In this document: piece after piece, positions 1 through 64,000 of the stretch
How the letters are laid out: each line of letters starts with the position of its first letter
How positions within the stretch are numbered: position 1 is the first letter of the stretch
From: an uncultured Gammaproteobacteria bacterium
GTDB taxonomy: Bacteria > Patescibacteriota > Patescibacteriia > Magasanikbacterales > JBBTXJ01
Assembly: GCA_964610305.1 (NCBI GenBank)
Contig: CAZSVL010000003.1
Span: 13,122-77,121, forward strand
Reading direction: 5' to 3'
Length of the DNA stretch: 64,000 bases
The notes under the pieces: model-generated
Seen by the model: only the letters and a program-made list of their open reading frames with translations
Told to the model about the DNA's origin: nothing
Databases searched by the model: none
Program-made: the position numbers and the translations under genes

Positions 1-387
1 ATTTTGGAAATCCAGCCTATCTCCGCTGGTGAGCTCATTAAACACTTTTTGGTCTCTACGGAAATTCGCATCCCGTGGGTTGCTTACAATTCTGTACCTT
101 ACTCTAAAGCCGCGCTCACGCAGGATTGCACCAAACAGGAGCGATAAGCTCAGGCAGTTACCGCGTCTGTGCTTAACTAAATCTTGCGCCGTCAAAGCGC
201 CGTCATCATATGTCCATCCAGAGCTGATCAAAAAGGAGCGAATCTGTAGAGCCGCATCCATAATGTCCGGCGGTAGGACGGGAAGGTCAGAGAAAAGCTC
301 CCTGAGTTTTTTGGTTTGGGTTCCTTCACACCCAGACACCATGCTAAGAATAGGCCAGTAATGCGGAAGTGTATGAATTGTTTTCAT
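1..387 (-). CDS. Transglutaminase-like domain protein, N-terminal part; the gene runs off the left edge of the window
   Basis: Minus-strand ATG at 387-385 preceded by GGAGGA. Translation MKTIHTLPHYW...KHRRGNCLSLSLLFGAILRERGFRVRY matches the transglutaminase-like G-x-C catalytic-core pattern. No stop codon before position 1. Confidence 0.55.
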   Translation of the reverse strand, partial: MKTIHTLPHYWPILSMVSGCEGTQTKKLRELFSDLPVLPPDIMDAALQIRSFLISSGWTYDDGALTAQDLVKHRRGNCLSLSLLFGAILRERGFRVRYRIVSNPRDANFRRDQKVFNELTSGDRLDFQN

Positions 388-427
388 GATTCCTCCACCC
401 GCAACGTAGCATGAAAAAAAGACTTTG

Positions 428-1063
428 TCAAGTGGTTATCGTGTCTGTTTCTACCGTGTATCCACGCTCTCTTAGAACGTCAACAAACAAGCGTTGAACC
501 AATCCGGGGGAGCGGTAGACGGCGTCATGAATTGGCATGACCACCTCTGGTTTAATACGCTCCACAAAATCTAGAACGTCGTTTGCCGTTGCCCAGGGAG
601 CGCTTGCGGGGGCGAGTAATATTTTTGGATTAGATTCTAAGACGGGGTGCAGGCAGTCAGATGGATGGAGAACCTGATCATCTAGCAGGAAGCCAATTGA
701 CTGTGGTACCGGGATAGGAAGTTTTTCGTGAGGGCAGTCTATTGCTTTTATATTGATAGCACCGACACTGAAACTCTCGTTTACTGCCACGACGGCCGCT
801 TTAATTTGATGATCACCAAGAATTTTTGCAATAGAATCGTTAGTGTATATTGAGCAGTCCGGATTGACGGACAGGATCTCCTTTATAATTTCTGGCTCTG
901 TGTGATCACGGTGTTCGTGCGTGAGCAGTACGGCATTTATATCAATAAAATCACTCGGCTTTTTTCCGTTTACATCAAACGCAAAAGTCCCCGGATCAAT
1001 GAGGATTCTGGTGCCTTCTTTTTCTATGAGGACGCAGGAGTGTCCTTGGTGTGAGATTTTCAT
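428..1063 (-). CDS. MBL-fold metallo-hydrolase
   Basis: 211-aa ORF with the THEHRDH (HxHxDH) metal-binding motif and further His/Asp residues typical of the metallo-beta-lactamase fold. Confidence 0.8.
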   Translation of the reverse strand: MKISHQGHSCVLIEKEGTRILIDPGTFAFDVNGKKPSDFIDINAVLLTHEHRDHTEPEIIKEILSVNPDCSIYTNDSIAKILGDHQIKAAVVAVNESFSVGAINIKAIDCPHEKLPIPVPQSIGFLLDDQVLHPSDCLHPVLESNPKILLAPASAPWATANDVLDFVERIKPEVVMPIHDAVYRSPGLVQRLFVDVLRERGYTVETDTITT

Positions 1064-1317
1064 TTCGTCGAGTTTGATATTTGATTCTTAAGTAGTTCTT
1101 TCTGCTGACTATTGTGTTTGAGTATATATTCTCGCCGTCTAGCATCTCGCTCATTTTTATATGCTTCGTAATACACGAGAGTGAAGGGTCGAAAGTTGCG
1201 TGTGGCGTTTACCTTGCCGTCTTGGTGAGTCTTAAAACGTTGGCGTAAGTCGTTTGAGTAGCCGATGTAGATCCAATTAAGCCGTTTGTGGCTTTGCAGT
1301 GCGTAGACATAATGCAT
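1060..1317 (-). CDS. GIY-YIG nuclease domain protein
   Basis: N-terminal YVYALQS...IYIGYS pattern (GIY-YIG). The ATG at 1317 is the likely start. The GTG start at 1326 in the ORF track would run into the tRNA-Cys gene. The 4-bp overlap with the upstream ORF suggests an operon. Confidence 0.7.
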   Translation of the reverse strand: MHYVYALQSHKRLNWIYIGYSNDLRQRFKTHQDGKVNATRNFRPFTLVYYEAYKNERDARRREYILKHNSQQKELLKNQISNSTK

Positions 1318-1319
1318 TG

Positions 1320-1393
1320 AGGCCACGGCGGGATTCGCACCCGCGAATAACGGTTTTGCAGACCGTCGTGTTAGACTACTTCACCACGTGGCC
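1320..1393 (-). tRNA. tRNA-Cys (anticodon GCA), discriminator U73
   Basis: Cloverleaf read on the minus strand: acceptor GGCCACG/CGTGGCC, anticodon stem-loop ACGGT-CTGCAAA-ACCGT, T-arm GCGGG-TGCGAAT-CCCGC, U73. Confidence 0.8.
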
Positions 1394-1488
1394 GTGATGA
1401 TAAATTGTGAACGTGTTTTGTCTCCCTTTGGGAGATCCCCCGAAGGGGGACAGACCGTCGTGTTAGACTACTTCACCACGTGGCCGTG
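1359..1488. repeat. 38-bp direct repeats (1359-1396 and 1451-1488) flanking a 34-bp near-palindrome (1419-1452). The repeat unit is the 5' half of tRNA-Cys (positions -3 to 35).
   Basis: Identical string cagaccgtcgtgttagactacttcaccacgtggccgtg occurs twice. The intervening tgtctccctttgggagatcccccgaagggggaca is a twin hairpin. Confidence 0.85.
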
Positions 1489-1519
1489 TTGCGTAGGATA
1501 CTAGAAATTAAGCGTTATG

Positions 1520-2644
1520 TCAACGGGGGCGGGCTCGCCACATCTTGGTTGCATGTCTTAGGGGAACGGGCGTTTGGCGTGCCTTAAAAAGAAGGTCTGA
1601 AATGATGTTGCTCTCGTGCAATTCTTCTAGATCATCAAGCTCATCTGTTTGAAATAGACTAACTGCAGGGACCGGCTGTCCGGCGCCGGTGTAAGAGCAC
1701 TCATTGCAGCCAGGGCAGTGAGCACCTTTTAGTCCAGCAAGATTGCCTGCGGTGTCAAAGGCACTTAAAAAGGCTGGTACGTCTGGGTGTTGGTCTATGG
1801 CCCGGCTGCAGTTTGAGCATCCTCCTACAAAAGGAGTTACTGAGGCTAGGCCTTTAAGAAGAGGGCCGCGTAGCATGGCTTGGATGTTTTGCTGATGGGA
1901 GATGGTATCAATGGGAGTGTTTGATGGCATGCCTAGAACAATCATGGTGCCTGCAAGTGCCGCATGTTCTATGTGTTGCCATAGCTCTGAGCTAAAACGC
2001 ATGGGAGCCAAAATAAGTACAAAAGACGGCCCTGCTGCAACGGTGTTGTTGAGAGTTTCAATTGCAGAGTTTTCATTGAGCAAAAGCACCGCTACTTTCT
2101 GTTTCTTATCTATGTTTTTAATTACATGGCCTACACCATCAAGCGCTGCCAGTGTGGCTCCTGGTGTGGGGGCGCAGAGCATCATTATTCCGCTCCTGTG
2201 ATCCAACATATCTTTTATTTTCCCTCTCTGCTCTTTAGTAAGCAATTTTTTGGGGTCTGAAAGGCTGGAAGGAATATCGCTTATTTCAAAGATATTGTTG
2301 TTTGATCGCAACAAATACGAGCCTTGGGCGTCTTCAACTTTTTTTTGAAAGTGCTTATGTTTGGAGAATCTCTTTATAAAGGCTTTAAAAGAAGAAGCAA
2401 GCGACTCTGGTAATGAGAGTTTGACGTGAGCAGGCGCGTTTCCAACGTGAGCAAGCAAGCAATCACCTTTAATTTCAATAGAAGCGGTAGACCACGGAGT
2501 GCGTGATCTTTGGTGTTGCAGTAGGCTTTGTATAAACGCTTGCATAGCTCTTAGTATATACGCAGGAGTCTGTGGCGGCAATGTGGGGACAGATACTTGA
2601 CGTAAAAAAGCCCTCGTGTTACCATAGTGCCGTTGCGTAAGCAT
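1520..2644 (-). CDS. Hypothetical protein with C-terminal Cys-rich zinc-ribbon-like motifs (GGCSNCS...HCPGCNECS)
   Basis: 374-aa ORF, no family recognised by eye. It is divergent from rpsF. The true start may be internal. Confidence 0.5.
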   Translation of the reverse strand: MLTQRHYGNTRAFLRQVSVPTLPPQTPAYILRAMQAFIQSLLQHQRSRTPWSTASIEIKGDCLLAHVGNAPAHVKLSLPESLASSFKAFIKRFSKHKHFQKKVEDAQGSYLLRSNNNIFEISDIPSSLSDPKKLLTKEQRGKIKDMLDHRSGIMMLCAPTPGATLAALDGVGHVIKNIDKKQKVAVLLLNENSAIETLNNTVAAGPSFVLILAPMRFSSELWQHIEHAALAGTMIVLGMPSNTPIDTISHQQNIQAMLRGPLLKGLASVTPFVGGCSNCSRAIDQHPDVPAFLSAFDTAGNLAGLKGAHCPGCNECSYTGAGQPVPAVSLFQTDELDDLEELHESNIISDLLFKARQTPVPLRHATKMWRARPR

Positions 2645-2650
2645 TTTTTT

Positions 2651-3280
2651 ATGTACGAATTTTATTGTGTTGCGTCTGGAGACTTAACTGAAGAGCAGGC
2701 GCAGGAAAAACTAAAAGAAGTAAAAGAAAAAATAGCCGCCATGGGAGCGGTTGTTGATGATGTGGTTGATTTGGGCAGACAAAAGTTGGCGTATCCAATA
2801 GCGCATCAAAATTTTGGCTACGTTTATACCTTATATATAGAGGTGGATGGTAGCAAAGCAGTAAATGTGCGCACAGAGCTTGAGCGCCACTTAAATTTGC
2901 TTAGAGTTTTTGCGCGTAGCTTTAATCCGTCAGAGCAAAAAAAGGCCGCAGCAGAGCGCACTACCTCAATTAGACCAAAGAGAAGAGGCGCAAAAGATGA
3001 TAAGAAAAAAGAGGTAAGACGGGCTGTTATGACGGCTCCAAAACCAGCGCAGGCGCCAGTAGAAACTACTGCTCCCGCGGCGCCCAAAAAAGAAGTAACG
3101 CCAGAGATGCCAACACTTCAAGAGCAAGTTCAGGCAGAAAAAGAGGCAGTGGCAGCAGACAAGCAAGATGATGCAGATAAGTCTGTACCGGTAATTGACG
3201 AGCAAAAGGCAGATTTGGAAGCAATTGACGCAAAATTGGATGAATTGCTAGATACTGATCTGATTCCAGAGATTAAATAA
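2651..3280 (+). CDS. rpsF: 30S ribosomal protein S6 with a low-complexity Ala/Pro/Lys-rich C-terminal extension
   Basis: MYEFYCV...GDLTEEQA...LGRQKLAYPI matches the S6 N-terminus. Conserved rpsF-ssb-rpsR order. Confidence 0.85.
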   Translation: MYEFYCVASGDLTEEQAQEKLKEVKEKIAAMGAVVDDVVDLGRQKLAYPIAHQNFGYVYTLYIEVDGSKAVNVRTELERHLNLLRVFARSFNPSEQKKAAAERTTSIRPKRRGAKDDKKKEVRRAVMTAPKPAQAPVETTAPAAPKKEVTPEMPTLQEQVQAEKEAVAADKQDDADKSVPVIDEQKADLEAIDAKLDELLDTDLIPEIK

Positions 3281-3309
3281 CGCTTTTTCTTCTCATAACT
3301 CTACTTTCT

Positions 3310-3843
3310 ATGGATCTCAACCGCGTTCAAATAATTGGAAACATGACACGCGACCCAGAATTGCGCACCACGCAAGGTGGTCAGTCGGTTTGCTCATTTG
3401 GTGTTGCAACCAATAGGCGCTATACCGGAAAAGATGGTCAACAACAAGAACAAACAGAGTTTCACAATATTGTAGCGTGGGCAAAGCTCGCAGAGATCAT
3501 TTGTCAGTATTTAGGCAAAGGAAGAAAAGTATATATTGAAGGAAGGCTGCAAACACGAGAATGGCAAGGACAAGATGGCAATACCAGAAGAACAACAGAG
3601 ATAGTTGCAGAGAATATGATAATGTTGGATCGTGCTGGTGGCAGTCAGGGAGCTCCTGCTCCGCGGCCCGCGGCGGCTCCAGCTCCGTTTCAAAATCAGG
3701 CAGCGCCAGCTCCGCAGCCCGCAGCTCCAGCGCCAGCTCCGGTAGAGCAGATTCCAACCATTAATTTAGATGAACCTACTCCTGCTCCTAGCGATCCAGG
3801 CATGACACAAGAAGACGTTCAGGTAGATGAGATTCCCTTTTAA
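3310..3843 (+). CDS. ssb: Single-stranded DNA-binding protein
   Basis: OB-fold N-terminus (RVQIIGNMTRDPELRTTQGG), Pro/Ala-rich linker, acidic C-terminal tip ...DEIPF. Confidence 0.9.
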   Translation: MDLNRVQIIGNMTRDPELRTTQGGQSVCSFGVATNRRYTGKDGQQQEQTEFHNIVAWAKLAEIICQYLGKGRKVYIEGRLQTREWQGQDGNTRRTTEIVAENMIMLDRAGGSQGAPAPRPAAAPAPFQNQAAPAPQPAAPAPAPVEQIPTINLDEPTPAPSDPGMTQEDVQVDEIPF

Positions 3844-3845
3844 TT

Positions 3846-4061
3846 ATGCAAATCAAAAAGCAAGACAAAATGTGCTACTACTGTGTTAAGAACTCAGAGA
3901 TAGCGCCAACTGACGCCGTAACACTGCAACGGTTTATTTCTTCATATAAAAAAATTCAGCCTAGAAAAAGAAGCGGTTTGTGCGCCCTTCATCAGCGCAA
4001 GGTTTCTAAGGCCATCAAGCAGGCCAGAATAATGGGTCTTCTTCCGTTTGTTGCAGAGTAG
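3846..4061 (+). CDS. rpsR: 30S ribosomal protein S18
   Basis: CYYC...LQRFISSYKKIQPRKRSGLCALHQRKVSKAIKQARIMGLLPF matches the S18 consensus. Confidence 0.9.
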   Translation: MQIKKQDKMCYYCVKNSEIAPTDAVTLQRFISSYKKIQPRKRSGLCALHQRKVSKAIKQARIMGLLPFVAE

Positions 4062-4065
4062 CTTG

Positions 4066-4223
4066 TAGTATAGAGTATTCAGTATTGAGTATTCAGCGGG
4101 TGCCCGCTTGTCATTCTGAACTTGATTCAGAATCCAGTTAGAAATAGAGCGCGTTTTATATTTCTGCCTGGATCCCGGATCAAGTCCGGGATGACGCTTA
4201 AACGTACTGAATACTCTATACTC
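4066..4223. repeat. GTCAT-family twin-hairpin repeat element (core 4110-4195) nested in longer outer inverted repeats
   Basis: GTCATTCTGAACTTGATTCAGAATCCAG...CTGGATCCCGGATCAAGTCCGGGATGAC, flanked by tagtatagagtattcagta / tactgaatactctatactc. Confidence 0.8.
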
Positions 4224-4227
4224 AAAA

Positions 4228-4788
4228 ATGGCATCCTACGAGATTTTAAAAAAGGGGACCGTTATCAAATATAAAGGTGCTCCTCATGTGGTGGTTTTTC
4301 ACCAGCATTATAAACCGGGCAAAGGCCCGGCTTTTGTGCGCACAAAGCTTAAGAATCTTATATCTGGAAACGTAATAGAGAATAATTTTAAGGGCGGAGA
4401 TCAGGTGGAGCCGGTAGAGGTAGAGCGTCAGAATTTGCAGTACTTATATCCGGGAGAGGGCGAGTATAATTTTATGCGTACCGATACCTATGAGCAAATA
4501 TCAATTCCGGCAGATGTAGTAGGGGATCAAATGCAATGGCTTAAAGAGAGTCAAGAGGTAATTGGACTTTTTTTTGAAGGATCAGTTGTTTCCGTAGATA
4601 TTCCAACCAAGTTAACGCTAAAAGTTGTCTCTGCTGGAGAGGGTGTTCGCGGTGATACGGCATCCGGAACCGCCACAAAAGAGGTGGAGCTAGAGACGGG
4701 AACAAAAATTCAGGTCCCACTTTTTATAAAACAAGGTCAGTCCGTTGTAATAAACACGGAAACAGGAAGCTACGCAGAAAGAGTGTAG
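4228..4788 (+). CDS. efp: Elongation factor P
   Basis: 186 aa. KGG...ATKEVELETGTKIQVPLFIKQGQSVVINTETGSYAERV matches the EF-P C-terminus. Confidence 0.9.
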   Translation: MASYEILKKGTVIKYKGAPHVVVFHQHYKPGKGPAFVRTKLKNLISGNVIENNFKGGDQVEPVEVERQNLQYLYPGEGEYNFMRTDTYEQISIPADVVGDQMQWLKESQEVIGLFFEGSVVSVDIPTKLTLKVVSAGEGVRGDTASGTATKEVELETGTKIQVPLFIKQGQSVVINTETGSYAERV

Positions 4789-4846
4789 CGGAGGGCGCAA
4801 GACAACTCGGTTTGCTAGGATGCAGTTTGTGCGTCCTTTTTTTATC

Positions 4847-4875
4847 TTGACAAATGTTTGTAACTAGGCTATAGT
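4847..4875 (+). promoter_or_regulatory. Consensus sigma70-type promoter (TTGACA, 17-bp spacer, TATAGT)
   Basis: TTGACA at 4847-4852 and TATAGT at 4870-4875. GGAGG ribosome-binding site before the ATG at 4908. Confidence 0.6.
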
Positions 4876-4907
4876 CTACTACGCACATTTACAACACGGA
4901 GGTCTCC

Positions 4908-6134
4908 ATGCGCAAGAGAAAATTGTGCACTAAATACGGCGAAATTCAGGTTCCAGCAAAGTCGCTGCACGGAAGCGCTGTGCTGTATTCTGAGCAGACG
5001 GTGGAGATTCTTGCTGGCACAAAAATGCGTGACGGCAAGGTTCTTAAAAAGTCAGTTACACTGCTCCCAGGAACCATCTTCATGCCACGGCTTCACAAGC
5101 CGGAGACAGGAAGGCCGTACTTTGTCTGGCAGATTTACGCTCAAGGAATCTTTGATGCTCTGCGCGGAATTATGCATATTCAGGCTGGCTACGATAGTCA
5201 GTATGAGCAGCGATACGGCCGGATGGGTGAGGTGCAGACCATAGAAGACGTGCGGTCAGCTCTGAACACCATTTTGGGATGGCTTGCCACTTACAGCAGC
5301 CTCTCTGATTTAGAGAAAGATGCGCTTGGTGAGTTTATCTCTGGAAAAACAGAGCTTGTGGGTAATGTTCAGGATGAGCATAAGCGCAGAGCGCTAGAGC
5401 GGATGATTGCCGCAAGCAAAGAAAAAGATTCTTCTGGGAAGTCTAACCCTAGTGCGCGTATGGCGCGCAGTGTTGGTGCCCGTAGAGATCTGCATGAGCG
5501 TCTGTCTCTGATCAGATTCATTGAGCCGCGGATTGGTACGCGCGCAGTTGCTTTGGCAACAGAAGACGCACGGATCCGCAGGATTTACGCGGACGCGTAC
5601 AAAAGATTTAGTGCCATTGAAAACTCAATCGGCAATGCAATTGCTGGTATGGGAGATAGCGCCAAGCGCTTTGCTGTTACGGTGATGGGAATGGTGGAAG
5701 ATCTGCAGACTATCAAGGTTGGACCCTATCCATCGCATGTGCAGAGGATCGTTAAAGATGCTCAGCAGGTTGGTAACTATATTGCAGCAAACCAAAAGAA
5801 GAAGGCACTTGCTGTACGCAAGAGGATCCTGGAGTCTCTGCGTTGCAAGAGAGCTCGCTGGCAGCTAGAGGGTATCCGTACGCCGCTTTCAATTGCAGCG
5901 GCAGGAAAAAAGAAAGATAGAGAAGCGGCTGTTGCGGCGGGGACACACAAGGTTTTTGCTGCAAGGTTGCAGGATTTCTCTGGAAGAATGGCAACCATTG
6001 CGGACGAGGATTTCAGCAAGAAAGTGAGATCCTTTGCGGTGGTGCGTTGTGATAAAGCGGCATCGCTCTTGATGGATCTGGAAGATTTTAGGGGTGCCAA
6101 GACCCTCGTCGGAGAAGCTTGTAACAGACTCTAG
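4908..6134 (+). CDS. Hypothetical protein (408 aa, Arg/Ala-rich, no recognisable domain)
   Basis: Long ORF with strong promoter and RBS. Composition is GC-richer than neighbouring genes. Confidence 0.6.
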   Translation: MRKRKLCTKYGEIQVPAKSLHGSAVLYSEQTVEILAGTKMRDGKVLKKSVTLLPGTIFMPRLHKPETGRPYFVWQIYAQGIFDALRGIMHIQAGYDSQYEQRYGRMGEVQTIEDVRSALNTILGWLATYSSLSDLEKDALGEFISGKTELVGNVQDEHKRRALERMIAASKEKDSSGKSNPSARMARSVGARRDLHERLSLIRFIEPRIGTRAVALATEDARIRRIYADAYKRFSAIENSIGNAIAGMGDSAKRFAVTVMGMVEDLQTIKVGPYPSHVQRIVKDAQQVGNYIAANQKKKALAVRKRILESLRCKRARWQLEGIRTPLSIAAAGKKKDREAAVAAGTHKVFAARLQDFSGRMATIADEDFSKKVRSFAVVRCDKAASLLMDLEDFRGAKTLVGEACNRL

Positions 6135-6434
6135 TTTGGTGGTGGCAGGATTGGCTGCTTATTAAAGAAAGAGGATGTTGCTACCATCATTCTACCTTAA
6201 AGATTTGCAGCAACAAGATTTAGCTTTTTGTAAGATGAACGTGCTGTTGCTGCTGTTTGTTTGCTACCCAAGAGAGGTTGTGTAGTAAGACGGTTCCGGC
6301 TGGGCGGCTTTTCTTTATTGAACTTTTCAGTGGCAAGATCGGCGAGCTGCAAGGACCAAGGGAGTGCCACTGTTTTCCGACGTTGCGTTGCAGCGTCGGT
6401 TTTTAATTTAAAAAGCGCCTTGCGGCGCCTTTTT

Positions 6435-7499
6435 CTATCCTGCAATGAGTTCCTGCTTCTCAACTTCTTCCAGTATCGCTTTCTTAATTTTCGGAATGAG
6501 CTTAGGATTGTCATTTTTCATATACAGCCTTGCTTTCTCCCTTCCCACACCCAAGCGCTCCTCGCCATAGGTGTAGCTGTTGCCGCTTTTTTTAATTACA
6601 CCATAGAGCACGCCGGCATCAAGCAAGTCTCCTGTAATTGAAATACCCTCGTTATACATTATGTTCACAATAGCTGTTCTAAACGGTGGTGCCACTTTAT
6701 TTTTAACAATCTTCACCTTCACTTGGTTGCCCACAATTTTGTCACTTTGTTTTATCTGAGCGCTGCGCCTTACTTCTATTCTAATACTTGAATAAAATTT
6801 AAGCGCGTTTCCTCCCGTGGTGGTCTCAGGATTGCCAAAGAAGACGCCAATTTTGTGCCGTGTTTGGTTTATAAAGATAACCACAGTATTTGTCTTTGCA
6901 ACAATACCCGCAAGTTTTCTGAGGGCTTGGCTCATGAGTCTTGCTTGCAGCCCCATGTGTCGATCCCCCATATCGCCCTCAATTTCCGCCTTGGGAACCA
7001 GTGCTGCAACAGAGTCAACAACAATAACATCAACAGCATTTGATCTCACCAGCGTCTCAACAATTTCCAAGGCTTGCTCACCAGTATCAGGCTGAGAAAT
7101 TAAAAGCTCATCTACATTCACACCAATTTTTTTTGCGTATTCTGGATCAAGCGCATGCTCTGCATCTACAAAAGCAGCCAGACCGCCTATTTTTTGAACC
7201 TCAGAAACAATGTGCTGCGCCAGCGTTGTTTTTCCTGATGCTTCTGGACCAAATACTTCTATTATTCTTCCGCGTGGTACGCCACCAATGCCCAGTGCAA
7301 TATCAATAGAGAGACAACCGGTAGGGATGGCGTCTATTTCAGTTCGTTTGGCCTGGCCGAACTTCATTATAGAGCCATCTCCAAATCTTTGCTTTATCTG
7401 ATCAATAGCGGCCTGCGCTGCCGCGGCTCTTGGGTCGGTCTTTTTGTTCTCCTCTTTCTTTTTCCCCTCCTTGGATTTAGTTTGCGTCTGCTCTGGCAT
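6435..7499 (-). CDS. recA: Recombinase RecA
   Basis: Walker [12 protein letters not shown], the L1/L2 regions and the overall RecA consensus are obvious. Confidence 0.95.
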
Positions 7500-7580
7500 A
7501 GGTTTGAGTAATATATGAAGGGTTGTATTTTAGCGCTTTGCGGCAATGCATGCAAATTATAAATGCCCCGCTTGGGGCAT

Positions 7581-8285
7581 TTAGTTTTTATGTGTTGTAG
7601 GCGCAAGGGAAAGTGCCTGCGCTGTTTTTGATCTTACTATGGTTCTGCTGGTAATTGTTTGTTTGCCAGATTTTTTTGTGGCCTGAACCGTTACTGTGTT
7701 TATTCCTTTTTGAAGTGGAATCTCTGTTTCAAACCTGCCTTCTTCATTGCTTTGGATGGGTTCGCCATTTATATGTATAGAAACTTGTTTCTCACTTTTG
7801 CCGCTTATGGTTACTGACGCTGCGCTTGTCATCAGGCCGTCAGGTGGATTATAAAGCGCTAGACTTGGCGGCTGAACAAATTGCCAGAGCTGCCAGAGAA
7901 GCCCTCCTGAGAAAACCACCACCAAAAGCGTCAACACACCGGCTCGGGCTAGTCGTGAAAAATCAAACAGAGATTTTTTGTTTACACACGGTGAGGGTAA
8001 AAGCTGCTTTTCTTTTTTGTTCCATTTATTTTCAAAGCCAAAACCGGCGAGCGCCATTGCGGGGTCCATGCCTACTGCCTTTGCATAGCACTTAATATAG
8101 TGCTTGACGTAAATAGAAGCAGCGGGGATATCATTTATACGACACTCCTCCAGAGCGGTGAGATTTTTAACATTTATGCGTGTTTGCTCTGAGAGCTGCT
8201 CTAAGCTCAGCCCCTTTTGCAGGCGTGCCGACTTGAGCGCAACGCAATAACGTTTAGTCTCCTTTATTTTTTTTGCTTTAAACAT
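7581..8285 (-). CDS. RodZ-like membrane protein (N-terminal XRE-type HTH, one TM, C-terminal domain)
   Basis: HTH segment LSLEQLSEQTRINVKNLTALEE, then ASIYVKHYIKCYAKAVGMDP, a TM helix and an extracellular tail. Confidence 0.6.
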   Translation of the reverse strand: MFKAKKIKETKRYCVALKSARLQKGLSLEQLSEQTRINVKNLTALEECRINDIPAASIYVKHYIKCYAKAVGMDPAMALAGFGFENKWNKKEKQLLPSPCVNKKSLFDFSRLARAGVLTLLVVVFSGGLLWQLWQFVQPPSLALYNPPDGLMTSAASVTISGKSEKQVSIHINGEPIQSNEEGRFETEIPLQKGINTVTVQATKKSGKQTITSRTIVRSKTAQALSLAPTTHKN

Positions 8286-8287
8286 GT

Positions 8288-10648
8288 TTACTCCTCTAAA
8301 TAGTCTCCTTGTTGGCCATCAAGATAATCATCTTCTGATTGCTCATCATCAACATCCTCTTGCTGCTCCTCTTGCTCAAATGACTGCTCTTCTTGTTCAA
8401 TAATGCGTGGCGGCCGGCTTGGCACGGGAATATCCTCGTATCCATCGCTGTCATCTACCATATCAAGATCATCGGGGCTCATCAAGACTTCCCTTGCTTT
8501 TGATCCCACAGCTGGTCCTACCACATCTGCCTCTTCTAGCTCATCTAAAATACGCGCAGCTCTGGCGTAGCCAACACGCAAGCGGCGTTGCAAGAAAGAG
8601 GCGCTGGCTTTTCCGCTTTCAATAACCATTTGCCGCGCTTGCTCAAAAAGAGTGTCTCGCTCTGCGCTGCCCCCACCAAATACCGTGGCACTTGGCCCGC
8701 CTGTTTTTTCAAAATCCTCATAAGAAGGTGCATCTTGGTCCTTCAAAAAGTCTGCAATGCGGTGAATTTCTTCTTCTGATATAAATGCGCCTTGCAACCT
8801 TTTTGGTTTGGAAAGATCAGCAGTAAGTAAAAGCATATCTCCGCGACCAAGAAGTTTTTCAGCTCCAGCATTATCCAAAATAACGCGCGAGTCCATGAGG
8901 GATCCCACAGAGAATGCAACGCGCGCCGGGATGTTTGCTTTCATCAGACCAGTAATTATATCTACGCTTGGTCTTTGCGTTGCAATAACCAAGTGTATTC
9001 CCACGGCACGTGACATTTGCGCAAGCCGCACAATGCCCGCTTCTACTTCTGCGCCAGAGGTGACCATAAGATCTGCCAGCTCATCTATAACAAATACAAT
9101 GTACGGCAATTTTTCTCTACTTTTTTTGTTGTAAGAGCCAATGTCGCGGCTCTTATTTTTAGAGAGCAGATCAAAGCGCCTTTCCATTTCCGTGATCGCC
9201 CATTTAATAGCGGCAATGGTTTTGTTTTTATCCGTGATGACAGGCGTTAGCAAATGTGGAATGCCATTGTAGGCAGGAAGCTCAACACGTTTTGGGTCTA
9301 CCATGATAAAGCGTAGTGTGGCCGGCGTGTGTTGGTACAAAAGACTAATAATAAGGCTGTGGATTCCTACGGTCTTTCCAGAACCGGTTGCGCCGGCAAT
9401 AAGCAGGTGTGGCATTTTTGAGATGTCTGCAATTTTGGGTGTTCCAGAAACATCTTTTCCAACCGCAAAAAGCAAACCTTCTTTTCTGCCCTTAAATTCT
9501 TTGTGTTCCAAAAGCTCACGCAGCGTAACCATAGCAATACGCTGATTGGGTACTTCTACTCCCACCAAAGATTTACCCGGAATAGGCGCTTCTATTCTTA
9601 TGGGGTGAGCGGCAAGAGCAAGCGCCAGATCATTATGCAGAGCGGTGATTCTGTTGAGTTTAACCCCTTTGGAAGGTTTAAGGGTGTACTGAGTAACGGT
9701 TGGCCCAACCTGAATATCTCCAAGGCTTACATCAATGCCAAAATTATCCAGCGTGTCTTTTATAATAGCGCTGTTTGCTTTTATGTCTCCCGCAGTAGGT
9801 TTTGATTTAGAGGTGTATAGCAAATTGGGAGAAGGGAGGATAAAAGGTTTTTTTGGTTTTGCTGGAGCTGCTGGTTTGCTAGAGGTTTTTTCTTCTTCCT
9901 CCTCAGAGTCCGCTTGCTCTGGCGTTTCCTCTTCTAGTTCATCTTCAAAATCTGCGTCTTCATCATCAATAGTAGAGAGCGCTCTTCTCTCAAAGCCTAT
10001 ATCGTCATCTACATCATCATCCGTGCTAGCATAAGGAGTGCTTTTGCCACGCACTAATCTAGACAAGCTTACAATACTGTTTCCAATCCAGCCCAAGTGT
10101 GCCAAAACCAAGCGGTGAGTTTCTACCAGATTGGCCAGTGACATATTAAACAAAAACAGCAGCGCAACCACCAGCAGAGCAATCAGAATAATCATGCCCG
10201 CCCAATACCCTACAAATTGTTTTAATGGCCATGCCAGAGCAAGCCCTAAAATTCCACCACCACTACCAAGGAGCGCTTCATCTATTAAATCCCGCGCTGG
10301 AAAGCCCAGGTGGAACATAGCGTTTACGGCAAGAAAGAAAAGCGCCGCGCCAATAAAGTGCATGAGGGTGTAATTGTACTCGCCCTCTTTCTCAATAAGA
10401 TAGCCAATGATAATAAGGACCACGGGAATAACAAATCTAGTTTTTCCAAATCCTACAGAGAGAAATGCCTCCCAAAAAGTACCGGCCAGGCCTGCAAGCT
10501 GAAAGAAGGATAGAAGCGAGAGCCCAGCCAGTGCAAACAAAAAAATGGCGAGTACACCCCGCTTTATCTCTGGATTAAAATCAATGCGCCCAAAACTAAA
10601 GCCGTGGCGCGATCTTCGCCTCCTGCGGCGTTTTCGCCTTTTTGCCAT
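8288..10648 (-). CDS. ftsK: DNA translocase FtsK/SpoIIIE
   Basis: N-terminal TM helices, acidic linker, motor domain with Walker A IAGATGSGKT, C-terminal gamma winged helix (FLQRRLRVGYARAARILDELE), acidic tail. Confidence 0.9.
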   Translation of the reverse strand: MAKRRKRRRRRRSRHGFSFGRIDFNPEIKRGVLAIFLFALAGLSLLSFFQLAGLAGTFWEAFLSVGFGKTRFVIPVVLIIIGYLIEKEGEYNYTLMHFIGAALFFLAVNAMFHLGFPARDLIDEALLGSGGGILGLALAWPLKQFVGYWAGMIILIALLVVALLFLFNMSLANLVETHRLVLAHLGWIGNSIVSLSRLVRGKSTPYASTDDDVDDDIGFERRALSTIDDEDADFEDELEEETPEQADSEEEEEKTSSKPAAPAKPKKPFILPSPNLLYTSKSKPTAGDIKANSAIIKDTLDNFGIDVSLGDIQVGPTVTQYTLKPSKGVKLNRITALHNDLALALAAHPIRIEAPIPGKSLVGVEVPNQRIAMVTLRELLEHKEFKGRKEGLLFAVGKDVSGTPKIADISKMPHLLIAGATGSGKTVGIHSLIISLLYQHTPATLRFIMVDPKRVELPAYNGIPHLLTPVITDKNKTIAAIKWAITEMERRFDLLSKNKSRDIGSYNKKSREKLPYIVFVIDELADLMVTSGAEVEAGIVRLAQMSRAVGIHLVIATQRPSVDIITGLMKANIPARVAFSVGSLMDSRVILDNAGAEKLLGRGDMLLLTADLSKPKRLQGAFISEEEIHRIADFLKDQDAPSYEDFEKTGGPSATVFGGGSAERDTLFEQARQMVIESGKASASFLQRRLRVGYARAARILDELEEADVVGPAVGSKAREVLMSPDDLDMVDDSDGYEDIPVPSRPPRIIEQEEQSFEQEEQQEDVDDEQSEDDYLDGQQGDYLEE

Positions 10649-10675
10649 AGAGAAACATTATATCACGCAGCGTAA

Positions 10676-10732
10676 AACAAAAAAACCGACGTAGCGGCCC
10701 AATCTTTAAAGACCGTACATGTCTTACGTCGG
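10676..10732 (-). terminator. Rho-independent terminator-like hairpin (8-bp stem, ~31-nt loop, T-run on the minus strand)
   Basis: CCGACGTA...TACGTCGG followed on the minus strand by TTTTTTT. A second copy with compensatory stem changes lies at 10817-10871. Confidence 0.5.
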
Positions 10733-10816
10733 AAATAGCTGGCACCACCCGTCTCTTTAGGAGTCGTTGACTAATAACCAGCACGTGAATCGTAGCGCAG
10801 CTGCAGTGGTTTGTCA

Positions 10817-10871
10817 ATAAAAAAACCGACGCAAACCCCTACTCTTGAATAGAAGTTCTTTCTTGCGTCGG
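10817..10871 (-). terminator. Second terminator-like hairpin, covarying with the one at 10676-10732
   Basis: CCGACGCAA...TTGCGTCGG plus a T-run on the minus strand. Confidence 0.5.
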
Positions 10872-11156
10872 AAAAAGGTTTGGGAGGCTTTGCTTCTTAC
10901 TAGCAAGCGGCTCTTGCCCAAAAACCTCTCAGAAGACCTGCGAAAGCTGTAGGTGCAATTATCCGCAACGTACGCTAGATTTCATGTCCATCACCGAGGT
11001 GATGAAATGAGGAAAGTATCTTACGTACACTTTGGACACCCACCCCTTCGCAGGTTTTCTGGGAGGTTTGTGAGGACAGTATAATGCCATAAATACTTTT
11101 GTGTCAAGATGTGGACAAATAAAAAAGGGCGCGGTGTTTCCACGTTGCCCTGTTGG

Positions 11157-11909
11157 TTACTGAACCTCAATCGCCTTAGGCGGGTTGTTGTCCAGAGATC
11201 TTGGGTCCAGTGCATGCAAGGCCTTGGAGTAGGCCTTGCTATGGCGGGGGCCCGCTGCCTTGTACACCTGCCAGGTGTCTGTGGCAATGGTATAGGTTAC
11301 GTAGCACGTCTCAAAGCCAGCCCAGGTCACGCCTTGTGCCTCTACGAACACACTGTGGTTCATAGACTGACCGGTGCACCAGTCCAGGCCGGTGGGCTCC
11401 TTCTGAATCCACTGACCGTTGCCCGTGAACACCCAGAGCGAGTGCAGACGACGTGTGCCGTCCTGGTCAGTAAAGACGGTTGCTATTCGGCCAGAGACAA
11501 ATGCGTAGTCGCTCGTCCAGTTGTGACTGAATGAGGTATGGCGAACCAGGCGATCCTCCGTCGCATCGTACTTGTAGATTCGGCTTCCCGAGCTAGTGAA
11601 GAAGTAAAGGCCGTTTTCCTGCTCAGAGGTCTGGGTCACTACGCTACTGCCCATAACCAGCTTTCTGCCGGTGGGCGTAACGAGAACCTGATACCGACTT
11701 CCTGGCATCTGGTGAATAGTGCGCCCCTCTACATCACTGACGATGATGTCCTCCGTCTGGTTCCACCAGTTGAGCGTCTTAAAGACACCAACGGTTTCAC
11801 TCTTGTGGAGCGTGTCAGCGCGCGCATCCTCATAGGTACTGTGGCTCGGCGGCTCATTGCAGCCAGCCAGCAGAAGTGCGATTGTCAAAACATTCAGAGC
11901 GGTTCTCAT
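11157..11909 (-). CDS. Hypothetical lipoprotein (signal peptide with LAGC lipobox)
   Basis: MRTALNVLTIALLLAGC lipobox. GC-richer than the genome background. Followed by the hairpin AGGGCAACGTGGAAACACCGCGCCCT plus a T-run. Confidence 0.65.
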   Translation of the reverse strand: MRTALNVLTIALLLAGCNEPPSHSTYEDARADTLHKSETVGVFKTLNWWNQTEDIIVSDVEGRTIHQMPGSRYQVLVTPTGRKLVMGSSVVTQTSEQENGLYFFTSSGSRIYKYDATEDRLVRHTSFSHNWTSDYAFVSGRIATVFTDQDGTRRLHSLWVFTGNGQWIQKEPTGLDWCTGQSMNHSVFVEAQGVTWAGFETCYVTYTIATDTWQVYKAAGPRHSKAYSKALHALDPRSLDNNPPKAIEVQ

Positions 11910-12228
11910 GTGCTTCCCCTTTCTGTGATTGTCTACTGTCTGTCCTACGGGCCGACCATGTGGTGGACATGATCGGCCGCTAGGACAGACTAGCGGGAAA
12001 AATTAGTCAGTAACAGTGGTCCTGATGCCCGAAGGCACCAGGGGACACTCGTTACTCACAAGTGTCTTAACCGGAAGGGCACGGCGCAACTGCAGCACGT
12101 TCTGGAAACCAGACCGCCACAGCATGGGTACGTCGCGCACAACCGAAATCATTGGCATTGGTAAACCCTCCCGCAAGCAGGAGGAGTGACGCGTCCAAAG
12201 CATGGATTGGGCGCGATACTCCTCTTCC

Positions 12229-12316
12229 GTCATTCTGAACTTGATTCAGAATCTCCCAAAGAAAACGGTTTAAGAAAAACGTCTTCTGTGAGATCCCAGA
12301 TCTTCTCTGGGATGAC
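12229..12316. repeat. GTCAT-family twin-hairpin repeat element
   Basis: GTCATTCTGAACTTGATTCAGAATCTC...GAGATCCCAGATCTTCTCTGGGATGAC. Confidence 0.8.
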
Positions 12317-12491
12317 AGAGATAAGGGGTCTACCAACAAACAGCAGGCATGATGGCATCGTTGGAGAAAGGAGGATGGGTGTTGCAAAGAACGCACCATC
12401 ATAACCTGCTGACTGTTGGTAGTAAGTTGTAAAAGATCCACACGCCCGCCGGTGATCGACGGGGTGTGGGGTCTTGGCTGTTTGTTGGGTT

Positions 12492-12872
12492 TTAGCTGCA
12501 ACGCTCTAGGCGAATTCGCGGATTCGTTCTTTCCGAGCGGGTGAACACGAATCGCAACTGCCCTTCCCAGGCCTTGTTGATACGAGCGATGAGCTCATGG
12601 AATTCCTGCAGATGCAGACCACTCGCGTGAACAGGATAAGTGGTAGACTCATCGCCGATCAGCGTGGTTTGGATAATGAGCAGCAGCGACGCGCCCAAAC
12701 GAGCGCGCACAAATGCCATCAGATCCAGCCGATCCACCTTGCGGCAGAAGTGCTCGCTGATCCGGTTGAGCTCCTGGTCCATAAGCAAGCTTTGCTCGCG
12801 GTACCAGATTCGGAAGGCCTGCGCCTCCTGACGTGGCACTGTGAATGAGATTTCGTTTACTCCTCCGTGCAT
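12492..12872 (-). CDS. Hypothetical protein (uncertain)
   Basis: ORF in a GC-rich island. Start taken at MHGGVNEISF. No family recognised. Confidence 0.3.
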   Translation of the reverse strand: MHGGVNEISFTVPRQEAQAFRIWYREQSLLMDQELNRISEHFCRKVDRLDLMAFVRARLGASLLLIIQTTLIGDESTTYPVHASGLHLQEFHELIARINKAWEGQLRFVFTRSERTNPRIRLERCS

Positions 12873-13142
12873 ACTCCCTCCCAAGAGTTCGTTTTCAAAC
12901 AAAAACAGTCACAGATCGTCCTCGGTAGCATGGCTGGCGCTTACCTTTTTTGTATATAGGTTTATATGCGACAGGTGCCCCCTCGGACGATCTCTGACTG
13001 CTTTAAAATTGTTAACGTTCTTTGCAACGACGATATCATTATAATACCGCAACTGCACACTATAGCACACTTTTGTCATTTTGTCAAGAGGAGATGCCTA
13101 TAATTTGGCTTATTTTAGCGCGATTTTGCATTTTGCTTCAGG

Positions 13143-13309
13143 GGTTAGGGGTTAGCGTGTAGGGTGTAGTGGTATCACCTTGTCATTCTGAACTTGATTC
13201 AGAATCTAGGAAGAAATTGAGCACGTCTTACTGTTCTAGTGGATCCTGAATCAAGTTCAGGATGATGCTATAGAGATTCTACACCCTACACCCTACGCCC
13301 TAACCACTA
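13143..13309. repeat. GTCAT-family twin-hairpin element (core 13192-13268) nested in ~30-bp outer inverted repeats
   Basis: Outer ggttaggggttagcgtgtagggtgtagtgg / ctacaccctacaccctacgccctaaccactag. Core GTCATTCTGAACTTGATTCAGAATC...GGATCCTGAATCAAGTTCAGGATGATGC. Confidence 0.8.
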
Positions 13310-13525
13310 GAGACTGTGGATACACTATTTGACAAACGTCAAACAACCGTATAGAATAACGCTGATTTTTAGCGTCTTTGACGCACTTAAACTTTTGCCC
13401 TTATTTTAGCAAAAAAATCAATGAAGGGCCGCCTCCGCGTTGATACAAATTAAGTAAATTTAGCCAAAAACGCCCTATGGGCGCTACTTTTTGTTCTGCG
13501 GAAAAAAATCGCTTTCATTTTCTGT

Positions 13526-13563
13526 GAGATCCCGGATATTTGCTTCGCAAATTTCGGGATGAC
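13526..13563. repeat. Solo half-copy of the GTCAT-family element (GAGATCCCGGAT...TTCGGGATGAC)
   Basis: Matches the right-arm hairpin of the family. Confidence 0.6.
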
Positions 13564-13604
13564 AGGAAGTATACCTTATTATATACACCTTATAATTCTC
13601 CCCT

Positions 13605-16600
13605 ATGACATTCAAACGTCAGGCAGTAAAAGAGCGAGCACGCCGCTTTTTTACTGAAAAAAGAGACGCCATTGAGCTGCCAGAGCTCATTGAGGTCCAA
13701 AAAACGAGCTATAACTGGTTTTTTGATAAAGGCCTTAAGGAGCTACTCTCTGAAATCTCACCCATAACAGACTTCTCTGGCAGAGACCTAGAGCTTTATT
13801 TTGACGATTATTATCTAGATGAGCCAAATTTTGAGGAAAAGGTTTGTAGAGAGAAGAAAATTTCTTACGAGGCTGCTTTGAGAGTAAAAACTCGTTTAAT
13901 TAATAAAAGAACGGGCGTAACCACAGATCAAGAGGTATATTTGGGAGATATTCCTCAGATGACCACCCGTGGAACGTTTATTATTAACGGAAACGAGCGT
14001 GTTATTGTTTCTCAGCTTATCAGATCTGCCGGTGTGTACTTTACGGCAGAGAACATCAGGGGAAGAAAATATTACGGTGCCAAGATTATTCCTAATCGCG
14101 GCGCTTGGATTGAAATAGAAACCGATAGAAACAATATTATTTGGGCAAAGGTGGATCGCCGTAGAAAAGTGGCGGTTACTTCTTTGATGCGTGCATTTGG
14201 CATGTCTGATACTGATCAGATAAAAAAGACATTTGAAGAAGTTAACACTCACCCCAACATTGATTTTGTAGAAAATACCATAGCAAAGGATGCCGCAGAA
14301 AATGAAGAAGAAGGTTTGGTAGAAGTTTACAAGAGAATCAGGCCGGGAGACTTGGCAACACCGGATAACGCCAGGCAGCTTATCCACGCCATGTTCTTTA
14401 ATTTTTCTCGGTACGATTTGTCTAAAGTTGGTGTATACAAATTTTTCTCAAGATTTGATAAGCAATTTAAAGATGCTGATCTTGAGGATCAAGAAAACAG
14501 AGTGCTCTCATTGGAAAAACTTATTGACGTGGTAACAGAAGTTATTAGACTCAATATAACGCAAGAAGAACCAGATGATATTGACCACTTGGGAAACCGT
14601 AGAATACGCGCCGTGGGCGAGCTGGTGCAGGGACGTTTCCGCGTGGGACTAGCAAGAATGGAGCGTATTGTGACAGACAGAATGAGCACCTACGACATTG
14701 ATACCATCTCTCCAAGCCGTTTGATAAACGCGCGGCCGGTCATTGGAGCGGTTAGAGAATTCTTTATGAGCTCTCAGCTGTCTCAGTTTATGGATCAGAC
14801 CAACCCGCTCTCAGAGCTAGAGCACAAAAGGCGTGTTTCTGCTTTGGGCCCTGGTGGACTCTCAAGAGACAGAGCCGGCTTTGAGGTGCGAGACGTGCAC
14901 CCAACTCACTACGGACGCATTTGTCCTATTGCCACGCCAGAAGGACCAAACATTGGTTTGGTTGGCCACTTGTCATCTTTTGCGCGGATTAATGAATTTG
15001 GATTTGTTGAAACACCGTACCGAAAAGTGGAAAAAGACGCCGATGGAAGACGGCGCGTGACGGATGAAGTTGAATATCTAAACGCTTTTAGAGAAGAAAA
15101 AGCCATTACCACCTCAGCCACTACAGCCGTAGATGAGGATGGTTATTTTGTTGCAAAGCGTGCGCCGGTTAGAAAATTTGGAGAGCCATCTGTTGAGTCA
15201 ACAAAAAAAATAGGATACATGGACGTGGCCAGCAACCAAGTTGTTTCTGTTGCTACTTCTCTGATTCCCTTTTTAGAACATGATGACGCTACGCGCGCAC
15301 TGATGGGAACAAACATGCAAAGACAGGCCGTGCCTACCATCAAGCCAGACGCTCCTATAATTGGAACCGGCATAGAAAAGCGCGCTGCCATAGATTCTGG
15401 ATACCTTATTACCGCGCCAGAAGATGGTGTGGTGGAATACGCTGATGGTGCCCGCATTACGTTTGTAGAAAACAAGAGCGGTAAAAAGCATGAGTATGAG
15501 CTGCTCAAATACGTAAGATCTAACCCGGGAACCAGCATTGACCAGAGATCTTTGGTGGTAACCGGAGATAAACTTAAAAAGGGTGACCTTATTGCCGATG
15601 GGCCATCTATTGATCATGGAGAGCTAGCTCTTGGGCAGAACATGCTGGTGGCCTACATGGTGTGGGACGGCTATAACTACGAGGACGCCATTATTATTTC
15701 TGAGCGATTGGTAAGAAAAGACAGGCTTACCAGTATTCATATTGAGAGCAGAAGCATTGATGTGCGCGAGACCAAATTGGGTCCAGAGGTTATTACCTCT
15801 GACATTCCAAACGTCTCAGAAGAGCGATTGCGTAACTTAGACTCAGAAGGAATAATCCGCATTGGAGCAGAGGTAAGGCCCGGAGATATATTGGTTGGAA
15901 AAATTACGCCAAAGGGTGAAACAGACCTTTCCCCTGAAGAGCGACTCTTAAGAGCTATCTTTGGAGAAAAAGCGCGCGATGTTCGTGATTCTTCTTTGTA
16001 CCTAAAACACGGAGAGCACGGAAAAGTAATCGGCGTGAGTATTTTCTCTGCAGAAGAGGGAGACAAGCTCCAGCCCGGTGTGATCCGCAGAGTAGAAGTT
16101 ACGGTGGCGGACATGCGTAAAATTCAGGTGGGAGATAAGCTTGCGGGGCGTCATGGAAACAAGGGAGTTATCTCTAGGGTTGTTCCGGCAGAGGACATGC
16201 CGTTTATGGAAGACGGAACGCCGGTAGATATTATTCTCTCTCCACTTGGTGTTATTTCCCGTATGAACTTGGGGCAGCTTTTGGAAACGCATCTGGGATT
16301 GGCTGCTAATGCTCAAGGATACAACGCCGCCACCCCGGTTCTTAACGGTGTTTCGGAAGAGCAAATTGGAGACGAGCTAGAAAAAGCAGGTTTTGCTCGT
16401 GACGGACAGATTCAGCTCTACGATGGAAGAACCGGAGAGGCATTTGATAGAAAAACTACGGTTGGCTATAACTACATGCTTAAGTTGGTACACATGGTGG
16501 ATGATAAAATTCACCAAAGGTCTATTGGTCCGTACAGCTTAATTACGCAACAGCCGCTTGGTGGTAAAGCGCAGCATGGTGGTCAAAGGTTTGGAGAGAT

Positions 16601-16880
16601 GGAAGTGTGGGCGCTAGAGGCTTACGGCGCCGCACACACGTTGCAGGAAGTGCTGACTATTAAATCTGACGACGTGCAAGGAAGAGCGCGTGCTTATGAG
16701 GCAATTATTAAAGGAGAGCAAATCTCTAAGGTTAATATTCCAGAGTCTTTCCACGTGTTGACACGTGAGCTAAAAGGTCTTGCTTTGGATATTGAACTGC
16801 TCCGCAAAACAGAAAGCGGCAAGTATTTACCGGTAGAGCAGCCAAGCTACGATAAAGACCCTAGAACTCCACGAACATAA
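13605..16880 (+). CDS. rpoB: DNA-directed RNA polymerase subunit beta
   Basis: 1091 aa with conserved rifampicin-region and catalytic motifs. Followed 4 bp later by rpoC. Confidence 0.97.
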
Positions 16881-16884
16881 ACAT

Positions 16885-19800
16885 ATGGCAGACGCATTAC
16901 ATACCATAGACTTTGACGCCATTCGTCTAAAAATAGCCTCACCTGAAGTTATAAAAGGGTGGAGCTCTGGCGAAGTGTTAAAGCCTGAGACCATTAACTA
17001 TAGAACGCAGAAGCCTGAGAAGAGCGGATTGTTTGCAGAAGAAATTTTTGGCCCGACTAAAGACTGGGAGTGTTATTGTGGTAAGTACAGAAAAATTCGT
17101 TACAAGGGAATCACGTGTGATAAATGTGGAGTGGAGGTAACGCACTCTTTAGTAAGACGTGAGCGTATGGGACACATTGATTTGGCAGCGCCGGTTGCCC
17201 ACATTTGGTTTTTGCGATCCATCCCATCAAAAATTGGAACGGTTCTAGACATGAGTGTGCAATCTCTTGAAAAAGTGATCTATTTTGCATCCTTTATTAT
17301 CACATCCGTTGATGAAGATCTAAAAGCGCAAACTATTGACCAGCTGCGTAACGAATATAAAAGCAAAAGAAAACAAATTAAGAAATCCGGAGCAGAGGCA
17401 GAGCTGCTAGAGGAAAATCTAGCAGAGCTTGAAGAGGATTTTACCAGCATGGAAAAAGAGATTAAGGATATTGTTCCCATGCATATTTTGGGAGAGAATG
17501 AGTATCAAGAAATCTCTTTGCGTTTTGGTCACTTCTTTGAGGCGGCCATTGGCGGAGAGGCTATTAGGAATTTGCTGCGCGATATTGATCTAAAAAAGAC
17601 TATTGATCAATTGCAAAAAGATCTAGCCAAGAGCAAGGGAGCAAAAAGAGAGCGCATGATGCGCCGCTTAAAGCTCCTTAAGTCTCTGCAGCTTAACGGT
17701 ATACGGCCAGAGTGGATGGTCCTCACCGCTATTCCTATAATTCCACCAGATTTGAGGCCTATGGTTGCGCTGGATGGTGGACGTTTTGCAACGTCTGATC
17801 TTAATGATCTGTATAGGCGTGTGATCAACAGAAATAATCGTCTTAAAAGATTGGCAAGTTTGAACGCGCCAGAGGTTATCATAAGAAATGAAAAACGCAT
17901 GCTTCAGGAGGCGGCAGACGCCATGATAGATAATAATGCGCGTCGCACCAAAACCGTGCAGAGCCCTGCTGGTAAAAAACGGCAGCTAAGATCTTTGGCC
18001 GATATTCTTAAAGGTAAGCAGGGAAGATTTCGTCAGAACCTCTTGGGTAAACGCGTAGACTATTCTGGGCGATCCGTTATTGTGGTTGGTCCAAACCTTA
18101 AAATTAATGAATGTGGGCTTCCTAAGAAAATGGCACTTGAGCTTTTCCGCCCCATGGTGATGAGCCAAGTTATAAAGCGCGAGTTTGCGCACAATGTAAG
18201 GTCTGCAAGCCGTTTTGTAGAGAGTGAGCGTGATGAGGTCTGGGATATTTTAGAAGAAGTTATTGCAGAAACGCGTGTGCTCTTAAACCGCGCGCCTACG
18301 CTTCATAGATTAGGTATTCAAGCATTTAAACCGCGGCTTATTGAGGGTAAGGCTATAAGATTGCATCCTTTGGTGTGTACCGCGTTTAACGCTGACTTTG
18401 ATGGAGACCAAATGGCGGTCCACGTGCCGCTTACCACCGATGCTCGCTGGGAAGCAGAGAACCTCATGGCCTCAGAGAAAAACTTGCTAAAGCCTGCTAC
18501 GGGAGATCCGGTGGTTACGCCTAAACAAGACTTGGCTTTGGGCGCATTTTACGTAACACAAATTGTTGAGCCTGAGGATGGCAAGCGCCTAAAGATGTTT
18601 AATTCTCCCAAAGAAGCGCAGCTTGCTTACAAACTGCGTAAAATTGGACTGCAAGAAAAAGTGTCGGTACGGTTTACTGATCTTTCTAAGTTTGAAAAAG
18701 GACAAGACGCGCGCATAGAGACTACGGTGGGTAGAATCATGTTCAACAAACTTTTTCCAGAGAAATTGCCGTATTATAACGAGACTATCATTTCCAAAAA
18801 GCTAGGAAAGATTATCAGATTGATGCTTGAGTATTACGGTACAGAAGAGACCGCCTTTGTAATGGATGCCATCAAGAATCTTGGCTTTAAGTACGTTACC
18901 AAATCTGGCTACTCTTTAGGTATGGGAGATTTTCCTAAGCTTGATGACAAGCCGGCGGTAATTGAAGCAGCTGACGCTCAGGTGCAAGAGGTAATGGGTC
19001 AGTATGAAGAAGGCTTGCTTACCGACACTGAGCGCCATGTTAAGGTGATAGAAATTTGGTCTGAAGCAAAAGATAAAATAATGGCCATGAACAAGCCAGC
19101 ACTTTCTAAGTTTGGTCCGGTTTTTGCCATGATTGATTCTGGTGCTCGTGGATCGTGGGGTCAGCTAACGCAGGTTATTGGAATGAAAGGTTTGGTGAGC
19201 TCACCTTCTGGAGACATTATTGAGCTGCCGGTGAAGGGATCATTTAAGCAGGGATTTGATGTGCTGGAATTCTTTATCAGCTCTCACGGAACCAGAAAAG
19301 GACTCTCTGATACGGCTTTGAGAACCGCTAACGCTGGATATCTTACCCGTCGTTTGGTAGATGTTGCGCAAGACGTTGTGGTAAGAGAAGAGAACTGTGG
19401 AGAGAAAGAGGGTATCCTTATCACCAAGAAAGAATCTGCAGAAATGGGAGAGACGGTAGCAGCGCGTGTTGTGGGACGCTACGCCATAAATGATATAAAA
19501 GCAGGTCGCAAAAAATTAGTTTCAGCCGGTGAGATAATTACAGAAGCTGCCGCTCGTCTTATTGAGCAGGCAGATTTGGATGAGGTGCAGGTAAGATCTG
19601 TGCTTAGATGTAAAATGCCAAAGGGTGTGTGTCAGATGTGCTACGGCTTTGATTTAGGGCACAACGATTTGGTAAAAATGGGAACCGCTGTGGGAATTAT
19701 TGCGGCGCAGTCTATTGGTGAGCCGGGAACACAGCTTACCATGAGAACGTTCCACACCGGTGGTGTTGCGGGAACGGATATTACTAAAGGTCTTCCAAGA

Positions 19801-20703
19801 GTTGAAGAGCTTTTTGAGGCCCGTAATCCAAAACGTAAAGCGATGATCGCAGAGTTTGCCGGAACCGCTCATATTGAAGATGCTGAAGGAAAAGTAGTAG
19901 AGAGCTCAACCGGCCGCAAAATCTTTGAAGGAAGAAAGGGTCAGAAGATTGTAAAGATTGTAGGCGATCCCATTGAGCCAGAGAAGATAAACTTTGATGA
20001 GGGCGATGAGGTTAAGGTAGAAGACGGTGCTGAGGTAAAGGCAGGCGATACTATCATTGTGCGCGGTAGCGGAACCAAGGAAAAATCTATCTATGCGGGT
20101 GTTGCTAAGGTGGCAAAGAAGAGCCTCAAGATTATTCCAGAGGGAGCTCAAGCAAAAGAATATATCATTCCTATCGGGTATAAGATTTATGTGAAAGAAG
20201 GGCAGCATCTAGAAGCCGGAGATGCGCTTACAGAAGGCCACATTGAGCTAAAGGAACTCTTTGCGCTTAAGGGGCGCGAGGCCGTGCAGGATTATATTCT
20301 TAAGGAGATCCAAGATATTTATAGCTCTCAGGGGCAAAAGCTTAACGATAAGCACGTAGAGGTTATTGTAAGGCAGATGTTTTCCAGAGTGTATGTAGAG
20401 GATGCCGGAGATACAGATTTGCTTCCGGGAGAAGTGGTAGAAAAAGCGCAGTTTGTAGAAGCTAATGCAAAGCTGAAAAAGGGAGCTAAGAAATCTCAAG
20501 CGCGCGAGATGTTCCTGGGAATTTCCAAAGTGTCTCTATCCACGCAAAGCTTCTTGTCCTCTGCATCATTCCAAGAAACTGCCAAAGTTCTTATAAACGC
20601 AGCGGTGACCGGAAAGATAGATTATCTAGATGGCTTGAAGGAAAATGTGATTATAGGAAGACAGATACCAGCAGGAACGGGATACAGCGACAAGGTAAAA
20701 TAG
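16885..20703 (+). CDS. rpoC: DNA-directed RNA polymerase subunit beta'
   Basis: 1272 aa, Zn-finger [23 protein letters not shown], catalytic [14 protein letters not shown]. Confidence 0.97.
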   Translation: [1272 protein letters not shown]

Positions 20704-20710
20704 ATAAAAA

Positions 20711-20737
20711 AGACCGGCCGAGAGGCTGGTCTTTTGA
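20711..20737 (+). terminator. Rho-independent terminator of the rpoBC operon
   Basis: GACCGGCCGAGAGGCTGGTC hairpin followed by TTTTGATTT. Confidence 0.75.
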
Positions 20738-20746
20738 TTTAAAAAA

Positions 20747-20797
20747 CCACACACAAGCAGGGGCATCTTAAAAACGATGTGGCTCTTTGTGTGTGGT
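20747..20797 (-). terminator. Large-loop terminator hairpin downstream of gene 20806-21795. A near-identical copy lies at 21868-21918 downstream of the paralogue.
   Basis: ACCACACACAAG...CTTTGTGTGTGGT with 12-bp stems. The minus-strand sense is followed by TTTTTT. Confidence 0.6.
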
Positions 20798-20805
20798 AGC
20801 TTATC

Positions 20806-21795
20806 TTAAGTCTTCATTTTGTCCTCTGCTGGTACATAGGCGTCAACCGTCTGCGCTAGCTGTTTTACGTCTGGCGCAATTACGGCTAGTTCTATGCCGG
20901 CTTGCTCAAAGAGGCGCTTGTGGTCCTCGTCCAGGCTTTCCACTCTCATGGCCAGCTCTGCGGTAGACTCTACAATAGCCTCAATGATTTGCGTCTCTAG
21001 ATCTTGGCATGAACTTGCAATGCGCTGCGTGCGCTTGATGAGCTCCAGGTCTGTCAGCGGTTTGCGTACCTCATCTACGGCTGCAAAGCATGCATTAAAG
21101 AACGCGTTTACTTTTGCCTTGTGGTCTAGCAGCGCAGTACAGTGCGTCTCAAGCTTTTCAATGACGGGCTTGAGTTCTGAGAGAGCCTGCTTTAAAGGCT
21201 CTGGATGTTGGCTGATTGAAATGCGTGCAATCAGATCTGAACGCAAGTTGCGCGCATCTTTTAGTTTTGAATCAACAGTATCAAGTGTCTTTCCAAAGTA
21301 CGTGTGTCGGCCAATCACCGCATTTCTTTCTTGAAGAATCCGCAGCTCAAGGTATGCCGGGATTGTGTCGGCAGGTATGGGGCGGAGTTTTCTACTATTT
21401 TCTTCAAGATGCCCTGAGATCATTCCCTCTATTGCGGCAGATCTGCCAAAGCTAAACAGGAGGGATGCGAACGTCCAACAAACTATGTTGAAAATGGTGG
21501 AAGAGGTTGATATTTCGCCCGCTAACACAAGACTCATCAGGACGCCAAGCGTTGCAAAGATTCCTCCAAAAAATACCAAGCTAACCTGATCTTTTATGCC
21601 GTGCTGTTCTGTGCACCCATTTTCCAGATGAATACTTTTTGCCTTGTAGAAAATAGCCTTGCGGCGTTTTCTCTTTGAGACCTTGGCCAGCTTGTCAAAG
21701 TTTTGATCAATTTCAATGCTAGGTACGCGCATCTGCGTAGAGCCCGGCATCCACGCGGGCAGCTTTGCCCTCATCTTGCTCATCCACGCCTTCAT
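20806..21795 (-). CDS. Hypothetical membrane protein (two TM helices followed by ~200-aa coiled-coil region), paralogue A
   Basis: 329 aa. Shares N-terminal LPAWMPGST and C-terminal FEQAGIELAVIAPDVKQLAQTVDAYVPAEDKM with the adjacent gene. Confidence 0.6.
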   Translation of the reverse strand: MKAWMSKMRAKLPAWMPGSTQMRVPSIEIDQNFDKLAKVSKRKRRKAIFYKAKSIHLENGCTEQHGIKDQVSLVFFGGIFATLGVLMSLVLAGEISTSSTIFNIVCWTFASLLFSFGRSAAIEGMISGHLEENSRKLRPIPADTIPAYLELRILQERNAVIGRHTYFGKTLDTVDSKLKDARNLRSDLIARISISQHPEPLKQALSELKPVIEKLETHCTALLDHKAKVNAFFNACFAAVDEVRKPLTDLELIKRTQRIASSCQDLETQIIEAIVESTAELAMRVESLDEDHKRLFEQAGIELAVIAPDVKQLAQTVDAYVPAEDKMKT

Positions 21796-21867
21796 GGTTT
21801 CTCCCCTGTAAGCATTGTTCTGTCACGAGCATAGCATAGGGGTTGGCTTGCGTCAAGTATTAAAAAA

Positions 21868-21918
21868 CCACACACAAGCCGCCGTATCTTAGGAACGAGC
21901 CGGTTCTTTGTGTGTGGT
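21868..21918 (-). terminator. Second copy of the large-loop terminator hairpin
   Basis: ACCACACACAAGccgccgtatcttaggaacgagccggttCTTTGTGTGTGGT. Confidence 0.6.
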
Positions 21919-21923
21919 CTATC

Positions 21924-22898
21924 TTAATGAACAGTCTTGCCAGCCATGTGGTCTTCTGCTGGTACAAAATCCGCTACGGTTTGCTCTAGTAGCGCCACTG
22001 TTGGTTGAGCTGCTGCAATTTCAATCCCGGTTTGTTCAAACATGCGGTTGCATTCTTCTCTGATTTCATCAAAGGTTAGCTGTAGCTGGATAGCGGTTTG
22101 TGCAATGATGTGGTCTGTTTGTGTTTGCAGCCGCCCTGTTTTGTTTGCGAGCGTATCAAGTTTTGCAATGGCGGCATGATCTGCAATGGGATCCTTTAAG
22201 CCATCTATGCGATTCTTGCTCAGCTCCAGGAACGCCTTTAGCTTTGCCTCGTGCATTTCTAAGTCGGTTCTTTTTTGTTCAAGTCCCGCTATGAGCTCTT
22301 CCGCTCTGCTATGCGCCTCAAGTAAATAGCCGGGCGCGCTATTTCCTTGACGTGCGTACGCGTTAATTCTTCCCAAGAAGTAAGACTCTATTGGTCTGAG
22401 TTCTCGCAAAAGACGGTTGATATCACGGTGGTTTTCTTTAAAACCATCACCAAGCAGATTATCCACCCGCATTTTTAGCTTTTCAAACAGAAATTGAGGG
22501 ATGATATCTTGAGGTGTCTGTTTTGTGGTTGGTTGCTTGCATTTGTGCCAGAGTCGAGAGAACGTCTCTTTTGTGCCCGATAGTGTTCCGCCCGCCATTA
22601 GGAGTGCTCCGATAAAGCTGATGAGCGAAGTCGGGCTGTATCCAGGATTTCTGACAATACCGAGCACGCAAAAGTAGAAAAATATAACACCAATGCTGAT
22701 CAAGAAGATGTTTGATACAAATTCTCTCAACGTGATCACGTTGCAGTCACAGTTTTGCTTTGCAGCAATTTTCACGTAATTGCGAGCGATGATCGCTAGT
22801 TGATCTACCGGCAAATGCGCACAATTCTCAAGGTCTGCCTTTGTTGAGCCGGGTATCCACAGGGGCAAGTGTAATCTGATCCACGTGAGCAGTTTCAC
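21924..22898 (-). CDS. Hypothetical membrane protein, paralogue B of 20806-21795. Probable GTG start, set by alignment with paralogue A.
   Basis: LPLWIPGSTK...FEQTGIEIAAAQPTVALLEQTVADFVPAEDHM. Tandem duplication. Confidence 0.55.
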   Translation of the reverse strand: MKLLTWIRLHLPLWIPGSTKADLENCAHLPVDQLAIIARNYVKIAAKQNCDCNVITLREFVSNIFLISIGVIFFYFCVLGIVRNPGYSPTSLISFIGALLMAGGTLSGTKETFSRLWHKCKQPTTKQTPQDIIPQFLFEKLKMRVDNLLGDGFKENHRDINRLLRELRPIESYFLGRINAYARQGNSAPGYLLEAHSRAEELIAGLEQKRTDLEMHEAKLKAFLELSKNRIDGLKDPIADHAAIAKLDTLANKTGRLQTQTDHIIAQTAIQLQLTFDEIREECNRMFEQTGIEIAAAQPTVALLEQTVADFVPAEDHMAGKTVH

Positions 22899-23002
22899 GG
22901 TTTTCTCCTTTGTAAGGATCTGAAGGAACCATAGCAAAAGCCCACGCCCTTGTCAATATATTTTTCTGTGGTAAGGTGTGTGAGCACACAAAAGGAGGCA
23001 AT

Positions 23003-24874
23003 ATGTGCGGAGTAGTGGGATACATCGGGCAGCGCGAAGCCCATGAGGTGCTCCTTACCAATATGGGGTACTTGCAGCAGCGCGGTTATGATAGCGCTGG
23101 CGTGGCGGTGATGGATTCTGACAAGGCAGTACATGTTCAGAAGGCTATTAAGGAAGAGTCAGGACCTTCTCCGGTTTCTCAGCTCTGGAATCAGCATGGC
23201 AAAGCCAGTCTGCTTGGCGGCATCGGCATTGGTCATACTCGTTGGGGTACGCATGGAGAGGTGAGTATCTACAATGCGCATCCTCATATGAATCCCGATT
23301 CAAACATTTGGATGGTTCATAACGGGATAATTGACAACGCAGCAGAGTTAAAAGCAGAGTTTTTTCCGGGCGCGTCTTTTCTATCAGAGACAGACTCTGA
23401 GGTTATCGTTCATTTGGTTTCTATGTATTGCGATGAGGGTCTAAGTCTTGCAGACGCATTAAAGAAGGCTTTGTCTCATGTGAGCGGAACATATGCGCTG
23501 ATTCTCATGAGCACCAAAGAACCAAATAAGCTGGTGTGCGCCCGGCTAGGAAGTCCGCTTATGGTGGGAGTGACAGAGAGTGAAATGTTTGTTGCTTCTG
23601 ATGAAGAAGGATTGGCCAGCTATACCAATAGAGTTGTTGACCTTAAAGAGATGATGCCTGATGGTGGCGTTACTGTTGTAAATCTAAATGGCGTACACGG
23701 AGGCGATTCTCCAGAGAGGACTATTCCGTGGGATATTTCCATGGCTCAAAAAGGCGAATACCCGCATTTCATGCTTAAAGAAATTATGGATCAGCCCCGG
23801 GTTGCTGTTTTGGCAACGTCTGAGGGTAGGCGGCTGGATTTCAAAAATGTAACCACGCGGCTTGATGGGCCTAAGGCCTTCGCCAGAGAGCTTGCAAGGA
23901 TTGAGGATGTATTCTTGGTGGGTTGCGGAACAGCTTACCACGCTGCGCTCTTAGGAGAGAGATTTCTAAGAGAAGACGCATCTTTGAGAAGAGCACGGGC
24001 CGTAATTGCAAGCGAGACATCACTTGAGCAGATGGTTGTTGATCCTCACAAGACGCTTGTCATTGCCGTGTCTCAGTCTGGAACCACGTACGATACGCGG
24101 TGTGTTGTAGAAGATGCTCAGCGTATGGGAGCCCTGACATGCGGGATTATCAACAGAGTTGAGTCTGAGATTGCGCGGCTTTGTGATTTTGGCGTGTATT
24201 GTCACGCGGGGCCAGAGATTAGCGTGGCATCAACTAAAGCATTTTTGTCTCAAGGTTTGGTACTCTATCAATTGGCTATCTTCCTTGAGGGACTGAGCGA
24301 TTTTGGCGGTAACTATTCAGACGGATACCTTGATGAGTTGCATACCTTTTCTAAAAAGGTAGAAAACGCATTGCTTGTCCGGGATCAAGTTGCGCGTATA
24401 GCAAACTTTCTTTTCCGGGGCGCGCTGAGCAGGCCACGCTTTGTGCAATTCATTGGTTGTGGGGCTTCTGCTGTTGCTGCTATGGAAGGAGCGCTCAAGT
24501 TTAAAGAGGTAACGTACATTCCCAGCAGTGGAATGCCTGGTGGTGAGTTAAAGCACGGCGCTCTGGCGGTATTGGGTCCGGATACTCCGGCGGTAATCAT
24601 CATGCCAGAGTGTGATGAACAAACGCCTATAGCAAGTACCCTTGCCCAGCTCCAAAAGACGGGTTGTCCGCGCATTGTGGTGACGACAGAAGGACAAAAG
24701 ACCTTTAATTTAGAAGGGGTTGATGAGGTGATACATGTTCCAAAGACAGATCATCAGCTTCAGGCGATGCTGTCTGTCATCCCGTTGCAACTTCTTGCCT
24801 ATGAGACGGCGGTTGCGTTGGAGCTAGACGTGGATATGCCACGCCACTTGGCCAAGACGGTAACGGTGGCATAG
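23003..24874 (+). CDS. glmS: Glutamine--fructose-6-phosphate aminotransferase
   Basis: N-terminal MCGVVGYIG (Cys nucleophile; the ORF-track start is 9 codons too early), two SIS domains, C-terminal ...VTVA. Confidence 0.93.
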   Translation: MCGVVGYIGQREAHEVLLTNMGYLQQRGYDSAGVAVMDSDKAVHVQKAIKEESGPSPVSQLWNQHGKASLLGGIGIGHTRWGTHGEVSIYNAHPHMNPDSNIWMVHNGIIDNAAELKAEFFPGASFLSETDSEVIVHLVSMYCDEGLSLADALKKALSHVSGTYALILMSTKEPNKLVCARLGSPLMVGVTESEMFVASDEEGLASYTNRVVDLKEMMPDGGVTVVNLNGVHGGDSPERTIPWDISMAQKGEYPHFMLKEIMDQPRVAVLATSEGRRLDFKNVTTRLDGPKAFARELARIEDVFLVGCGTAYHAALLGERFLREDASLRRARAVIASETSLEQMVVDPHKTLVIAVSQSGTTYDTRCVVEDAQRMGALTCGIINRVESEIARLCDFGVYCHAGPEISVASTKAFLSQGLVLYQLAIFLEGLSDFGGNYSDGYLDELHTFSKKVENALLVRDQVARIANFLFRGALSRPRFVQFIGCGASAVAAMEGALKFKEVTYIPSSGMPGGELKHGALAVLGPDTPAVIIMPECDEQTPIASTLAQLQKTGCPRIVVTTEGQKTFNLEGVDEVIHVPKTDHQLQAMLSVIPLQLLAYETAVALELDVDMPRHLAKTVTVA

Positions 24875-24910
24875 TTTCTTGCCCGGAGAAATCCGGGTTT
24901 TTGATATTTT

Positions 24911-24982
24911 GTCATTGCGAGCGAAGCGAAGCAATCCCGTTGCTAACTTGTTGGGATTGCTTCGCCTCCGGCTCGCAATGAC
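24911..24982. repeat. GTCAT-family long-hairpin repeat (subtype B)
   Basis: GTCATTGCGAGCGAAGCGAAGCAATCCC...GGGATTGCTTCGCCTCCGGCTCGCAATGAC. Confidence 0.8.
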
Positions 24983-25034
24983 AAAAAAGATCGCGCCTGT
25001 TGAAAAAGAGTAGCCCTTTTGATACTCTAAGCGC

Positions 25035-25733
25035 ATGTCAGGTCACTCAAAATGGTCAAAAATTAAGCGACAAAAAGGCGCGGCTGATGCGGCGCGCGGG
25101 AATTTGTTTACCAAACTTTCTAAAGCCATAAGCATCGCAGCGCGTAGCGGCGGTGATCCAGAGATGAATTTCTCTCTGCGCCTTGCTATAGATAAGGCGC
25201 GCGCTTCTAACATGCCTAAAGATAATATAGATAAAGCAATAAGACGCGGCACGGGAGAGGATAAATCCGCCGCGGTTATTGAAGAGCTTATGTATGAGGG
25301 TTTTGGTCCGGGTGGTGTGGGGGTTTTGGTAGAAGTGGCAACAGATAACAGAAACAGATCTGGCGCCGATATAAAGCATTTACTCTCAAAATATGGAGGA
25401 GGCTTGAGTGGGCCGGGAAGCGTAAAATGGCAGTTTGAACAGAAGGGTGTGATTTATTTAAAAGATATGCCAGATGATGATCTGCAGTTAGAGCTAATGG
25501 ACGCGGGAGCTGATGATATAGTCTCTGAGGATGGTGCTATAATTTATACGGCGATTGGGGACTTTAAAAAAGTAATGACAACTTTACAAAACGCGGATTT
25601 GTCACCTGAAGAGTCTGGTTTGGAGTGGGTGGCTAAAGATACTGTGGCGGCTGATGCGGGAAAACTTGAAAAATTTATCGAGAGATTAGAAGAGCACGAT
25701 GATGTTCAAAATGTTTATACGAACGCGCAGTGA
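25035..25733 (+). CDS. yebC: YebC/PmpR-family DNA-binding regulator
   Basis: MSGHSKWSKIKRQKG... the canonical YebC N-terminus. Confidence 0.9.
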   Translation: MSGHSKWSKIKRQKGAADAARGNLFTKLSKAISIAARSGGDPEMNFSLRLAIDKARASNMPKDNIDKAIRRGTGEDKSAAVIEELMYEGFGPGGVGVLVEVATDNRNRSGADIKHLLSKYGGGLSGPGSVKWQFEQKGVIYLKDMPDDDLQLELMDAGADDIVSEDGAIIYTAIGDFKKVMTTLQNADLSPEESGLEWVAKDTVAADAGKLEKFIERLEEHDDVQNVYTNAQ

Positions 25734-25754
25734 CGGCTGCATGTAAGAGAGTCT

Positions 25755-26175
25755 GCTGTAGGCTTTAGGCTGTATGCTGTAAGATTGTTCTATGGAGAAT
25801 TTTAAAAAATTGGAGGTTTGGCAGCTTGCGCGAGGGTTGGTTGGGCAAGTCTATAGAATAACGGCGCATTTTCCTGCGGAGGAGCGATTTGGTTTAGTAT
25901 CTCAGATGAGGCGTGCTGCAATATCGGTTATGGCAAATATTGCTGAAGGATCAAAACGACAGACTGTCAAAGACAGAACCCATTTTCATGTAATAGCAGA
26001 CACATCTTTGGAGGAGCTTAAATGCTACTTTGTGGTATCATACGATTTAGACTATATAGGCAGGCAGGAGGGCGAAGTCATGACGCAGATGGCACGAAAA
26101 ATTGGAGGAAAACTAACAAGATTAACGCAAAGTCTCAAGCCGCGGGCATAAAGCATACAGCCTAAAGCCTACAGC
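25755..26175 (+). mobile_element. Four-helix-bundle-protein cassette flanked by perfect 24-bp inverted repeats (IVS-like element)
   Basis: gctgtaggctttaggctgtatgct at 25755-25778 and its exact reverse complement at 26152-26175 bracket the ORF. Confidence 0.6.
25792..26151 (+). CDS. Four helix bundle protein (the family encoded in 23S rRNA intervening sequences)
   Basis: LEVWQLARGLVGQVYRITAHFPAEERFGLVSQMRRAAISVMANIAEG matches the TIGR02436-type pattern. Confidence 0.8.
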   Translation: MENFKKLEVWQLARGLVGQVYRITAHFPAEERFGLVSQMRRAAISVMANIAEGSKRQTVKDRTHFHVIADTSLEELKCYFVVSYDLDYIGRQEGEVMTQMARKIGGKLTRLTQSLKPRA

Positions 26176-26184
26176 ATTATTCTT

Positions 26185-26670
26185 ATGTCAATCATCCTAG
26201 GAGTAGACCCAGGTTTTGGAAGAACAGGTTTTGGAGTAATCAAAGTTGAAGGAAATGGCAGGCACGTTTTAGACGTGGGGTGCATTGAAACGGCCAAAAG
26301 TCTTGCTCATGAGAATCGGCTTTTGCAGATATATCAGGATGTAACTAATTTGATAAAACAACACGACGTAAAAAAAGTAGCCATAGAGCGGCTTTTTTTT
26401 AATAAAAACGTCACCACGGCTTTGGGGGTGGGAGAGGCGCGCGGCGTGGTGCTTTTGGCCGCGGCTGAAAATGGCGCAACGCTTTTTGAGGCTACGCCAT
26501 CACAGGTAAAAATGGCCATCACAGGACACGGCGGTGCCACCAAGGCGCAGGTGCAGCACATGGTACAAGTAGTTTTGCAGCTAAAACAAAAACCGCGCCC
26601 AGACGACGCAGCAGATGCCCTAGCTATTGCGTACTGCTGTGCTCAGGCGGCTTGGCAGGATTCTCTTTAA
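26185..26670 (+). CDS. ruvC: Crossover junction endodeoxyribonuclease RuvC
   Basis: ILGVDPGFGRTGFGVI...AIERLFF...DAADALAIAY. Classic yebC-ruvC synteny. Confidence 0.9.
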   Translation: MSIILGVDPGFGRTGFGVIKVEGNGRHVLDVGCIETAKSLAHENRLLQIYQDVTNLIKQHDVKKVAIERLFFNKNVTTALGVGEARGVVLLAAAENGATLFEATPSQVKMAITGHGGATKAQVQHMVQVVLQLKQKPRPDDAADALAIAYCCAQAAWQDSL

Positions 26671-27088
26671 AGTAGAGTATTCCAGTGCATAGCGCTACAA
26701 TGGCAATGGCTGCCTGAGAGGTGAGGCACAAAATACACGCGGTATAGAGAACACCAAATTCTATATAGGTAAGGTAGCCTTGAAATGCCAGACCAAGAAG
26801 AGAGGCAGCAAAAGGATATTTAATGTCCTTTTTTAGTTTGTCGTTTGTAAGCAGCAGCGCTAGCAGACCATAGCCTAATACCCCAACAGCCGCTACAGGG
26901 ATGCCGGCAATTTCAGAATATATGCTTTTGTTTACGGTGGAGCAGTTAAATTGGCTACTGATATCGCAGAACGTTTCTGTTTCAGTCCCATAGTGATGAG
27001 AAAGGGCGTAAGCTGAAACGACAAAGCCCATAACAGCCGCAATCAACGCTACCGTTCTAAGTAATTTTGCGGTATTTGGTTTGATCAT
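26624..27088 (-). CDS. Vitamin K epoxide reductase (VKOR) family membrane protein
   Basis: Four TM helices, loop Cys pair (CDISSQFNC), active-site CILC in the last helix. Confidence 0.7.
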   Translation of the reverse strand: MIKPNTAKLLRTVALIAAVMGFVVSAYALSHHYGTETETFCDISSQFNCSTVNKSIYSEIAGIPVAAVGVLGYGLLALLLTNDKLKKDIKYPFAASLLGLAFQGYLTYIEFGVLYTACILCLTSQAAIAIVALCTGILYFKENPAKPPEHSSTQ

Positions 27089-27090
27089 AA

Positions 27091-27537
27091 TTATTCAGCG
27101 GCAGCAGGGGTGCTACTTGCTTGTTCTGGCAACTCTTCAACAGCCTCTGCGTTTGGATCATTATAGGTGCCGTCAAGTTCGCATCCACTTTTTATTGCTA
27201 GCTGACGCAAAGATTGCAAGCCGGTTCTTCTGGAGCCGTCTGCAAATTCCCACGTTGGGTAAGATTCTATGCCCGCCGCTGTACACTCTTGCGTCTGCCC
27301 GCTTCCACCTGGTAGAGCGCACTCTTCATAGTTAACGTATTCAAAAGAGTTTCCAAATTCCTTCTTTTGTTCTTGGCAATTTGGACACCAATACGCGCCG
27401 TATTCTTTTACGCCGTGCTCCGTAAGGCACTGGGCAAAAGCATCGTAAGGCCCGGGTTTATTTTTTTGAAAAAAGATGAAGCCCACAAAGGCTATCAGAA
27501 TTATTACTACTCCTGTCCACAGTTGTTTGTCTGTCAT
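27091..27537 (-). CDS. Membrane-anchored thioredoxin-like protein (WCPNC motif), probable VKOR redox partner
   Basis: N-terminal TM helix then ...GAYWCPNCQEQK. Adjacent to VKOR in the same orientation. Confidence 0.65.
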   Translation of the reverse strand: MTDKQLWTGVVIILIAFVGFIFFQKNKPGPYDAFAQCLTEHGVKEYGAYWCPNCQEQKKEFGNSFEYVNYEECALPGGSGQTQECTAAGIESYPTWEFADGSRRTGLQSLRQLAIKSGCELDGTYNDPNAEAVEELPEQASSTPAAAE

Positions 27538-27540
27538 ATA

Positions 27541-28857
27541 TTATGTGTTAACCTCCGTTGATAGATTAGCATTTTTTTTGTAGGAAATAAAGATGAGTGA
27601 AAGCAGAAGCCAAAAAATAACGGCAAGATCATTTTTAAAATAAGGGACATCCACCAGACCGTGAATTAAAATAGTCAACACTGCCGCAAGAAGCGGATAG
27701 TTTGGCGTCCGCATAATAGCCCAATAAAAAAGCAGGATAAAGGCAAGGACGCCAAGTAGTCCCAGCTCAACCCAAAAGTTAAGCAGTATATTGTGCGGGT
27801 ACTCAAACACCTCAATCCATTTGTCTATCCTATACCTATATATAGACTCCTTATAACTAGAGAGCCCAGTTCCTAAGAGTGGATGGTCGGAGATAAGTTC
27901 ACTAGCTTCCGCCCACATATCCAGCCGCAATCCGCCGCTGTAGTCTGCAAAAATAAGCTCTTGCTTTATGTTGGATAATCCAGGCGTAAGCATGATAGCG
28001 GCAGTAATTCCCAAGCCCGTTGCTCCAACAAAGAATCTCGTTTTTTTATGTATGACCCCAATTATAAAACCGGCTCCCGCAAGTGCTACAAGTGCGCCCG
28101 TTGTTTTTGCCCAGATGATGGCAAGAAAGCTTGCTGAAGTAACAAGTAACAAGTAACAAGTAACAAGTACGTCCTTCCACCTTTTTCTTGTGTGTGAGAA
28201 GTTTTTTATGGTTCTTGTTGCCTCGTCAATAAAAAGGGGTATGAGCGGTGCCATAAAAAGCCCAATGGCATTAGGAAATCCCCAAACGCTGGTAACGCGT
28301 CTTGTTTGCTCTGCTGCCCAATACGGATTAGGAATCCACACCCCCGTGAATTTTTGGTAGATGGCAATGATTGCAGTAGCTAAGACCGAAAGTGATAATG
28401 AAAAGATAATTGCGGGGCGATCAGTTTTTTTAAATGTAGTTATAAAAATGAAGAATAATGCTACCGGTTCTATAATATACGCTTTCCAAAGTCCGGCAGC
28501 AGCTCTTGTATCTGGCGCAATGATGAGCGATAGGGTTCCGGCTATAAGTAGCAGGGCGATCCCAAGCGCTAGCACCCATTCTTGTGTCATTCTGAGCGAA
28601 GCGAAGAATCCCGTCAAGCGACTAACTTGCTTTTTAAACGGGATTCTTCGCCTTTGGCTCAGAATGACTGCTTTTATCAGCCACATGACTGCAACAATCC
28701 AAATCATTACTTCAAGCAATGTGCTCGGCAAAGGCCCAATACTAAACCTAATAAGATACACAGGAAGCAACGCAATTAAAACAAGAAGCGCCCACCTAAG
28801 GCGGACGAGCGCGAGTGCTGCAAAGCCGATTGTAAAAGCTATAACAAGGCCGGTCAT
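27541..28857 (-). CDS. O-antigen ligase / Wzy-like polytopic membrane protein
   Basis: 438 aa, >10 TM helices, Wzy_C-like central loop. Contains an in-frame repeat element and a heptanucleotide tandem repeat. Confidence 0.6.
   Translation of the reverse strand: MTGLVIAFTIGFAALALVRLRWALLVLIALLPVYLIRFSIGPLPSTLLEVMIWIVAVMWLIKAVILSQRRRIPFKKQVSRLTGFFASLRMTQEWVLALGIALLLIAGTLSLIIAPDTRAAAGLWKAYIIEPVALFFIFITTFKKTDRPAIIFSLSLSVLATAIIAIYQKFTGVWIPNPYWAAEQTRRVTSVWGFPNAIGLFMAPLIPLFIDEATRTIKNFSHTRKRWKDVLVTCYLLLVTSASFLAIIWAKTTGALVALAGAGFIIGVIHKKTRFFVGATGLGITAAIMLTPGLSNIKQELIFADYSGGLRLDMWAEASELISDHPLLGTGLSSYKESIYRYRIDKWIEVFEYPHNILLNFWVELGLLGVLAFILLFYWAIMRTPNYPLLAAVLTILIHGLVDVPYFKNDLAVIFWLLLSLIFISYKKNANLSTEVNT
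28139..28171. repeat. Heptanucleotide tandem repeat (AGTAACA)x4 plus a partial copy, inside the Wzy-like CDS
   Basis: agtaacaagtaacaagtaacaagtaacaagtac. Confidence 0.9.
28586..28668. repeat. GTCAT-family long-hairpin repeat (subtype B) lying in-frame inside the CDS 27541-28857
   Basis: GTCATTCTGAGCGAAGCGAAGAATCCCGT...ACGGGATTCTTCGCCTTTGGCTCAGAATGAC. Translated as ...KAVILSQRRRIPFKKQVSRLTGFFASLRMTQ... Confidence 0.8.
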
Positions 28858-28858
28858 A

Positions 28859-30304
28859 TCAACGAGTAGAGATCAAAAGCCTAAGATCTCTATACGATAT
28901 ACCTTTTACGGCTATCATGGCAAGAGTGTAGACCGCTCCTCCGATAAAAACTAAAAGTACAACATGCAGATCGCGGATAAGCCACAGAGATCCTGCCATT
29001 AAGCCACTTGCCGCCACTGATTTAAAAAGTGGCGTGAGCGTTATTCTAGCGCGCGTTACTTTTTTAACATAAAGCCACAAAAGCGCGCCAGCAAGCAGCT
29101 CAGAGAAAACCGTCATCCACGCAGCGCCCATATAGCCATAGCGTGGAATGAAGATAAGATAGCCAACAAGCGTGATAATGGCAGTAAGAAGATAGATCCA
29201 AATAGTTTTTCTTTGGTGGTTGATGGCAACAATGGTGTGACCAAAGAGCGCTCCTAAAAATCCTCCCATAAGAGCGATAAGTAAGACTTGGACAATCGGG
29301 CCGGATGCAATAAACTCTTCTCCTGCGATGAGTTTCATAATAGGAGATGCTAAAAGTGCCCCGCCAACAAGAACAGGAATAGCTACCACAGACAGGGCAG
29401 AGAATGATCTGCTCACCAGAGATGAGAAATTTGCTTTATCGGTACTGGTCCAGCTCTTAGCAAGTAGCGGGACCATCAAGCCCATAAAGATAATGGGTAT
29501 GGCGGTGGTAACATCCATTATTCTGTATGCAGCTCCATACAGCCCCACTTCTGTTTGAGGTCTCACCAAAGATAAAATGAAAACGTCTGCTCTTAAATAG
29601 ATAAGATTAAAAGCAATGGAGATGGCAATCGGCCAGCTTTTTTTGAAAATAATTGACCAGATGTTTTTTTCAAAAGAAAATCCAAGCGGGACAATGCGAT
29701 GCGCTCTTGTCGCAAGCACTATGGTCTGGGCGATGTTTCCAATCACCACCGCAGCCATTACCGGCATAAAGCCAAAGTCTTTGTAGACCACCAAGAAAAC
29801 ACCGGCAAACAGTGCGGCTCTCTGCGCCACTTCAGCTAGGCCAATCCAGTGAGCTTTAAGATGTTTTTGAAAAATTCCCGTGAGGATTTGATTTTCTGCA
29901 ATGAGGAAAAATGCTACAGAGGTAAGGACAACTGCCCATTTAATTTCTGTGGTGTACGGAAAAAGCCAAATGAGTGCTGCGGCTAATCCGTACGCTACGG
30001 CAGCAGTGAGGGTTCTAAATCCAAGCAGGTTACGGACTATGGTTTTTTCAGAATAATCCTTAAGCTCGCCGAGCATTTGCCCGGTAACAATAACCAAACC
30101 AAAATCTATTAAAATGCCAACAATCTGCAAAAATGCCACCGCCGTAACATACCAACCAAATTGCTCTTGCCCTAAATAGCGGGTCATCATGGCAATGGTA
30201 GCAATACCCAAAAACGTCCCGACGATTTTTCCGGAGAAATGAGTAAAGGTATTGCGCACTACGCTAGCGGTTGCCATGCACAGAGCATAGCACAGAGCGC
30301 GCAA
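28859..30304 (-). CDS. Polysaccharide/O-antigen flippase (Wzx, MOP superfamily)
   Basis: 481 aa, ~12-14 TM helices, typical Wzx topology. Adjacent to the Wzy-like gene. Confidence 0.7.
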   Translation of the reverse strand: MRALCYALCMATASVVRNTFTHFSGKIVGTFLGIATIAMMTRYLGQEQFGWYVTAVAFLQIVGILIDFGLVIVTGQMLGELKDYSEKTIVRNLLGFRTLTAAVAYGLAAALIWLFPYTTEIKWAVVLTSVAFFLIAENQILTGIFQKHLKAHWIGLAEVAQRAALFAGVFLVVYKDFGFMPVMAAVVIGNIAQTIVLATRAHRIVPLGFSFEKNIWSIIFKKSWPIAISIAFNLIYLRADVFILSLVRPQTEVGLYGAAYRIMDVTTAIPIIFMGLMVPLLAKSWTSTDKANFSSLVSRSFSALSVVAIPVLVGGALLASPIMKLIAGEEFIASGPIVQVLLIALMGGFLGALFGHTIVAINHQRKTIWIYLLTAIITLVGYLIFIPRYGYMGAAWMTVFSELLAGALLWLYVKKVTRARITLTPLFKSVAASGLMAGSLWLIRDLHVVLLVFIGGAVYTLAMIAVKGISYRDLRLLISTR

Positions 30305-30392
30305 ACTGAATACCTTGACAAATGGTGGTGCCTATGCTAACCTCCTAGTAACTTCAAAGAGCATCTTAAGCTTTGGCCGTGGTGGTTAGGGA

Positions 30393-31949
30393 ATGGGATG
30401 CAAAGGAGGAGGTATGGGGCTTTCCCCAGAGCAGAAAGAACAGGTCGTCAACGGCGGCCCCGGCAGATGGCAAGTTCCGGTATCGCGTTTGACGAAAGGA
30501 CTCAAGAGGCGTCTGAGTGAAGCAGAATCGGTGTACGATGTTCTGTTTGCGCCCAGCCGCGCCGTAGAAAAGGCCTGGGATCAAGCGCTTGATGTGGTTG
30601 CGGATGCAAAGAAGGAAGAGCTTGGGCTCGCGGCCGCGGGATTGCGCGGCGACCTCTTGTCGCTGCAAACGATTGATTCACAAGGAGAGCACATCAACGT
30701 GTACCTTGTTCCGGTCACGCACGTAGTTAATACCAATGCTTTGATGGCCAAATTTAATGAATACGGGCTAGACTTTTTGCCAGAAGACTCGGCAAAATAT
30801 CTTTTTGAGCAGTTGCCTGACGGTCACATGGCTCAGGGACGCCGATGGCTTGTATATTCCGGTGACCAAACGCTTACGTACATTACAAGGGATCTTGTCC
30901 AGGTACTTGCTGATGCTTATCCAGCGCATGAGATGCTTGGTAGGCCTGATTGGTATGTTCTGGGCTACCGCAATGAGGAGCGACCAGAAGTAAAGACTTC
31001 TTGGTTTGTGCCTTTTGGCGATACATTCCCGCAGCAGCTCCTAGAGATGCGTGTCGTGAGTGTGTCAGATATGCTTTATCCTGAAACAGACGATTTTCGC
31101 GACGTCGCGCTTACCAATGAGTGGACGCGCGGCGAGCGCAAGCATCTAGAAGCTTTTATTGCCCATGTTGACCTGACGGAAGACATGTTTGAGAATCCCG
31201 TGTGCGCAATGGCCGACGATGAGGTTGTGCAATACGTGAAGATGATTTCTGGAATGCCGCATTTTTTTACGCAGCAATTGGGCTCAGAGGGTTTCGTAGT
31301 TGAACGTTGGCTTCATTACCGTATTGTTGATCGTCCCGCGCTGTACCCCATTTGGGTTGATGGCAGGCAGCTGGAAGTGGGTGTTTTTGAAAGAGAACGC
31401 ATTGTGCCACCGGCTGTGGATGGCTACACCTACACACCCGCAACGCATGAGCATATTGCTGCTTTCTATGCTCAGCATTTGAGTCTTGTGAAGACGCATC
31501 TTAACTTCTTGATGTGCGGGGCCGCTGATTTGGATGCCGGGCGAGCTAATGGCGTGCTGGCTGTTGGCACTGCTTTTGCTGGTGGAGAGGAGACAGCAAG
31601 GCTGTTTGTAGCTGAATCCGGCTTTGATATCGATAGAATTGGTTTGGTTTTGTATGTGGTTGGGGAAAAGACAGAACCAGATGAGGAGGCAGTACAGGAG
31701 CAGGCCGTTGAAGAATCTGAGGCTAGCTGGGTGGTCAAAGCACCTCTGTGCAAAAAGTGCGGAGCATCCTTTTTGGAGCTAACGGCACTTATGACAGCAC
31801 AACACAACTTTAAGGCAATTGAGTGCTTAGATTGTCTGGATATTGCTCACGACGTCCAAAAGATCGTTAGAGCTGGGCAAGCAAAAGGTGCTTCTTGGGC
31901 TATCCCTGATGGCGGCATGAGTAGTAATCAGGAGAAACGCAAAGGTTAG
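30393..31949 (+). CDS. Hypothetical protein (518 aa) with C-terminal CxxC...CxxC zinc-ribbon; GC-rich
   Basis: No recognisable domain. C-terminal CKKCGASF...CLDCLD. Composition is markedly GC-richer than flanking genes. Confidence 0.55.
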   Translation: MGCKGGGMGLSPEQKEQVVNGGPGRWQVPVSRLTKGLKRRLSEAESVYDVLFAPSRAVEKAWDQALDVVADAKKEELGLAAAGLRGDLLSLQTIDSQGEHINVYLVPVTHVVNTNALMAKFNEYGLDFLPEDSAKYLFEQLPDGHMAQGRRWLVYSGDQTLTYITRDLVQVLADAYPAHEMLGRPDWYVLGYRNEERPEVKTSWFVPFGDTFPQQLLEMRVVSVSDMLYPETDDFRDVALTNEWTRGERKHLEAFIAHVDLTEDMFENPVCAMADDEVVQYVKMISGMPHFFTQQLGSEGFVVERWLHYRIVDRPALYPIWVDGRQLEVGVFERERIVPPAVDGYTYTPATHEHIAAFYAQHLSLVKTHLNFLMCGAADLDAGRANGVLAVGTAFAGGEETARLFVAESGFDIDRIGLVLYVVGEKTEPDEEAVQEQAVEESEASWVVKAPLCKKCGASFLELTALMTAQHNFKAIECLDCLDIAHDVQKIVRAGQAKGASWAIPDGGMSSNQEKRKG

Positions 31950-32104
31950 AACAATAGAGAGTGCACTGACCGCTTAACCAGGCGTAATAATTTATAGATT
32001 CTGTGCAGGAGAAATCCTGCTTTTTTATTTTTTACATTTTAGAAAGATGGTATAATGCGGCTAGCTAGGCTTACCTGGCGGTTTAAGATACGGCGCAGAG
32101 TTAT

Positions 32105-34222
32105 ATGAGAATGGAGAGGCACAATGCATCGGCTTTGCGAGAGCAGCGACAAGCGGCTCGTAGCAAACGGCGCAAGCACGTAGGATTTTTCTCTAGTATT
32201 TTTATTTCTGGCATTTTGGTGGTGGTAAGCGCTAGCCTTTTGCGCATTGGGGTAGACGGAAGCGTTCCTGAGCTGCCTAGCTCTCATCTGGATCACGTGG
32301 TACAAAACGATGGGCCCCGCTATGACCTTTCTAAATTTAAGCTAGAGATGGCTAATTTAGCAAAGTCAATTTTTGGCGTAGAAGATGTCCATGCCGCAGG
32401 ATACGCGGCAAGAGTTATAGCTCAGCCAGCTCCATTGTCTCTAAAGCCAGGCGAGAAAAGTGAGATTGTTGTAAAGCTTGAGAACACCGGCTCTCTGAGA
32501 TGGCGCACGCCCGCAACAGGATCACGTTATGCCAGCCTTTATACTTACGCGCCAAAATATCACCTGAGTAGGCTAGAGGATAAAAGATGGCACAGAAGAG
32601 ATCAGCCTGGAGTTTTGCAGGCGCAGACAGAGGTGGGAGAGACAGGGATCATAAAAATTCCGATCACTGCTCCGCTTGAGCCGGGTGTATACAAGGATAC
32701 TTTTCAGATGGCCATAGAGGACACGGCTTGGGTGAGTGGTGGAGGTGTTAAAGTGGTAGTGAACGTAGAAGATGTGCCGGTGGATATTGTTGTTCCTAAA
32801 GTAGTGTCATTGCGATCGCCGCAGAGCGAGAAGCAATCCCGTCATAAGGAGGACCAGTTGCAAAGCGACGAGATCGCCACACCTCTTTCAGAGGTTCGCG
32901 ATGACGAAGCTATAGATGACGTGGTCCATAAAGCCTTACTGTTGGTGCGCTCGCACAAACGAATCCGCAAACCAGGCGGAACGGATGTGCTCATGCGATT
33001 TGGTTTTAAAAACACCGGAGAGAGCTCGTGGTTTGAGCGAGGCCTCAAGACCGGGCAGGTGGCCATAGCCGCACAAAAAAAAGATGGCAGTTTTGCTCAC
33101 CAAAGTTGGCTTTCAAAAAATGATGTGGTGAAATTAGCCGCCGGCACCGTGGCGCCCGGAGACACAGAATTTTTTACGTTTTCCGTAAAAACGCCGGCCA
33201 CCAAAGGTGAATATGATATGAACTTGCATTTGGTGGTTGACGGCAGGCCGGTAGAAGGTGGCATCATTAGCCTGCCCGTTTTTGTAACCAGCAACGCAAA
33301 GAGCAGTAGTCAGCCTGTTTCTTTTGAAGGAGAAGTTGAGCTCTTAGATGAGCCGATTATCAGAGTGGGACTTTTTAAAACAGAAGAGCCCGTGGAGTTT
33401 GTATCTTCTTACGAGTATGTGGTTAAAGATGTTAATGGAAAAGCGCTGCATATTATCCCAAAGAATACACAATCAGTTATACATTATAAAAACGGTTCGT
33501 ACATTTTTTACTCAAAAGGAAAGACGCTTAAAGGATCGCATCACTACCGGCTGGAGCCAAAAAACGCCGGCGTCGATCCCTACTTTACTATAAGTAATCA
33601 TGAGGAGCGTCCTAAGTGGAATCCCGGCCTTAATTACAATATTTTCAGGGGTACATTTGAGCTGCGCTACTCAGAAAAGAATGAAAAGGTGTGGGTCATA
33701 AATGAGCTTTCTATGGAGCCGTATTTGTGGGGGCTAGCTGAGGTAAGCAATAATACACCAGAGGAATTTCAAAAGGCAATGGCCGTGGCAGAGAGAACAT
33801 ATGCATATGTGCAGCTACGGGCGGGGACAAAACATGCGGACAGGAATTTTCATGTAAGCGCTTCTCAAGGGGATCAAGTATACAGAGGAAAAAATAGAGA
33901 GCCAAGCTTTCCTAACGTGGTAGATGCGGTAAAAGAAACACTTGGGCAGATGGTGACCTATAATAATGACGCAGTAGTGACGCCATATTTTGCTCGCTCA
34001 AACGGAAAGACAAAATCATACAAAAGTGTATGGGGAGGAGCTGAAAAACCGTGGCTTGTGCCCGTAAAAACGGGGTATGATAGCGGGAAGAGCAAATGGG
34101 GACATGGCGTGGGTATGAGTCAGCGCGATGCTACTCATAGGGCAGATAAAGAAGATATAGAATATAAGGAATTGCTTGCTTACTACTACACAGACACAAA
34201 GGTCAGAAAAGTATATAAATAG
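32105..34222 (+). CDS. SpoIID/LytB domain-containing protein with N-terminal TM anchor and repeated beta-sandwich domains
   Basis: C-terminal MEPYLWGLAEV...AVAERTYAYVQL...GHGVGMSQRDA matches SpoIID/LytB. Confidence 0.8.
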   Translation: MRMERHNASALREQRQAARSKRRKHVGFFSSIFISGILVVVSASLLRIGVDGSVPELPSSHLDHVVQNDGPRYDLSKFKLEMANLAKSIFGVEDVHAAGYAARVIAQPAPLSLKPGEKSEIVVKLENTGSLRWRTPATGSRYASLYTYAPKYHLSRLEDKRWHRRDQPGVLQAQTEVGETGIIKIPITAPLEPGVYKDTFQMAIEDTAWVSGGGVKVVVNVEDVPVDIVVPKVVSLRSPQSEKQSRHKEDQLQSDEIATPLSEVRDDEAIDDVVHKALLLVRSHKRIRKPGGTDVLMRFGFKNTGESSWFERGLKTGQVAIAAQKKDGSFAHQSWLSKNDVVKLAAGTVAPGDTEFFTFSVKTPATKGEYDMNLHLVVDGRPVEGGIISLPVFVTSNAKSSSQPVSFEGEVELLDEPIIRVGLFKTEEPVEFVSSYEYVVKDVNGKALHIIPKNTQSVIHYKNGSYIFYSKGKTLKGSHHYRLEPKNAGVDPYFTISNHEERPKWNPGLNYNIFRGTFELRYSEKNEKVWVINELSMEPYLWGLAEVSNNTPEEFQKAMAVAERTYAYVQLRAGTKHADRNFHVSASQGDQVYRGKNREPSFPNVVDAVKETLGQMVTYNNDAVVTPYFARSNGKTKSYKSVWGGAEKPWLVPVKTGYDSGKSKWGHGVGMSQRDATHRADKEDIEYKELLAYYYTDTKVRKVYK

Positions 34223-34269
34223 CAAAAAAAGGGCTTAATTGAGCCCTTTTTTAATAGGCGTGAGAGCAC

Positions 34270-34298
34270 TTGACAAATTCAGCCGTATATGTTATAGT
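34270..34298 (+). promoter_or_regulatory. Consensus sigma70-type promoter (TTGACA, 17-bp spacer, TATAGT) with no downstream ORF
   Basis: TTGACA at 34270-34275, TATAGT at 34293-34298. Confidence 0.55.
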
Positions 34299-34304
34299 TA
34301 CAGT

Positions 34305-34688
34305 CCTGTTCTTTGCAGTGTGTGCGTAGAGGTTGGTGTTCGGTAAAGAGCAATAGGTGAGCGGTTCGGCTATGGGATGGTCGTGAGCATGCATGTGCTC
34401 TTGGTGGACCACATAAAGGTCCGAGAAATCTAACCTAGGCAGGACCAGTGACCATATCTTTTTTAGCAAAAGGCACGGGACCCCCCTAGGCGAAAAGCCG
34501 CGCAGAATCAGCAGAGACTGCGCAGTTTAGAGCCCATAGTTTACATAGAGAACACGCTTATTGCAACCACGTTAGCTAGCGCCCTAGGCGTAGTGGAGAA
34601 TTCAGCTGGAGTCAGCTAAAGCAATCGCACCACAAGTCAGGTTTCCCGGTAACGCTGTCACCCGTGGCAGCGTTACCGGGATTTTTTT
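34305..34688 (+). ncRNA. Candidate structured ncRNA (~380 nt) of unknown identity
   Basis: Bounded by the consensus promoter and a strong terminator (CCCGGTAACGCTG...CAGCGTTACCGGG followed by TTTTTTT). No ORF of 60 aa or more. Several internal hairpins. Confidence 0.45.
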
Positions 34689-34714
34689 GTACTTAAAAAT
34701 CCGCTATGCGGATT

Positions 34715-35239
34715 TTATTTATCAGGATCGTACGGATCGTGACCGACCCATTTTAGTAGCTCTGTTCTCACCTTATGAGGCTGGGGTATATCCTTAAAGC
34801 TAAACTTGCTCTCTGCTCCTGCCGATTGGATCTCAACGTCTCCATAGTTAAAAAAAGTGGAAAATACGCCCTGCAAATTAGAGCTGGCGTCTTGCACGCG
34901 GTCTAAATCTAGCTCTGAAACAGTGCGTTTAAACAGTCCCTGTTGTTGTATATCTATAACGCGCTCGTTGGTGACTACCCATACATCAAGGTAATAATCT
35001 ACAAATTGAGTGAGAAACAAAGCAAGAACAAATAGGGTGTAGAGACTACCCATCATGACAATGGCAGGCCCCCAGAAAAGATCCTGCATTCCTCCCGGGA
35101 AGAGTATGGGGAAAATAAACGGTATGGTTAGTAGCAGTGCGATCAAGAGAATTTTTGGGACAAAAGTAAGAGGATGTCTTCTTACCACGAGCACAATCTT
35201 TTCCGCAGTTTTTTTATGAATTGTTTCTGCAAGATGCAT
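34715..35239 (-). CDS. Membrane-anchored bacterial PH-domain (YdbT/bPH_2-like) protein
   Basis: Start taken at MHLAETIHKK. Two N-terminal TM helices then a PH-like domain (RVIDIQQQGLFKRTVSELDLDRVQD). Confidence 0.6.
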   Translation of the reverse strand: MHLAETIHKKTAEKIVLVVRRHPLTFVPKILLIALLLTIPFIFPILFPGGMQDLFWGPAIVMMGSLYTLFVLALFLTQFVDYYLDVWVVTNERVIDIQQQGLFKRTVSELDLDRVQDASSNLQGVFSTFFNYGDVEIQSAGAESKFSFKDIPQPHKVRTELLKWVGHDPYDPDK

Positions 35240-35241
35240 AG

Positions 35242-35493
35242 CTAAAATGCGCTTTGGCCTACCGTGTTGCCAAAAATATAGAGTATTTGACTGGTGTCGG
35301 TGCCAGCTAAATAAATACCTGTAAAGGCAATGACAATCACCATTAAAATAATCAGGCATGCGGAGACCGCAAAGCTCAACAGATCAATGGCTCCGGTTGC
35401 TGCAATATGATACACGTTGATACCGGCCATGATGAGTATAAAAAGAACACCAAAAGCGTAGAGACCAACAAAAAGTGAAAGCGGTATTCCCAT
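35242..35493 (-). CDS. Small hypothetical membrane protein (83 aa, 3 TM helices)
   Basis: Hydrophobic ORF. Its stop codon directly abuts the start of the downstream PH-domain gene. Confidence 0.45.
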   Translation of the reverse strand: MGIPLSLFVGLYAFGVLFILIMAGINVYHIAATGAIDLLSFAVSACLIILMVIVIAFTGIYLAGTDTSQILYIFGNTVGQSAF

Positions 35494-35495
35494 AC

Positions 35496-36515
35496 TTATA
35501 CTAGTGTAGCATTTGTAGCCGGTGGCGGGAAGCCTAGGTGCTGGTAAGCTCTTGTGGTGGCGCAGCGTCCGCGCGGTGTGCGCTCTAGAAATCCTATTTG
35601 AAGCAAGAACGGCTCATATACTTCTTCTATGGTTGCTACTTCTTCTGCTGTGGCTGCGGCCAGAGTGGAAAGTCCTACGGGACCTCCATCAAATTTTTCT
35701 ATGAGAGTATTAAGCAGGCGTCTATCTGCATGTTCTAGGCCAACCGTATCTACGGCAAGTCTGTCTAGTGCGCCTGTTGCGCAATTATGGTCTATCGTCC
35801 CGTTGCCCTCCACTTGGGCAAAGTCTCTCACGCGCCGCAGCAGTCTGTTGGCAACACGCGGTGTTCTTCTGGCTCTGGAGGAAATAGTGTTGGCAGCCTC
35901 GGGAAGAATACTCACTCCTAAAATCCGTGCGCTTCTTTGCAGTATGGTTTCTATCTCATCGTTTTCATAAAATTGAAGATGAAATATGTGGCCAAATCTG
36001 TCTCGCAATGGACCAGAGATAGAAGAGATTTTTGTGGTGGCTCCGATGAGGGTAAAGCGCGCAAGCGGCATGCGCAGAACGCGGGCGGCCGGGCCTTTTC
36101 CTAATACAATATCCAGCGCGTAGTCTTCCATGGCGGGGTAAAGCGCTTCTTCTATGGTTCTTGAGAGCCTGTGAATTTCATCTATAAAAAGGACATCGCC
36201 ATGCTGCAAGTTAGAGAGAATGGCTGCCAGATCACCAACACGCTCAAGCGATGGGCCAGAGGTGGTAATAAGCGAGCCTCCCATTTCTTTTGCAATGATG
36301 TTAGCTAGAGTTGTTTTACCCAGTCCTGGGTTTCCGTAGAGGAGCACGTGCTCTAGCGCCTCACCGCGAGCTGCCGCCGCCTTCAAAAAAATATCAAGAT
36401 TGTCGGTGGCTTGCTTTTGCCCCACAAAATCCGCAAGCGTCTGCGGTCTTAGGCCAACTTCAAAAAGTTGCTCGTCCTCTGTTTCTTGAGATTGTGTTAC
36501 GCGCTGCTCATCCAT
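35496..36515 (-). CDS. ruvB: Holliday junction DNA helicase RuvB
   Basis: Walker [18 protein letters not shown], and the C-terminal winged helix. Confidence 0.95.
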
Positions 36516-36807
36516 GGCTCAATAGTACCGCAACTCTTGACAAAAGGCCATAAGATTGCTATGGTTGTGATGCCCAGGAAGAATCCGCTCGTAGGACAGA
36601 TGCCGTGGGTGCGCTAAGATACCGAAGCTTTAAAGAGGGGGGAATTAGCGCATGGATCAAACAAAGAAGCTTGTTGTTGTAAGAGACTTCTTCTGGTTTG
36701 ATCCTTTTTTTATTGTGGATAAAAAATGAAAAACAGGTAAACAAAACCAAATGTGTAGATTCTTGTGAGGCCTGTTTTGCTGTGCTATACTAAAGAGCGT
36801 CACTTTA

Positions 36808-36859
36808 GTGTATACTATATATTGTGGTCAAAGTGAGATTACAACACTATATATAGTGT
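36808..36859 (+). promoter_or_regulatory. Putative tandem NrdR boxes upstream of nrdJ
   Basis: acaACACTATATATAGTGTtgg at 36842-36861 and gtgtatactatatattgtgg at 36808-36827. Centres are ~33 bp apart. Confidence 0.45.
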
Positions 36860-36923
36860 TGGCGATAGAGACGAGCGCGGAGGCAACGCGGCTGCGCTCA
36901 TCTTTGTCACTAACAATCTGCTT

Positions 36924-45991: not shown

Positions 45992-46112
45992 AGACTAAAC
46001 TTGTGCATCTAAGTTGTAAAACAGTACAGGCCACTGTACAGATGAGGGCCGACGCTCCGGTCGACCCCCCGACTTCGACTCTGTCGAACGTCGGGGCTAA
46101 GGGCCCAGACTA
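45981..46112. repeat. 17-bp direct repeats (tRNA-Ala positions -6 to 11) flanking a 50-nt twin-hairpin insert (46046-95) plus ~49 nt. The upstream copy is a tRNA-Ala 5' pseudo-fragment with the insert after position 11.
   Basis: gctaagggcccagacta at 45981-45997 and 46096-46112. Between them: GGGCCCTTAGC[insert]TCATCTG... Confidence 0.7.
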
Positions 46113-46175
46113 TACGTAAACGCGGTCATAGTATGCCACAGAGCGCTAAATTAGTCAACACGGTTATGGTATAAT

Positions 46176-46682
46176 ATGCCCATGAAGAAAAAGGCGACAA
46201 AAAAGTCTGCAAAGCTAAAACCCGCTGCTCTTGCAGCAGAGGCAAGCGCTCTGTATGACAGCGCGGGAAAAGTAATAAGTAGAATTGTTAGACCCGCAAA
46301 GTTAGAGTTTAAGCTAAAAGATTTTATGCAGGTGGTTGTTGGCGCAACCCTGCTTGCGGTTCCTCTTTGCTACACGGAGGAGGTTTGGAATTTAGGAACC
46401 GTTTTGCCTTTTTGGAATGTGGCGGGAATTGGCGTAATGTCTCTCTTTTTTGTGGCTCTCTTTGTTTATTATAGAATTTATCAAAAATACTTTAAGACGC
46501 ACTATCTCACTTTTTTTAAGCGAGTCTTGTCTATTTATATAGTTTCATTTGGTTTGGTTGCTTTGCTTCTTACTTTAATACAACAAGCGCCTTGGGCCGT
46601 TGATCATATGGTGGCTATAAAGCGCGTGATTATTGCGGGTCTTCCCGCCTCTATGAGCGCCGCCGTGGCAGACATGATTTAA
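46176..46682 (+). CDS. Hypothetical membrane protein (4 TM helices)
   Basis: Lys-rich N-terminus then hydrophobic helices. No family recognised. Confidence 0.55.
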   Translation: MPMKKKATKKSAKLKPAALAAEASALYDSAGKVISRIVRPAKLEFKLKDFMQVVVGATLLAVPLCYTEEVWNLGTVLPFWNVAGIGVMSLFFVALFVYYRIYQKYFKTHYLTFFKRVLSIYIVSFGLVALLLTLIQQAPWAVDHMVAIKRVIIAGLPASMSAAVADMI

Positions 46683-46685
46683 GCT

Positions 46686-47528
46686 ATGATGGAAGCCTTC
46701 TCATATTATTTTGCAGAAATAGTAACGCGCATTGGTCTAAAGGCGGTACTTATTTTGTTAGGCGCTTTTTTGATACGGCAAATTTCTAGGCTGGTTATAG
46801 GAAAAGTGGTGAGAGCAACCGTGGTGCCAGATGATCATGTTACTGATGAGGCTGAGAAAAAAAGAGAGGATACCATCATTCATGTTTTTTCTGGCGCATT
46901 TGGCGTCGTTTTATGGACGGCTGCTGCGATGATGATAGTTTCAGAATTTGGCATTGATATTGGACCGCTCATTGCAGGCGCTGGAATTATTGGTGTGGCG
47001 GTTGGTTTTGGTGGGCAGTATTTAATAAGAGATGTGATCTCTGGGCTCTTCATGATTTTGGAGAATCAATATAGAGTGGGGGATTCTGTTTGTTTGAACG
47101 ATACCTGTGGTGTGGTGGAAGAGATTAGTTTGCGCGTAACGGTGCTGCGAGATTTGGATGGCGTAGTACATCATATTCCAAACGGGGAGATTAAGTTAAC
47201 ATCTAACAAATCAAAATCTTTCTCGCGTATCAATTTAAATGTAGGAATCAGCTATGAATCTGATTTGAAAAAAGCCATTGCCACTATAGAGGACGTTGGA
47301 AAGAAGATGGCAAAAGACAGAACATGGAAAACAAAATTAAAAAAGCGCCCCACGTTTTTGCGTGTAGATGACTTAGCGGACTCTGCTGTTGTTCTTAAAA
47401 TAGTTGGAGAGACCAAACCAGGAGATCAATGGGCAGTAACCGGAGAGCTCAGAAAGAGAATAAAATTGGCGTTTGATAAAGCGGGAATAACCATACCGTA
47501 TCCACAATTGACTATCCATCAGAAATAA
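46686..47528 (+). CDS. Mechanosensitive ion channel (MscS family)
   Basis: Three TM helices then MscS beta-domain (GFGGQYLIRDVISGLFMILENQYRVGDSV). Confidence 0.85.
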   Translation: MMEAFSYYFAEIVTRIGLKAVLILLGAFLIRQISRLVIGKVVRATVVPDDHVTDEAEKKREDTIIHVFSGAFGVVLWTAAAMMIVSEFGIDIGPLIAGAGIIGVAVGFGGQYLIRDVISGLFMILENQYRVGDSVCLNDTCGVVEEISLRVTVLRDLDGVVHHIPNGEIKLTSNKSKSFSRINLNVGISYESDLKKAIATIEDVGKKMAKDRTWKTKLKKRPTFLRVDDLADSAVVLKIVGETKPGDQWAVTGELRKRIKLAFDKAGITIPYPQLTIHQK

Positions 47529-47560
47529 AACACCGGCCGAAATCTCGACCGGTTTTTTGT

Positions 47561-49003
47561 TTACCAACCCTCTTGATGAGGTTTTCCTTCTTCATAACCG
47601 GCAGAGCTTTGTGCGCCTATAAGTGCCTTGTGATGGAATTGTTCTAGATTTCTTGCGCCAGCGTACGTACATGCCGAGCGAATGCCGGCAGAGATTGCGT
47701 CTATGATGTCCTCGGCAGATTCCTGTCCTGGCTTGAGATATAGTTTTGAGGTGCTGACTCCTTCTTGAAAATAATGCTTACGGGCAAAGTTAAAGGCATT
47801 AGCGCTGCGGTTTCTGTCTGTTACAGCACGAGCTGATGCCATACCAAAGTTTTCCTTATAGAGCATGCCATCTTCATCTCTTTGTGTGTCGGCGGCAGAT
47901 TCATACGTGCCTGCAAACCACGTGCCTATAAAGGCAGAACTAGCACCGGCCGCTATGGCAAGAGCTGCGTCGCGCGGGGTTTTAATACCGCCGTCTGCCC
48001 ATACGTGAGCTCCCAAGGATCTGGCCACTTTTGCACACTCTACTACAGCAGAAAATTGGGGTCTTCCAACACCGGTCATCATTCTGGTGGTGCACATGGC
48101 TCCAGGCCCTACCCCTACTTTTATAATACTAGCACCTGCTTCTACTAAGTCTTTTGTGGCGGCAGCGGTAACCACGTTTCCCGCTACAAGCGGCCTGGCT
48201 CTGCCAAGAACAGCACGTGCTGTGCGTACAGCTTCTATCATTTTCTGCTGATGTCCGTGCGCCGTATCCAAAACAATAATATCTATGCCAATATCCAGCA
48301 GTGCTCTTATTTTTTCTGTTACGTTTTGATTGACTCCCACTGCTACACAGGTAATAAACTGATTTTGTTGATTTAGTGCTGGCTTATATATAGTTGCGCG
48401 CAAGGCGCCACCTTCTGTGAGTACGCCAACAAGCGCGCCGTTTGGATCAATTATAGGCATTACGGGTACGCGTCTATCTTTAATACGCTCAAATATCTGC
48501 TGCGGTGTAGAGCCCAAAGGCATGCTAATCATTTCTTTAGACATGGCATCTTTTATTCTGGTGAAACGATCCCGTTGAAAAGCATCTTTTTCCATGAAAA
48601 TGCCGGTGGGTTTGTTTTCTTTATTTACCACCATCACGGCACGGTGAGCTCTTTTGTGAATTAAGTTTAGCGCTGTTTGAATACTATGATCTTCGCGCAA
48701 TACTACTGGTGTTTCTACTACCGTATCTCTTGTTTTTAAGTATCTTACCACCTGCGAGAGCCGTTCAAGCGGCATGTCTTGCGGCAGCACGGTTATGCCA
48801 CCACGGCGTGCTACGGTTTCACTCATTCTTTTTCCGGCTACCGCCGTCATGTTTGCTACCGCAATAGGAATGGTGGCGCCAGTGTTATCGCTTGGCATTA
48901 AGTTAACTTCCATTCTGGACGTGGCTTGCGAGTACTGGGGAACTAAAAAAACATCGCTGTAGGTGAGCTCTTTGTTTTGGTCTTCTGGGTGCAGGAATCT
49001 CAT
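47561..49003 (-). CDS. guaB: Inosine-5'-monophosphate dehydrogenase (with CBS pair)
   Basis: TIM-barrel motifs VGVGPGAMCTTR, GGIKTPRDAALA. CBS domains in the N-terminal half. Confidence 0.93.
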   Translation of the reverse strand: MRFLHPEDQNKELTYSDVFLVPQYSQATSRMEVNLMPSDNTGATIPIAVANMTAVAGKRMSETVARRGGITVLPQDMPLERLSQVVRYLKTRDTVVETPVVLREDHSIQTALNLIHKRAHRAVMVVNKENKPTGIFMEKDAFQRDRFTRIKDAMSKEMISMPLGSTPQQIFERIKDRRVPVMPIIDPNGALVGVLTEGGALRATIYKPALNQQNQFITCVAVGVNQNVTEKIRALLDIGIDIIVLDTAHGHQQKMIEAVRTARAVLGRARPLVAGNVVTAAATKDLVEAGASIIKVGVGPGAMCTTRMMTGVGRPQFSAVVECAKVARSLGAHVWADGGIKTPRDAALAIAAGASSAFIGTWFAGTYESAADTQRDEDGMLYKENFGMASARAVTDRNRSANAFNFARKHYFQEGVSTSKLYLKPGQESAEDIIDAISAGIRSACTYAGARNLEQFHHKALIGAQSSAGYEEGKPHQEGW

Positions 49004-49042
49004 AGTTGATTTGCTTGGGTTCTGATTGTACTATAAATATGC

Positions 49043-49705
49043 ATGAATAAGAAAGAGCGGGCTGTTGAGATTATTAAGAGGCTTAGGAAAATCTATACCA
49101 AGACTGATGATGATTTTGTATCGTGGAGTAATCCGCTAGAGCTTGTAATTGCTACGGTGTTGTCTGCGCAGTGCACGGATAAGCGCGTAAATATGGTTAC
49201 CAAAGATTTGTTTAAGAAGTATAAAACAGCAAAGGATTATGCAGGTGCGCGTATTGAAGAGTTAGAGCAGGATGTTAAATCTACGGGTTTTTATAAAAGT
49301 AAGGCGAAGTACTTAATTGGCATTGGAGAAATTTTAGAGCAAAAGCATAAAGGCAAAGTACCCGCCGAGAGGGCAGCCTTGCTTGAACTGCCAGGTGTGT
49401 CCTTCAAAACGGCAGATTTAGTTATGGCAAAAGCATTTGGAAAAGCTACTGGTGTGGCAGTGGATACGCACGTTAATAGATTGTCGGCACGGTTCGGCCT
49501 CACAGAAGAAAAAAAATCAGCAGACAAGAAAGCCGCTGACTTAGAAAAGCTCTATCCAAAGGAGGATTGGCTTGATGCAAATGAATATATGATTCTACAC
49601 GGCAGAGCTGTTTGTGTTTCAAGAAAACCGCGCTGCCCTGAGTGTCCTCTCAGGGACATCTGCCCAAGCGCAAAGAAATTTACGGCTGAGTTTTGGAAAG
49701 CGTAA
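49043..49705 (+). CDS. nth: Endonuclease III (DNA-(apurinic or apyrimidinic site) lyase)
   Basis: HhH-GPD motif LPGVSFKTADLVM... plus the C-terminal 4Fe-4S cluster CVSRKPRCPECPLRDIC. Confidence 0.9.
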   Translation: MNKKERAVEIIKRLRKIYTKTDDDFVSWSNPLELVIATVLSAQCTDKRVNMVTKDLFKKYKTAKDYAGARIEELEQDVKSTGFYKSKAKYLIGIGEILEQKHKGKVPAERAALLELPGVSFKTADLVMAKAFGKATGVAVDTHVNRLSARFGLTEEKKSADKKAADLEKLYPKEDWLDANEYMILHGRAVCVSRKPRCPECPLRDICPSAKKFTAEFWKA

Positions 49706-50012
49706 CAGGCAATCTCAATCTGCGCTCAACAATGAAGTTGATAAGTGGGTGATTTTGAATAGCCGCCTTCCCGTGTTTAGTAATCGCGTATTTATTCTCT
49801 CCGCCAGTGATGATTACTTTTCTTGGACTTCTGTCCATAAGACTCACGACGGCCGTAAGGTTGAGCTGCAGACCAAAGGATTCTTGAAAGAATTTTTCCA
49901 GCTCATCCCCGGTTTTGGGTCCATCAATAAGACCAAGTAGAATGAGTATGTTGTCCCTAAGCACTTTGCCTCCTTTTTTTAAAAAGCTATCACAAAATGA
50001 CGGCTTTGTCAA
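49680..50012 (-). CDS. PadR-like winged-helix transcriptional regulator (tentative)
   Basis: ILILLGLIDGPKTGDELEKFF resembles the PadR recognition helix. Confidence 0.45.
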   Translation of the reverse strand: MTKPSFCDSFLKKGGKVLRDNILILLGLIDGPKTGDELEKFFQESFGLQLNLTAVVSLMDRSPRKVIITGGENKYAITKHGKAAIQNHPLINFIVERRLRLPVTLSKTQP

Positions 50013-50052
50013 GGTTGCAATGCGCTCCTAATTACGGTATGCTCTAAGGGTT

Positions 50053-50283
50053 ATGGCAACAAAGTATAAATGCGGAAAATGCAACGGGAACAAGTATCGC
50101 AAAGGGCAGGTGTGGATGTCCGGAAGTTTTTGGCGTCGCATACTTAACGTGAATAACCGTCATTTTATAACCCATTCATGTGGCAATTGTGGCTACACCG
50201 AGTTTTTTGAAAAGATTCCCGTAGGCGCAAAGGCAAAAAGAAAAGAAAAAATGCAGGAAGTCCTGGAGGTCTTGATAGATTAA
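50053..50283 (+). CDS. Small zinc-ribbon protein (CxxC...CxxC)
   Basis: YKCGKCNG...SCGNCGY, 76 aa. Confidence 0.55.
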   Translation: MATKYKCGKCNGNKYRKGQVWMSGSFWRRILNVNNRHFITHSCGNCGYTEFFEKIPVGAKAKRKEKMQEVLEVLID

Positions 50284-50334
50284 GCAAAATCTGATAGTAT
50301 AATCGGTGACAAAAGTCACCTTTTAAAATCCCAA

Positions 50335-50406
50335 GCGGGTATGGTATAAGGGCTATTATTTCTGCCTTCCAAGCAGACGATACGGGTTCGATTCCCGTTA
50401 CCCGCT
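50335..50406 (+). tRNA. tRNA-Gly (anticodon TCC); probable native copy
   Basis: GCGGGTA-TG-GTATAAGGGCTATTA..TCTGC-CTTCCAA-GCAGA..CGGG-TTCGATT-CCCG-TACCCGC-T closely resembles the canonical E. coli tRNA-Gly(UCC) sequence. Confidence 0.85.
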
Positions 50407-50460
50407 CAGATTCAAAAACAGCCGATCAGGGCTGCTTTTGGTTTACTGTTTCGGAACCGT

Positions 50461-50982
50461 TCAGCGTTTCAGTTGGTTGAAAATTTTGTCGTCAAATTCA
50501 TCAGGTTTGTGTTTCAAAATAGCGTCAGCATTTTTTTTGCAATACAGTAATTCACCCTCATTATTTTGACTTTCGTACCATTTGAAACTATCCAGAATGT
50601 CAGCTGCTTTTATGATAAGAGCATCTTGCCCATTATCAGAGCATCGTTTGATGAGTTCGTTTATTTTTTCATCTTGATCAGTAATAGTATCATCTTTTGT
50701 GTTTGCCATTACAAGAGTAGTCACTCTCTCGCCAAATTCCTCTCTAAGCATTTCTTCAGAGATGTCGGACCATTCTAATGCATCATGCAAAACACCAGCT
50801 AGGACGATATCCGCTGAATAACCGTTCTCGTACAAGTAAACTCCAACCCTTATATCATGAAACAAGAGAGGCTTTCTACTGTTCTCATCTGATCCTGGTA
50901 AGTGCTTGGCAAGAAAGCGGACTGCCTTTTCAAATTTTATGTTAAGTTGCGTGTTCATAGGTTTAAGCATTATATCGCACAC
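50461..50982 (-). CDS. HD-domain phosphohydrolase
   Basis: HD motif LLFHDIRV...LHDALE. AT-rich gene. Confidence 0.65.
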   Translation of the reverse strand: MCDIMLKPMNTQLNIKFEKAVRFLAKHLPGSDENSRKPLLFHDIRVGVYLYENGYSADIVLAGVLHDALEWSDISEEMLREEFGERVTTLVMANTKDDTITDQDEKINELIKRCSDNGQDALIIKAADILDSFKWYESQNNEGELLYCKKNADAILKHKPDEFDDKIFNQLKR

Positions 50983-51068
50983 GAGTCGTTAGTCAACCTA
51001 GTTCTAACGTCATACACTAGCCAGCTCAAAACAAAAAAGAGTCCTTGTGGCTCTTTTTTCGTGCGATT

Positions 51069-51548
51069 CTACAGTGATGCAAGTAGTTCCATTATTTTTT
51101 TTACGGTTTCCTCTTCAGACAAGTCCGAATTATCTATCTGATAACCCACCTTTATCTTTGTTGTAATAGAATGAACATATTTTGCGGTTTGTTCACCGTA
51201 AACATGTGGTCTTTTAGAGTCTCTTTCTATGCATTTTTCAACACCACTGATTAAAGTAAAAATAATCACGTCATCTTTAAAATTTTCTTTTAAATCATCT
51301 ATTTGTTGCTGGTAATAAAAACAGCCGTCAACAATGAGAGACGCTTTACTCTTTTGAGCAGTTGCAAGAATGATTTCATTTGCCTTTAGAAAACTCTCTA
51401 AAGTGATTCCGTCTTTAGTTTCTAAATTATTATCATCTATGATTTTGTCCAAAGATAAATAATCTGTCTTAAGTTTTTGTGCAAGTATTTTAGAAACAGT
51501 AGTTTTACCTACTCCCAGTGGCCCTCTGATTACAATAATTTTTTTCAT
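51069..51548 (-). CDS. P-loop NTPase (AAA/kinase-like)
   Basis: Walker A GPLGVGKTT, 159 aa, AT-rich. Confidence 0.6.
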   Translation of the reverse strand: MKKIIVIRGPLGVGKTTVSKILAQKLKTDYLSLDKIIDDNNLETKDGITLESFLKANEIILATAQKSKASLIVDGCFYYQQQIDDLKENFKDDVIIFTLISGVEKCIERDSKRPHVYGEQTAKYVHSITTKIKVGYQIDNSDLSEEETVKKIMELLASL

Positions 51549-51691
51549 ATCTTATGTAGATTATATACAAAAGCGCTTAATCGTCAAAGAAATTACGTTC
51601 TAACACCGAGAGAGGCTGTTTGCTAATTGCGTGTCACTTTCACTATTTAATCTGTGTTATAATCTAATCACTTATTATTACTTATAGTCAT

Positions 51692-52069
51692 ATGGAACTC
51701 TCAATAGTGGTAGCTCGGATTATAGCCATCTATTACGTGGTGATGGGAATCCGGATGTTCACCGGCGGTCTTAACTTAAGTAAGATGCTCAAGGAGTTTG
51801 AAGATTCCTCTGCACTTGCTCTGATTACCGGTTTTATAATGATGGTTTTGGGTGTCTTGCTGGTTCAATATCACAATATATGGGTAAAAGACTGGACGGT
51901 TATCGTTACTATTTTTGGATGGGCACTACTGCTGAAGGGAATTCTTTACGCTCTTCATCCGCGCACGTTGTTTTCATGGGGTAGAAAATTTGTTAAGACG
52001 CATAATTCTTGGGGAGCAATCATTATTTTGATTGGACTAGTCATGGGATACTTTGGATTTATCGCTTAA
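51692..52069 (+). CDS. Hypothetical small membrane protein (4 TM helices)
   Basis: Hydrophobic profile only. Confidence 0.5.
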   Translation: MELSIVVARIIAIYYVVMGIRMFTGGLNLSKMLKEFEDSSALALITGFIMMVLGVLLVQYHNIWVKDWTVIVTIFGWALLLKGILYALHPRTLFSWGRKFVKTHNSWGAIIILIGLVMGYFGFIA

Positions 52070-52219
52070 AAAACTTGACAACACAGCCTGCGCGTGCTAT
52101 GGTAGATACAGAGCATTGGCTGCATCACCACCATATTGTACCTTTGTCCTCAAAAACAAATGCGTACAATCCGCTAGCCGCTCAACGCGGTTTTTTGGTG
52201 GTCAAAATCAGGAGGGATA

Positions 52220-52942
52220 ATGGCGGACAGTACAGAATCAGCGCGATTTGAAGGTCTTCCAAGAAGAATTCCCACTACACCGTTTGGATTGGTAATAGCG
52301 CACGGCCTTAAAGATGGGCTATTAAGAACAACTTCCAAAAATGGCAGCGATGCTATTGTCTGGCGCTTGGTTGAGGTGGATCTTTTGCCGCATGAGGATG
52401 AGCGCTGGGTAGAGCGTGAGAATTTCATTAATGCTATGAGTGATCTACTCAGCCACCATCTGGACGAGCTGTGTAGAATCCTTGTGGATCTAGAAGTTCA
52501 TCCACTTCATGGAAAGGGCCAAGAAGGTTTGGTCAATGCTGCGGTAAGGCAGTGGGATCAGATTGGGCTTGGCCCCGCGCTTACACAAAGCATGATTCGT
52601 GTTGGGATGGTTGGTAACTTTATGCACTTTGAAGGACTGCTACCTGGCTACATAGTGCTTCAGCTGTGTGCGGTGGGTCCTGTTTTGCGGCTGCGTGAAA
52701 GGCGTGCTGAAAAAAAGGAGCCTCAGAAAGCTGATCCTTGGGACAACTCGCGGTTGCGCGACCGAGAAGAGGTTGCAGAGGTTGCAGATCTTCTTCTGGG
52801 GGAAATGGATGATTTGTTTGAGGCGGGTGTGGATCGCGTGGAAGAATCCATGCGGCGTGCAAAGCAGCGCGTGGAGGGTTTGTGGGGTAGATTTAAGACG
52901 GGGGTGGATTCCTTTTTTGAGGAACCTGGTGATGATAAGTAA
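52220..52942 (+). CDS. Hypothetical protein
   Basis: 240-aa ORF with an acidic C-terminus. No family recognised. Confidence 0.45.
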   Translation: MADSTESARFEGLPRRIPTTPFGLVIAHGLKDGLLRTTSKNGSDAIVWRLVEVDLLPHEDERWVERENFINAMSDLLSHHLDELCRILVDLEVHPLHGKGQEGLVNAAVRQWDQIGLGPALTQSMIRVGMVGNFMHFEGLLPGYIVLQLCAVGPVLRLRERRAEKKEPQKADPWDNSRLRDREEVAEVADLLLGEMDDLFEAGVDRVEESMRRAKQRVEGLWGRFKTGVDSFFEEPGDDK

Positions 52943-52974
52943 TGTTGTGCCGACGAGCGTGTCTCGTCGGCCTT

Positions 52975-53541
52975 TTAAAATGCAGCTTTTCCAAATGGTA
53001 CGGAAAACGCCTTGCACCAGATCCATACTTCATTGTATTGGTTTAGATCCAGATTTTTAGGAATTTGATAGTTTTGACCACCGATGTTTCCCTTTAGGCG
53101 TGCTACTTCTGTGCCGTATGTTCCATCTTTTCCGAGGCCTACATAGAGGTCTGGGCCGTTCGTCACCAGAAAATCATCCTCTAGTCTTATGTAATCAGTG
53201 GCATTTATAGAAATTACAGTAGCTTTGCCGCTTGCTTTGTGATTTTCAAGACCCTCAAATGATCCCACGCCAATAACACTAGCGGGAACGGGTTCTGGCT
53301 CTTGTGGCTCACGCGGCTCTTCTGTTTTTTGTGTTGATGTTTCTGGTGTTATCGCTTCTGCAGCCTGCTCCGGCAGCATAAGTTGTTTTAAGCCATCCAC
53401 CTCTCCAAATTCAGATTCGTGCTCCATTACTAAATCCTCCAGAGATTCGTTTACCTGCTCGTCTAAAAAAAGTGGCGATCCCAAGTACCACCCTAATCCG
53501 AGGGCAGCCAAGACAGCCAAAGTGATAAATATTTTTTTCAT
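52975..53541 (-). CDS. Secreted DM13-domain protein
   Basis: Signal peptide MKKIFITLAVLAALGLG. C-terminal ...GNIGGQNYQIPKNLDLNQYNEVWIWCKAFSVPFGKAAF matches DM13. Confidence 0.65.
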   Translation of the reverse strand: MKKIFITLAVLAALGLGWYLGSPLFLDEQVNESLEDLVMEHESEFGEVDGLKQLMLPEQAAEAITPETSTQKTEEPREPQEPEPVPASVIGVGSFEGLENHKASGKATVISINATDYIRLEDDFLVTNGPDLYVGLGKDGTYGTEVARLKGNIGGQNYQIPKNLDLNQYNEVWIWCKAFSVPFGKAAF

Positions 53542-53622
53542 ATGTTTTGATTGTATCAGCCGCAGGCAATATTGACTAATTGAGCGCACCTTTGTATTAT
53601 AGAGCGGTAAAAAGTAAAACAA

Positions 53623-53694
53623 GCGGGCGTCGTATAATGGTTATTATACGGCCTTGCCAAGGCTGAGATGGCGGTTCGATCCCGCTCGCCCGCT
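53623..53694 (+). tRNA. tRNA-Gly (anticodon GCC)
   Basis: GCGGGCG...CGGCC-TTGCCAA-GGCTG...GGCGG-TTCGATC-CCGCT-CGCCCGC-T. Followed by the terminator AAAAACCCAGCttttGCTGGGTTTTT. Confidence 0.8.
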
Positions 53695-53820
53695 CAAATG
53701 AAAAACCCAGCTTTTGCTGGGTTTTTCTATTTGTAAGAATATCCTCCCCTTGCGTCTTCTCTAAAGAAGAGAGGATCATCCATTTTTTTCAAGGGATGAT
53801 TTTTTTGCTATACTACGCTT

Positions 53821-55464
53821 ATGACATTACAAAAAATACATCCAAAAGCGGTTGCGTTTTTTTTGATCGCCTTTTTAGTCTTAGCGCTGACTCCTAAACC
53901 TGCAGGAGCATCTTCGCCATACGCTCCAGAAGAGCTGGTGAAAGGATCAAGTGATACGGTCTACTACATAGGCCAAGACAACATGAGGTACGTTTTCCCT
54001 AATCAAAAAGTGTACATGAGTTGGTATGAGAATTTTGATGATGTGCGCACTATTGCCGATGCTGATATAAACGCTACGTCTATTGCTGGCGTGGTGAGAT
54101 ACAGACCAGGTGTGCGCATGATAAAAGTGCCGGATGATCCAAAAGTATATACGGTTTCCTCTCAAGGGTTGGTGCGCCATGTTTTAGATGAAGATGTTGC
54201 GACAGATCTTTATGGAACAGCGTGGAATACTTTTATAGATGATATGCAGGCGTCACTTTTTGTAAGTAATTACAATTTTGGCGCGGTCATTTCAGGCGCA
54301 AGTCAGTATGATCCAGCAGCTCAAACAGCCGCAGCAACCACTATTAGCGCAGATTTTGGTTTGATTGATACCACTACAGAATCTTCAGAGCCGTCTGGCT
54401 CTTCCGATGATATAACTTCTGGCACAGATGATCAGACAAGTGGTGATGGTGATGCTCAAGATACTTCAACTTCTGACCCAGATCCAGATCCGGAACCAGA
54501 GCCAATTGCGGTGCCAACACTCTATAAAGATATGGAAGCATTAGTATATGCTCCCTCTGATTCTCAAAAAGTATACGGCGCTTCTTCTGATCCAAATGTT
54601 GGTATTATAGTTAGCAGCAATGGCGGCACTACCTGGACAACCAGCAGAGATGGAGCTTCTGCCAGCGCTTTGGCAGTGAATCACGCAGATCCTAATGTGG
54701 CGCTTGCTGTAGAAGGTGGTGTAATTTTAAGAACCGCCGATGGCGGATCCCAGTGGGAGGCGGCCACCGTGCCAACAGATTTTTCTGACGCGCTCGGACT
54801 GGATTTTTCAAAGACAGACTCTGATGTTGCATACGCTGTCTCTGCAACCATACTAATTAAGAGCGTTGACGGTGGTGTAACGTGGGAGAGAGTGAATGTG
54901 GTAAACGCCAACACCTATAATTATACTGGCGCAATGGAAGTGTCTCATACTAACAGTAGTTTGCTTTTGGTGGGATCTACCAAAGGTGTGCAGCGTAGTG
55001 TTAACGGTGGTATGGATTGGACACAGCACAAGCCCGGTCAGGGAGAAATGCTGCCAGTACGCAGCTTGGCGCTTAATCAAGCCAATACGTCTGTGTTTTA
55101 TATGGTGACAGACGAGGGGATTTGGTACACGGCAGACACGGGAGATAGTTGGAATGTTGCCAAGGCGCCAGATGTAGCACACGCAGAAGTGCACAACATA
55201 GCGCTTGCGGAAAGTGACACCAATATATTGTACATAACCACAGAAAGCGGTGTCTTTGTTAGCACTGATAGAGCGGTAACATGGGAGGGGAAAACAGACG
55301 GTATGGTTTTGGCAGATTCTCACGCAATCGCTGTTGCTCCAGATGACGCTCTAGCAGTATTGGCAGGAACAGACGATCAGGCAGAGGATAATGGTAATGA
55401 GGGCATTTACTCGAGCACAAACGGAGGAGAAGAGTGGGCCATTGTTGGAGCATTGATATTCTAA
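53821..55464 (+). CDS. Secreted BNR/Asp-box repeat (beta-propeller) protein
   Basis: Signal peptide. At least 7 S-x-D-x-G-x-T-W repeats (SSNGGTTWTTS, TADGGSQWEAA, SVDGGVTWERV, SVNGGMDWTQH ...). Confidence 0.75.
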   Translation: MTLQKIHPKAVAFFLIAFLVLALTPKPAGASSPYAPEELVKGSSDTVYYIGQDNMRYVFPNQKVYMSWYENFDDVRTIADADINATSIAGVVRYRPGVRMIKVPDDPKVYTVSSQGLVRHVLDEDVATDLYGTAWNTFIDDMQASLFVSNYNFGAVISGASQYDPAAQTAAATTISADFGLIDTTTESSEPSGSSDDITSGTDDQTSGDGDAQDTSTSDPDPDPEPEPIAVPTLYKDMEALVYAPSDSQKVYGASSDPNVGIIVSSNGGTTWTTSRDGASASALAVNHADPNVALAVEGGVILRTADGGSQWEAATVPTDFSDALGLDFSKTDSDVAYAVSATILIKSVDGGVTWERVNVVNANTYNYTGAMEVSHTNSSLLLVGSTKGVQRSVNGGMDWTQHKPGQGEMLPVRSLALNQANTSVFYMVTDEGIWYTADTGDSWNVAKAPDVAHAEVHNIALAESDTNILYITTESGVFVSTDRAVTWEGKTDGMVLADSHAIAVAPDDALAVLAGTDDQAEDNGNEGIYSSTNGGEEWAIVGALIF

Positions 55465-55503
55465 ATAATTAAAAAAACGCGGCAGTCCGCGTTTTTTTGT
55501 TTG

Positions 55504-55586
55504 TCATCGCGAGGAGCATAGCGACGTGGCGATCCCGTGGCTAAGCAACGGGATTGCCACGGGGGCATGCGCCCCCTCGCAATGAC
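55504..55586. repeat. GTCAT-family long-hairpin repeat (subtype B variant)
   Basis: GTCATCGCGAGGAGCATAGCGACGTGGCGATCCCGTGG...CCACGGGGGCATGCGCCCCCTCGCAATGAC. Preceded by the bidirectional terminator ACGCGGcagtCCGCGT. Confidence 0.7.
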
Positions 55587-55590
55587 CAAC

Positions 55591-56598
55591 CTAGATAACA
55601 GGATTAAGAGGTTTTCTTCCACCAAGCACGGCGATGATATTTTTTGCAGCAATTTTTGCCATCTCATCTCTGGTTTCTTTTGCTGCACTGGCAATGTGTG
55701 GGGTTAAAATAACATTTTCCATGTCACGCAAAGCCATGTGATCTTTTACATTGCAATCTATAAGCGGCTCACATTCAAATACATCAAGTGCGGCGCCAGC
55801 GATTTGTTTTTTCTTAAGTGCTCGCAAGAGCGCAATTTCTTTTACAATCGGGCCGCGGGCTGTATTTACCAGAAAAGCGGTTTCTTTCATGGCAGCCAGT
55901 TCTTTGGTGCCAATAAGATATTTTGTAGATGGTAGTAGGGGAACATGGACAGAGACAACATCAGATCTTTTGCAAAGATTTAGCAAGTTCACTCTTTTTG
56001 CGCTTACATCTTTTTCTAATTGTTTGTTTTTAACCACGTCAGCGTACAAAATTTTCATGCCAAGTCCGTGGTGTGCAAACCGTGCGGTGGCACTTCCAAT
56101 TCTTCCGCCCCCAACAAGACCTAATGTCTTTCCTGAAAGTTCTGTGGTAAGCATCATAAGAGGAGCCCAACTTTTATACTTTCCTGCGCGTGTGTATCGG
56201 TCTGCTTCTACTATTCTTTTTGAGATAGCCATGATAAGAGCAATGGTATGCTCTGCAACGGCGCGGCTAAGGACACCTGGCGTATTGGTTATGGTAACGC
56301 CGTATTTTTTTGCAGCTTTTATATCTATATTGTTGTATCCTACTGCATTTTGAGCAATAACTTTTAGTTGAGATCCGGCAGCTTTAAAGACGCCTTCATC
56401 TATTTTTTCCGTAAGCATGCATAAAATAGCATCTGCTCCTTTTATTTCCTTAAGAAGATTTTTGTAAGGTATGGCGGGGCCGCTTCCGTACACATCGCGT
56501 TTATCGTGCCAGACTTTTACTTCAAAGTTTTTCTTAGTCTTGAGTAGTTTCATCCCAGCATCTGGAATGGTTCTTGTGATAAATATTTTCTTTTTCAT
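55591..56598 (-). CDS. D-isomer-specific 2-hydroxyacid dehydrogenase (glycerate/phosphoglycerate dehydrogenase family)
   Basis: Start taken at MKKKIFITRT. NAD-binding GLVGGGRIGSATARF. Catalytic R/E/H triad region. Confidence 0.85.
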   Translation of the reverse strand: MKKKIFITRTIPDAGMKLLKTKKNFEVKVWHDKRDVYGSGPAIPYKNLLKEIKGADAILCMLTEKIDEGVFKAAGSQLKVIAQNAVGYNNIDIKAAKKYGVTITNTPGVLSRAVAEHTIALIMAISKRIVEADRYTRAGKYKSWAPLMMLTTELSGKTLGLVGGGRIGSATARFAHHGLGMKILYADVVKNKQLEKDVSAKRVNLLNLCKRSDVVSVHVPLLPSTKYLIGTKELAAMKETAFLVNTARGPIVKEIALLRALKKKQIAGAALDVFECEPLIDCNVKDHMALRDMENVILTPHIASAAKETRDEMAKIAAKNIIAVLGGRKPLNPVI

Positions 56599-56648
56599 GG
56601 CGATATTATAACACAAAGCCACTGTAACAGCGGCTTTGTTTGATTGAT

Positions 56649-57236
56649 TTATTCTACAATGAGAGATCCGGTCATACTCCCGTGGCCTGATCCGCATGGG
56701 ACGCTACATACCAGCGGGAATGTTCCCTTACTGCTGGCAGTAAATTCTATAGTGGTGGCTTTTCCAGGAGAGAGCACTTCATTTACGTTGAATGCTTTTA
56801 TGAAAATGCCGTGAGTGACATCCGTGCTTTCAATAATGAGTCTCACCGTGTCTCCTTGGTTTACTCTAACCACCTCTGGATCAAATTCCCATTTTCGTGC
56901 GGTCATGTTTATTATACGCAGCGCACCTTCATCAGACACCGGTGCTGCAGTCGTATTGCTGGATCCGTTCTGGTTCTGGGTCTCCGCCGACGCCCCCTCG
57001 TCGGCTGACGCTTTTGGGGCCGGCTCTGTCACTTGCTCTGTTGTCTCTTCTGTTGCCTCATCCTGCACCGTTTCTGCTGTTGGCTGATCAGGATCAACTA
57101 TTTCTACTGACACCTCTGCGCTGTTAGAGCTCTCACTCGTATCTGATGGGTCTGTTGTCTCTTCTGTATTTCCTCCAGAGCAGCCTGCGCCCAGAAGGAT
57201 AAGCGCCGCTACCGCGTATTTGAGTTTTTTTTGCAT
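56649..57236 (-). CDS. Cupredoxin-domain lipoprotein with CuA-type ligand motif
   Basis: Lipobox LLGAGC. Acidic low-complexity linker. C-terminal H...C-x3-C-G-x2-H-x2-M (HGIF...CSVPCGSGHGSM). Confidence 0.6.
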   Translation of the reverse strand: MQKKLKYAVAALILLGAGCSGGNTEETTDPSDTSESSNSAEVSVEIVDPDQPTAETVQDEATEETTEQVTEPAPKASADEGASAETQNQNGSSNTTAAPVSDEGALRIINMTARKWEFDPEVVRVNQGDTVRLIIESTDVTHGIFIKAFNVNEVLSPGKATTIEFTASSKGTFPLVCSVPCGSGHGSMTGSLIVE

Positions 57237-57325
57237 AGGTTTATGTTTACTTGAGCTTATCGTACCAAAGGCGCGCGCGCAAGTGGATTAAAAAACCCGC
57301 AACACCTGAGTGTGCGGGTGGGCTG

Positions 57326-58192
57326 TTAGGCCCGTGCTCGTGCTATAGCTGTGGCTTCTTCCTCCCAGCGCTGCCTTTCTGCCCTCTGAGCAATGGCTGG
57401 ATCAACAGCAAAGCTGAAACCCTCGTTCTGGAGCTTCTCCACCATCTCTGCAGAGAGAGGCGTGCGGTGACCGCTCCGTACATGGTTGTCCGTGAATTCA
57501 ACCCCGCAACCAGTGCAGTAGTTGAGATCCAGGCCACCACCACAGTTGGCGCAGTTGTAGTCGGTGAAGGCGCCGCGTCCGCCCTTCAGTTCAGCGGCAA
57601 TTGCAGGATCAGTTGTAGAGAAGACGATCGATTTCTCTAGCAGCTCAAACTCAGGCGCACTCGGATCGTTGTGGATTTTGTTGTAACCACGGTCCAGACA
57701 GAGCCACAGGTAGGTCACCGTGGTTGGATAACCTGGTCCGGTAGGTGCAGGGTGCAGTTTGGTCGGATCCTGCAGAATGATCTGCAGGACACTCTGCCAC
57801 GTGTCCTCTATCAGCTCATTGCCCCAATGTGACCGTGCGTAAGCCACCGCTCGCCTCTGCTGCTCGGTAGCCGCAGTATCGTCTAGTCGCTTAGAGAACG
57901 CGTAGTCTAGGCTGGGGTCTTTTTCTTCGTGGCCGGGCAGAAAGTTGATGACGTGAAATGCGCCAGCAATCCTGATGCCGGGAACAGCAACATATGGATG
58001 CTCCACCGCAAAGGCTGCAACAGCTTCTTCTGGTGTCAGGTGAGGACAGAGTGCAATCATGTCCTGCTCAGTTGGGTTTTCAATGGGCAGCCGCCTAAGA
58101 ATCTCTAGGTACTCACGTGAAGTCATGCTTCCTCCAGGAAAAGATTTGTTTCTAGATTCTTTCTTGATGGCTTCATAGCGTGAAGCTCTCAA
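57326..58192 (-). CDS. Hypothetical protein (GC-rich, Cys cluster CANCGGG...CTGCG)
   Basis: 288 aa. Lies immediately 3' of ssrA. Composition atypical for the window. Confidence 0.45.
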   Translation of the reverse strand: MRASRYEAIKKESRNKSFPGGSMTSREYLEILRRLPIENPTEQDMIALCPHLTPEEAVAAFAVEHPYVAVPGIRIAGAFHVINFLPGHEEKDPSLDYAFSKRLDDTAATEQQRRAVAYARSHWGNELIEDTWQSVLQIILQDPTKLHPAPTGPGYPTTVTYLWLCLDRGYNKIHNDPSAPEFELLEKSIVFSTTDPAIAAELKGGRGAFTDYNCANCGGGLDLNYCTGCGVEFTDNHVRSGHRTPLSAEMVEKLQNEGFSFAVDPAIAQRAERQRWEEEATAIARARA

Positions 58193-58222
58193 GAAAATGC
58201 CCCAGGTCTTACGCTGGGGCGG

Positions 58223-58585
58223 GGTGGAGGCGCCGGGAGTCGAACCCGGGTCCAGAAAGGTTGTTCATCTGCGTCTACGTGTGTATTCCTTGCATGGTTG
58301 CCTACGCTGCTTTGCCCAAGGACAGGCGGCTGCGCAGCCGGTTCATTGCTGTGTTTAAGACATGCTCCGCAATTCCATTAGAGCAGTACCGAGCCTACAT
58401 AAGTTTCCCTAATCCCGCCTATAGGCGAGCGAGCTTTGGGGTCGCATGCTGCGTACTAGGCAGCGAGCGCGACGGACTCAGCGTCAGTATTGGCGTCTGA
58501 GTTGCGCCCGGGGGATCAAAGGGTCCCAGACATCCCTTACACGCAGCAGGTAGCGTCCGCTCCCTGTCGAAACCAGTTCGCCCCC
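58223..58585 (-). ncRNA. ssrA: tmRNA (SsrA), tag peptide ANTDAESVALAA
   Basis: 5' GGGGGCGAACTGGTTTCGACAGGGA. tRNA-like 3' end GGGTTCGACTCCCGGCGCCTCCACC. In-frame GCC AAT ACT GAC GCT GAG TCC GTC GCG CTC GCT GCC TAG. Confidence 0.85.
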
Positions 58586-58598
58586 GTAAGGGTTTGTG

Positions 58599-58967
58599 TT
58601 AGTCAATGTCCAGATCATACTCGTCCCAGTAGGGGTCTCCGTCTAGATCTGCACATTCATCAGAGTGCGAAACGGCACAGCCTTCATCGCAGAAGTCCAT
58701 GTACCAATCGCAGCCTTCATCATAGCAGGATCTGCAATCAGCGAGTGCTTTGATGAAGTACTCGTTTTCGTCACAGAGCTCCCAGCTTTCCACTGTAGAG
58801 AGCTTGACCGATCCGAGGGTTGGTAGATCTTCAAAGGCCGCATCAAAGAGACCTTCCACGATCTCGTTTTTTGCGTCAAGGAGCGGCCGACTATTCCGGT
58901 GAAATGACATTGTTTCCCTTTTCAGTGAAAGAAGGACGATTAGCGCAGTATGAAGACAGTATAGCAC
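58599..58967 (-). CDS. Hypothetical acidic Cys-rich protein
   Basis: GC-rich ORF. The start may be the internal MSFHRN. Confidence 0.35.
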   Translation of the reverse strand: MLYCLHTALIVLLSLKRETMSFHRNSRPLLDAKNEIVEGLFDAAFEDLPTLGSVKLSTVESWELCDENEYFIKALADCRSCYDEGCDWYMDFCDEGCAVSHSDECADLDGDPYWDEYDLDID

Positions 58968-59073
58968 ATTTTGTACATTTTGTCAAGGGTAAAATGCCAC
59001 TTTATCTCTTATTTTAGCCAAATTTACGTAATAAAAAAACTGCCGTCTCCCGAAGGATCAGGCAGCGTGCACT

Positions 59074-59817
59074 TTACTGTTGAAAGTGCGGATTACGCTT
59101 CTGACACCAGAGCTTCTGACGCTCGTTCAGTGTGGACCAAAAGGCGACTTCGGCTTTGCTGAACTTCCTGCCCTGCCTGTAGTGGCCGATCAAGAAATCC
59201 TTTTTGATGCTGTAGCAGCGGCGTTGCCCACAGCTGTGGTAGACCTCTCTGGTTTCCCGCTCAGAGCCTTCCGTCAGTTCCATCCAGAAAAGCTCTTTGC
59301 CACTCACTTTGACCGCTCGGGAACCGATCCAAGCCTTGAGCATCTCATTGCTGATTTGCGGCTGGTGCGTTTTGTAACGCCGTCGCCAGGACCGGGGACT
59401 GCACTTGAGGATGCCGTCTTTGACGAAGGCGCCAAAGCAAGGCTTATCACCTTCACACCAGTGACAGCCAAAGCAGATCATTCGCGCGATGGTCTGCACC
59501 AGGACGTAGTTTCGCACTTTGCGCGTGTCGTAGCGTGCCGTCAGCTCGCTGTAGACATCGTCCCAGCGCCTGCCGTTTTGGGACTTCAGCCACTTGCTGA
59601 TGCATGCCGCGAAGTGATCGTGTTTGTCATCCCACCAGCCGGATTTTTCCAGCAGGGGAGTTGCCTGCTCGTCCCACAGATCAGGGTCTTGTGTCATTTT
59701 GTGACAGAACCGACGCGTCCTTTGCCTCTCCTTTCGCCGCAAAAAGGCGATGGCGTGTTTGTACCAGTTGGGGTGACCACCCTGCACGATGGTCCTTGCC
59801 AAGTTCCTGTTGGCCAT
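59074..59817 (-). CDS. Hypothetical protein (Trp/Cys/Arg-rich), paralogous N-terminus with 59944-60435
   Basis: MANRNLARTIVQGG...RRWDDVYSELTARYD. GC-rich. Confidence 0.45.
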   Translation of the reverse strand: MANRNLARTIVQGGHPNWYKHAIAFLRRKERQRTRRFCHKMTQDPDLWDEQATPLLEKSGWWDDKHDHFAACISKWLKSQNGRRWDDVYSELTARYDTRKVRNYVLVQTIARMICFGCHWCEGDKPCFGAFVKDGILKCSPRSWRRRYKTHQPQISNEMLKAWIGSRAVKVSGKELFWMELTEGSERETREVYHSCGQRRCYSIKKDFLIGHYRQGRKFSKAEVAFWSTLNERQKLWCQKRNPHFQQ

Positions 59818-59943
59818 GTTGGCCTCCCTGTTGATTTAACTAACCAACATGACTTACCTCCTCTGAATATTCCTTCGGCACAGAGCACAGCGTGTATGCC
59901 CTGTGTTAAAGTGCCATCCCGAGATTTTTCGGGATGGCTGGTG

Positions 59944-60435
59944 TTACTCTTCAGCGGTGTGCGGATGAGTGCTGGCGGTGGGGCGCCATCGCCATGGCGG
60001 AATTGCATTGTCACGCAAGATTCCGTCCTCATCAACTACGTAATAGGCTCCGCATTCGATGCTTTCTGAATCCACCATGTTTTGCTCGTGCCACATGGGC
60101 GCTACTTCTGGATCAATATGATCGTAGATCATATGACGCCCTTTGAGTGATCTTACATCGTGGCGTCGGTGGAGATCGCTTTTGACATCAGCCCATGGGC
60201 GTCCACATTGACGATCAAGCCAGCGATACACTGGATTGAGCGTATCAGAGAATTCTCGGTAGAACCAGCCACGATGCGGCTTGTCCTGGATGTCTAGATC
60301 ACTAGGATCTGCCGCGCATTGAAGAGTTCTCTTTGCGTTCTGCCGATTGTTGCGGTTGATTGCTCGGCGCTCAAATTTGCTTGCCTTGCTCCGGCCACCC
60401 TCAATGGCTGAGCGAGAGAGTTTTTTTGTTGCCAT
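59944..60435 (-). CDS. Hypothetical protein, paralogous N-terminus with 59074-59817
   Basis: MATKKLSRSAIEGG...RPWADVKSDLHRRHD. Confidence 0.45.
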   Translation of the reverse strand: MATKKLSRSAIEGGRSKASKFERRAINRNNRQNAKRTLQCAADPSDLDIQDKPHRGWFYREFSDTLNPVYRWLDRQCGRPWADVKSDLHRRHDVRSLKGRHMIYDHIDPEVAPMWHEQNMVDSESIECGAYYVVDEDGILRDNAIPPWRWRPTASTHPHTAEE

Positions 60436-60514
60436 GCAACCTCCAATGTAGATTAAATAATCTTCATTGTAGGCCTCCGTGTTTATGCATGATGTGCTCC
60501 TTTATGATGCGAAG

Positions 60515-60670
60515 TGGAAGGGGTAGGATTCGATGAGCAAATGAGTGAGTGTAATAAACATGCTCGCATGCTTATTACCGAGCGAATGCTGCTCGGCCCG
60601 AAGGGCACCTACGAAGACGGTGTCGTCGGATTTACAATCCGGTGCCTTTAACCAACTCGGCCACCCTTCC
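60515..60670 (-). tRNA. tRNA-Tyr (anticodon GTA), type II, carrying a 73-nt structured insertion in the T-loop between nt 54 and 55 (60534-60606)
   Basis: GGAAGGG...CCGGA-TTGTAAA-TCCGA...GTAGG-T[GCCCTTCGGGCCGAGCAGCATTCGCTCGGTAATAAGCATGCGAGCATGTTTATTACACTCACTCATTTGCTCA]TCGAAT-CCTAC-CCCTTCC-A. Confidence 0.6.
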
Positions 60671-60677
60671 ATTAAAG

Positions 60678-60752
60678 TATCCCCAAGGGGATTTGAACCC
60701 CTGCCTCCGGATTGAGAGTCCGGTGTCCTGAGCCTGACTAGACGATGGGGAC
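60678..60752 (-). tRNA. tRNA-Glu (anticodon CTC)
   Basis: GTCCCCATCGTCTAG...CCGGA-CTCTCAA-TCCGG...GGGG-TTCAAAT-CCCC. Confidence 0.75.
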
Positions 60753-60756
60753 GGGG

Positions 60757-60830
60757 CGGTGATGACGAGACTTGAACTCGCAACCTTCGGCCTGACAAGC
60801 CGCTACACTAGCCAATTGTGTTACATCACC
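60757..60830 (-). tRNA. tRNA-Asp (anticodon GTC)
   Basis: Acceptor GGTGATG/CATCACC-G, anticodon loop TTGTCAG. Confidence 0.7.
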
Positions 60831-60868
60831 TGAAGGCTTGCCTGGCGTAGCCGAAGGCGAAGCCTGGG

Positions 60869-60941
60869 TGGAGCCGACAGGAATCGAACCTGCGACATCC
60901 GGCGTGCAAAGCCGGCGCTCTCCCAACTGAGCTACAGCCCC
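60869..60941 (-). tRNA. tRNA-Ala (anticodon TGC), G3-U70; second copy
   Basis: GGGGCTG-TA-GCTC-AGTTGGGA-GAGC-G-CCGGC-TTTGCAC-GCCGG...CGGCTCC-A. Confidence 0.8.
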
Positions 60942-60948
60942 AAATAGG

Positions 60949-61037
60949 AGGAGGGGGTGGGATTTGAACCCACGGGACTCACTGGTGAGCCCAACGGGTT
61001 AGCAACCCGACGCCTTCAGCCACTCGGCCACCCCTCC
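60949..61037 (-). tRNA. tRNA-Ser (anticodon GCT), type II
   Basis: Acceptor GGAGGGG/CCCCTCC, 3-bp D-stem, anticodon loop TTGCTAA, long variable arm GGGCTCACCAGTGAGTCC. Confidence 0.75.
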
Positions 61038-61041
61038 ATAA

Positions 61042-61116
61042 TGCGCCCGGCGGGATTTGAACCCGCAACCACTGGATCCGGAGTCCAGCGCTCTACATCC
61101 ATTGAGCTACGGGCGT
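61042..61116 (-). tRNA. tRNA-Arg (anticodon CCG)
   Basis: ACGCCCG-TA-GCTC-AATGGATGTA-GAGC-G-CTGGA-CTCCGGA-TCCAG...GCGGG-TTCAAAT-CCCGC-CGGGCGC-A (A1-C72 mismatch). Confidence 0.7.
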
Positions 61117-61126
61117 TCAATGCTGA

Positions 61127-61181
61127 GGGCCGACGCTTTGGTCGCCCCCCCGACCCCTTCGGGCGTCGGGGCTACGGACGC
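61127..61181 (-). repeat. 44-nt twin-hairpin element (61127-61170) with an upstream pseudo-acceptor GCGTCCG-TAGC (61171-61181), duplicating the tRNA-Arg(CCG) 5' end
   Basis: RNA sense: GCGTCCG TAGC [CCCGACGCCCGAAGGGGTCGGGGGGGCGACCAAAGCGTCGGCCC] TCAGCATTGA ACGCCCGTAGC... Confidence 0.6.
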
Positions 61182-61186
61182 TTAAG

Positions 61187-61259
61187 TACGCCGTGAGGGA
61201 ATTGAACCCCCGACCCATGGATTAAAAGTCCAGTGCTCTACCTACTGAGCTAACAGCGC
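61187..61259 (-). tRNA. tRNA-Lys (anticodon TTT)
   Basis: GCGCTGT-TA-GCTC-AGTAGGTA-GAGC-A-CTGGA-CTTTTAA-TCCAT...GGGGG-TTCAATT-CCCTC-ACGGCGT-A. Confidence 0.7.
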
Positions 61260-61265
61260 ATAAAA

Positions 61266-61338
61266 GGTGAATGACGGGACTTGAACCCGCGACCTCTGGA
61301 GCCACAATCCAGCGCTCTCCCATCTGAGCTACATTCAC
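61266..61338 (-). tRNA. tRNA-His (anticodon GTG), C73
   Basis: GTGAATG-TA-GCTC...CTGGA-TTGTGGC-TCCAG...GCGGG-TTCAAGT-CCCGT-CATTCAC-C. Confidence 0.75.
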
Positions 61339-61340
61339 AG

Positions 61341-61413
61341 TGCCAGAGACAAGAATTGAACTTGTGACTCAGGGATTTTCAATCCCCAGCTCTACCTACT
61401 GAGCTACCCTGGC
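61341..61413 (-). tRNA. tRNA-Phe (anticodon GAA), intact, A37
   Basis: GCCAGGG-TA-GCTC-AGTAGGTA-GAGC-T-GGGGA-TTGAAAA-TCCCT-GAGTC-ACAAG-TTCAATT-CTTGT-CTCTGGC-A. Confidence 0.8.
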
Positions 61414-61415
61414 AT

Positions 61416-61489
61416 AGAACGGAGGGGGACTCGAACCCCCGAACATCCGATTTGCAGTCGGAGCCCTTAGCCAACTCGGGTACCCGTTC
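61416..61489 (-). tRNA. tRNA-Cys (anticodon GCA), U73; second copy
   Basis: GAACGGG...TCCGA-CTGCAAA-TCGGA-TGTTC-GGGGG-TTCGAGT-CCCCC-TCCGTTC-T. Confidence 0.75.
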
Positions 61490-61496
61490 AGAGATT

Positions 61497-61530
61497 TGTC
61501 TCCCTTCGGGAGATCTCCCGAAGGGAGACA
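61497..61530. repeat. 34-bp perfect palindrome (twin hairpin) upstream of tRNA-Cys; homologous to 1419-1452
   Basis: tgtctcccttcgggagatctcccgaagggagaca. Confidence 0.85.
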
Positions 61531-61567
61531 GTCCTGTACCTAGCCAATTCGGACACTCATCCAGAAG

Positions 61568-61713
61568 TGCGCACACTTGGACTTGATCGGTAAACGAGTG
61601 AGTGGAGTAGGCATGCTTGCATGTCTACTCCCGAGCAAGTGCGACCGAGCCCGAAGGGTACCAAGGACCCTCTGGGTGTAAACCAGATGCTCTCCCAACT
61701 GAGCTATGCACGC
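61568..61713 (-). tRNA. tRNA-Val (anticodon TAC) carrying a 73-nt structured insertion in the T-loop between nt 54 and 55 (61587-61659)
   Basis: GCGTGCA-TA-GCTC-AGTTGGGA-GAGC-A-TCTGG-TTTACAC-CCAGA-GGGTC-CTTGG-T[ACCCTTCGGGCTCGGTCGCACTTGCTCGGGAGTAGACATGCAAGCATGCCTACTCCACTCACTCGTTTACCGA]TCAAGT-CCAAG-TGTGCGC-A. Confidence 0.6.
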
Positions 61714-61717
61714 GCAG

Positions 61718-61799
61718 TAGGTCGGGGGAGACTTGAACTCCCACGTCTAATGACACCAGATTTTGAATCTGGCGCGTCTACCGGTTCCGCCACCGACCC
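61718..61799 (-). tRNA. tRNA-Leu (anticodon CAA), type II
   Basis: GGGTCGG-TG-GCG...CCAGA-TTCAAAA-TCTGG-TGTCATTAGACGT-GGGAG-TTCAAGT-CTCCC-CCGACCT-A. Confidence 0.75.
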
Positions 61800-61871
61800 G
61801 TCTTTGTAATATGCTTCTATCAGAAAGTGAAGATTCACCGTCTGAATAAAAGGGGGAAGAGACTTCCCCGG

Positions 61872-61988
61872 AGCGGTAAGCCGGCCTCGAACCGACGACC
61901 CTCTGCTTGGAAGGCAGACGCTCTACCAACTGAGGACCGACGTTTCAGTCGGTCCCCCGACCCCTTTAGGCGTCGGGGCTATTACCGT
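61872..61988 (-). tRNA. tRNA-Gly (anticodon TCC) copy interrupted in the D-stem (between nt 11 and 12) by a 44-nt twin-hairpin element (61934-61977)
   Basis: ACGGTAA-TA-GC[CCCGACGCCTAAAGGGGTCGGGGGACCGACTGAAACGTCGGTCC]TC-AGTTGGTA-GAGC-G-TCTGC-CTTCCAA-GCAGA-GGGTC-GTCGG-TTCGAGG-CCGGC-TTACCGC-T. Confidence 0.55.
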
Positions 61989-61998
61989 AAATTTAAAG

Positions 61999-62071
61999 AG
62001 CGGATGATCGGGCTTGAACCGATGACTATCTGGTTGGAAGCCAGATGCTCTCCCAACTGAGCTACATCCGC
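61999..62071 (-). tRNA. tRNA-Gly (anticodon TCC), intact array copy
   Basis: GCGGATG-TA-GCTC-AGTTGGGA-GAGC-A-TCTGG-CTTCCAA-CCAGA-TAGTC-ATCGG-TTCAAGC-CCGAT-CATCCGC-T. Confidence 0.8.
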
Positions 62072-62075
62072 AAAG

Positions 62076-62148
62076 TACGCCGTGGAGGATTCGAACCTCC
62101 GACCGATGGATTAAGAGTCCACTGCTCTACCAACTGAGCTAACAGCGC
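62076..62148 (-). tRNA. tRNA-Lys (anticodon CTT)
   Basis: GCGCTGT-TA-GCTC-AGTTGGTA-GAGC-A-GTGGA-CTCTTAA-TCCAT-CGGTC-GGAGG-TTCGAAT-CCTCC-ACGGCGT-A. Confidence 0.75.
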
Positions 62149-62153
62149 AAAAG

Positions 62154-62224
62154 CTCGGGAACTAGGATTCGAACCTAGATGAACTGATCCAGAGTCAGCC
62201 GTCCTGCCGTTAGACGATTCCCGA
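62154..62224 (-). tRNA. tRNA-Gln (anticodon CTG)
   Basis: TCGGGAA-TC-GTCT-AACGGCA-GGAC-G-GCTGA-CTCTGGA-TCAGT...CTAGG-TTCGAAT-CCTAG-TTCCCGA-G. Confidence 0.75.
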
Positions 62225-62234
62225 ATGGTTAGTT

Positions 62235-62309
62235 GTCATTGCGAGCAGTGTAACTGCGAAGCAATCCGGTATGTAAGCAACGGGATTGCTTCGCTTTGCT
62301 TGCAATGAC
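62235..62309. repeat. GTCAT-family long-hairpin repeat (subtype B) inside the tRNA array
   Basis: GTCATTGCGAGCAGTGTAACTGCGAAGCAATCC...GGGATTGCTTCGCTTTGCTTGCAATGAC. Confidence 0.8.
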
Positions 62310-62317
62310 GAGAGAGG

Positions 62318-62410
62318 AAGAGGGACTGGGATTCGAACCCAGGGAGCATCTTTTTAGGACGCCCAACGGTTTTCAAGACCGCCGCCTTCGACCAACTCGG
62401 CCACCCCTCC
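62318..62410 (-). tRNA. tRNA-Ser (anticodon TGA), type II
   Basis: GGAGGGG-TG-GCC...GCGGT-CTTGAAA-ACCGT + long variable arm + CTGGG-TTCGAAT-CCCAG-TCCCTCT-T. Confidence 0.7.
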
Positions 62411-62414
62411 AGAG

Positions 62415-62485
62415 CTCCGGAACTAGGATTCGAACCTAGATAATAAGATCCAAAGTCTTACGTCCTGCCGTTAGACGATTCCGGA
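62415..62485 (-). tRNA. tRNA-Gln (anticodon TTG)
   Basis: TCCGGAA-TC-GTCT...TAAGA-CTTTGGA-TCTTA...CTAGG-TTCGAAT-CCTAG-TTCCGGA-G. Confidence 0.75.
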
Positions 62486-62503
62486 ATAAGGTGGTAAGAA
62501 AGG

Positions 62504-62577
62504 GGCCGGAGATCGGAATCGAACCGATGACCTGCGGGTTACAAATCCGCTGCTCTACCTAACTGAGCTAATCCGGC
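62504..62577 (-). tRNA. tRNA-Thr (anticodon TGT)
   Basis: GCCGGAT-TA-GCTC-AGTTAGGTA-GAGC-A-GCGGA-TTTGTAA-CCCGC-AGGTC-ATCGG-TTCGATT-CCGAT-CTCCGGC-C. Confidence 0.65.
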
Positions 62578-62582
62578 AAAAG

Positions 62583-62656
62583 TACGCCACCTAGGATTTG
62601 AACCTAGGACCTCTGGCTCCGCAAGCCAACGCTCTGTCCAACTGAGCTAGTGGCGC
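62583..62656 (-). tRNA. tRNA-Arg (anticodon GCG)
   Basis: GCGCCAC-TA-GCTC-AGTTGGACA-GAGC-G-TTGGC-TTGCGGA-GCCAG-AGGTC-CTAGG-TTCAAAT-CCTAG-GTGGCGT-A. Confidence 0.65.
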
Positions 62657-62657
62657 G

Positions 62658-62729
62658 CAGGCGGGGGAGGATTTGAACCTCCAGTCCAGGATTTGGAATC
62701 CTGTGGTTTGCCAATTAACCGACCCACCC
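62658..62729 (-). tRNA. tRNA-Trp (anticodon CCA)
   Basis: GGGTGGG-TC-GGTT-AATTGGCA-AACC-A-CAGGA-TTCCAAA-TCCTG-GACTG-GAGG-TTCAAAT-CCTC-CCCGCCT-G. Confidence 0.7.
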
Positions 62730-62733
62730 AAAG

Positions 62734-62807
62734 TCCCCGGAGGTGGAGTTGAACCACCGACCTTTGGCATATCAGACCATTGCTCTAACCAACTGAGCTA
62801 CCCGGGA
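62734..62807 (-). tRNA. tRNA-Ile (anticodon GAT)
   Basis: TCCCGGG-TA-GCTC-AGTTGGTTA-GAGC-A-ATGGT-CTGATAT-GCCAA-AGGTC-GGTGG-TTCAACT-CCACC-TCCGGGG-A. Confidence 0.7.
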
Positions 62808-62813
62808 GTAAAG

Positions 62814-62898
62814 TAGGCGAGGTGGGACTTGAACCCACACGTCATAAGACACTGGAACCTAAACCCAGCGCGTCTGCCAAATGTTCCGCCACTCGCCC
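62814..62898 (-). tRNA. tRNA-Leu (anticodon TAG), type II
   Basis: GGGCGAG-TG-GCGG...CTGGG-TTTAGGT-TCCAG-TGTCTTATGACGT-GTGGG-TTCAAGT-CCCAC-CTCGCCT-A. Confidence 0.75.
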
Positions 62899-62903
62899 TT
62901 ATT

Positions 62904-63086
62904 TTATTTCCACTGTCTTTTGCGCAGCTTTTTCCAGCTTTTGCTACGGCTTGATCGTGACTCGTTCTCAAATGAGTGCGGCTTGCAAAAAGAGCACTTA
63001 CCTGTCTTCTGAGAAATGACACCACGCCGCGCTTGGTTGTAAATCCTGCTTTCCGTTGCGCCGTCCATGATCTTCTTGAAGCTCAT
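62904..63086 (-). CDS. Small basic hypothetical protein (60 aa) embedded in the tRNA array
   Basis: Strong ribosome-binding site AGGAGA, 5 nt, then ATG. MSFKKIMDGATESRIYNQARRGVISQKTGKCSFCKPHSF... has no family assignment. Confidence 0.4.
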   Translation of the reverse strand: MSFKKIMDGATESRIYNQARRGVISQKTGKCSFCKPHSFENESRSSRSKSWKKLRKRQWK

Positions 63087-63103
63087 TTCTATCTCCTAAG
63101 AAG

Positions 63104-63176
63104 TACGCCATGGAGGATTCGAACCTCCGACCAGTGGGTTAGAAATCCACTGCTCTGTCCCCTGAGCTAATGGCGC
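63104..63176 (-). tRNA. tRNA-Arg (anticodon TCT), intact
   Basis: GCGCCAT-TA-GCTC-AGGGGACA-GAGC-A-GTGGA-TTTCTAA-CCCAC-TGGTC-GGAGG-TTCGAAT-CCTCC-ATGGCGT-A. Confidence 0.75.
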
Positions 63177-63247
63177 ATAGTGCTTTCGCAAAGCTGCTGC
63201 TAAATGCCCGGCGCAGGGATCTGACGACCCCTGCGCCTGGGCTTGCG

Positions 63248-63700
63248 TTAGGCGCTCATGATCTGTTCTTGGCTCCAGAGTGAATCTGGTGTAAAGAACT
63301 GATCTGCAGGCAAGCGGCCTTTCTGGTACTGCTGTGCCTCAGGTGAATCCGGCGGGTATTCCGTAAGTGCGGTAAACACGCACGGGCCGGAAGACCAAGG
63401 TGCGGCTTGCACCGCTTCAAAGAGTACACGTCCCAAAGGGAAGGTAAACTTTGAAAGCGTCACAAGTGAATCTGCGCCACATTGCTCTGCTTCATCGCAC
63501 GGCAGCGCAAAGGGATCTAGCCAGCTGTAGCCTCCCTCCTGATGAAGAACCGTGCTCTTGTAGAGCAGTCGGTCCTCCTGAGGCTCTCTTGTGCCGTCCG
63601 GAAAAATCCGGACTACTTGCTCGGTACACCAGTGCACCTGCTCGCCTGCCACGAGCTCTTGGGCTTTTTGGGTAAGCCCGAACCACTGCGTTGCGCGCAT
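63248..63700 (-). CDS. Hypothetical protein (GC-rich)
   Basis: 150-aa ORF with composition atypical for the window. No family recognised. Confidence 0.4.
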   Translation of the reverse strand: MRATQWFGLTQKAQELVAGEQVHWCTEQVVRIFPDGTREPQEDRLLYKSTVLHQEGGYSWLDPFALPCDEAEQCGADSLVTLSKFTFPLGRVLFEAVQAAPWSSGPCVFTALTEYPPDSPEAQQYQKGRLPADQFFTPDSLWSQEQIMSA

Positions 63701-63810
63701 GCGTCCTCCTTTGCTGGCGCTTCTTCTCTGAGAATTTCATGCTAGGTTATCTCTAGCTAACCAACATGAAGGACGCTGCTTTTGTGCTTTGGAGCACAAG
63801 TATCCCCAAC

Positions 63811-63830
63811 CGGATTTGCCCTGCACTACA
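63811..63830 (-). pseudogene. Fragment of the tRNA-Glu 3' end (about 20 bp) followed by a 9-bp-stem hairpin
   Basis: tatccccaaccggatttgcc versus tatccccaaggggatttgaacc of the intact gene. Then the hairpin CACCCTGAAcctttatggTTCAGGGTG. Confidence 0.5.
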
Positions 63831-63891
63831 AGAGTGCGGGGCACCCTGAACCTTTATGGTTCAGGGTGAACCCTGAGAAAGTATCCCCAAG

Positions 63892-63966
63892 GGGATTTGA
63901 ACCCCTGTTGCCAGCTTGAAAGGCTGGCGTCCTAGGCCGTACTAGACGATGGGGACTAAAGTAGCG
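63892..63966 (-). tRNA. tRNA-Glu (anticodon TTC)
   Basis: GTCCCCATCGTCTAGTACGGCCTAGGAC-GCCAGC-CTTTCAA-GCTGGC...GGGG-TTCAAAT-CCCC-TTGGGGAT-A. Confidence 0.75.
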
Positions 63967-63971
63967 GGAAC

Positions 63972-64000
63972 CGGATTTGAACCGGCGACCTCTGGGGTAT
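63972..64000 (-). tRNA. tRNA 3' portion (T-arm GCCGG-TTCAAAT-CCGGT, acceptor TCCCGCT-A). The gene continues beyond the window edge.
   Basis: Reverse complement of the window end reads ...GGTCGCCGGTTCAAATCCGGTTCCCGCTAC. Confidence 0.5.

Follow-up and report, generated by a model that had tools for sequence, protein, structure and literature searches.

The window analysed here, a 64-kb stretch of DNA, is part of a cellular chromosome (rpoB, rpoC, ftsK, glmS and guaB are present), and the host is a member of the Patescibacteria (CPR), Uhrbacteria/Magasanikbacteria-like and with a small genome. At 60,515-64,000 on the minus strand lies an array of 26 tRNA genes, 22 of them intact, three interrupted and one cut by the window edge, all co-oriented and representing 25 anticodons at a density of 7.5 genes/kb over 3.49 kb; the number 26 is a lower bound, the array continuing upstream past the window edge. 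ARAGORN called 22 minus-strand tRNAs between 60,677 and 63,956, and Rfam added a Tyr-GTA (60,515-60,670, 37.8 bits), a second Gly-TCC (61,874-61,938, 30.4 bits), a Val-TAC below threshold (26.5 bits) and a partial tRNA (63,962-64,000), which an independent contig, L001, shows in full as Met-CAT. These counts agree well with a sequence-only reading of the same DNA, which had proposed about 25 minus-strand tRNA genes in 3.5 kb and had asked for formal tRNA prediction; ARAGORN alone supports 22 members. Gaps between genes are mostly 1-18 nt, and the larger ones are filled by inserts or by the non-tRNA content of the array, namely two small ORFs and fragments of tRNA genes. Logan contigs assembled independently from the same sample agree with the window at 100% over 62,365-64,000 and at 99.96% over 55,736-61,175, and the independent read assembly breaks at a tRNA 5' fragment at 61,117-61,181.

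The gene order is given here 5' to 3' on the minus strand, and genes for which only coordinates are stated were called by both ARAGORN and Rfam. The array begins, within the window, with the 3' part of tRNA-Met(CAT) (63,962-64,000; complete at L001 90-163), which is initiator-like in its 1:72 mismatch and GGG/CCC anticodon stem and 91% identical to the copy in L002, the one relative compared. It is followed by tRNA-Glu(TTC) (63,882-63,956), a tRNA-Glu 3' fragment (63,798-63,818) that begins in the T-loop and matches the 3' end of Glu-TTC from L002, not that of the window's own Glu-TTC, and the SD-led ORF150 (63,248-63,700; GC3 0.58), for which neither homologs nor family matches were found. 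An intact tRNA-Arg(TCT) (63,104-63,176; 82% identical to the array Lys-CTT) precedes ORF60 (62,904-63,086), also SD-led and without family matches. Then come tRNA-Leu(TAG) (62,814-62,898), tRNA-Ile(GAT) (62,734-62,807), tRNA-Trp(CCA) (62,658-62,729), tRNA-Arg(GCG) (62,583-62,656), whose anticodon is unusual among bacteria, tRNA-Thr(TGT) (62,504-62,577), tRNA-Gln(TTG) (62,415-62,485; 86% identical to Gln-CTG) and tRNA-Ser(TGA) (62,318-62,410), with a spacer (62,228-62,312) in which a long GTCAT-type inverted repeat, GTCATTGC...GCAATGAC, can be read. Beyond it lie tRNA-Gln(CTG) (62,154-62,224), tRNA-Lys(CTT) (62,076-62,148; 88% identical to Lys-TTT), an intact tRNA-Gly(TCC) (61,999-62,071) whose non-canonical scaffold is 76% identical to the array Val-TAC, and a second tRNA-Gly(TCC) (61,872-61,988). 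A terminator-like hairpin with a T-run (61,853-61,869) inside the array is a consensus match only, the number of such matches being not above chance. The remainder consists of tRNA-Leu(CAA) (61,718-61,799), an interrupted tRNA-Val(TAC) (61,568-61,715), tRNA-Cys(GCA) (61,416-61,489; 57% identical to the dispersed Cys-GCA), an intronless tRNA-Phe(GAA) (61,341-61,413), tRNA-His(GTG) (61,266-61,338), in which position -1 is T and G-1 is therefore not encoded, tRNA-Lys(TTT) (61,187-61,259; 77% identical to Lys-TTT of L002), the tRNA 5' fragment GCGTCCGTAG...CTCAG (61,117-61,181), which resembles the 5' end of the adjoining tRNA-Arg(CCG) (61,042-61,116), tRNA-Ser(GCT) (60,949-61,037), tRNA-Ala(TGC) (60,869-60,941; 72% identical to the dispersed Ala-TGC), tRNA-Asp(GTC) (60,757-60,830), tRNA-Glu(CTC) (60,678-60,752; 83% identical to Glu-TTC) and an interrupted tRNA-Tyr(GTA) (60,515-60,670). 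The small SD-led ORF, GTCAT repeat and tRNA-Glu fragment that had been noted earlier are thus all present, the SD-led ORFs being two.

The interruptions fall into two families of structured insert: E1, which is found at position 54/55 of the T-loop, and E2, which lies in the D-stem. Both families occur inside and outside the array and are a more unusual feature than the array itself. Within the array, E1 lies between T54 and T55 of Tyr-GTA (60,534-60,606) and of Val-TAC (61,587-61,659) and E2 in the D-stem of the second Gly-TCC (within 61,930-61,981), bearing out the remark that several members hold insertion elements; E2 also occupies 61,123-61,174 of the 5' fragment. Taking out the inserts restores canonical cloverleafs in all three genes, and the Tyr ortholog of L002, which is uninterrupted, is 80% identical to the joined exons of the window gene. 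Neither kind of insert is confined to the array, since a dispersed minus-strand tRNA-Arg(TCT) (40,997-41,184), missed by ARAGORN and Rfam, has both E2 in its D-stem (41,126-41,177) and E1 in its T-loop (41,016-41,085). Another minus-strand E2 copy (46,040-46,100) lies within a 5' fragment duplicated from the adjoining dispersed Ala-TGC.

Array genes have duplicated locally and switched anticodon: the Lys-TTT/CTT, Gln-TTG/CTG, Glu-TTC/CTC and Arg-TCT/Lys-CTT pairs have the identities given above, as compared to a median of 57%, and U34/C34 pairs have been retained after duplication. The Rfam scores of 22 array genes (45-72 bits) fall in the range of the dispersed genes, their cloverleafs are intact, and on reading the sequences we find the identity elements preserved (G3:U70 in Ala, U73 with G1C2G3 in Gly and U73 in Cys), from which the array tRNA genes are judged likely to be functional. 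None of them encodes CCA, which would therefore be supplied by the CCA-adding enzyme.

Of the eight distinct anticodons that the 64-kb window has outside the array, five (Cys-GCA, Arg-TCT, Phe-GAA, Ala-TGC and Gly-TCC) recur in the array, about what would be expected if a full housekeeping set were encoded elsewhere; with 64 kb of the genome visible, redundancy is seen for these five and extrapolated for the others. Gly-TCC occurs three times, at the sites originally listed (50,335 among the dispersed genes, and 61,872-61,988 and 61,999-62,071 in the array), while Cys-GCA, Ala-TGC and Phe-GAA have one array and one dispersed copy apiece, the dispersed Phe-GAA (45,569-45,859) holding a 218-nt group I intron. 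The sequence-only reading counted Cys-GCA, Phe-GAA, Ala-TGC, Leu-TAA and Arg-TCT twice each, and all five counts stand; Leu-TAA, however, has its two copies at 41,202 and 44,509, beyond the array, and so is not an array duplicate. Same-anticodon pairs of array and dispersed genes are only 57-72% identical, so the earlier view that the two sets diverge holds, and the dispersed copies look canonical where the array copies do not: the dispersed Gly-TCC, which had been said to match the E. coli sequence, is not the same as E. coli tRNA-Gly but 89% identical to it over its full length, whereas the array Gly-TCC is indeed a different scaffold with no E. coli match.

The array sits just upstream (5') of ssrA, with a set of ORFs between them; ssrA, these ORFs and the signals near them are all on the minus strand. 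ORF163 (59,944-60,435) belongs to a large, uncharacterised family of winged-helix-like proteins that has homologs in phages and is 72% identical to ORF268 of L002, and its paralogue ORF247 (59,074-59,817; 27% identity, E 4e-11; GC3 0.72) is 44% identical to its L002 ortholog. An imperfect hairpin followed by T7 (59,030-59,070), seen by eye and not called by the scan, likely marks where the array/ORF transcription unit ends. The one strong promoter-like site lies downstream of the array, upstream of ORF122 and ssrA (sigma70-like TTGACA-17-TATACT, 58,958-58,986, 11/12 with a TG extension), promoter and terminator scans overall being not above chance. ORF122 (58,599-58,967) is 34% identical to ORF107 of L002, and ssrA itself (58,222-58,585; ARAGORN and Rfam), with the tag ANTDAESVALAA, anchors the conserved locus. 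The GC-rich island described beside ssrA was measured at 53-54% as against 45-47%, and the GC3 of its ORFs is 0.50-0.72 as against 0.35-0.47 in core genes, likewise in L002. Core proteins of L002 are 65-84% identical to those of the window, and L002 shares the frame of the locus in the same order (Met, Glu-TTC, Lys-TTT, Tyr, two paralogous ORFs, a small ORF and ssrA) with an identical tmRNA tag; tRNAs common to both clusters are 77-91% identical, and a dispersed, syntenic Gly-GCC is 97% identical. The L002 cluster has only six tRNAs as compared to 26 here, so that the synteny comparison called for earlier reveals greatly different content in a frame that, judged from these sequences, is inherited and not absent.

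The original proposal of a mobile or phage-derived array survives in part: the array is redundant, sequence-distinct, atypical in composition and variable between relatives, and its flanking family occurs in phages. A recent prophage or integrative/conjugative element, carrying the array as cargo in a block integrated site-specifically next to ssrA, would account for that composition and for the difference in tRNA content from L002; the tRNA 3' fragments beginning in the T-loop resemble att scars, and an integrase or other mobility gene may sit beyond the window, where the upstream boundary lies. Mobile elements integrate at the 3' end of ssrA, whereas the array is 5' of it, and the tRNA cluster, ORF163, ORF247, small ORF and ssrA are kept together in the relative, so the simple picture of a mobile island abutting ssrA fails. 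A search of the ssrA-side flank (about 6 kb, in the 57-64 kb region) yielded neither an integrase nor a duplicated att site nor any gene for phage structural proteins. The ORF163/ORF247 family, with homologs of ORF163 in Myxococcus phage Mx1, an uncultured Caudovirales protein and phage-like contigs with 6-17 tRNAs per 20 kb, is the only phage link of the locus; IMG/VR contains no close relatives of ORF247 or ORF150, and the array tRNAs resemble phage tRNAs no more closely than they resemble other tRNAs of the host (49-74% identity to those of the phage-like contigs L006 and L007). Judged from the visible flank, the array is neither a prophage nor an integrative element of recent date, and we consider such an origin improbable overall.

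It is equally doubtful that the array is the native primary tRNA operon, of the Firmicutes type, with the dispersed duplicates as the unusual copies. The conserved locus, with its initiator-like tRNA-Met, the high covariance scores and the single-copy status within 64 kb of most array anticodons (e.g., His, Trp, Asp, Thr and Ile) would suit this reading, and the frame tRNAs, including that Met, are possibly sole genome copies and therefore native rather than extra. L002, however, manages with six tRNAs at the locus, and about 20 of these isoacceptors must therefore be encoded elsewhere in its genome; the array duplicates five of eight dispersed anticodons, its Gly-TCC is non-canonical, and an Rfam scan found no rRNA operon beside it. 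The arrangement that the sequence-only reading had set against its own, an array forming the sole tRNA set beside unusual dispersed copies, is the reverse of what is found, the canonical, conserved copies being the dispersed ones. Least probable is a decaying relic, a block acquired once and now silent, since although three interrupted genes out of 26, two tRNA fragments and the missing G-1 of tRNA-His mean that part of the array is perhaps non-functional, and a terminator-like site lies within it and no array promoter is visible in the window, 22 genes keep high scores with intact cloverleafs and identity elements, U34/C34 pairs persist and the interrupted genes fold canonically without their inserts.

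We therefore favor, with a probability of roughly 0.62, a supernumerary L-array at an inherited chromosomal locus that provides a supplementary tRNA pool and is not currently mobile. The inherited starting point would have been a small cluster (Met-i, Glu-TTC, Lys-TTT and Tyr) with ssrA and the two paralogous winged-helix-like ORFs of the phage-associated family. The cluster has about 20 more tRNA genes than that of L002, the single relative compared and taken with no outgroup, a difference that may reflect gain here rather than loss there. Such growth would have come, at least in part, from genes that were copied locally and then changed their anticodons, as well as from recombination events at conserved tRNA boxes, with tRNA fragments left over. 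The co-oriented, tightly packed genes would most likely be transcribed as polycistronic precursors, presumably processed by RNase P and RNase Z, and the outcome would be a second, sequence-distinct tRNA set for 18 amino acids plus the initiator beside the canonical dispersed set, perhaps serving as a reserve.

Among known systems, the trnB and trnD operons of Bacillus subtilis typify the native Firmicutes tRNA operons, which lie downstream of rRNA operons and furnish the main tRNA set. Such operons (see also the introduction of PMC8421152) resemble the present array as long, vertically inherited chromosomal runs that are co-transcribed, as this array probably is; they are rRNA-linked, whereas it is ssrA-linked with no rRNA nearby and duplicates dispersed genes. 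The early, tRNA-rich regions of large phages (T4-type; L006 and L007) likewise combine tRNA genes with small, uncharacterised same-strand ORFs, including the ORF163 family, but the present window is cellular, its tRNA density far higher and its tRNAs not specifically related to theirs. With its 26 genes at 7.5 per kb, the array falls within the published definition of a tRNA array unit (at least 20 genes, at least two per kb; PMC4758250), as known from Acidithiobacillus (in an ICE), Mycobacterium and mycobacteriophages (Tran et al. 2016, PMC4758250; Morgado and Vicente 2018, PMC5966550), and like these it covers nearly all amino acids. As in those units, related arrays differ by rearrangements, deletions and duplications, but around this one nothing of an ICE, plasmid or phage backbone can be seen; no array of identical gene order was found elsewhere. 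The array also fits the description of L-arrays, exemplified by the trn operon of Anabaena sp. PCC 7120 (Santamaria-Gomez et al. 2021, PMC8421152), in having more than 20 co-oriented, tightly spaced genes that add to a housekeeping set scattered elsewhere, in its added isodecoder redundancy, lack of periodicity and some defective members, and in the neighbouring small ORF, whose family is of mobile or phage type. The Anabaena L-array has an HNH homing endonuclease, whereas winged-helix-like ORFs flank the present one, which is not borne on a plasmid or element but occupies a locus whose gene order a relative shares. The array is thus of a known kind, without earlier description in this Patescibacteria lineage, and lies in the chromosome of a phylum outside the published surveys.

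The minus-strand run of tRNA genes at window positions 60,515-64,000 is read here, at odds of roughly six in ten, as a supernumerary array of the L type in a Patescibacteria genome: its locus, inherited and of unusual composition, is on the upstream side of ssrA, it grew where it stands through duplication and recombination, and the genes beside it are from a phage-associated family. ARAGORN called 30 RNA genes in the window, 22 of which are minus-strand tRNAs between 60,677 and 63,956, and all 22 were also called by Rfam, at 45-72 bits. To these are added three interrupted minus-strand genes, Tyr-GTA (60,515-60,670; Rfam 37.8 bits) and a second Gly-TCC (61,874-61,938; 30.4 bits), both at or above the gathering score, and Val-TAC (26.5 bits, below it), as well as a tRNA cut by the window edge (63,962-64,000, minus strand; 22.1 bits, also below the gathering score). 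The last is a complete Met-CAT in L001, a short Logan contig from the same sequencing run (SRR8146441) that adds 123 nt past the window; as read from the sequence it is initiator-like, with a mismatched 1:72 pair and a GGG/CCC anticodon stem, and 5' of it in L001 are a tRNA-Pro 3' fragment and a further repeated element. The array therefore totals 26 tRNA genes in 3,486 bp (7.5 per kb), all on the minus strand and with gaps mostly of 1-18 nt, and its 25 different anticodons cover 18 amino acids and the initiator. The array of the sequence-only reading is thus confirmed, with two corrections: Leu-TAA, supposedly duplicated by the array, has both of its copies outside it, and Arg-TCT, counted twice, does have a second copy, but that dispersed copy is interrupted by inserts.

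Among the array genes, on the same strand, are two Shine-Dalgarno-led ORFs of 150 and 60 aa recognized from the sequence, an inverted-repeat spacer (62,228-62,312), a Glu 3' fragment (63,798-63,818) and a tRNA 5' fragment (61,117-61,181). Part of the spacer (62,276-62,309) is repeated at 24,911-24,944 of the window, with 94% identity over 34 nt. Identity elements checked by eye are present in the array (G3:U70 in Ala, G1C2G3 and U73 in Gly, U73 in Cys), CCA is encoded by no tRNA gene of the array or the dispersed set, and a CTT(T) trailer follows 13 of 25 listed array genes as compared with none of 8 dispersed genes. The array tRNA-His (61,266-61,339) has T at -1 and so is without the G-1 usual in bacterial tRNA-His genes, with C73 present, and an array tRNA-Arg (62,583-62,656) has the anticodon GCG where bacteria usually have ACG; Arg-CCG and Arg-TCT accompany it.

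The rest of the window has nine tRNA genes, which among them have eight different anticodons. The standard tools called seven (Cys-GCA, two Leu-TAA, Pro-TGG, Ala-TGC, Gly-TCC and Gly-GCC), and the others are a Phe-GAA with a 218-nt group I intron (45,569-45,859, minus strand) and an Arg-TCT (40,997-41,184, minus strand) that the standard tools overlooked because of its two inserts. Array and dispersed genes with the same anticodon are 57-72% identical, and it is the dispersed copies that look native: Gly-GCC is syntenic in L002, a contig from a relative that carries the same locus, and the dispersed Gly-TCC is 89% identical to E. coli tRNA-Gly over its full length. The array Gly-TCC has no match in E. 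coli and is nearest to the interrupted array copy of the same isoacceptor (77%) and then to the array Val-TAC (76%). The array probably does not serve as the main tRNA set of this organism. A native tRNA operon of the Firmicutes type would be the main or only source of its isoacceptors and is typically linked to an rRNA operon; here, dispersed duplicates exist, and Rfam found no rRNA in the 64 kb window. Five of the eight dispersed anticodons recur in the array, about the number to expect from a full housekeeping set located elsewhere and an array that covers about 60% of anticodons.

A looser second tRNA cluster occupies window positions 41,000-46,100, with the order, on the minus strand, interrupted Arg-TCT, Leu-TAA, an IS110-family transposase ORF (42,468-44,228), Leu-TAA, Pro-TGG, a 233-aa helix-turn-helix ORF, Phe-GAA with its intron, and Ala-TGC, and both of its ends bear copies of the structured insert E2. 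The Pro-TGG of this cluster shares 85% identity with the one in the L002 array, a sign that genes may have been exchanged or rearranged between this cluster and the array cluster. A tRNA-spacer repeat, CTTCGCTAAAGCTTCG..., is common to the two genomes (window 45,888-45,922 and L002 8,897-8,931; 91% over 35 nt).

The relative was reached through ORF247, one of two paralogous ORFs between the array and ssrA, which has one near relative among 5.8 billion proteins; a scan of the genome collection with the cupredoxin ortholog alignment gave a sole hit of 36%, in Limnocylindrales, with no tRNAs. The two genomes have in common the order ORF163 (ORF268 in L002; 72% identity), ORF247 (44%), a small ORF (34%), ssrA with an identical tag, a hypothetical ORF, a cupredoxin (71%), a 2-hydroxyacid dehydrogenase (84%), a BNR protein (71%), tRNA Gly-GCC and a DM13 protein (76%). 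Only six tRNAs (Asn, Pro, Met, Glu-TTC, Lys-TTT and Tyr-GTA) precede ORF268 in L002, and there, as in the window, a Glu 3' fragment follows Glu-TTC. We infer from this common order that a frame of Met, Glu-TTC, Glu fragment, Lys-TTT, Tyr, the ORFs and ssrA was inherited, inside which the window holds about 20 more tRNA genes and two more ORFs than L002. The array tRNAs common to both genomes are far more diverged than the dispersed Gly-GCC: identities to L002 are 91% for Met, 77% each for Lys-TTT and Glu-TTC and 80% for the Tyr exons, with 97% for Gly-GCC. For the block, GC3 values are 0.50-0.72 (window) and 0.58-0.75 (L002), compared with 0.35-0.47 for core genes of the window, and since the atypical composition is found in both genomes the block is taken to be old and not recently arrived. 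With one relative and without an outgroup, the difference in tRNA number is either a gain in the window lineage or a loss in L002.

The ORF247 orthologs (window 59,074-59,817; L002 10,001-10,744) are 44% identical where their neighbours are 65-84% identical, and their GC3 is 0.72 and 0.75, respectively, in genomes of about 0.4; this divergence together with the retained high GC3 suggests fast evolution or repeated replacement. In L002, positions 4,880-6,580, upstream of the tRNA cluster, are about 1.7 kb of DNA with a GC content of 53% and no called genes. A near-consensus promoter (TTGACA-17-TATACT) stands in front of this stretch and two terminator-like hairpins at its end, no Rfam family matched it, and it could encode one or two large non-coding RNAs.

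Evidence for growth of the array in place comes from its own genes. The U34/C34 isoacceptor pairs are mutually nearest within the array (Lys-TTT/CTT 88%, Gln-TTG/CTG 86%, Glu-TTC/CTC 83%), and Arg-TCT shares 82% identity with Lys-CTT, where the median over all array pairs is 57%. Such pairs argue for local duplication followed by anticodon change, which in one apparent case altered amino-acid identity from Lys to Arg. The Glu 3' fragment begins in the T-loop and has a 3' end of the L002 type, unlike that of the window's current Glu-TTC, and two 5' fragments bearing E2 repeat the 5' ends of Arg-CCG and Ala-TGC, the genes next to them; such remnants indicate recombination at conserved boxes of tRNA genes.

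The sequence-only reading had also proposed a mobile or phage-derived array, and there are connections to phages at this locus, although not in the tRNA genes. The window is cellular chromosome, encoding rpoB, an unsplit rpoC, ftsK, a class II ribonucleotide reductase, guaB and glmS, and proteins with 79-81% identity to its RpoB carry the labels Candidatus Uhrbacteria, Magasanikbacteria or Patescibacteria group, which identifies the host as a CPR bacterium. Next after the array, in minus-strand order, come ORF163, ORF247, a hairpin with a T-run, a promoter (TTGACA-17-TATACT), the small ORF122 and ssrA (58,222-58,585). Promoter and terminator scan counts were no higher than the shuffled expectation, and the one near-consensus promoter used from that scan (11 of 12 matches) is used cautiously. 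ORF163 and ORF247 are paralogous (27% identity, E 4e-11) and belong to a family for which Pfam has no model and of which a profile search recovered 3,770 cluster representatives (E up to 1e-3). Its N-terminal domain has the invariant pattern GG...R...W...GR.W...R, and structure prediction gives a confident winged-helix-like core with no specific functional match. Some members are encoded directly 3' of RtcB and another, in an Uhrbacteria MAG, between MiaA and GatB near ThrRS; an alignment of ORF163 and ORF268 had no matches in metagenomes. Homologs occur in Myxococcus phage Mx1 and, at 31% identity, in an uncultured Caudovirales protein, and three further contigs (L006, L007 and L010) carry members alongside phage HNH, phrog_35624, RNA ligase and NAD synthetase families, with six same-strand tRNAs per 20 kb in L006 and 17 in L007, both of them phage-like. 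The family is thus partly phage-associated.

Despite these associations, the array is not recognisable as a current prophage or integrative element. The integrase or recombinase anticipated at one end was absent from the ORFs of 57.3-64 kb (the upstream end lies outside the window), Pfam and PHROGs found no phage structural, replication or conjugation families in array-region ORFs, and IMG/VR had no relatives of ORF247 or of ORF150, the longer ORF inside the array. The att duplication that would accompany insertion at ssrA did not materialize either, as no ssrA 3' repeat was found; ssrA is on the minus strand and the array at higher coordinates, which places the array 5' of ssrA, and integrative elements insert at the 3' end. 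Phage origin of the array tRNAs themselves is rejected, since blastn against 50,697 phage records gave short, generic tRNA-level matches only and same-anticodon identities to the tRNAs of L006 and L007 (49-74%) do not exceed those to the copies of the host itself. The phage connection therefore comes from the flanking protein family and the composition, and not from tRNAs or mobility machinery. An assembly artefact is rejected for the stretches covered by independent Logan contigs, which match the window at 100% over 62,365-64,000 and at 99.96% over 55,736-61,175, with 61,176-62,364 outside their coverage.

Several of these tRNA genes contain structured inserts. Inserts of the first family, E1, measure 70-73 nt and are placed precisely between T54 and T55 of three minus-strand genes: the array Tyr-GTA (insert at 60,534-60,606) and Val-TAC (61,587-61,659) and the dispersed Arg-TCT (41,016-41,085). 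Removing about 72 nt makes the tRNA-Tyr callable by ARAGORN, and exons joined at T54/T55, when read by eye, give canonical cloverleafs for Val and Arg-TCT. The copies, about 71% identical, have a common fold consisting of a UUCG/UACG-capped hairpin, a closing helix and a long hairpin; in this fold, which was derived from the same three sequences, 98% of cells are paired as compared with 34-43% when the partner strand is slid, and 8 of 18 pairs show double-sided changes, a number reached by none of 500 shuffles. E1 is neither a group I nor a group II intron. It matched no Rfam family, its exact DNA pattern had no copies in JGI metagenomes or IMG/VR, its covariance model found no further strong copy among the fetched loci, and the orthologous Tyr gene of L002 is intact and without it. 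A weak covariance match, possibly due to chance, lies just 3' of ssrA in L002 (11,666-11,734, minus strand; 24.7 bits, E about 0.008).

The second family, E2, is about 45 nt long and forms two GC-rich hairpins in the RNAalifold consensus, always at TAG|CTCA in the tRNA D-stem. Its four copies, all on the minus strand, are in two full-length genes, the second array Gly-TCC (61,930-61,981) and the dispersed Arg-TCT (41,126-41,177), and in a pair of 5' fragments, the first beside the intact Arg-CCG of the array (61,123-61,174) and the second beside the intact dispersed Ala-TGC (46,040-46,100); an independent read assembly breaks at one E2 copy. A third element, E3 (L001 1-80; L002 8,520-8,668; 90% identity over 52 nt), ends ...GCGAGCAGTGAAA and is directly followed by a tRNA 3' fragment that begins in the T-loop, from Pro in the window's genome and from Glu in L002.

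RtcB-type ligases are common in the Patescibacteria phylum, and E1 and E2 may be cut out of RNA and the ends ligated by a yet-unseen pathway. Alternatively, they may be miniature mobile elements that inactivate genes and whose homing sites are the two best conserved tRNA boxes; the native Arg-TCT is doubly interrupted and the array Arg-TCT is intact. If they are mobile elements, the array would be a redundancy buffer that preserves an intact copy of each isoacceptor, and processing in RNA would make E1 and E2 bacterial tRNA introns of a new kind. The compensatory changes of E1 and the cloverleafs restored on removal of the inserts are compatible with both readings. That the two inserts together represent a novel class of sequences intervening in bacterial tRNA genes strikes us as rather unlikely. 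A survey of tRNA introns that covers Patescibacteria (PMC13011429) has for this phylum group I introns only, in anticodon loops, and for other phyla a few group II introns, including one in a D-loop, so that the inserts found here are not described in it.

More than 26 extra tRNA genes would be unexpected in an ultra-small genome stripped of many essential genes, and the locus offers a natural test of tRNA arrays as parasitic baggage versus useful reserve. It also provides a rare view of array growth in place, through duplication with anticodon switching and recombination at T-loop and D-arm boxes. Long tRNA arrays are on record from Firmicutes, Cyanobacteria, Actinobacteria, gamma-Proteobacteria and phages (PMC4758250, PMC8421152), and Patescibacteria are outside the scope of both surveys. 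A tRNA array unit is defined by at least 20 tRNA genes at a density of at least 2 per kb (Tran et al. 2016, PMC4758250), and the present array has 26 at 7.5 per kb. L-arrays have one orientation and a spacing that allows co-transcription, provide supernumerary genes and isodecoder redundancy and not new anticodons, are silent in normal growth and induced by translational stress, and are patchily distributed among close relatives, a sign of horizontal acquisition (Santamaria-Gomez et al. 2021, PMC8421152). Orientation and spacing here are those of an L-array, with co-transcription putative, and within the window the array duplicates five of eight distinct dispersed anticodons. In the one relative compared, a six-tRNA cluster occupies the same locus and content differs about fourfold. 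As an array, then, this locus adds to a known class, and its structured inserts are the part most deserving of follow-up.

Follow-up and report, generated by a model that had tools for sequence, protein, structure and literature searches.

A small double-hairpin element in tRNA and protein genes of Patescibacteria is probably a mobile DNA element and not a tRNA intron

The tRNA-Gly(TCC) gene at 61872-61988 is complete apart from 44 extra bases in its D-stem, and the question raised by this locus is whether those bases are cut from the transcript or are an element that has inserted into the DNA. The gene lies on the minus strand of a 64-kb stretch of DNA, the whole of which is called the window here.

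The window carries the chromosomal genes rpoB, rpoC, ftsK, glmS, IMPDH, class II ribonucleotide reductase, recA and ruvB, together with tmRNA and about 33 tRNA genes, which form a dense array at 60.5-64 kb. Its RpoB is 79-81% identical to proteins of the Patescibacteria group, Candidatus Uhrbacteria and Candidatus Magasanikbacteria, and on this sequence evidence the host is a CPR (Patescibacteria) bacterium, Uhrbacteria- or Magasanikbacteria-like. The assembly derives from sequencing run SRR8146441. A phage origin of the tRNA-rich window is excluded by rpoB, rpoC, ftsK, recA, ruvB and glmS and by the placement of RpoB within the CPR.

The 44 bases are one copy of a twin-hairpin (double-hairpin) element of 44-50 nt in the window, named H here. 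Coordinates were set as two perfect hairpins with 7-bp stems, CCCCGAC..GTCGGGG followed by NNCCGAC..GTCGGN'N'. The four copies and the tRNA features around them are as follows.

41131-41174, minus strand: H copy A, 44 nt, in tRNA-Arg(TCT) between nt 10 and 11; matches the skeleton
46047-46096, minus strand: H copy B, 50 nt, with a longer inner stem in hairpin 1; matches the skeleton
61128-61171, minus strand: H copy C, 44 nt, within a 5' tRNA remnant; matches the skeleton
61935-61978, minus strand: H copy D, 44 nt, in tRNA-Gly(TCC) between nt 10 and 11; matches the skeleton
61872-61988, minus strand: interrupted tRNA-Gly(TCC), carrying H copy D and otherwise complete
40997-41184, minus strand: interrupted tRNA-Arg(TCT), with a 70-nt T-loop insert at 41016-41085 besides H in the D-stem
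61998-62071, minus strand: intact tRNA-Gly(TCC), 9 nt upstream of the interrupted tRNA-Gly(TCC)
50335-50407, plus strand: a further intact tRNA-Gly(TCC)
63103-63176, minus strand: second tRNA-Arg(TCT), intact and part of the large tRNA array
61121-61181, minus strand: tRNA remnant, consisting of nt 1-10 (GCGTCCGTAG), H copy C and then 7 nt, CTCAGCA
45995-46121, minus strand: extra block of 127 nt that has no counterpart in a syntenic relative (alignment to locus L134)

The skeleton GTCGGGGGNNCGACNNNNNCGTCGG has four exact matches in the window against 0.00 expected (100 shuffles), and a relaxed search with mismatches allowed gave no fifth copy there. These are the same four minus-strand copies that a preliminary description had named, with coordinates offset by one base. 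The flanks it had reported are also seen at each copy, TAG(C) on the 5' side and (C)TCAG or (C)TCAT on the 3' side; because the C is shared, the boundary has a one-base ambiguity and can be placed at tRNA position 10/11 or equally at 11/12. The predicted fold of the window copies is two independent hairpins of about -29 to -33 kcal/mol, and copy D, taken with 4-nt flanks on each side, folds into two adjacent hairpins at -31.2 kcal/mol.

Copies A and D do split the D-stems of tRNA-Arg(TCT) and tRNA-Gly(TCC), as first described, and both genes are otherwise full-length and are divided at 10/11. Copy D lies between the exon sequences ...GGTAATAG / CTCAGTTGG... and copy A between GCGCTCGTAG / CTCAGCTGG... 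(the slash marks the insertion point, here and below). In the tRNA-Gly(TCC) gene the acceptor stem is paired except for A1.C72, and the D, anticodon and T stems are intact. ARAGORN calls neither interrupted gene, and the Rfam tRNA match at 61872-61988 (30.4 bits) covers solely the portion 3' of H. H could be an intervening sequence that is cut from pre-tRNA, and perhaps from other RNAs, by a CPR-specific endonuclease and ligase, with both interrupted genes functional. The complementary acceptor strands and otherwise intact stems of copies A and D favor this reading, and they count against regarding these genes as dead. Speaking against it, the window contains intact genes for both interrupted anticodons, two for Gly(TCC) and one for Arg(TCT); tRNA redundancy was judged within these 64 kb.

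Copies B and C lie in partial tRNA sequences. The remnant holding copy C starts 4 nt after tRNA-Lys(TTT) and ends 4 nt before the intact tRNA-Arg(CCG) at 61042-61116. Its sequence, GCGTCCGTAG/CTCAGCA, matches the relative's tRNA-Lys(TTT) and the downstream tRNA-Arg(CCG) equally, and judged by this match its origin from a Lys-like or an Arg(CCG)-like tRNA is ambiguous. The 127-nt block holding copy B consists, in order, of a leader, nt 1-10 of tRNA-Ala, H, nt 11-18 and a spacer of ~44 nt with a terminator-like hairpin, and 3 nt separate it from the intact tRNA-Ala(TGC) downstream, at 45918-45991. As had been noticed at the outset, tRNA sequence is repeated around the element. The direct repeats reported for these two copies hold for copy B (16 + 8 nt, split by H); for copy C the repeat is imperfect and tRNA-Lys(TTT) fits equally. 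At both, H lies inside the upstream copy of the repeat and not between the repeat copies. By their sequence, the repeats are partial tRNA duplications of which one copy was left intact, not target-site duplications.

The syntenic relative (L134) has its genes in the same order as the window from ribonucleotide reductase through adenosyltransferase and an IS110-like transposase to a DUF2391 protein (DUF2391 92% identical), and it has an uninterrupted tRNA-Arg(TCT) directly after tRNA-Leu(TAA). The alignment gives the following comparisons.

D-stem of tRNA-Arg(TCT): relative TAG/CTCAG, window TAG[44 nt]CTCAG
T-loop of tRNA-Arg(TCT): relative GGT/TCGA, window GGT[70 nt]TCGA
Upstream of tRNA-Ala: relative ...GACCGC-A-TCT-tRNA, window with the extra block of 127 nt

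The comparison with related genomes for empty sites, which had been proposed earlier, thus yields an exact uninterrupted tRNA-Arg(TCT) locus and a tRNA-Ala with no H block. The tRNA-Arg(TCT) exons of the window and the relative have three differences, tRNA-Ala is 100% identical, and there is no H in either of the two relative loci (L119 and L134). The 44 nt are cleanly inserted with nothing duplicated, contrary to the earlier suggestion that the element leaves target duplications. As read from the alignment, the empty sites show recent insertion of H. Recent insertion may also account for the intact look of copies A and D, the tRNA-Arg(TCT) exons having only those three differences. The T-loop insert of this gene is unrelated to H and was absent from the preliminary description.

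H belongs to a family found across the CPR. A genome scan with a 22-base pattern in one genome per species gave more than 117 H loci among the matches listed, nearly all in CPR MAGs. The groups listed include Saccharibacteria, Paceibacterota/Parcubacteria, Doudna-, Kaiser-, Yanofsky-, Nomura-, Vogel- and Taylorbacteria and others, and the listed loci are in tRNA, coding and intergenic contexts. The few H loci labelled as other taxa are probably mis-binned. Actinobacterial and Dormibacterota matches were attributed to chance, being G+C-rich coding DNA that lacks the signature bases, and so was the single match in IMG/VR viruses, which is G+C-rich and lacks the bulge signature. No Rfam family matches H, at the gathering threshold or at E<=5, and none matches the T-loop insert. 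The literature searched (CPR hairpin repeats, CPR tRNA D-loop inserts and the motif itself) contains no description of H, and the nearest topic is group I introns in CPR tRNA genes (PMC13011429).

The fold of H is conserved by covariation. Hairpin 1 is made up of CCCCGAC, a bulged G, a variable inner stem-loop and GTCGGGG, and hairpin 2 of NNCCGAC, one further base pair, a GAA-type triloop, a bulged C and GTCGGN'N'; the whole is 42-52 nt long in the family. The two outer pairs of hairpin 2 are Watson-Crick in 113/115 and 114/115 copies among the matches listed. Four pair types occur in the same 115 listed copies: one outer pair is TA in 38, CG in 37, AT in 28 and GC in 10, and the other is CG in 52, GC in 38 and TA in 23. 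Since loop positions 1 and 5 also covary (C:G, T:A and A:T), hairpin 2 can be described as eight pairs closing a GAA-type triloop. The inner stem of hairpin 1 has 2-6 pairs and varies among copies in sequence and length, and it is always self-complementary. The bulged G of hairpin 1 is present in 109/115 listed copies and the bulged C of hairpin 2 in 113/115. Both hairpins covary, and therefore the formation of hairpins by a single strand matters. The mismatches in the variable stem, five G.T versus five A.C, are uninformative on whether RNA or single-stranded DNA folds.

Insertion is clean and lies 3' of a short A-purine motif. Among the listed copies outside tRNAs, 75% have A at -2 and 92% have a purine at -1; from -3 onwards the bases vary, and the 3' side is only weakly A/T-rich. 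The short motifs found directly 5' of H are TAG, CAG, CAA, AAA and AAG, and the tRNA sites TAG/C and CAG/T or CAA/T obey the same rule. Locus L013, with TCAG[H]TTGG, is a further insertion without target duplication. The preliminary description had held that an element common outside tRNA contexts with no site preference would speak against its reading; most copies do lie outside tRNAs, yet a site preference exists. Nested and tandem copies occur (L057, L082 and L117), orthologous genes of different lineages share an H site (L020/L039 and L050/L081), and H lies directly upstream of promoters or start codons at L023 and L063.

Inside protein genes, H keeps the reading frame. The lengths of about 27 intragenic copies are all multiples of three (42, 45, 48 or 51 nt); outside genes any length of 42-52 nt is seen, with multiples of three in 36/88. 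Of 19 copies that have at least 300 nt of open frame on each side, two are intergenic and in the remaining 17 the frame continues through H. H is read in each of the three codon phases, yielding three unrelated peptides; PRRPEKTGVGAPTEASE is an example of a predicted peptide. H as a motif at the peptide level is thereby ruled out, so that what selection maintains is the nucleotide element and an unbroken frame, and not a peptide. Since an excised sequence needs no frame, H is probably translated and not spliced, and the frame kept by every intragenic copy argues that H stays in the mRNA. Hosts identified by Pfam are essential genes and include a class I aminoacyl-tRNA synthetase, EF-G (L034), NusA (L032), ClpB, UvrB, PheRS beta, a PIF1-like helicase and the NAD-dependent DNA ligase LigA (L078); the sites include the G domain of EF-G and the adenylation domain of LigA. 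H is oriented with its host gene, in about 24 sense versus 2 antisense copies, and both antisense hosts are glycosyltransferases.

The preliminary description, of a small, discrete element that strongly prefers the tRNA D-arm, is borne out: about 31-40/~111 of the CPR copies listed have such sites at TAG/C or (T/C)CA(G/A)/T. Within tRNA, H follows nt 10 or nt 15/16, and in a single case nt 22. For 33 copies there is an intact tRNA on the same strand at most 320 nt downstream, and the upstream stub is the first 10-22 nt of that tRNA, followed by H and then merely 4-11 nt more. Antisense orientation to the tRNA is seen in 0/about 40 copies. At L064 an H-bearing Val(CAC) body, whose 5' strand is unable to pair with its 3' acceptor strand, comes after an intact tRNA-Val(CAC), and at L117 an intact tRNA-Phe is followed by an identical, 5'-truncated copy with two H, one of them itself invaded. 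Copy D of the window has this mirror arrangement, with the intact gene upstream. Most tRNA-linked copies, being 5' stubs of 15-30 nt or else truncated or mismatched copies beside an intact gene, are unable to yield a tRNA. Removal at the RNA level, the other possibility raised at the outset, is unlikely, given the frame kept in protein genes and the tRNA copies that are mostly relics beside an intact gene.

An ORF of 86-87 residues lies between the stub and the intact tRNA at seven loci. It matches the GIY-YIG catalytic domain (PF01541) and starts at the end of the stub. All of the GIY-YIG ORFs in the fetched loci (9/9) begin 8-18 nt after an H; these loci were mostly picked for containing H, L058 being the sole independent case. 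In a SegB-like homing-endonuclease cassette the ORF would adjoin the site and be missing from empty alleles. One of the linked H copies is not the match that retrieved its locus, and one locus has H reversed. The window contains no GIY-YIG gene and no transposase gene attributable to H, its only transposase being IS110-like.

Taken together, H appears to be a selfish mobile double-hairpin DNA element that is spread across the Patescibacteria and is not a tRNA intron, with a probability of roughly 0.7. One strand of H would fold and be recognised by an enzyme acting in trans. In protein genes only the copies that keep the frame would survive, translated as loop insertions of 14-17 residues. The conserved D-arm TAGCTCAGTTGG would offer one good site after nt 10 and another after nt 15/16, making tRNA genes hot spots. 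With 44 bases added to its D-stem a tRNA is probably nonfunctional, and H-bearing tRNA sequence would therefore persist only alongside an intact copy. Copies B and C may accordingly be 5' remnants just upstream of the intact gene; copy D would sit just downstream of an intact gene with the same anticodon, and copy A would have a redundant gene elsewhere.

The best candidate for the enzyme that mobilises H is, from its position in these loci, the 86-87-residue GIY-YIG nuclease. The predicted nuclease would cut a few bases 3' of H, and repair would then copy in the nuclease gene and a fresh 5' part of the tRNA, a model suggested by the ORF starting at the end of the stub with the rebuilt tRNA after it. 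On these data, such a nuclease of catalytic domain only might recognise the folded double hairpin and rebuild the tRNA that it disrupts. The nearly exclusive sense orientation counts against a selfish element, since it is the pattern of an RNA-processed one. It is compatible with an orientation linked to transcription, replication or target sequence.

The nearest characterised analogue of the CPR ORF is SegB of phage T4, a free-standing GIY-YIG protein encoded among tRNA genes that drives preferential inheritance of the tRNA region (PMC2330249). SegB is larger, belongs to a phage, has a DNA-binding domain and has no hairpin element. The CPR ORF, in contrast, encodes a predicted nuclease of catalytic domain only, always comes after H, and has a tRNA stub on one side and a rebuilt tRNA on the other.

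By function, though not by homology, H falls into the same class as the Rickettsia palindromic elements (RPE), with 17/17 copies in frame, all phases in use, and copies in tRNA genes and intergenic DNA. RPE, reported by Ogata et al. in 2000, are said to be about 100-150 bp long, to form a single long palindrome and to occur in Rickettsia only. Both are short palindromic repeats that spread in reduced genomes and are found in frame in ORFs, translated there as a loop insertion, in RNA genes and in intergenic DNA. H differs in its 42-52 bp, its two hairpins with fixed stems, its phylum-wide range, its strong orientation and its tRNA D-arm hot spot with partial gene duplication, and the two are unrelated in sequence.

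Mitochondrial double-hairpin elements, GC clusters and repetitive hairpin-forming elements of fungi and sponges (PMC2800124 and references it cites) are, like H, small and G+C-rich, with one or two hairpins in an A+T-richer genome. They are intergenic, in rRNA genes, occasionally in coding sequence, and beside tRNA genes; their mobility is presumed and no enzyme for it is known (PMC2800124). Unlike H they belong to organelles, and they bear no sequence relation to it and are not documented to follow a frame rule or to occupy a fixed tRNA position, whereas H is bacterial and its stems are nearly invariant over a phylum. In Allomyces, double-hairpin elements are reportedly tied to an endonuclease ORF that comes with a replacement piece of the target gene. 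H resembles that case in its form and in its association with an endonuclease ORF carrying a target replacement.

The genomes of CPR bacteria are among the smallest known, and yet this apparently selfish element occurs throughout the phylum and sits in EF-G, DNA ligase, NusA, synthetases and tRNAs. It would explain a class of tRNA genes that are 'missing' or oddly duplicated and the 14-17-residue insertions in CPR proteins, and so affects annotation, tRNA counting and protein alignment for phylogeny. The nearly invariant fold implies a conserved enzyme that reads the folded double hairpin; should the 86-residue GIY-YIG protein be that enzyme, it would count as a structure-guided nuclease of unusually small size. 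The presence or absence of H between close relatives may serve as a fine-scale strain marker.

Among the alternatives, the one that survives best, though unlikely, is that H is a minimal IS200/IS605-type derivative moved by a Y1 HUH transposase encoded elsewhere, the GIY-YIG gene merely homing beside it. REPs and REPINs are extragenic and flank a RAYT gene, and the ends of IS200/IS605 elements need a fixed target of 4-5 nt. H shares with REP/REPIN sequences and their RAYT, and with palindrome-associated elements derived from IS200/IS605, the nature of a non-autonomous hairpin repeat with recognition of a folded single strand. It has no target-site duplication, a hairpin at each end, one-strand folding, a strong strand bias and a short preferred 5' sequence. 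That preference, however, covers only the two bases at -2 and -1 and is not a fixed tetra- or pentanucleotide, and the hairpins start exactly at the junctions and are not subterminal. In the window no associated HUH gene and no Y1 transposase was found. The orientation of H also looks tied to transcription, with no copy antisense to a tRNA. An extragenic REP/REPIN repeat does not fit the many copies inside protein and tRNA genes, and a classical MITE does not fit the lack of duplication or the ends, which are not inverted repeats beyond the CCGAC/GTCGG core.

It is improbable that H is a domesticated module selected by the host, whether a pair of hairpins for protein binding, RNase processing or stabilisation, or a landing pad in the DNA. 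The extreme conservation of its sequence and fold over very divergent CPR classes would suit such a role, as would the sites shared between orthologs and the copies upstream of promoters and start codons. A regulatory hairpin is implausible in frame within the EF-G G domain or the LigA adenylation domain, and the disrupted tRNA genes, the nested and tandem copies, and a presence that differs between close relatives all argue against it.

Returning to the interrupted tRNAs, introns of groups I and II have a conserved catalytic core (P3-P9, or domains I-VI), are at least ~200 nt long and are detectable by covariance models. H, at 44-50 nt, is too short for either, has no catalytic core and matches no Rfam family. 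Archaeal and eukaryal introns of the bulge-helix-bulge kind have a 3-nt bulge, a 4-bp helix and a 3-nt bulge over both junctions. No helix joins the junctions of H in minimum-energy folds, where the two junctions lie at the feet of separate hairpins, and tmRNA and RpoB mark the organism as bacterial. No splicing endonuclease or RtcB-type ligase was found among the ~40 ORFs of the 64-kb window scanned with Pfam. Patescibacteria tRNA genes do carry bacterial group I introns, in which CPR genomes are rich (PMC13011429), and tRNA-Phe(GAA) of the window has one at 45617-45837 (Rfam RF00028, 83.8 bits). These share the phylum and the class of host gene with H and differ in being over 200 nt, catalytic, in the anticodon loop and recognised by RF00028, while H is in the D-arm. 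Even with the sense orientation next to all tRNAs and in most protein genes, and the T-loop inserts described below, an intervening sequence cut from functional pre-tRNAs is therefore a very doubtful account of H.

T-loop inserts of 70-73 nt are also present in the sole tRNA-Tyr and tRNA-Val genes seen in the window, which hints at processing or tolerance. A strict pattern for this insert gave 0 matches in metagenome contigs. A relaxed pattern in viral contigs retrieved ten homologous phage segments, none flanked by tRNA-like sequence, and these were discarded. That an undescribed CPR route for RNA processing removes both H and the T-loop insert from pre-tRNAs, or tolerates them there, would be surprising and seems rather improbable. 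It would mean that tRNAs of CPR bacteria have intervening sequences, in the D-stem and the T-loop, that depend on protein or structure. To our knowledge, tRNA intervening sequences at such positions are so far confined to archaea and a few algae. Among the objects in this window, the T-loop insert may surprise more than H.

Separate from the double-hairpin element H is a second family of inserts in the tRNA genes of the window, which is unrelated to H. The three copies, each 70-73 nt long, all interrupt the T-loop between T54 and T55 (GGT/TCGAAT):

60534-60606, minus strand: T-loop insert in tRNA-Tyr(GTA), gene 60515-60670
61587-61659, minus strand: T-loop insert in tRNA-Val(TAC), gene 61568-61713
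41016-41085, minus strand: T-loop insert in tRNA-Arg(TCT)

For tyrosine and valine, the window has no tRNA gene besides these interrupted ones, and ARAGORN missed both of them. The exons of the tRNA-Tyr retain all stems despite the insert, and the orthologous tRNA-Tyr in L119, a locus of a relative that is syntenic with part of the window, is uninterrupted. All three inserts share a three-helix fold with compensatory changes at 12 of 27 pairs, and a 10x10 internal loop (..GCTCGG / CACTCAC..) is conserved across them. The insert has no match in Rfam, and a metagenome scan for it gave zero matches.

With a covariance model made from the insert, a diverged copy was identified in L119 (12597-12688, minus strand, 24.5 bits). 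This copy lies antisense within a duplicated tmRNA 3' end, arranged as GGGTTCGA[insert]ACCATACTCCCGGCGCCTCCACC, directly after the 3' end of the intact tmRNA (12213-12572); the window tmRNA lacks this block of insert and duplicated 3' end. Its antisense position in the duplicated end and its palindromic target, GGTTCGAACC, suggest that the family enters at the DNA level in either orientation. The L119 copy also appears to repeat the pattern of H, namely an insert accompanied by a partial duplication of the host gene. Another CPR genome (L069) has a repeated element, at 4726-4820 on the minus strand and 6899-6940 on the plus strand, that has in common with the T-loop insert both a core (CTCGG-hairpin-CACTCGCTC) and flanking repeats (TTCGAGACCGCAGGGCGTTA.., ..CTACGTCGCCAG). 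The T-loop insert may represent either a novel type of small tRNA intron or a further mobile element.

The window carries an array of about 27 tightly packed tRNA genes (60515-63956), which have spacers of 2-6 nt and lie between tRNA-Glu(TTC) and tRNA-Tyr. Several of these tRNAs have a G1.U72 or mismatched first pair. The same interval in L119 (8969-9843) contains six tRNAs only, and the window array looks recently expanded or acquired. Redundancy from the array allows interrupted tRNA copies to persist. Two of its gaps hold long, perfect hairpins:

61495-61530, minus strand: hairpin ctgtctcccttcgggagatctcccgaagggagacaa
62224-62316, minus strand: hairpin of ~90 nt, between tRNA-Ser and tRNA-Gln

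Two further features lie outside the array:

45566-45859, minus strand: tRNA-Phe(GAA), split in the anticodon loop by a group I intron (Rfam RF00028)
42468-44228, minus strand: 586-residue ORF with an IS110/IS116/IS902 transposase domain

The tRNA-Phe intron is ~215 nt long (RF00028 match of 83.8 bits at 45617-45837), and the orthologous tRNA-Phe in the syntenic relative L134 (9469-9541) is intron-free. A 233-residue ORF downstream of this gene (44812-45513) has weak HTH matches alone. The transposase ORF is located between two H-bearing tRNA loci that flank it, and L134 has a shorter homologue at the same place (445 vs 586 aa).

In other CPR genomes, H occurs at the same position in orthologous genes of different lineages in two pairs of loci (L020 5877-5917 with L039 4584-4624, and L050 6319-6357 with L081 2572-2610). 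In one pair, H lies within a protein that reads ..GIVKEVV / EEKLDI.HF.. on either side of it, and in the other it is just upstream of the start codon of what looks, from its translated flank, like a methyltransferase gene. These shared sites reflect either old, inherited copies or recurrent insertion at one site. A promoter close to consensus (TTGACT, 17 nt, TATGAT or TATAAT) directly follows H at L023 1182-1222 and L063 4556-4598; in L063, the 16S rRNA gene comes about 280 nt downstream of it.
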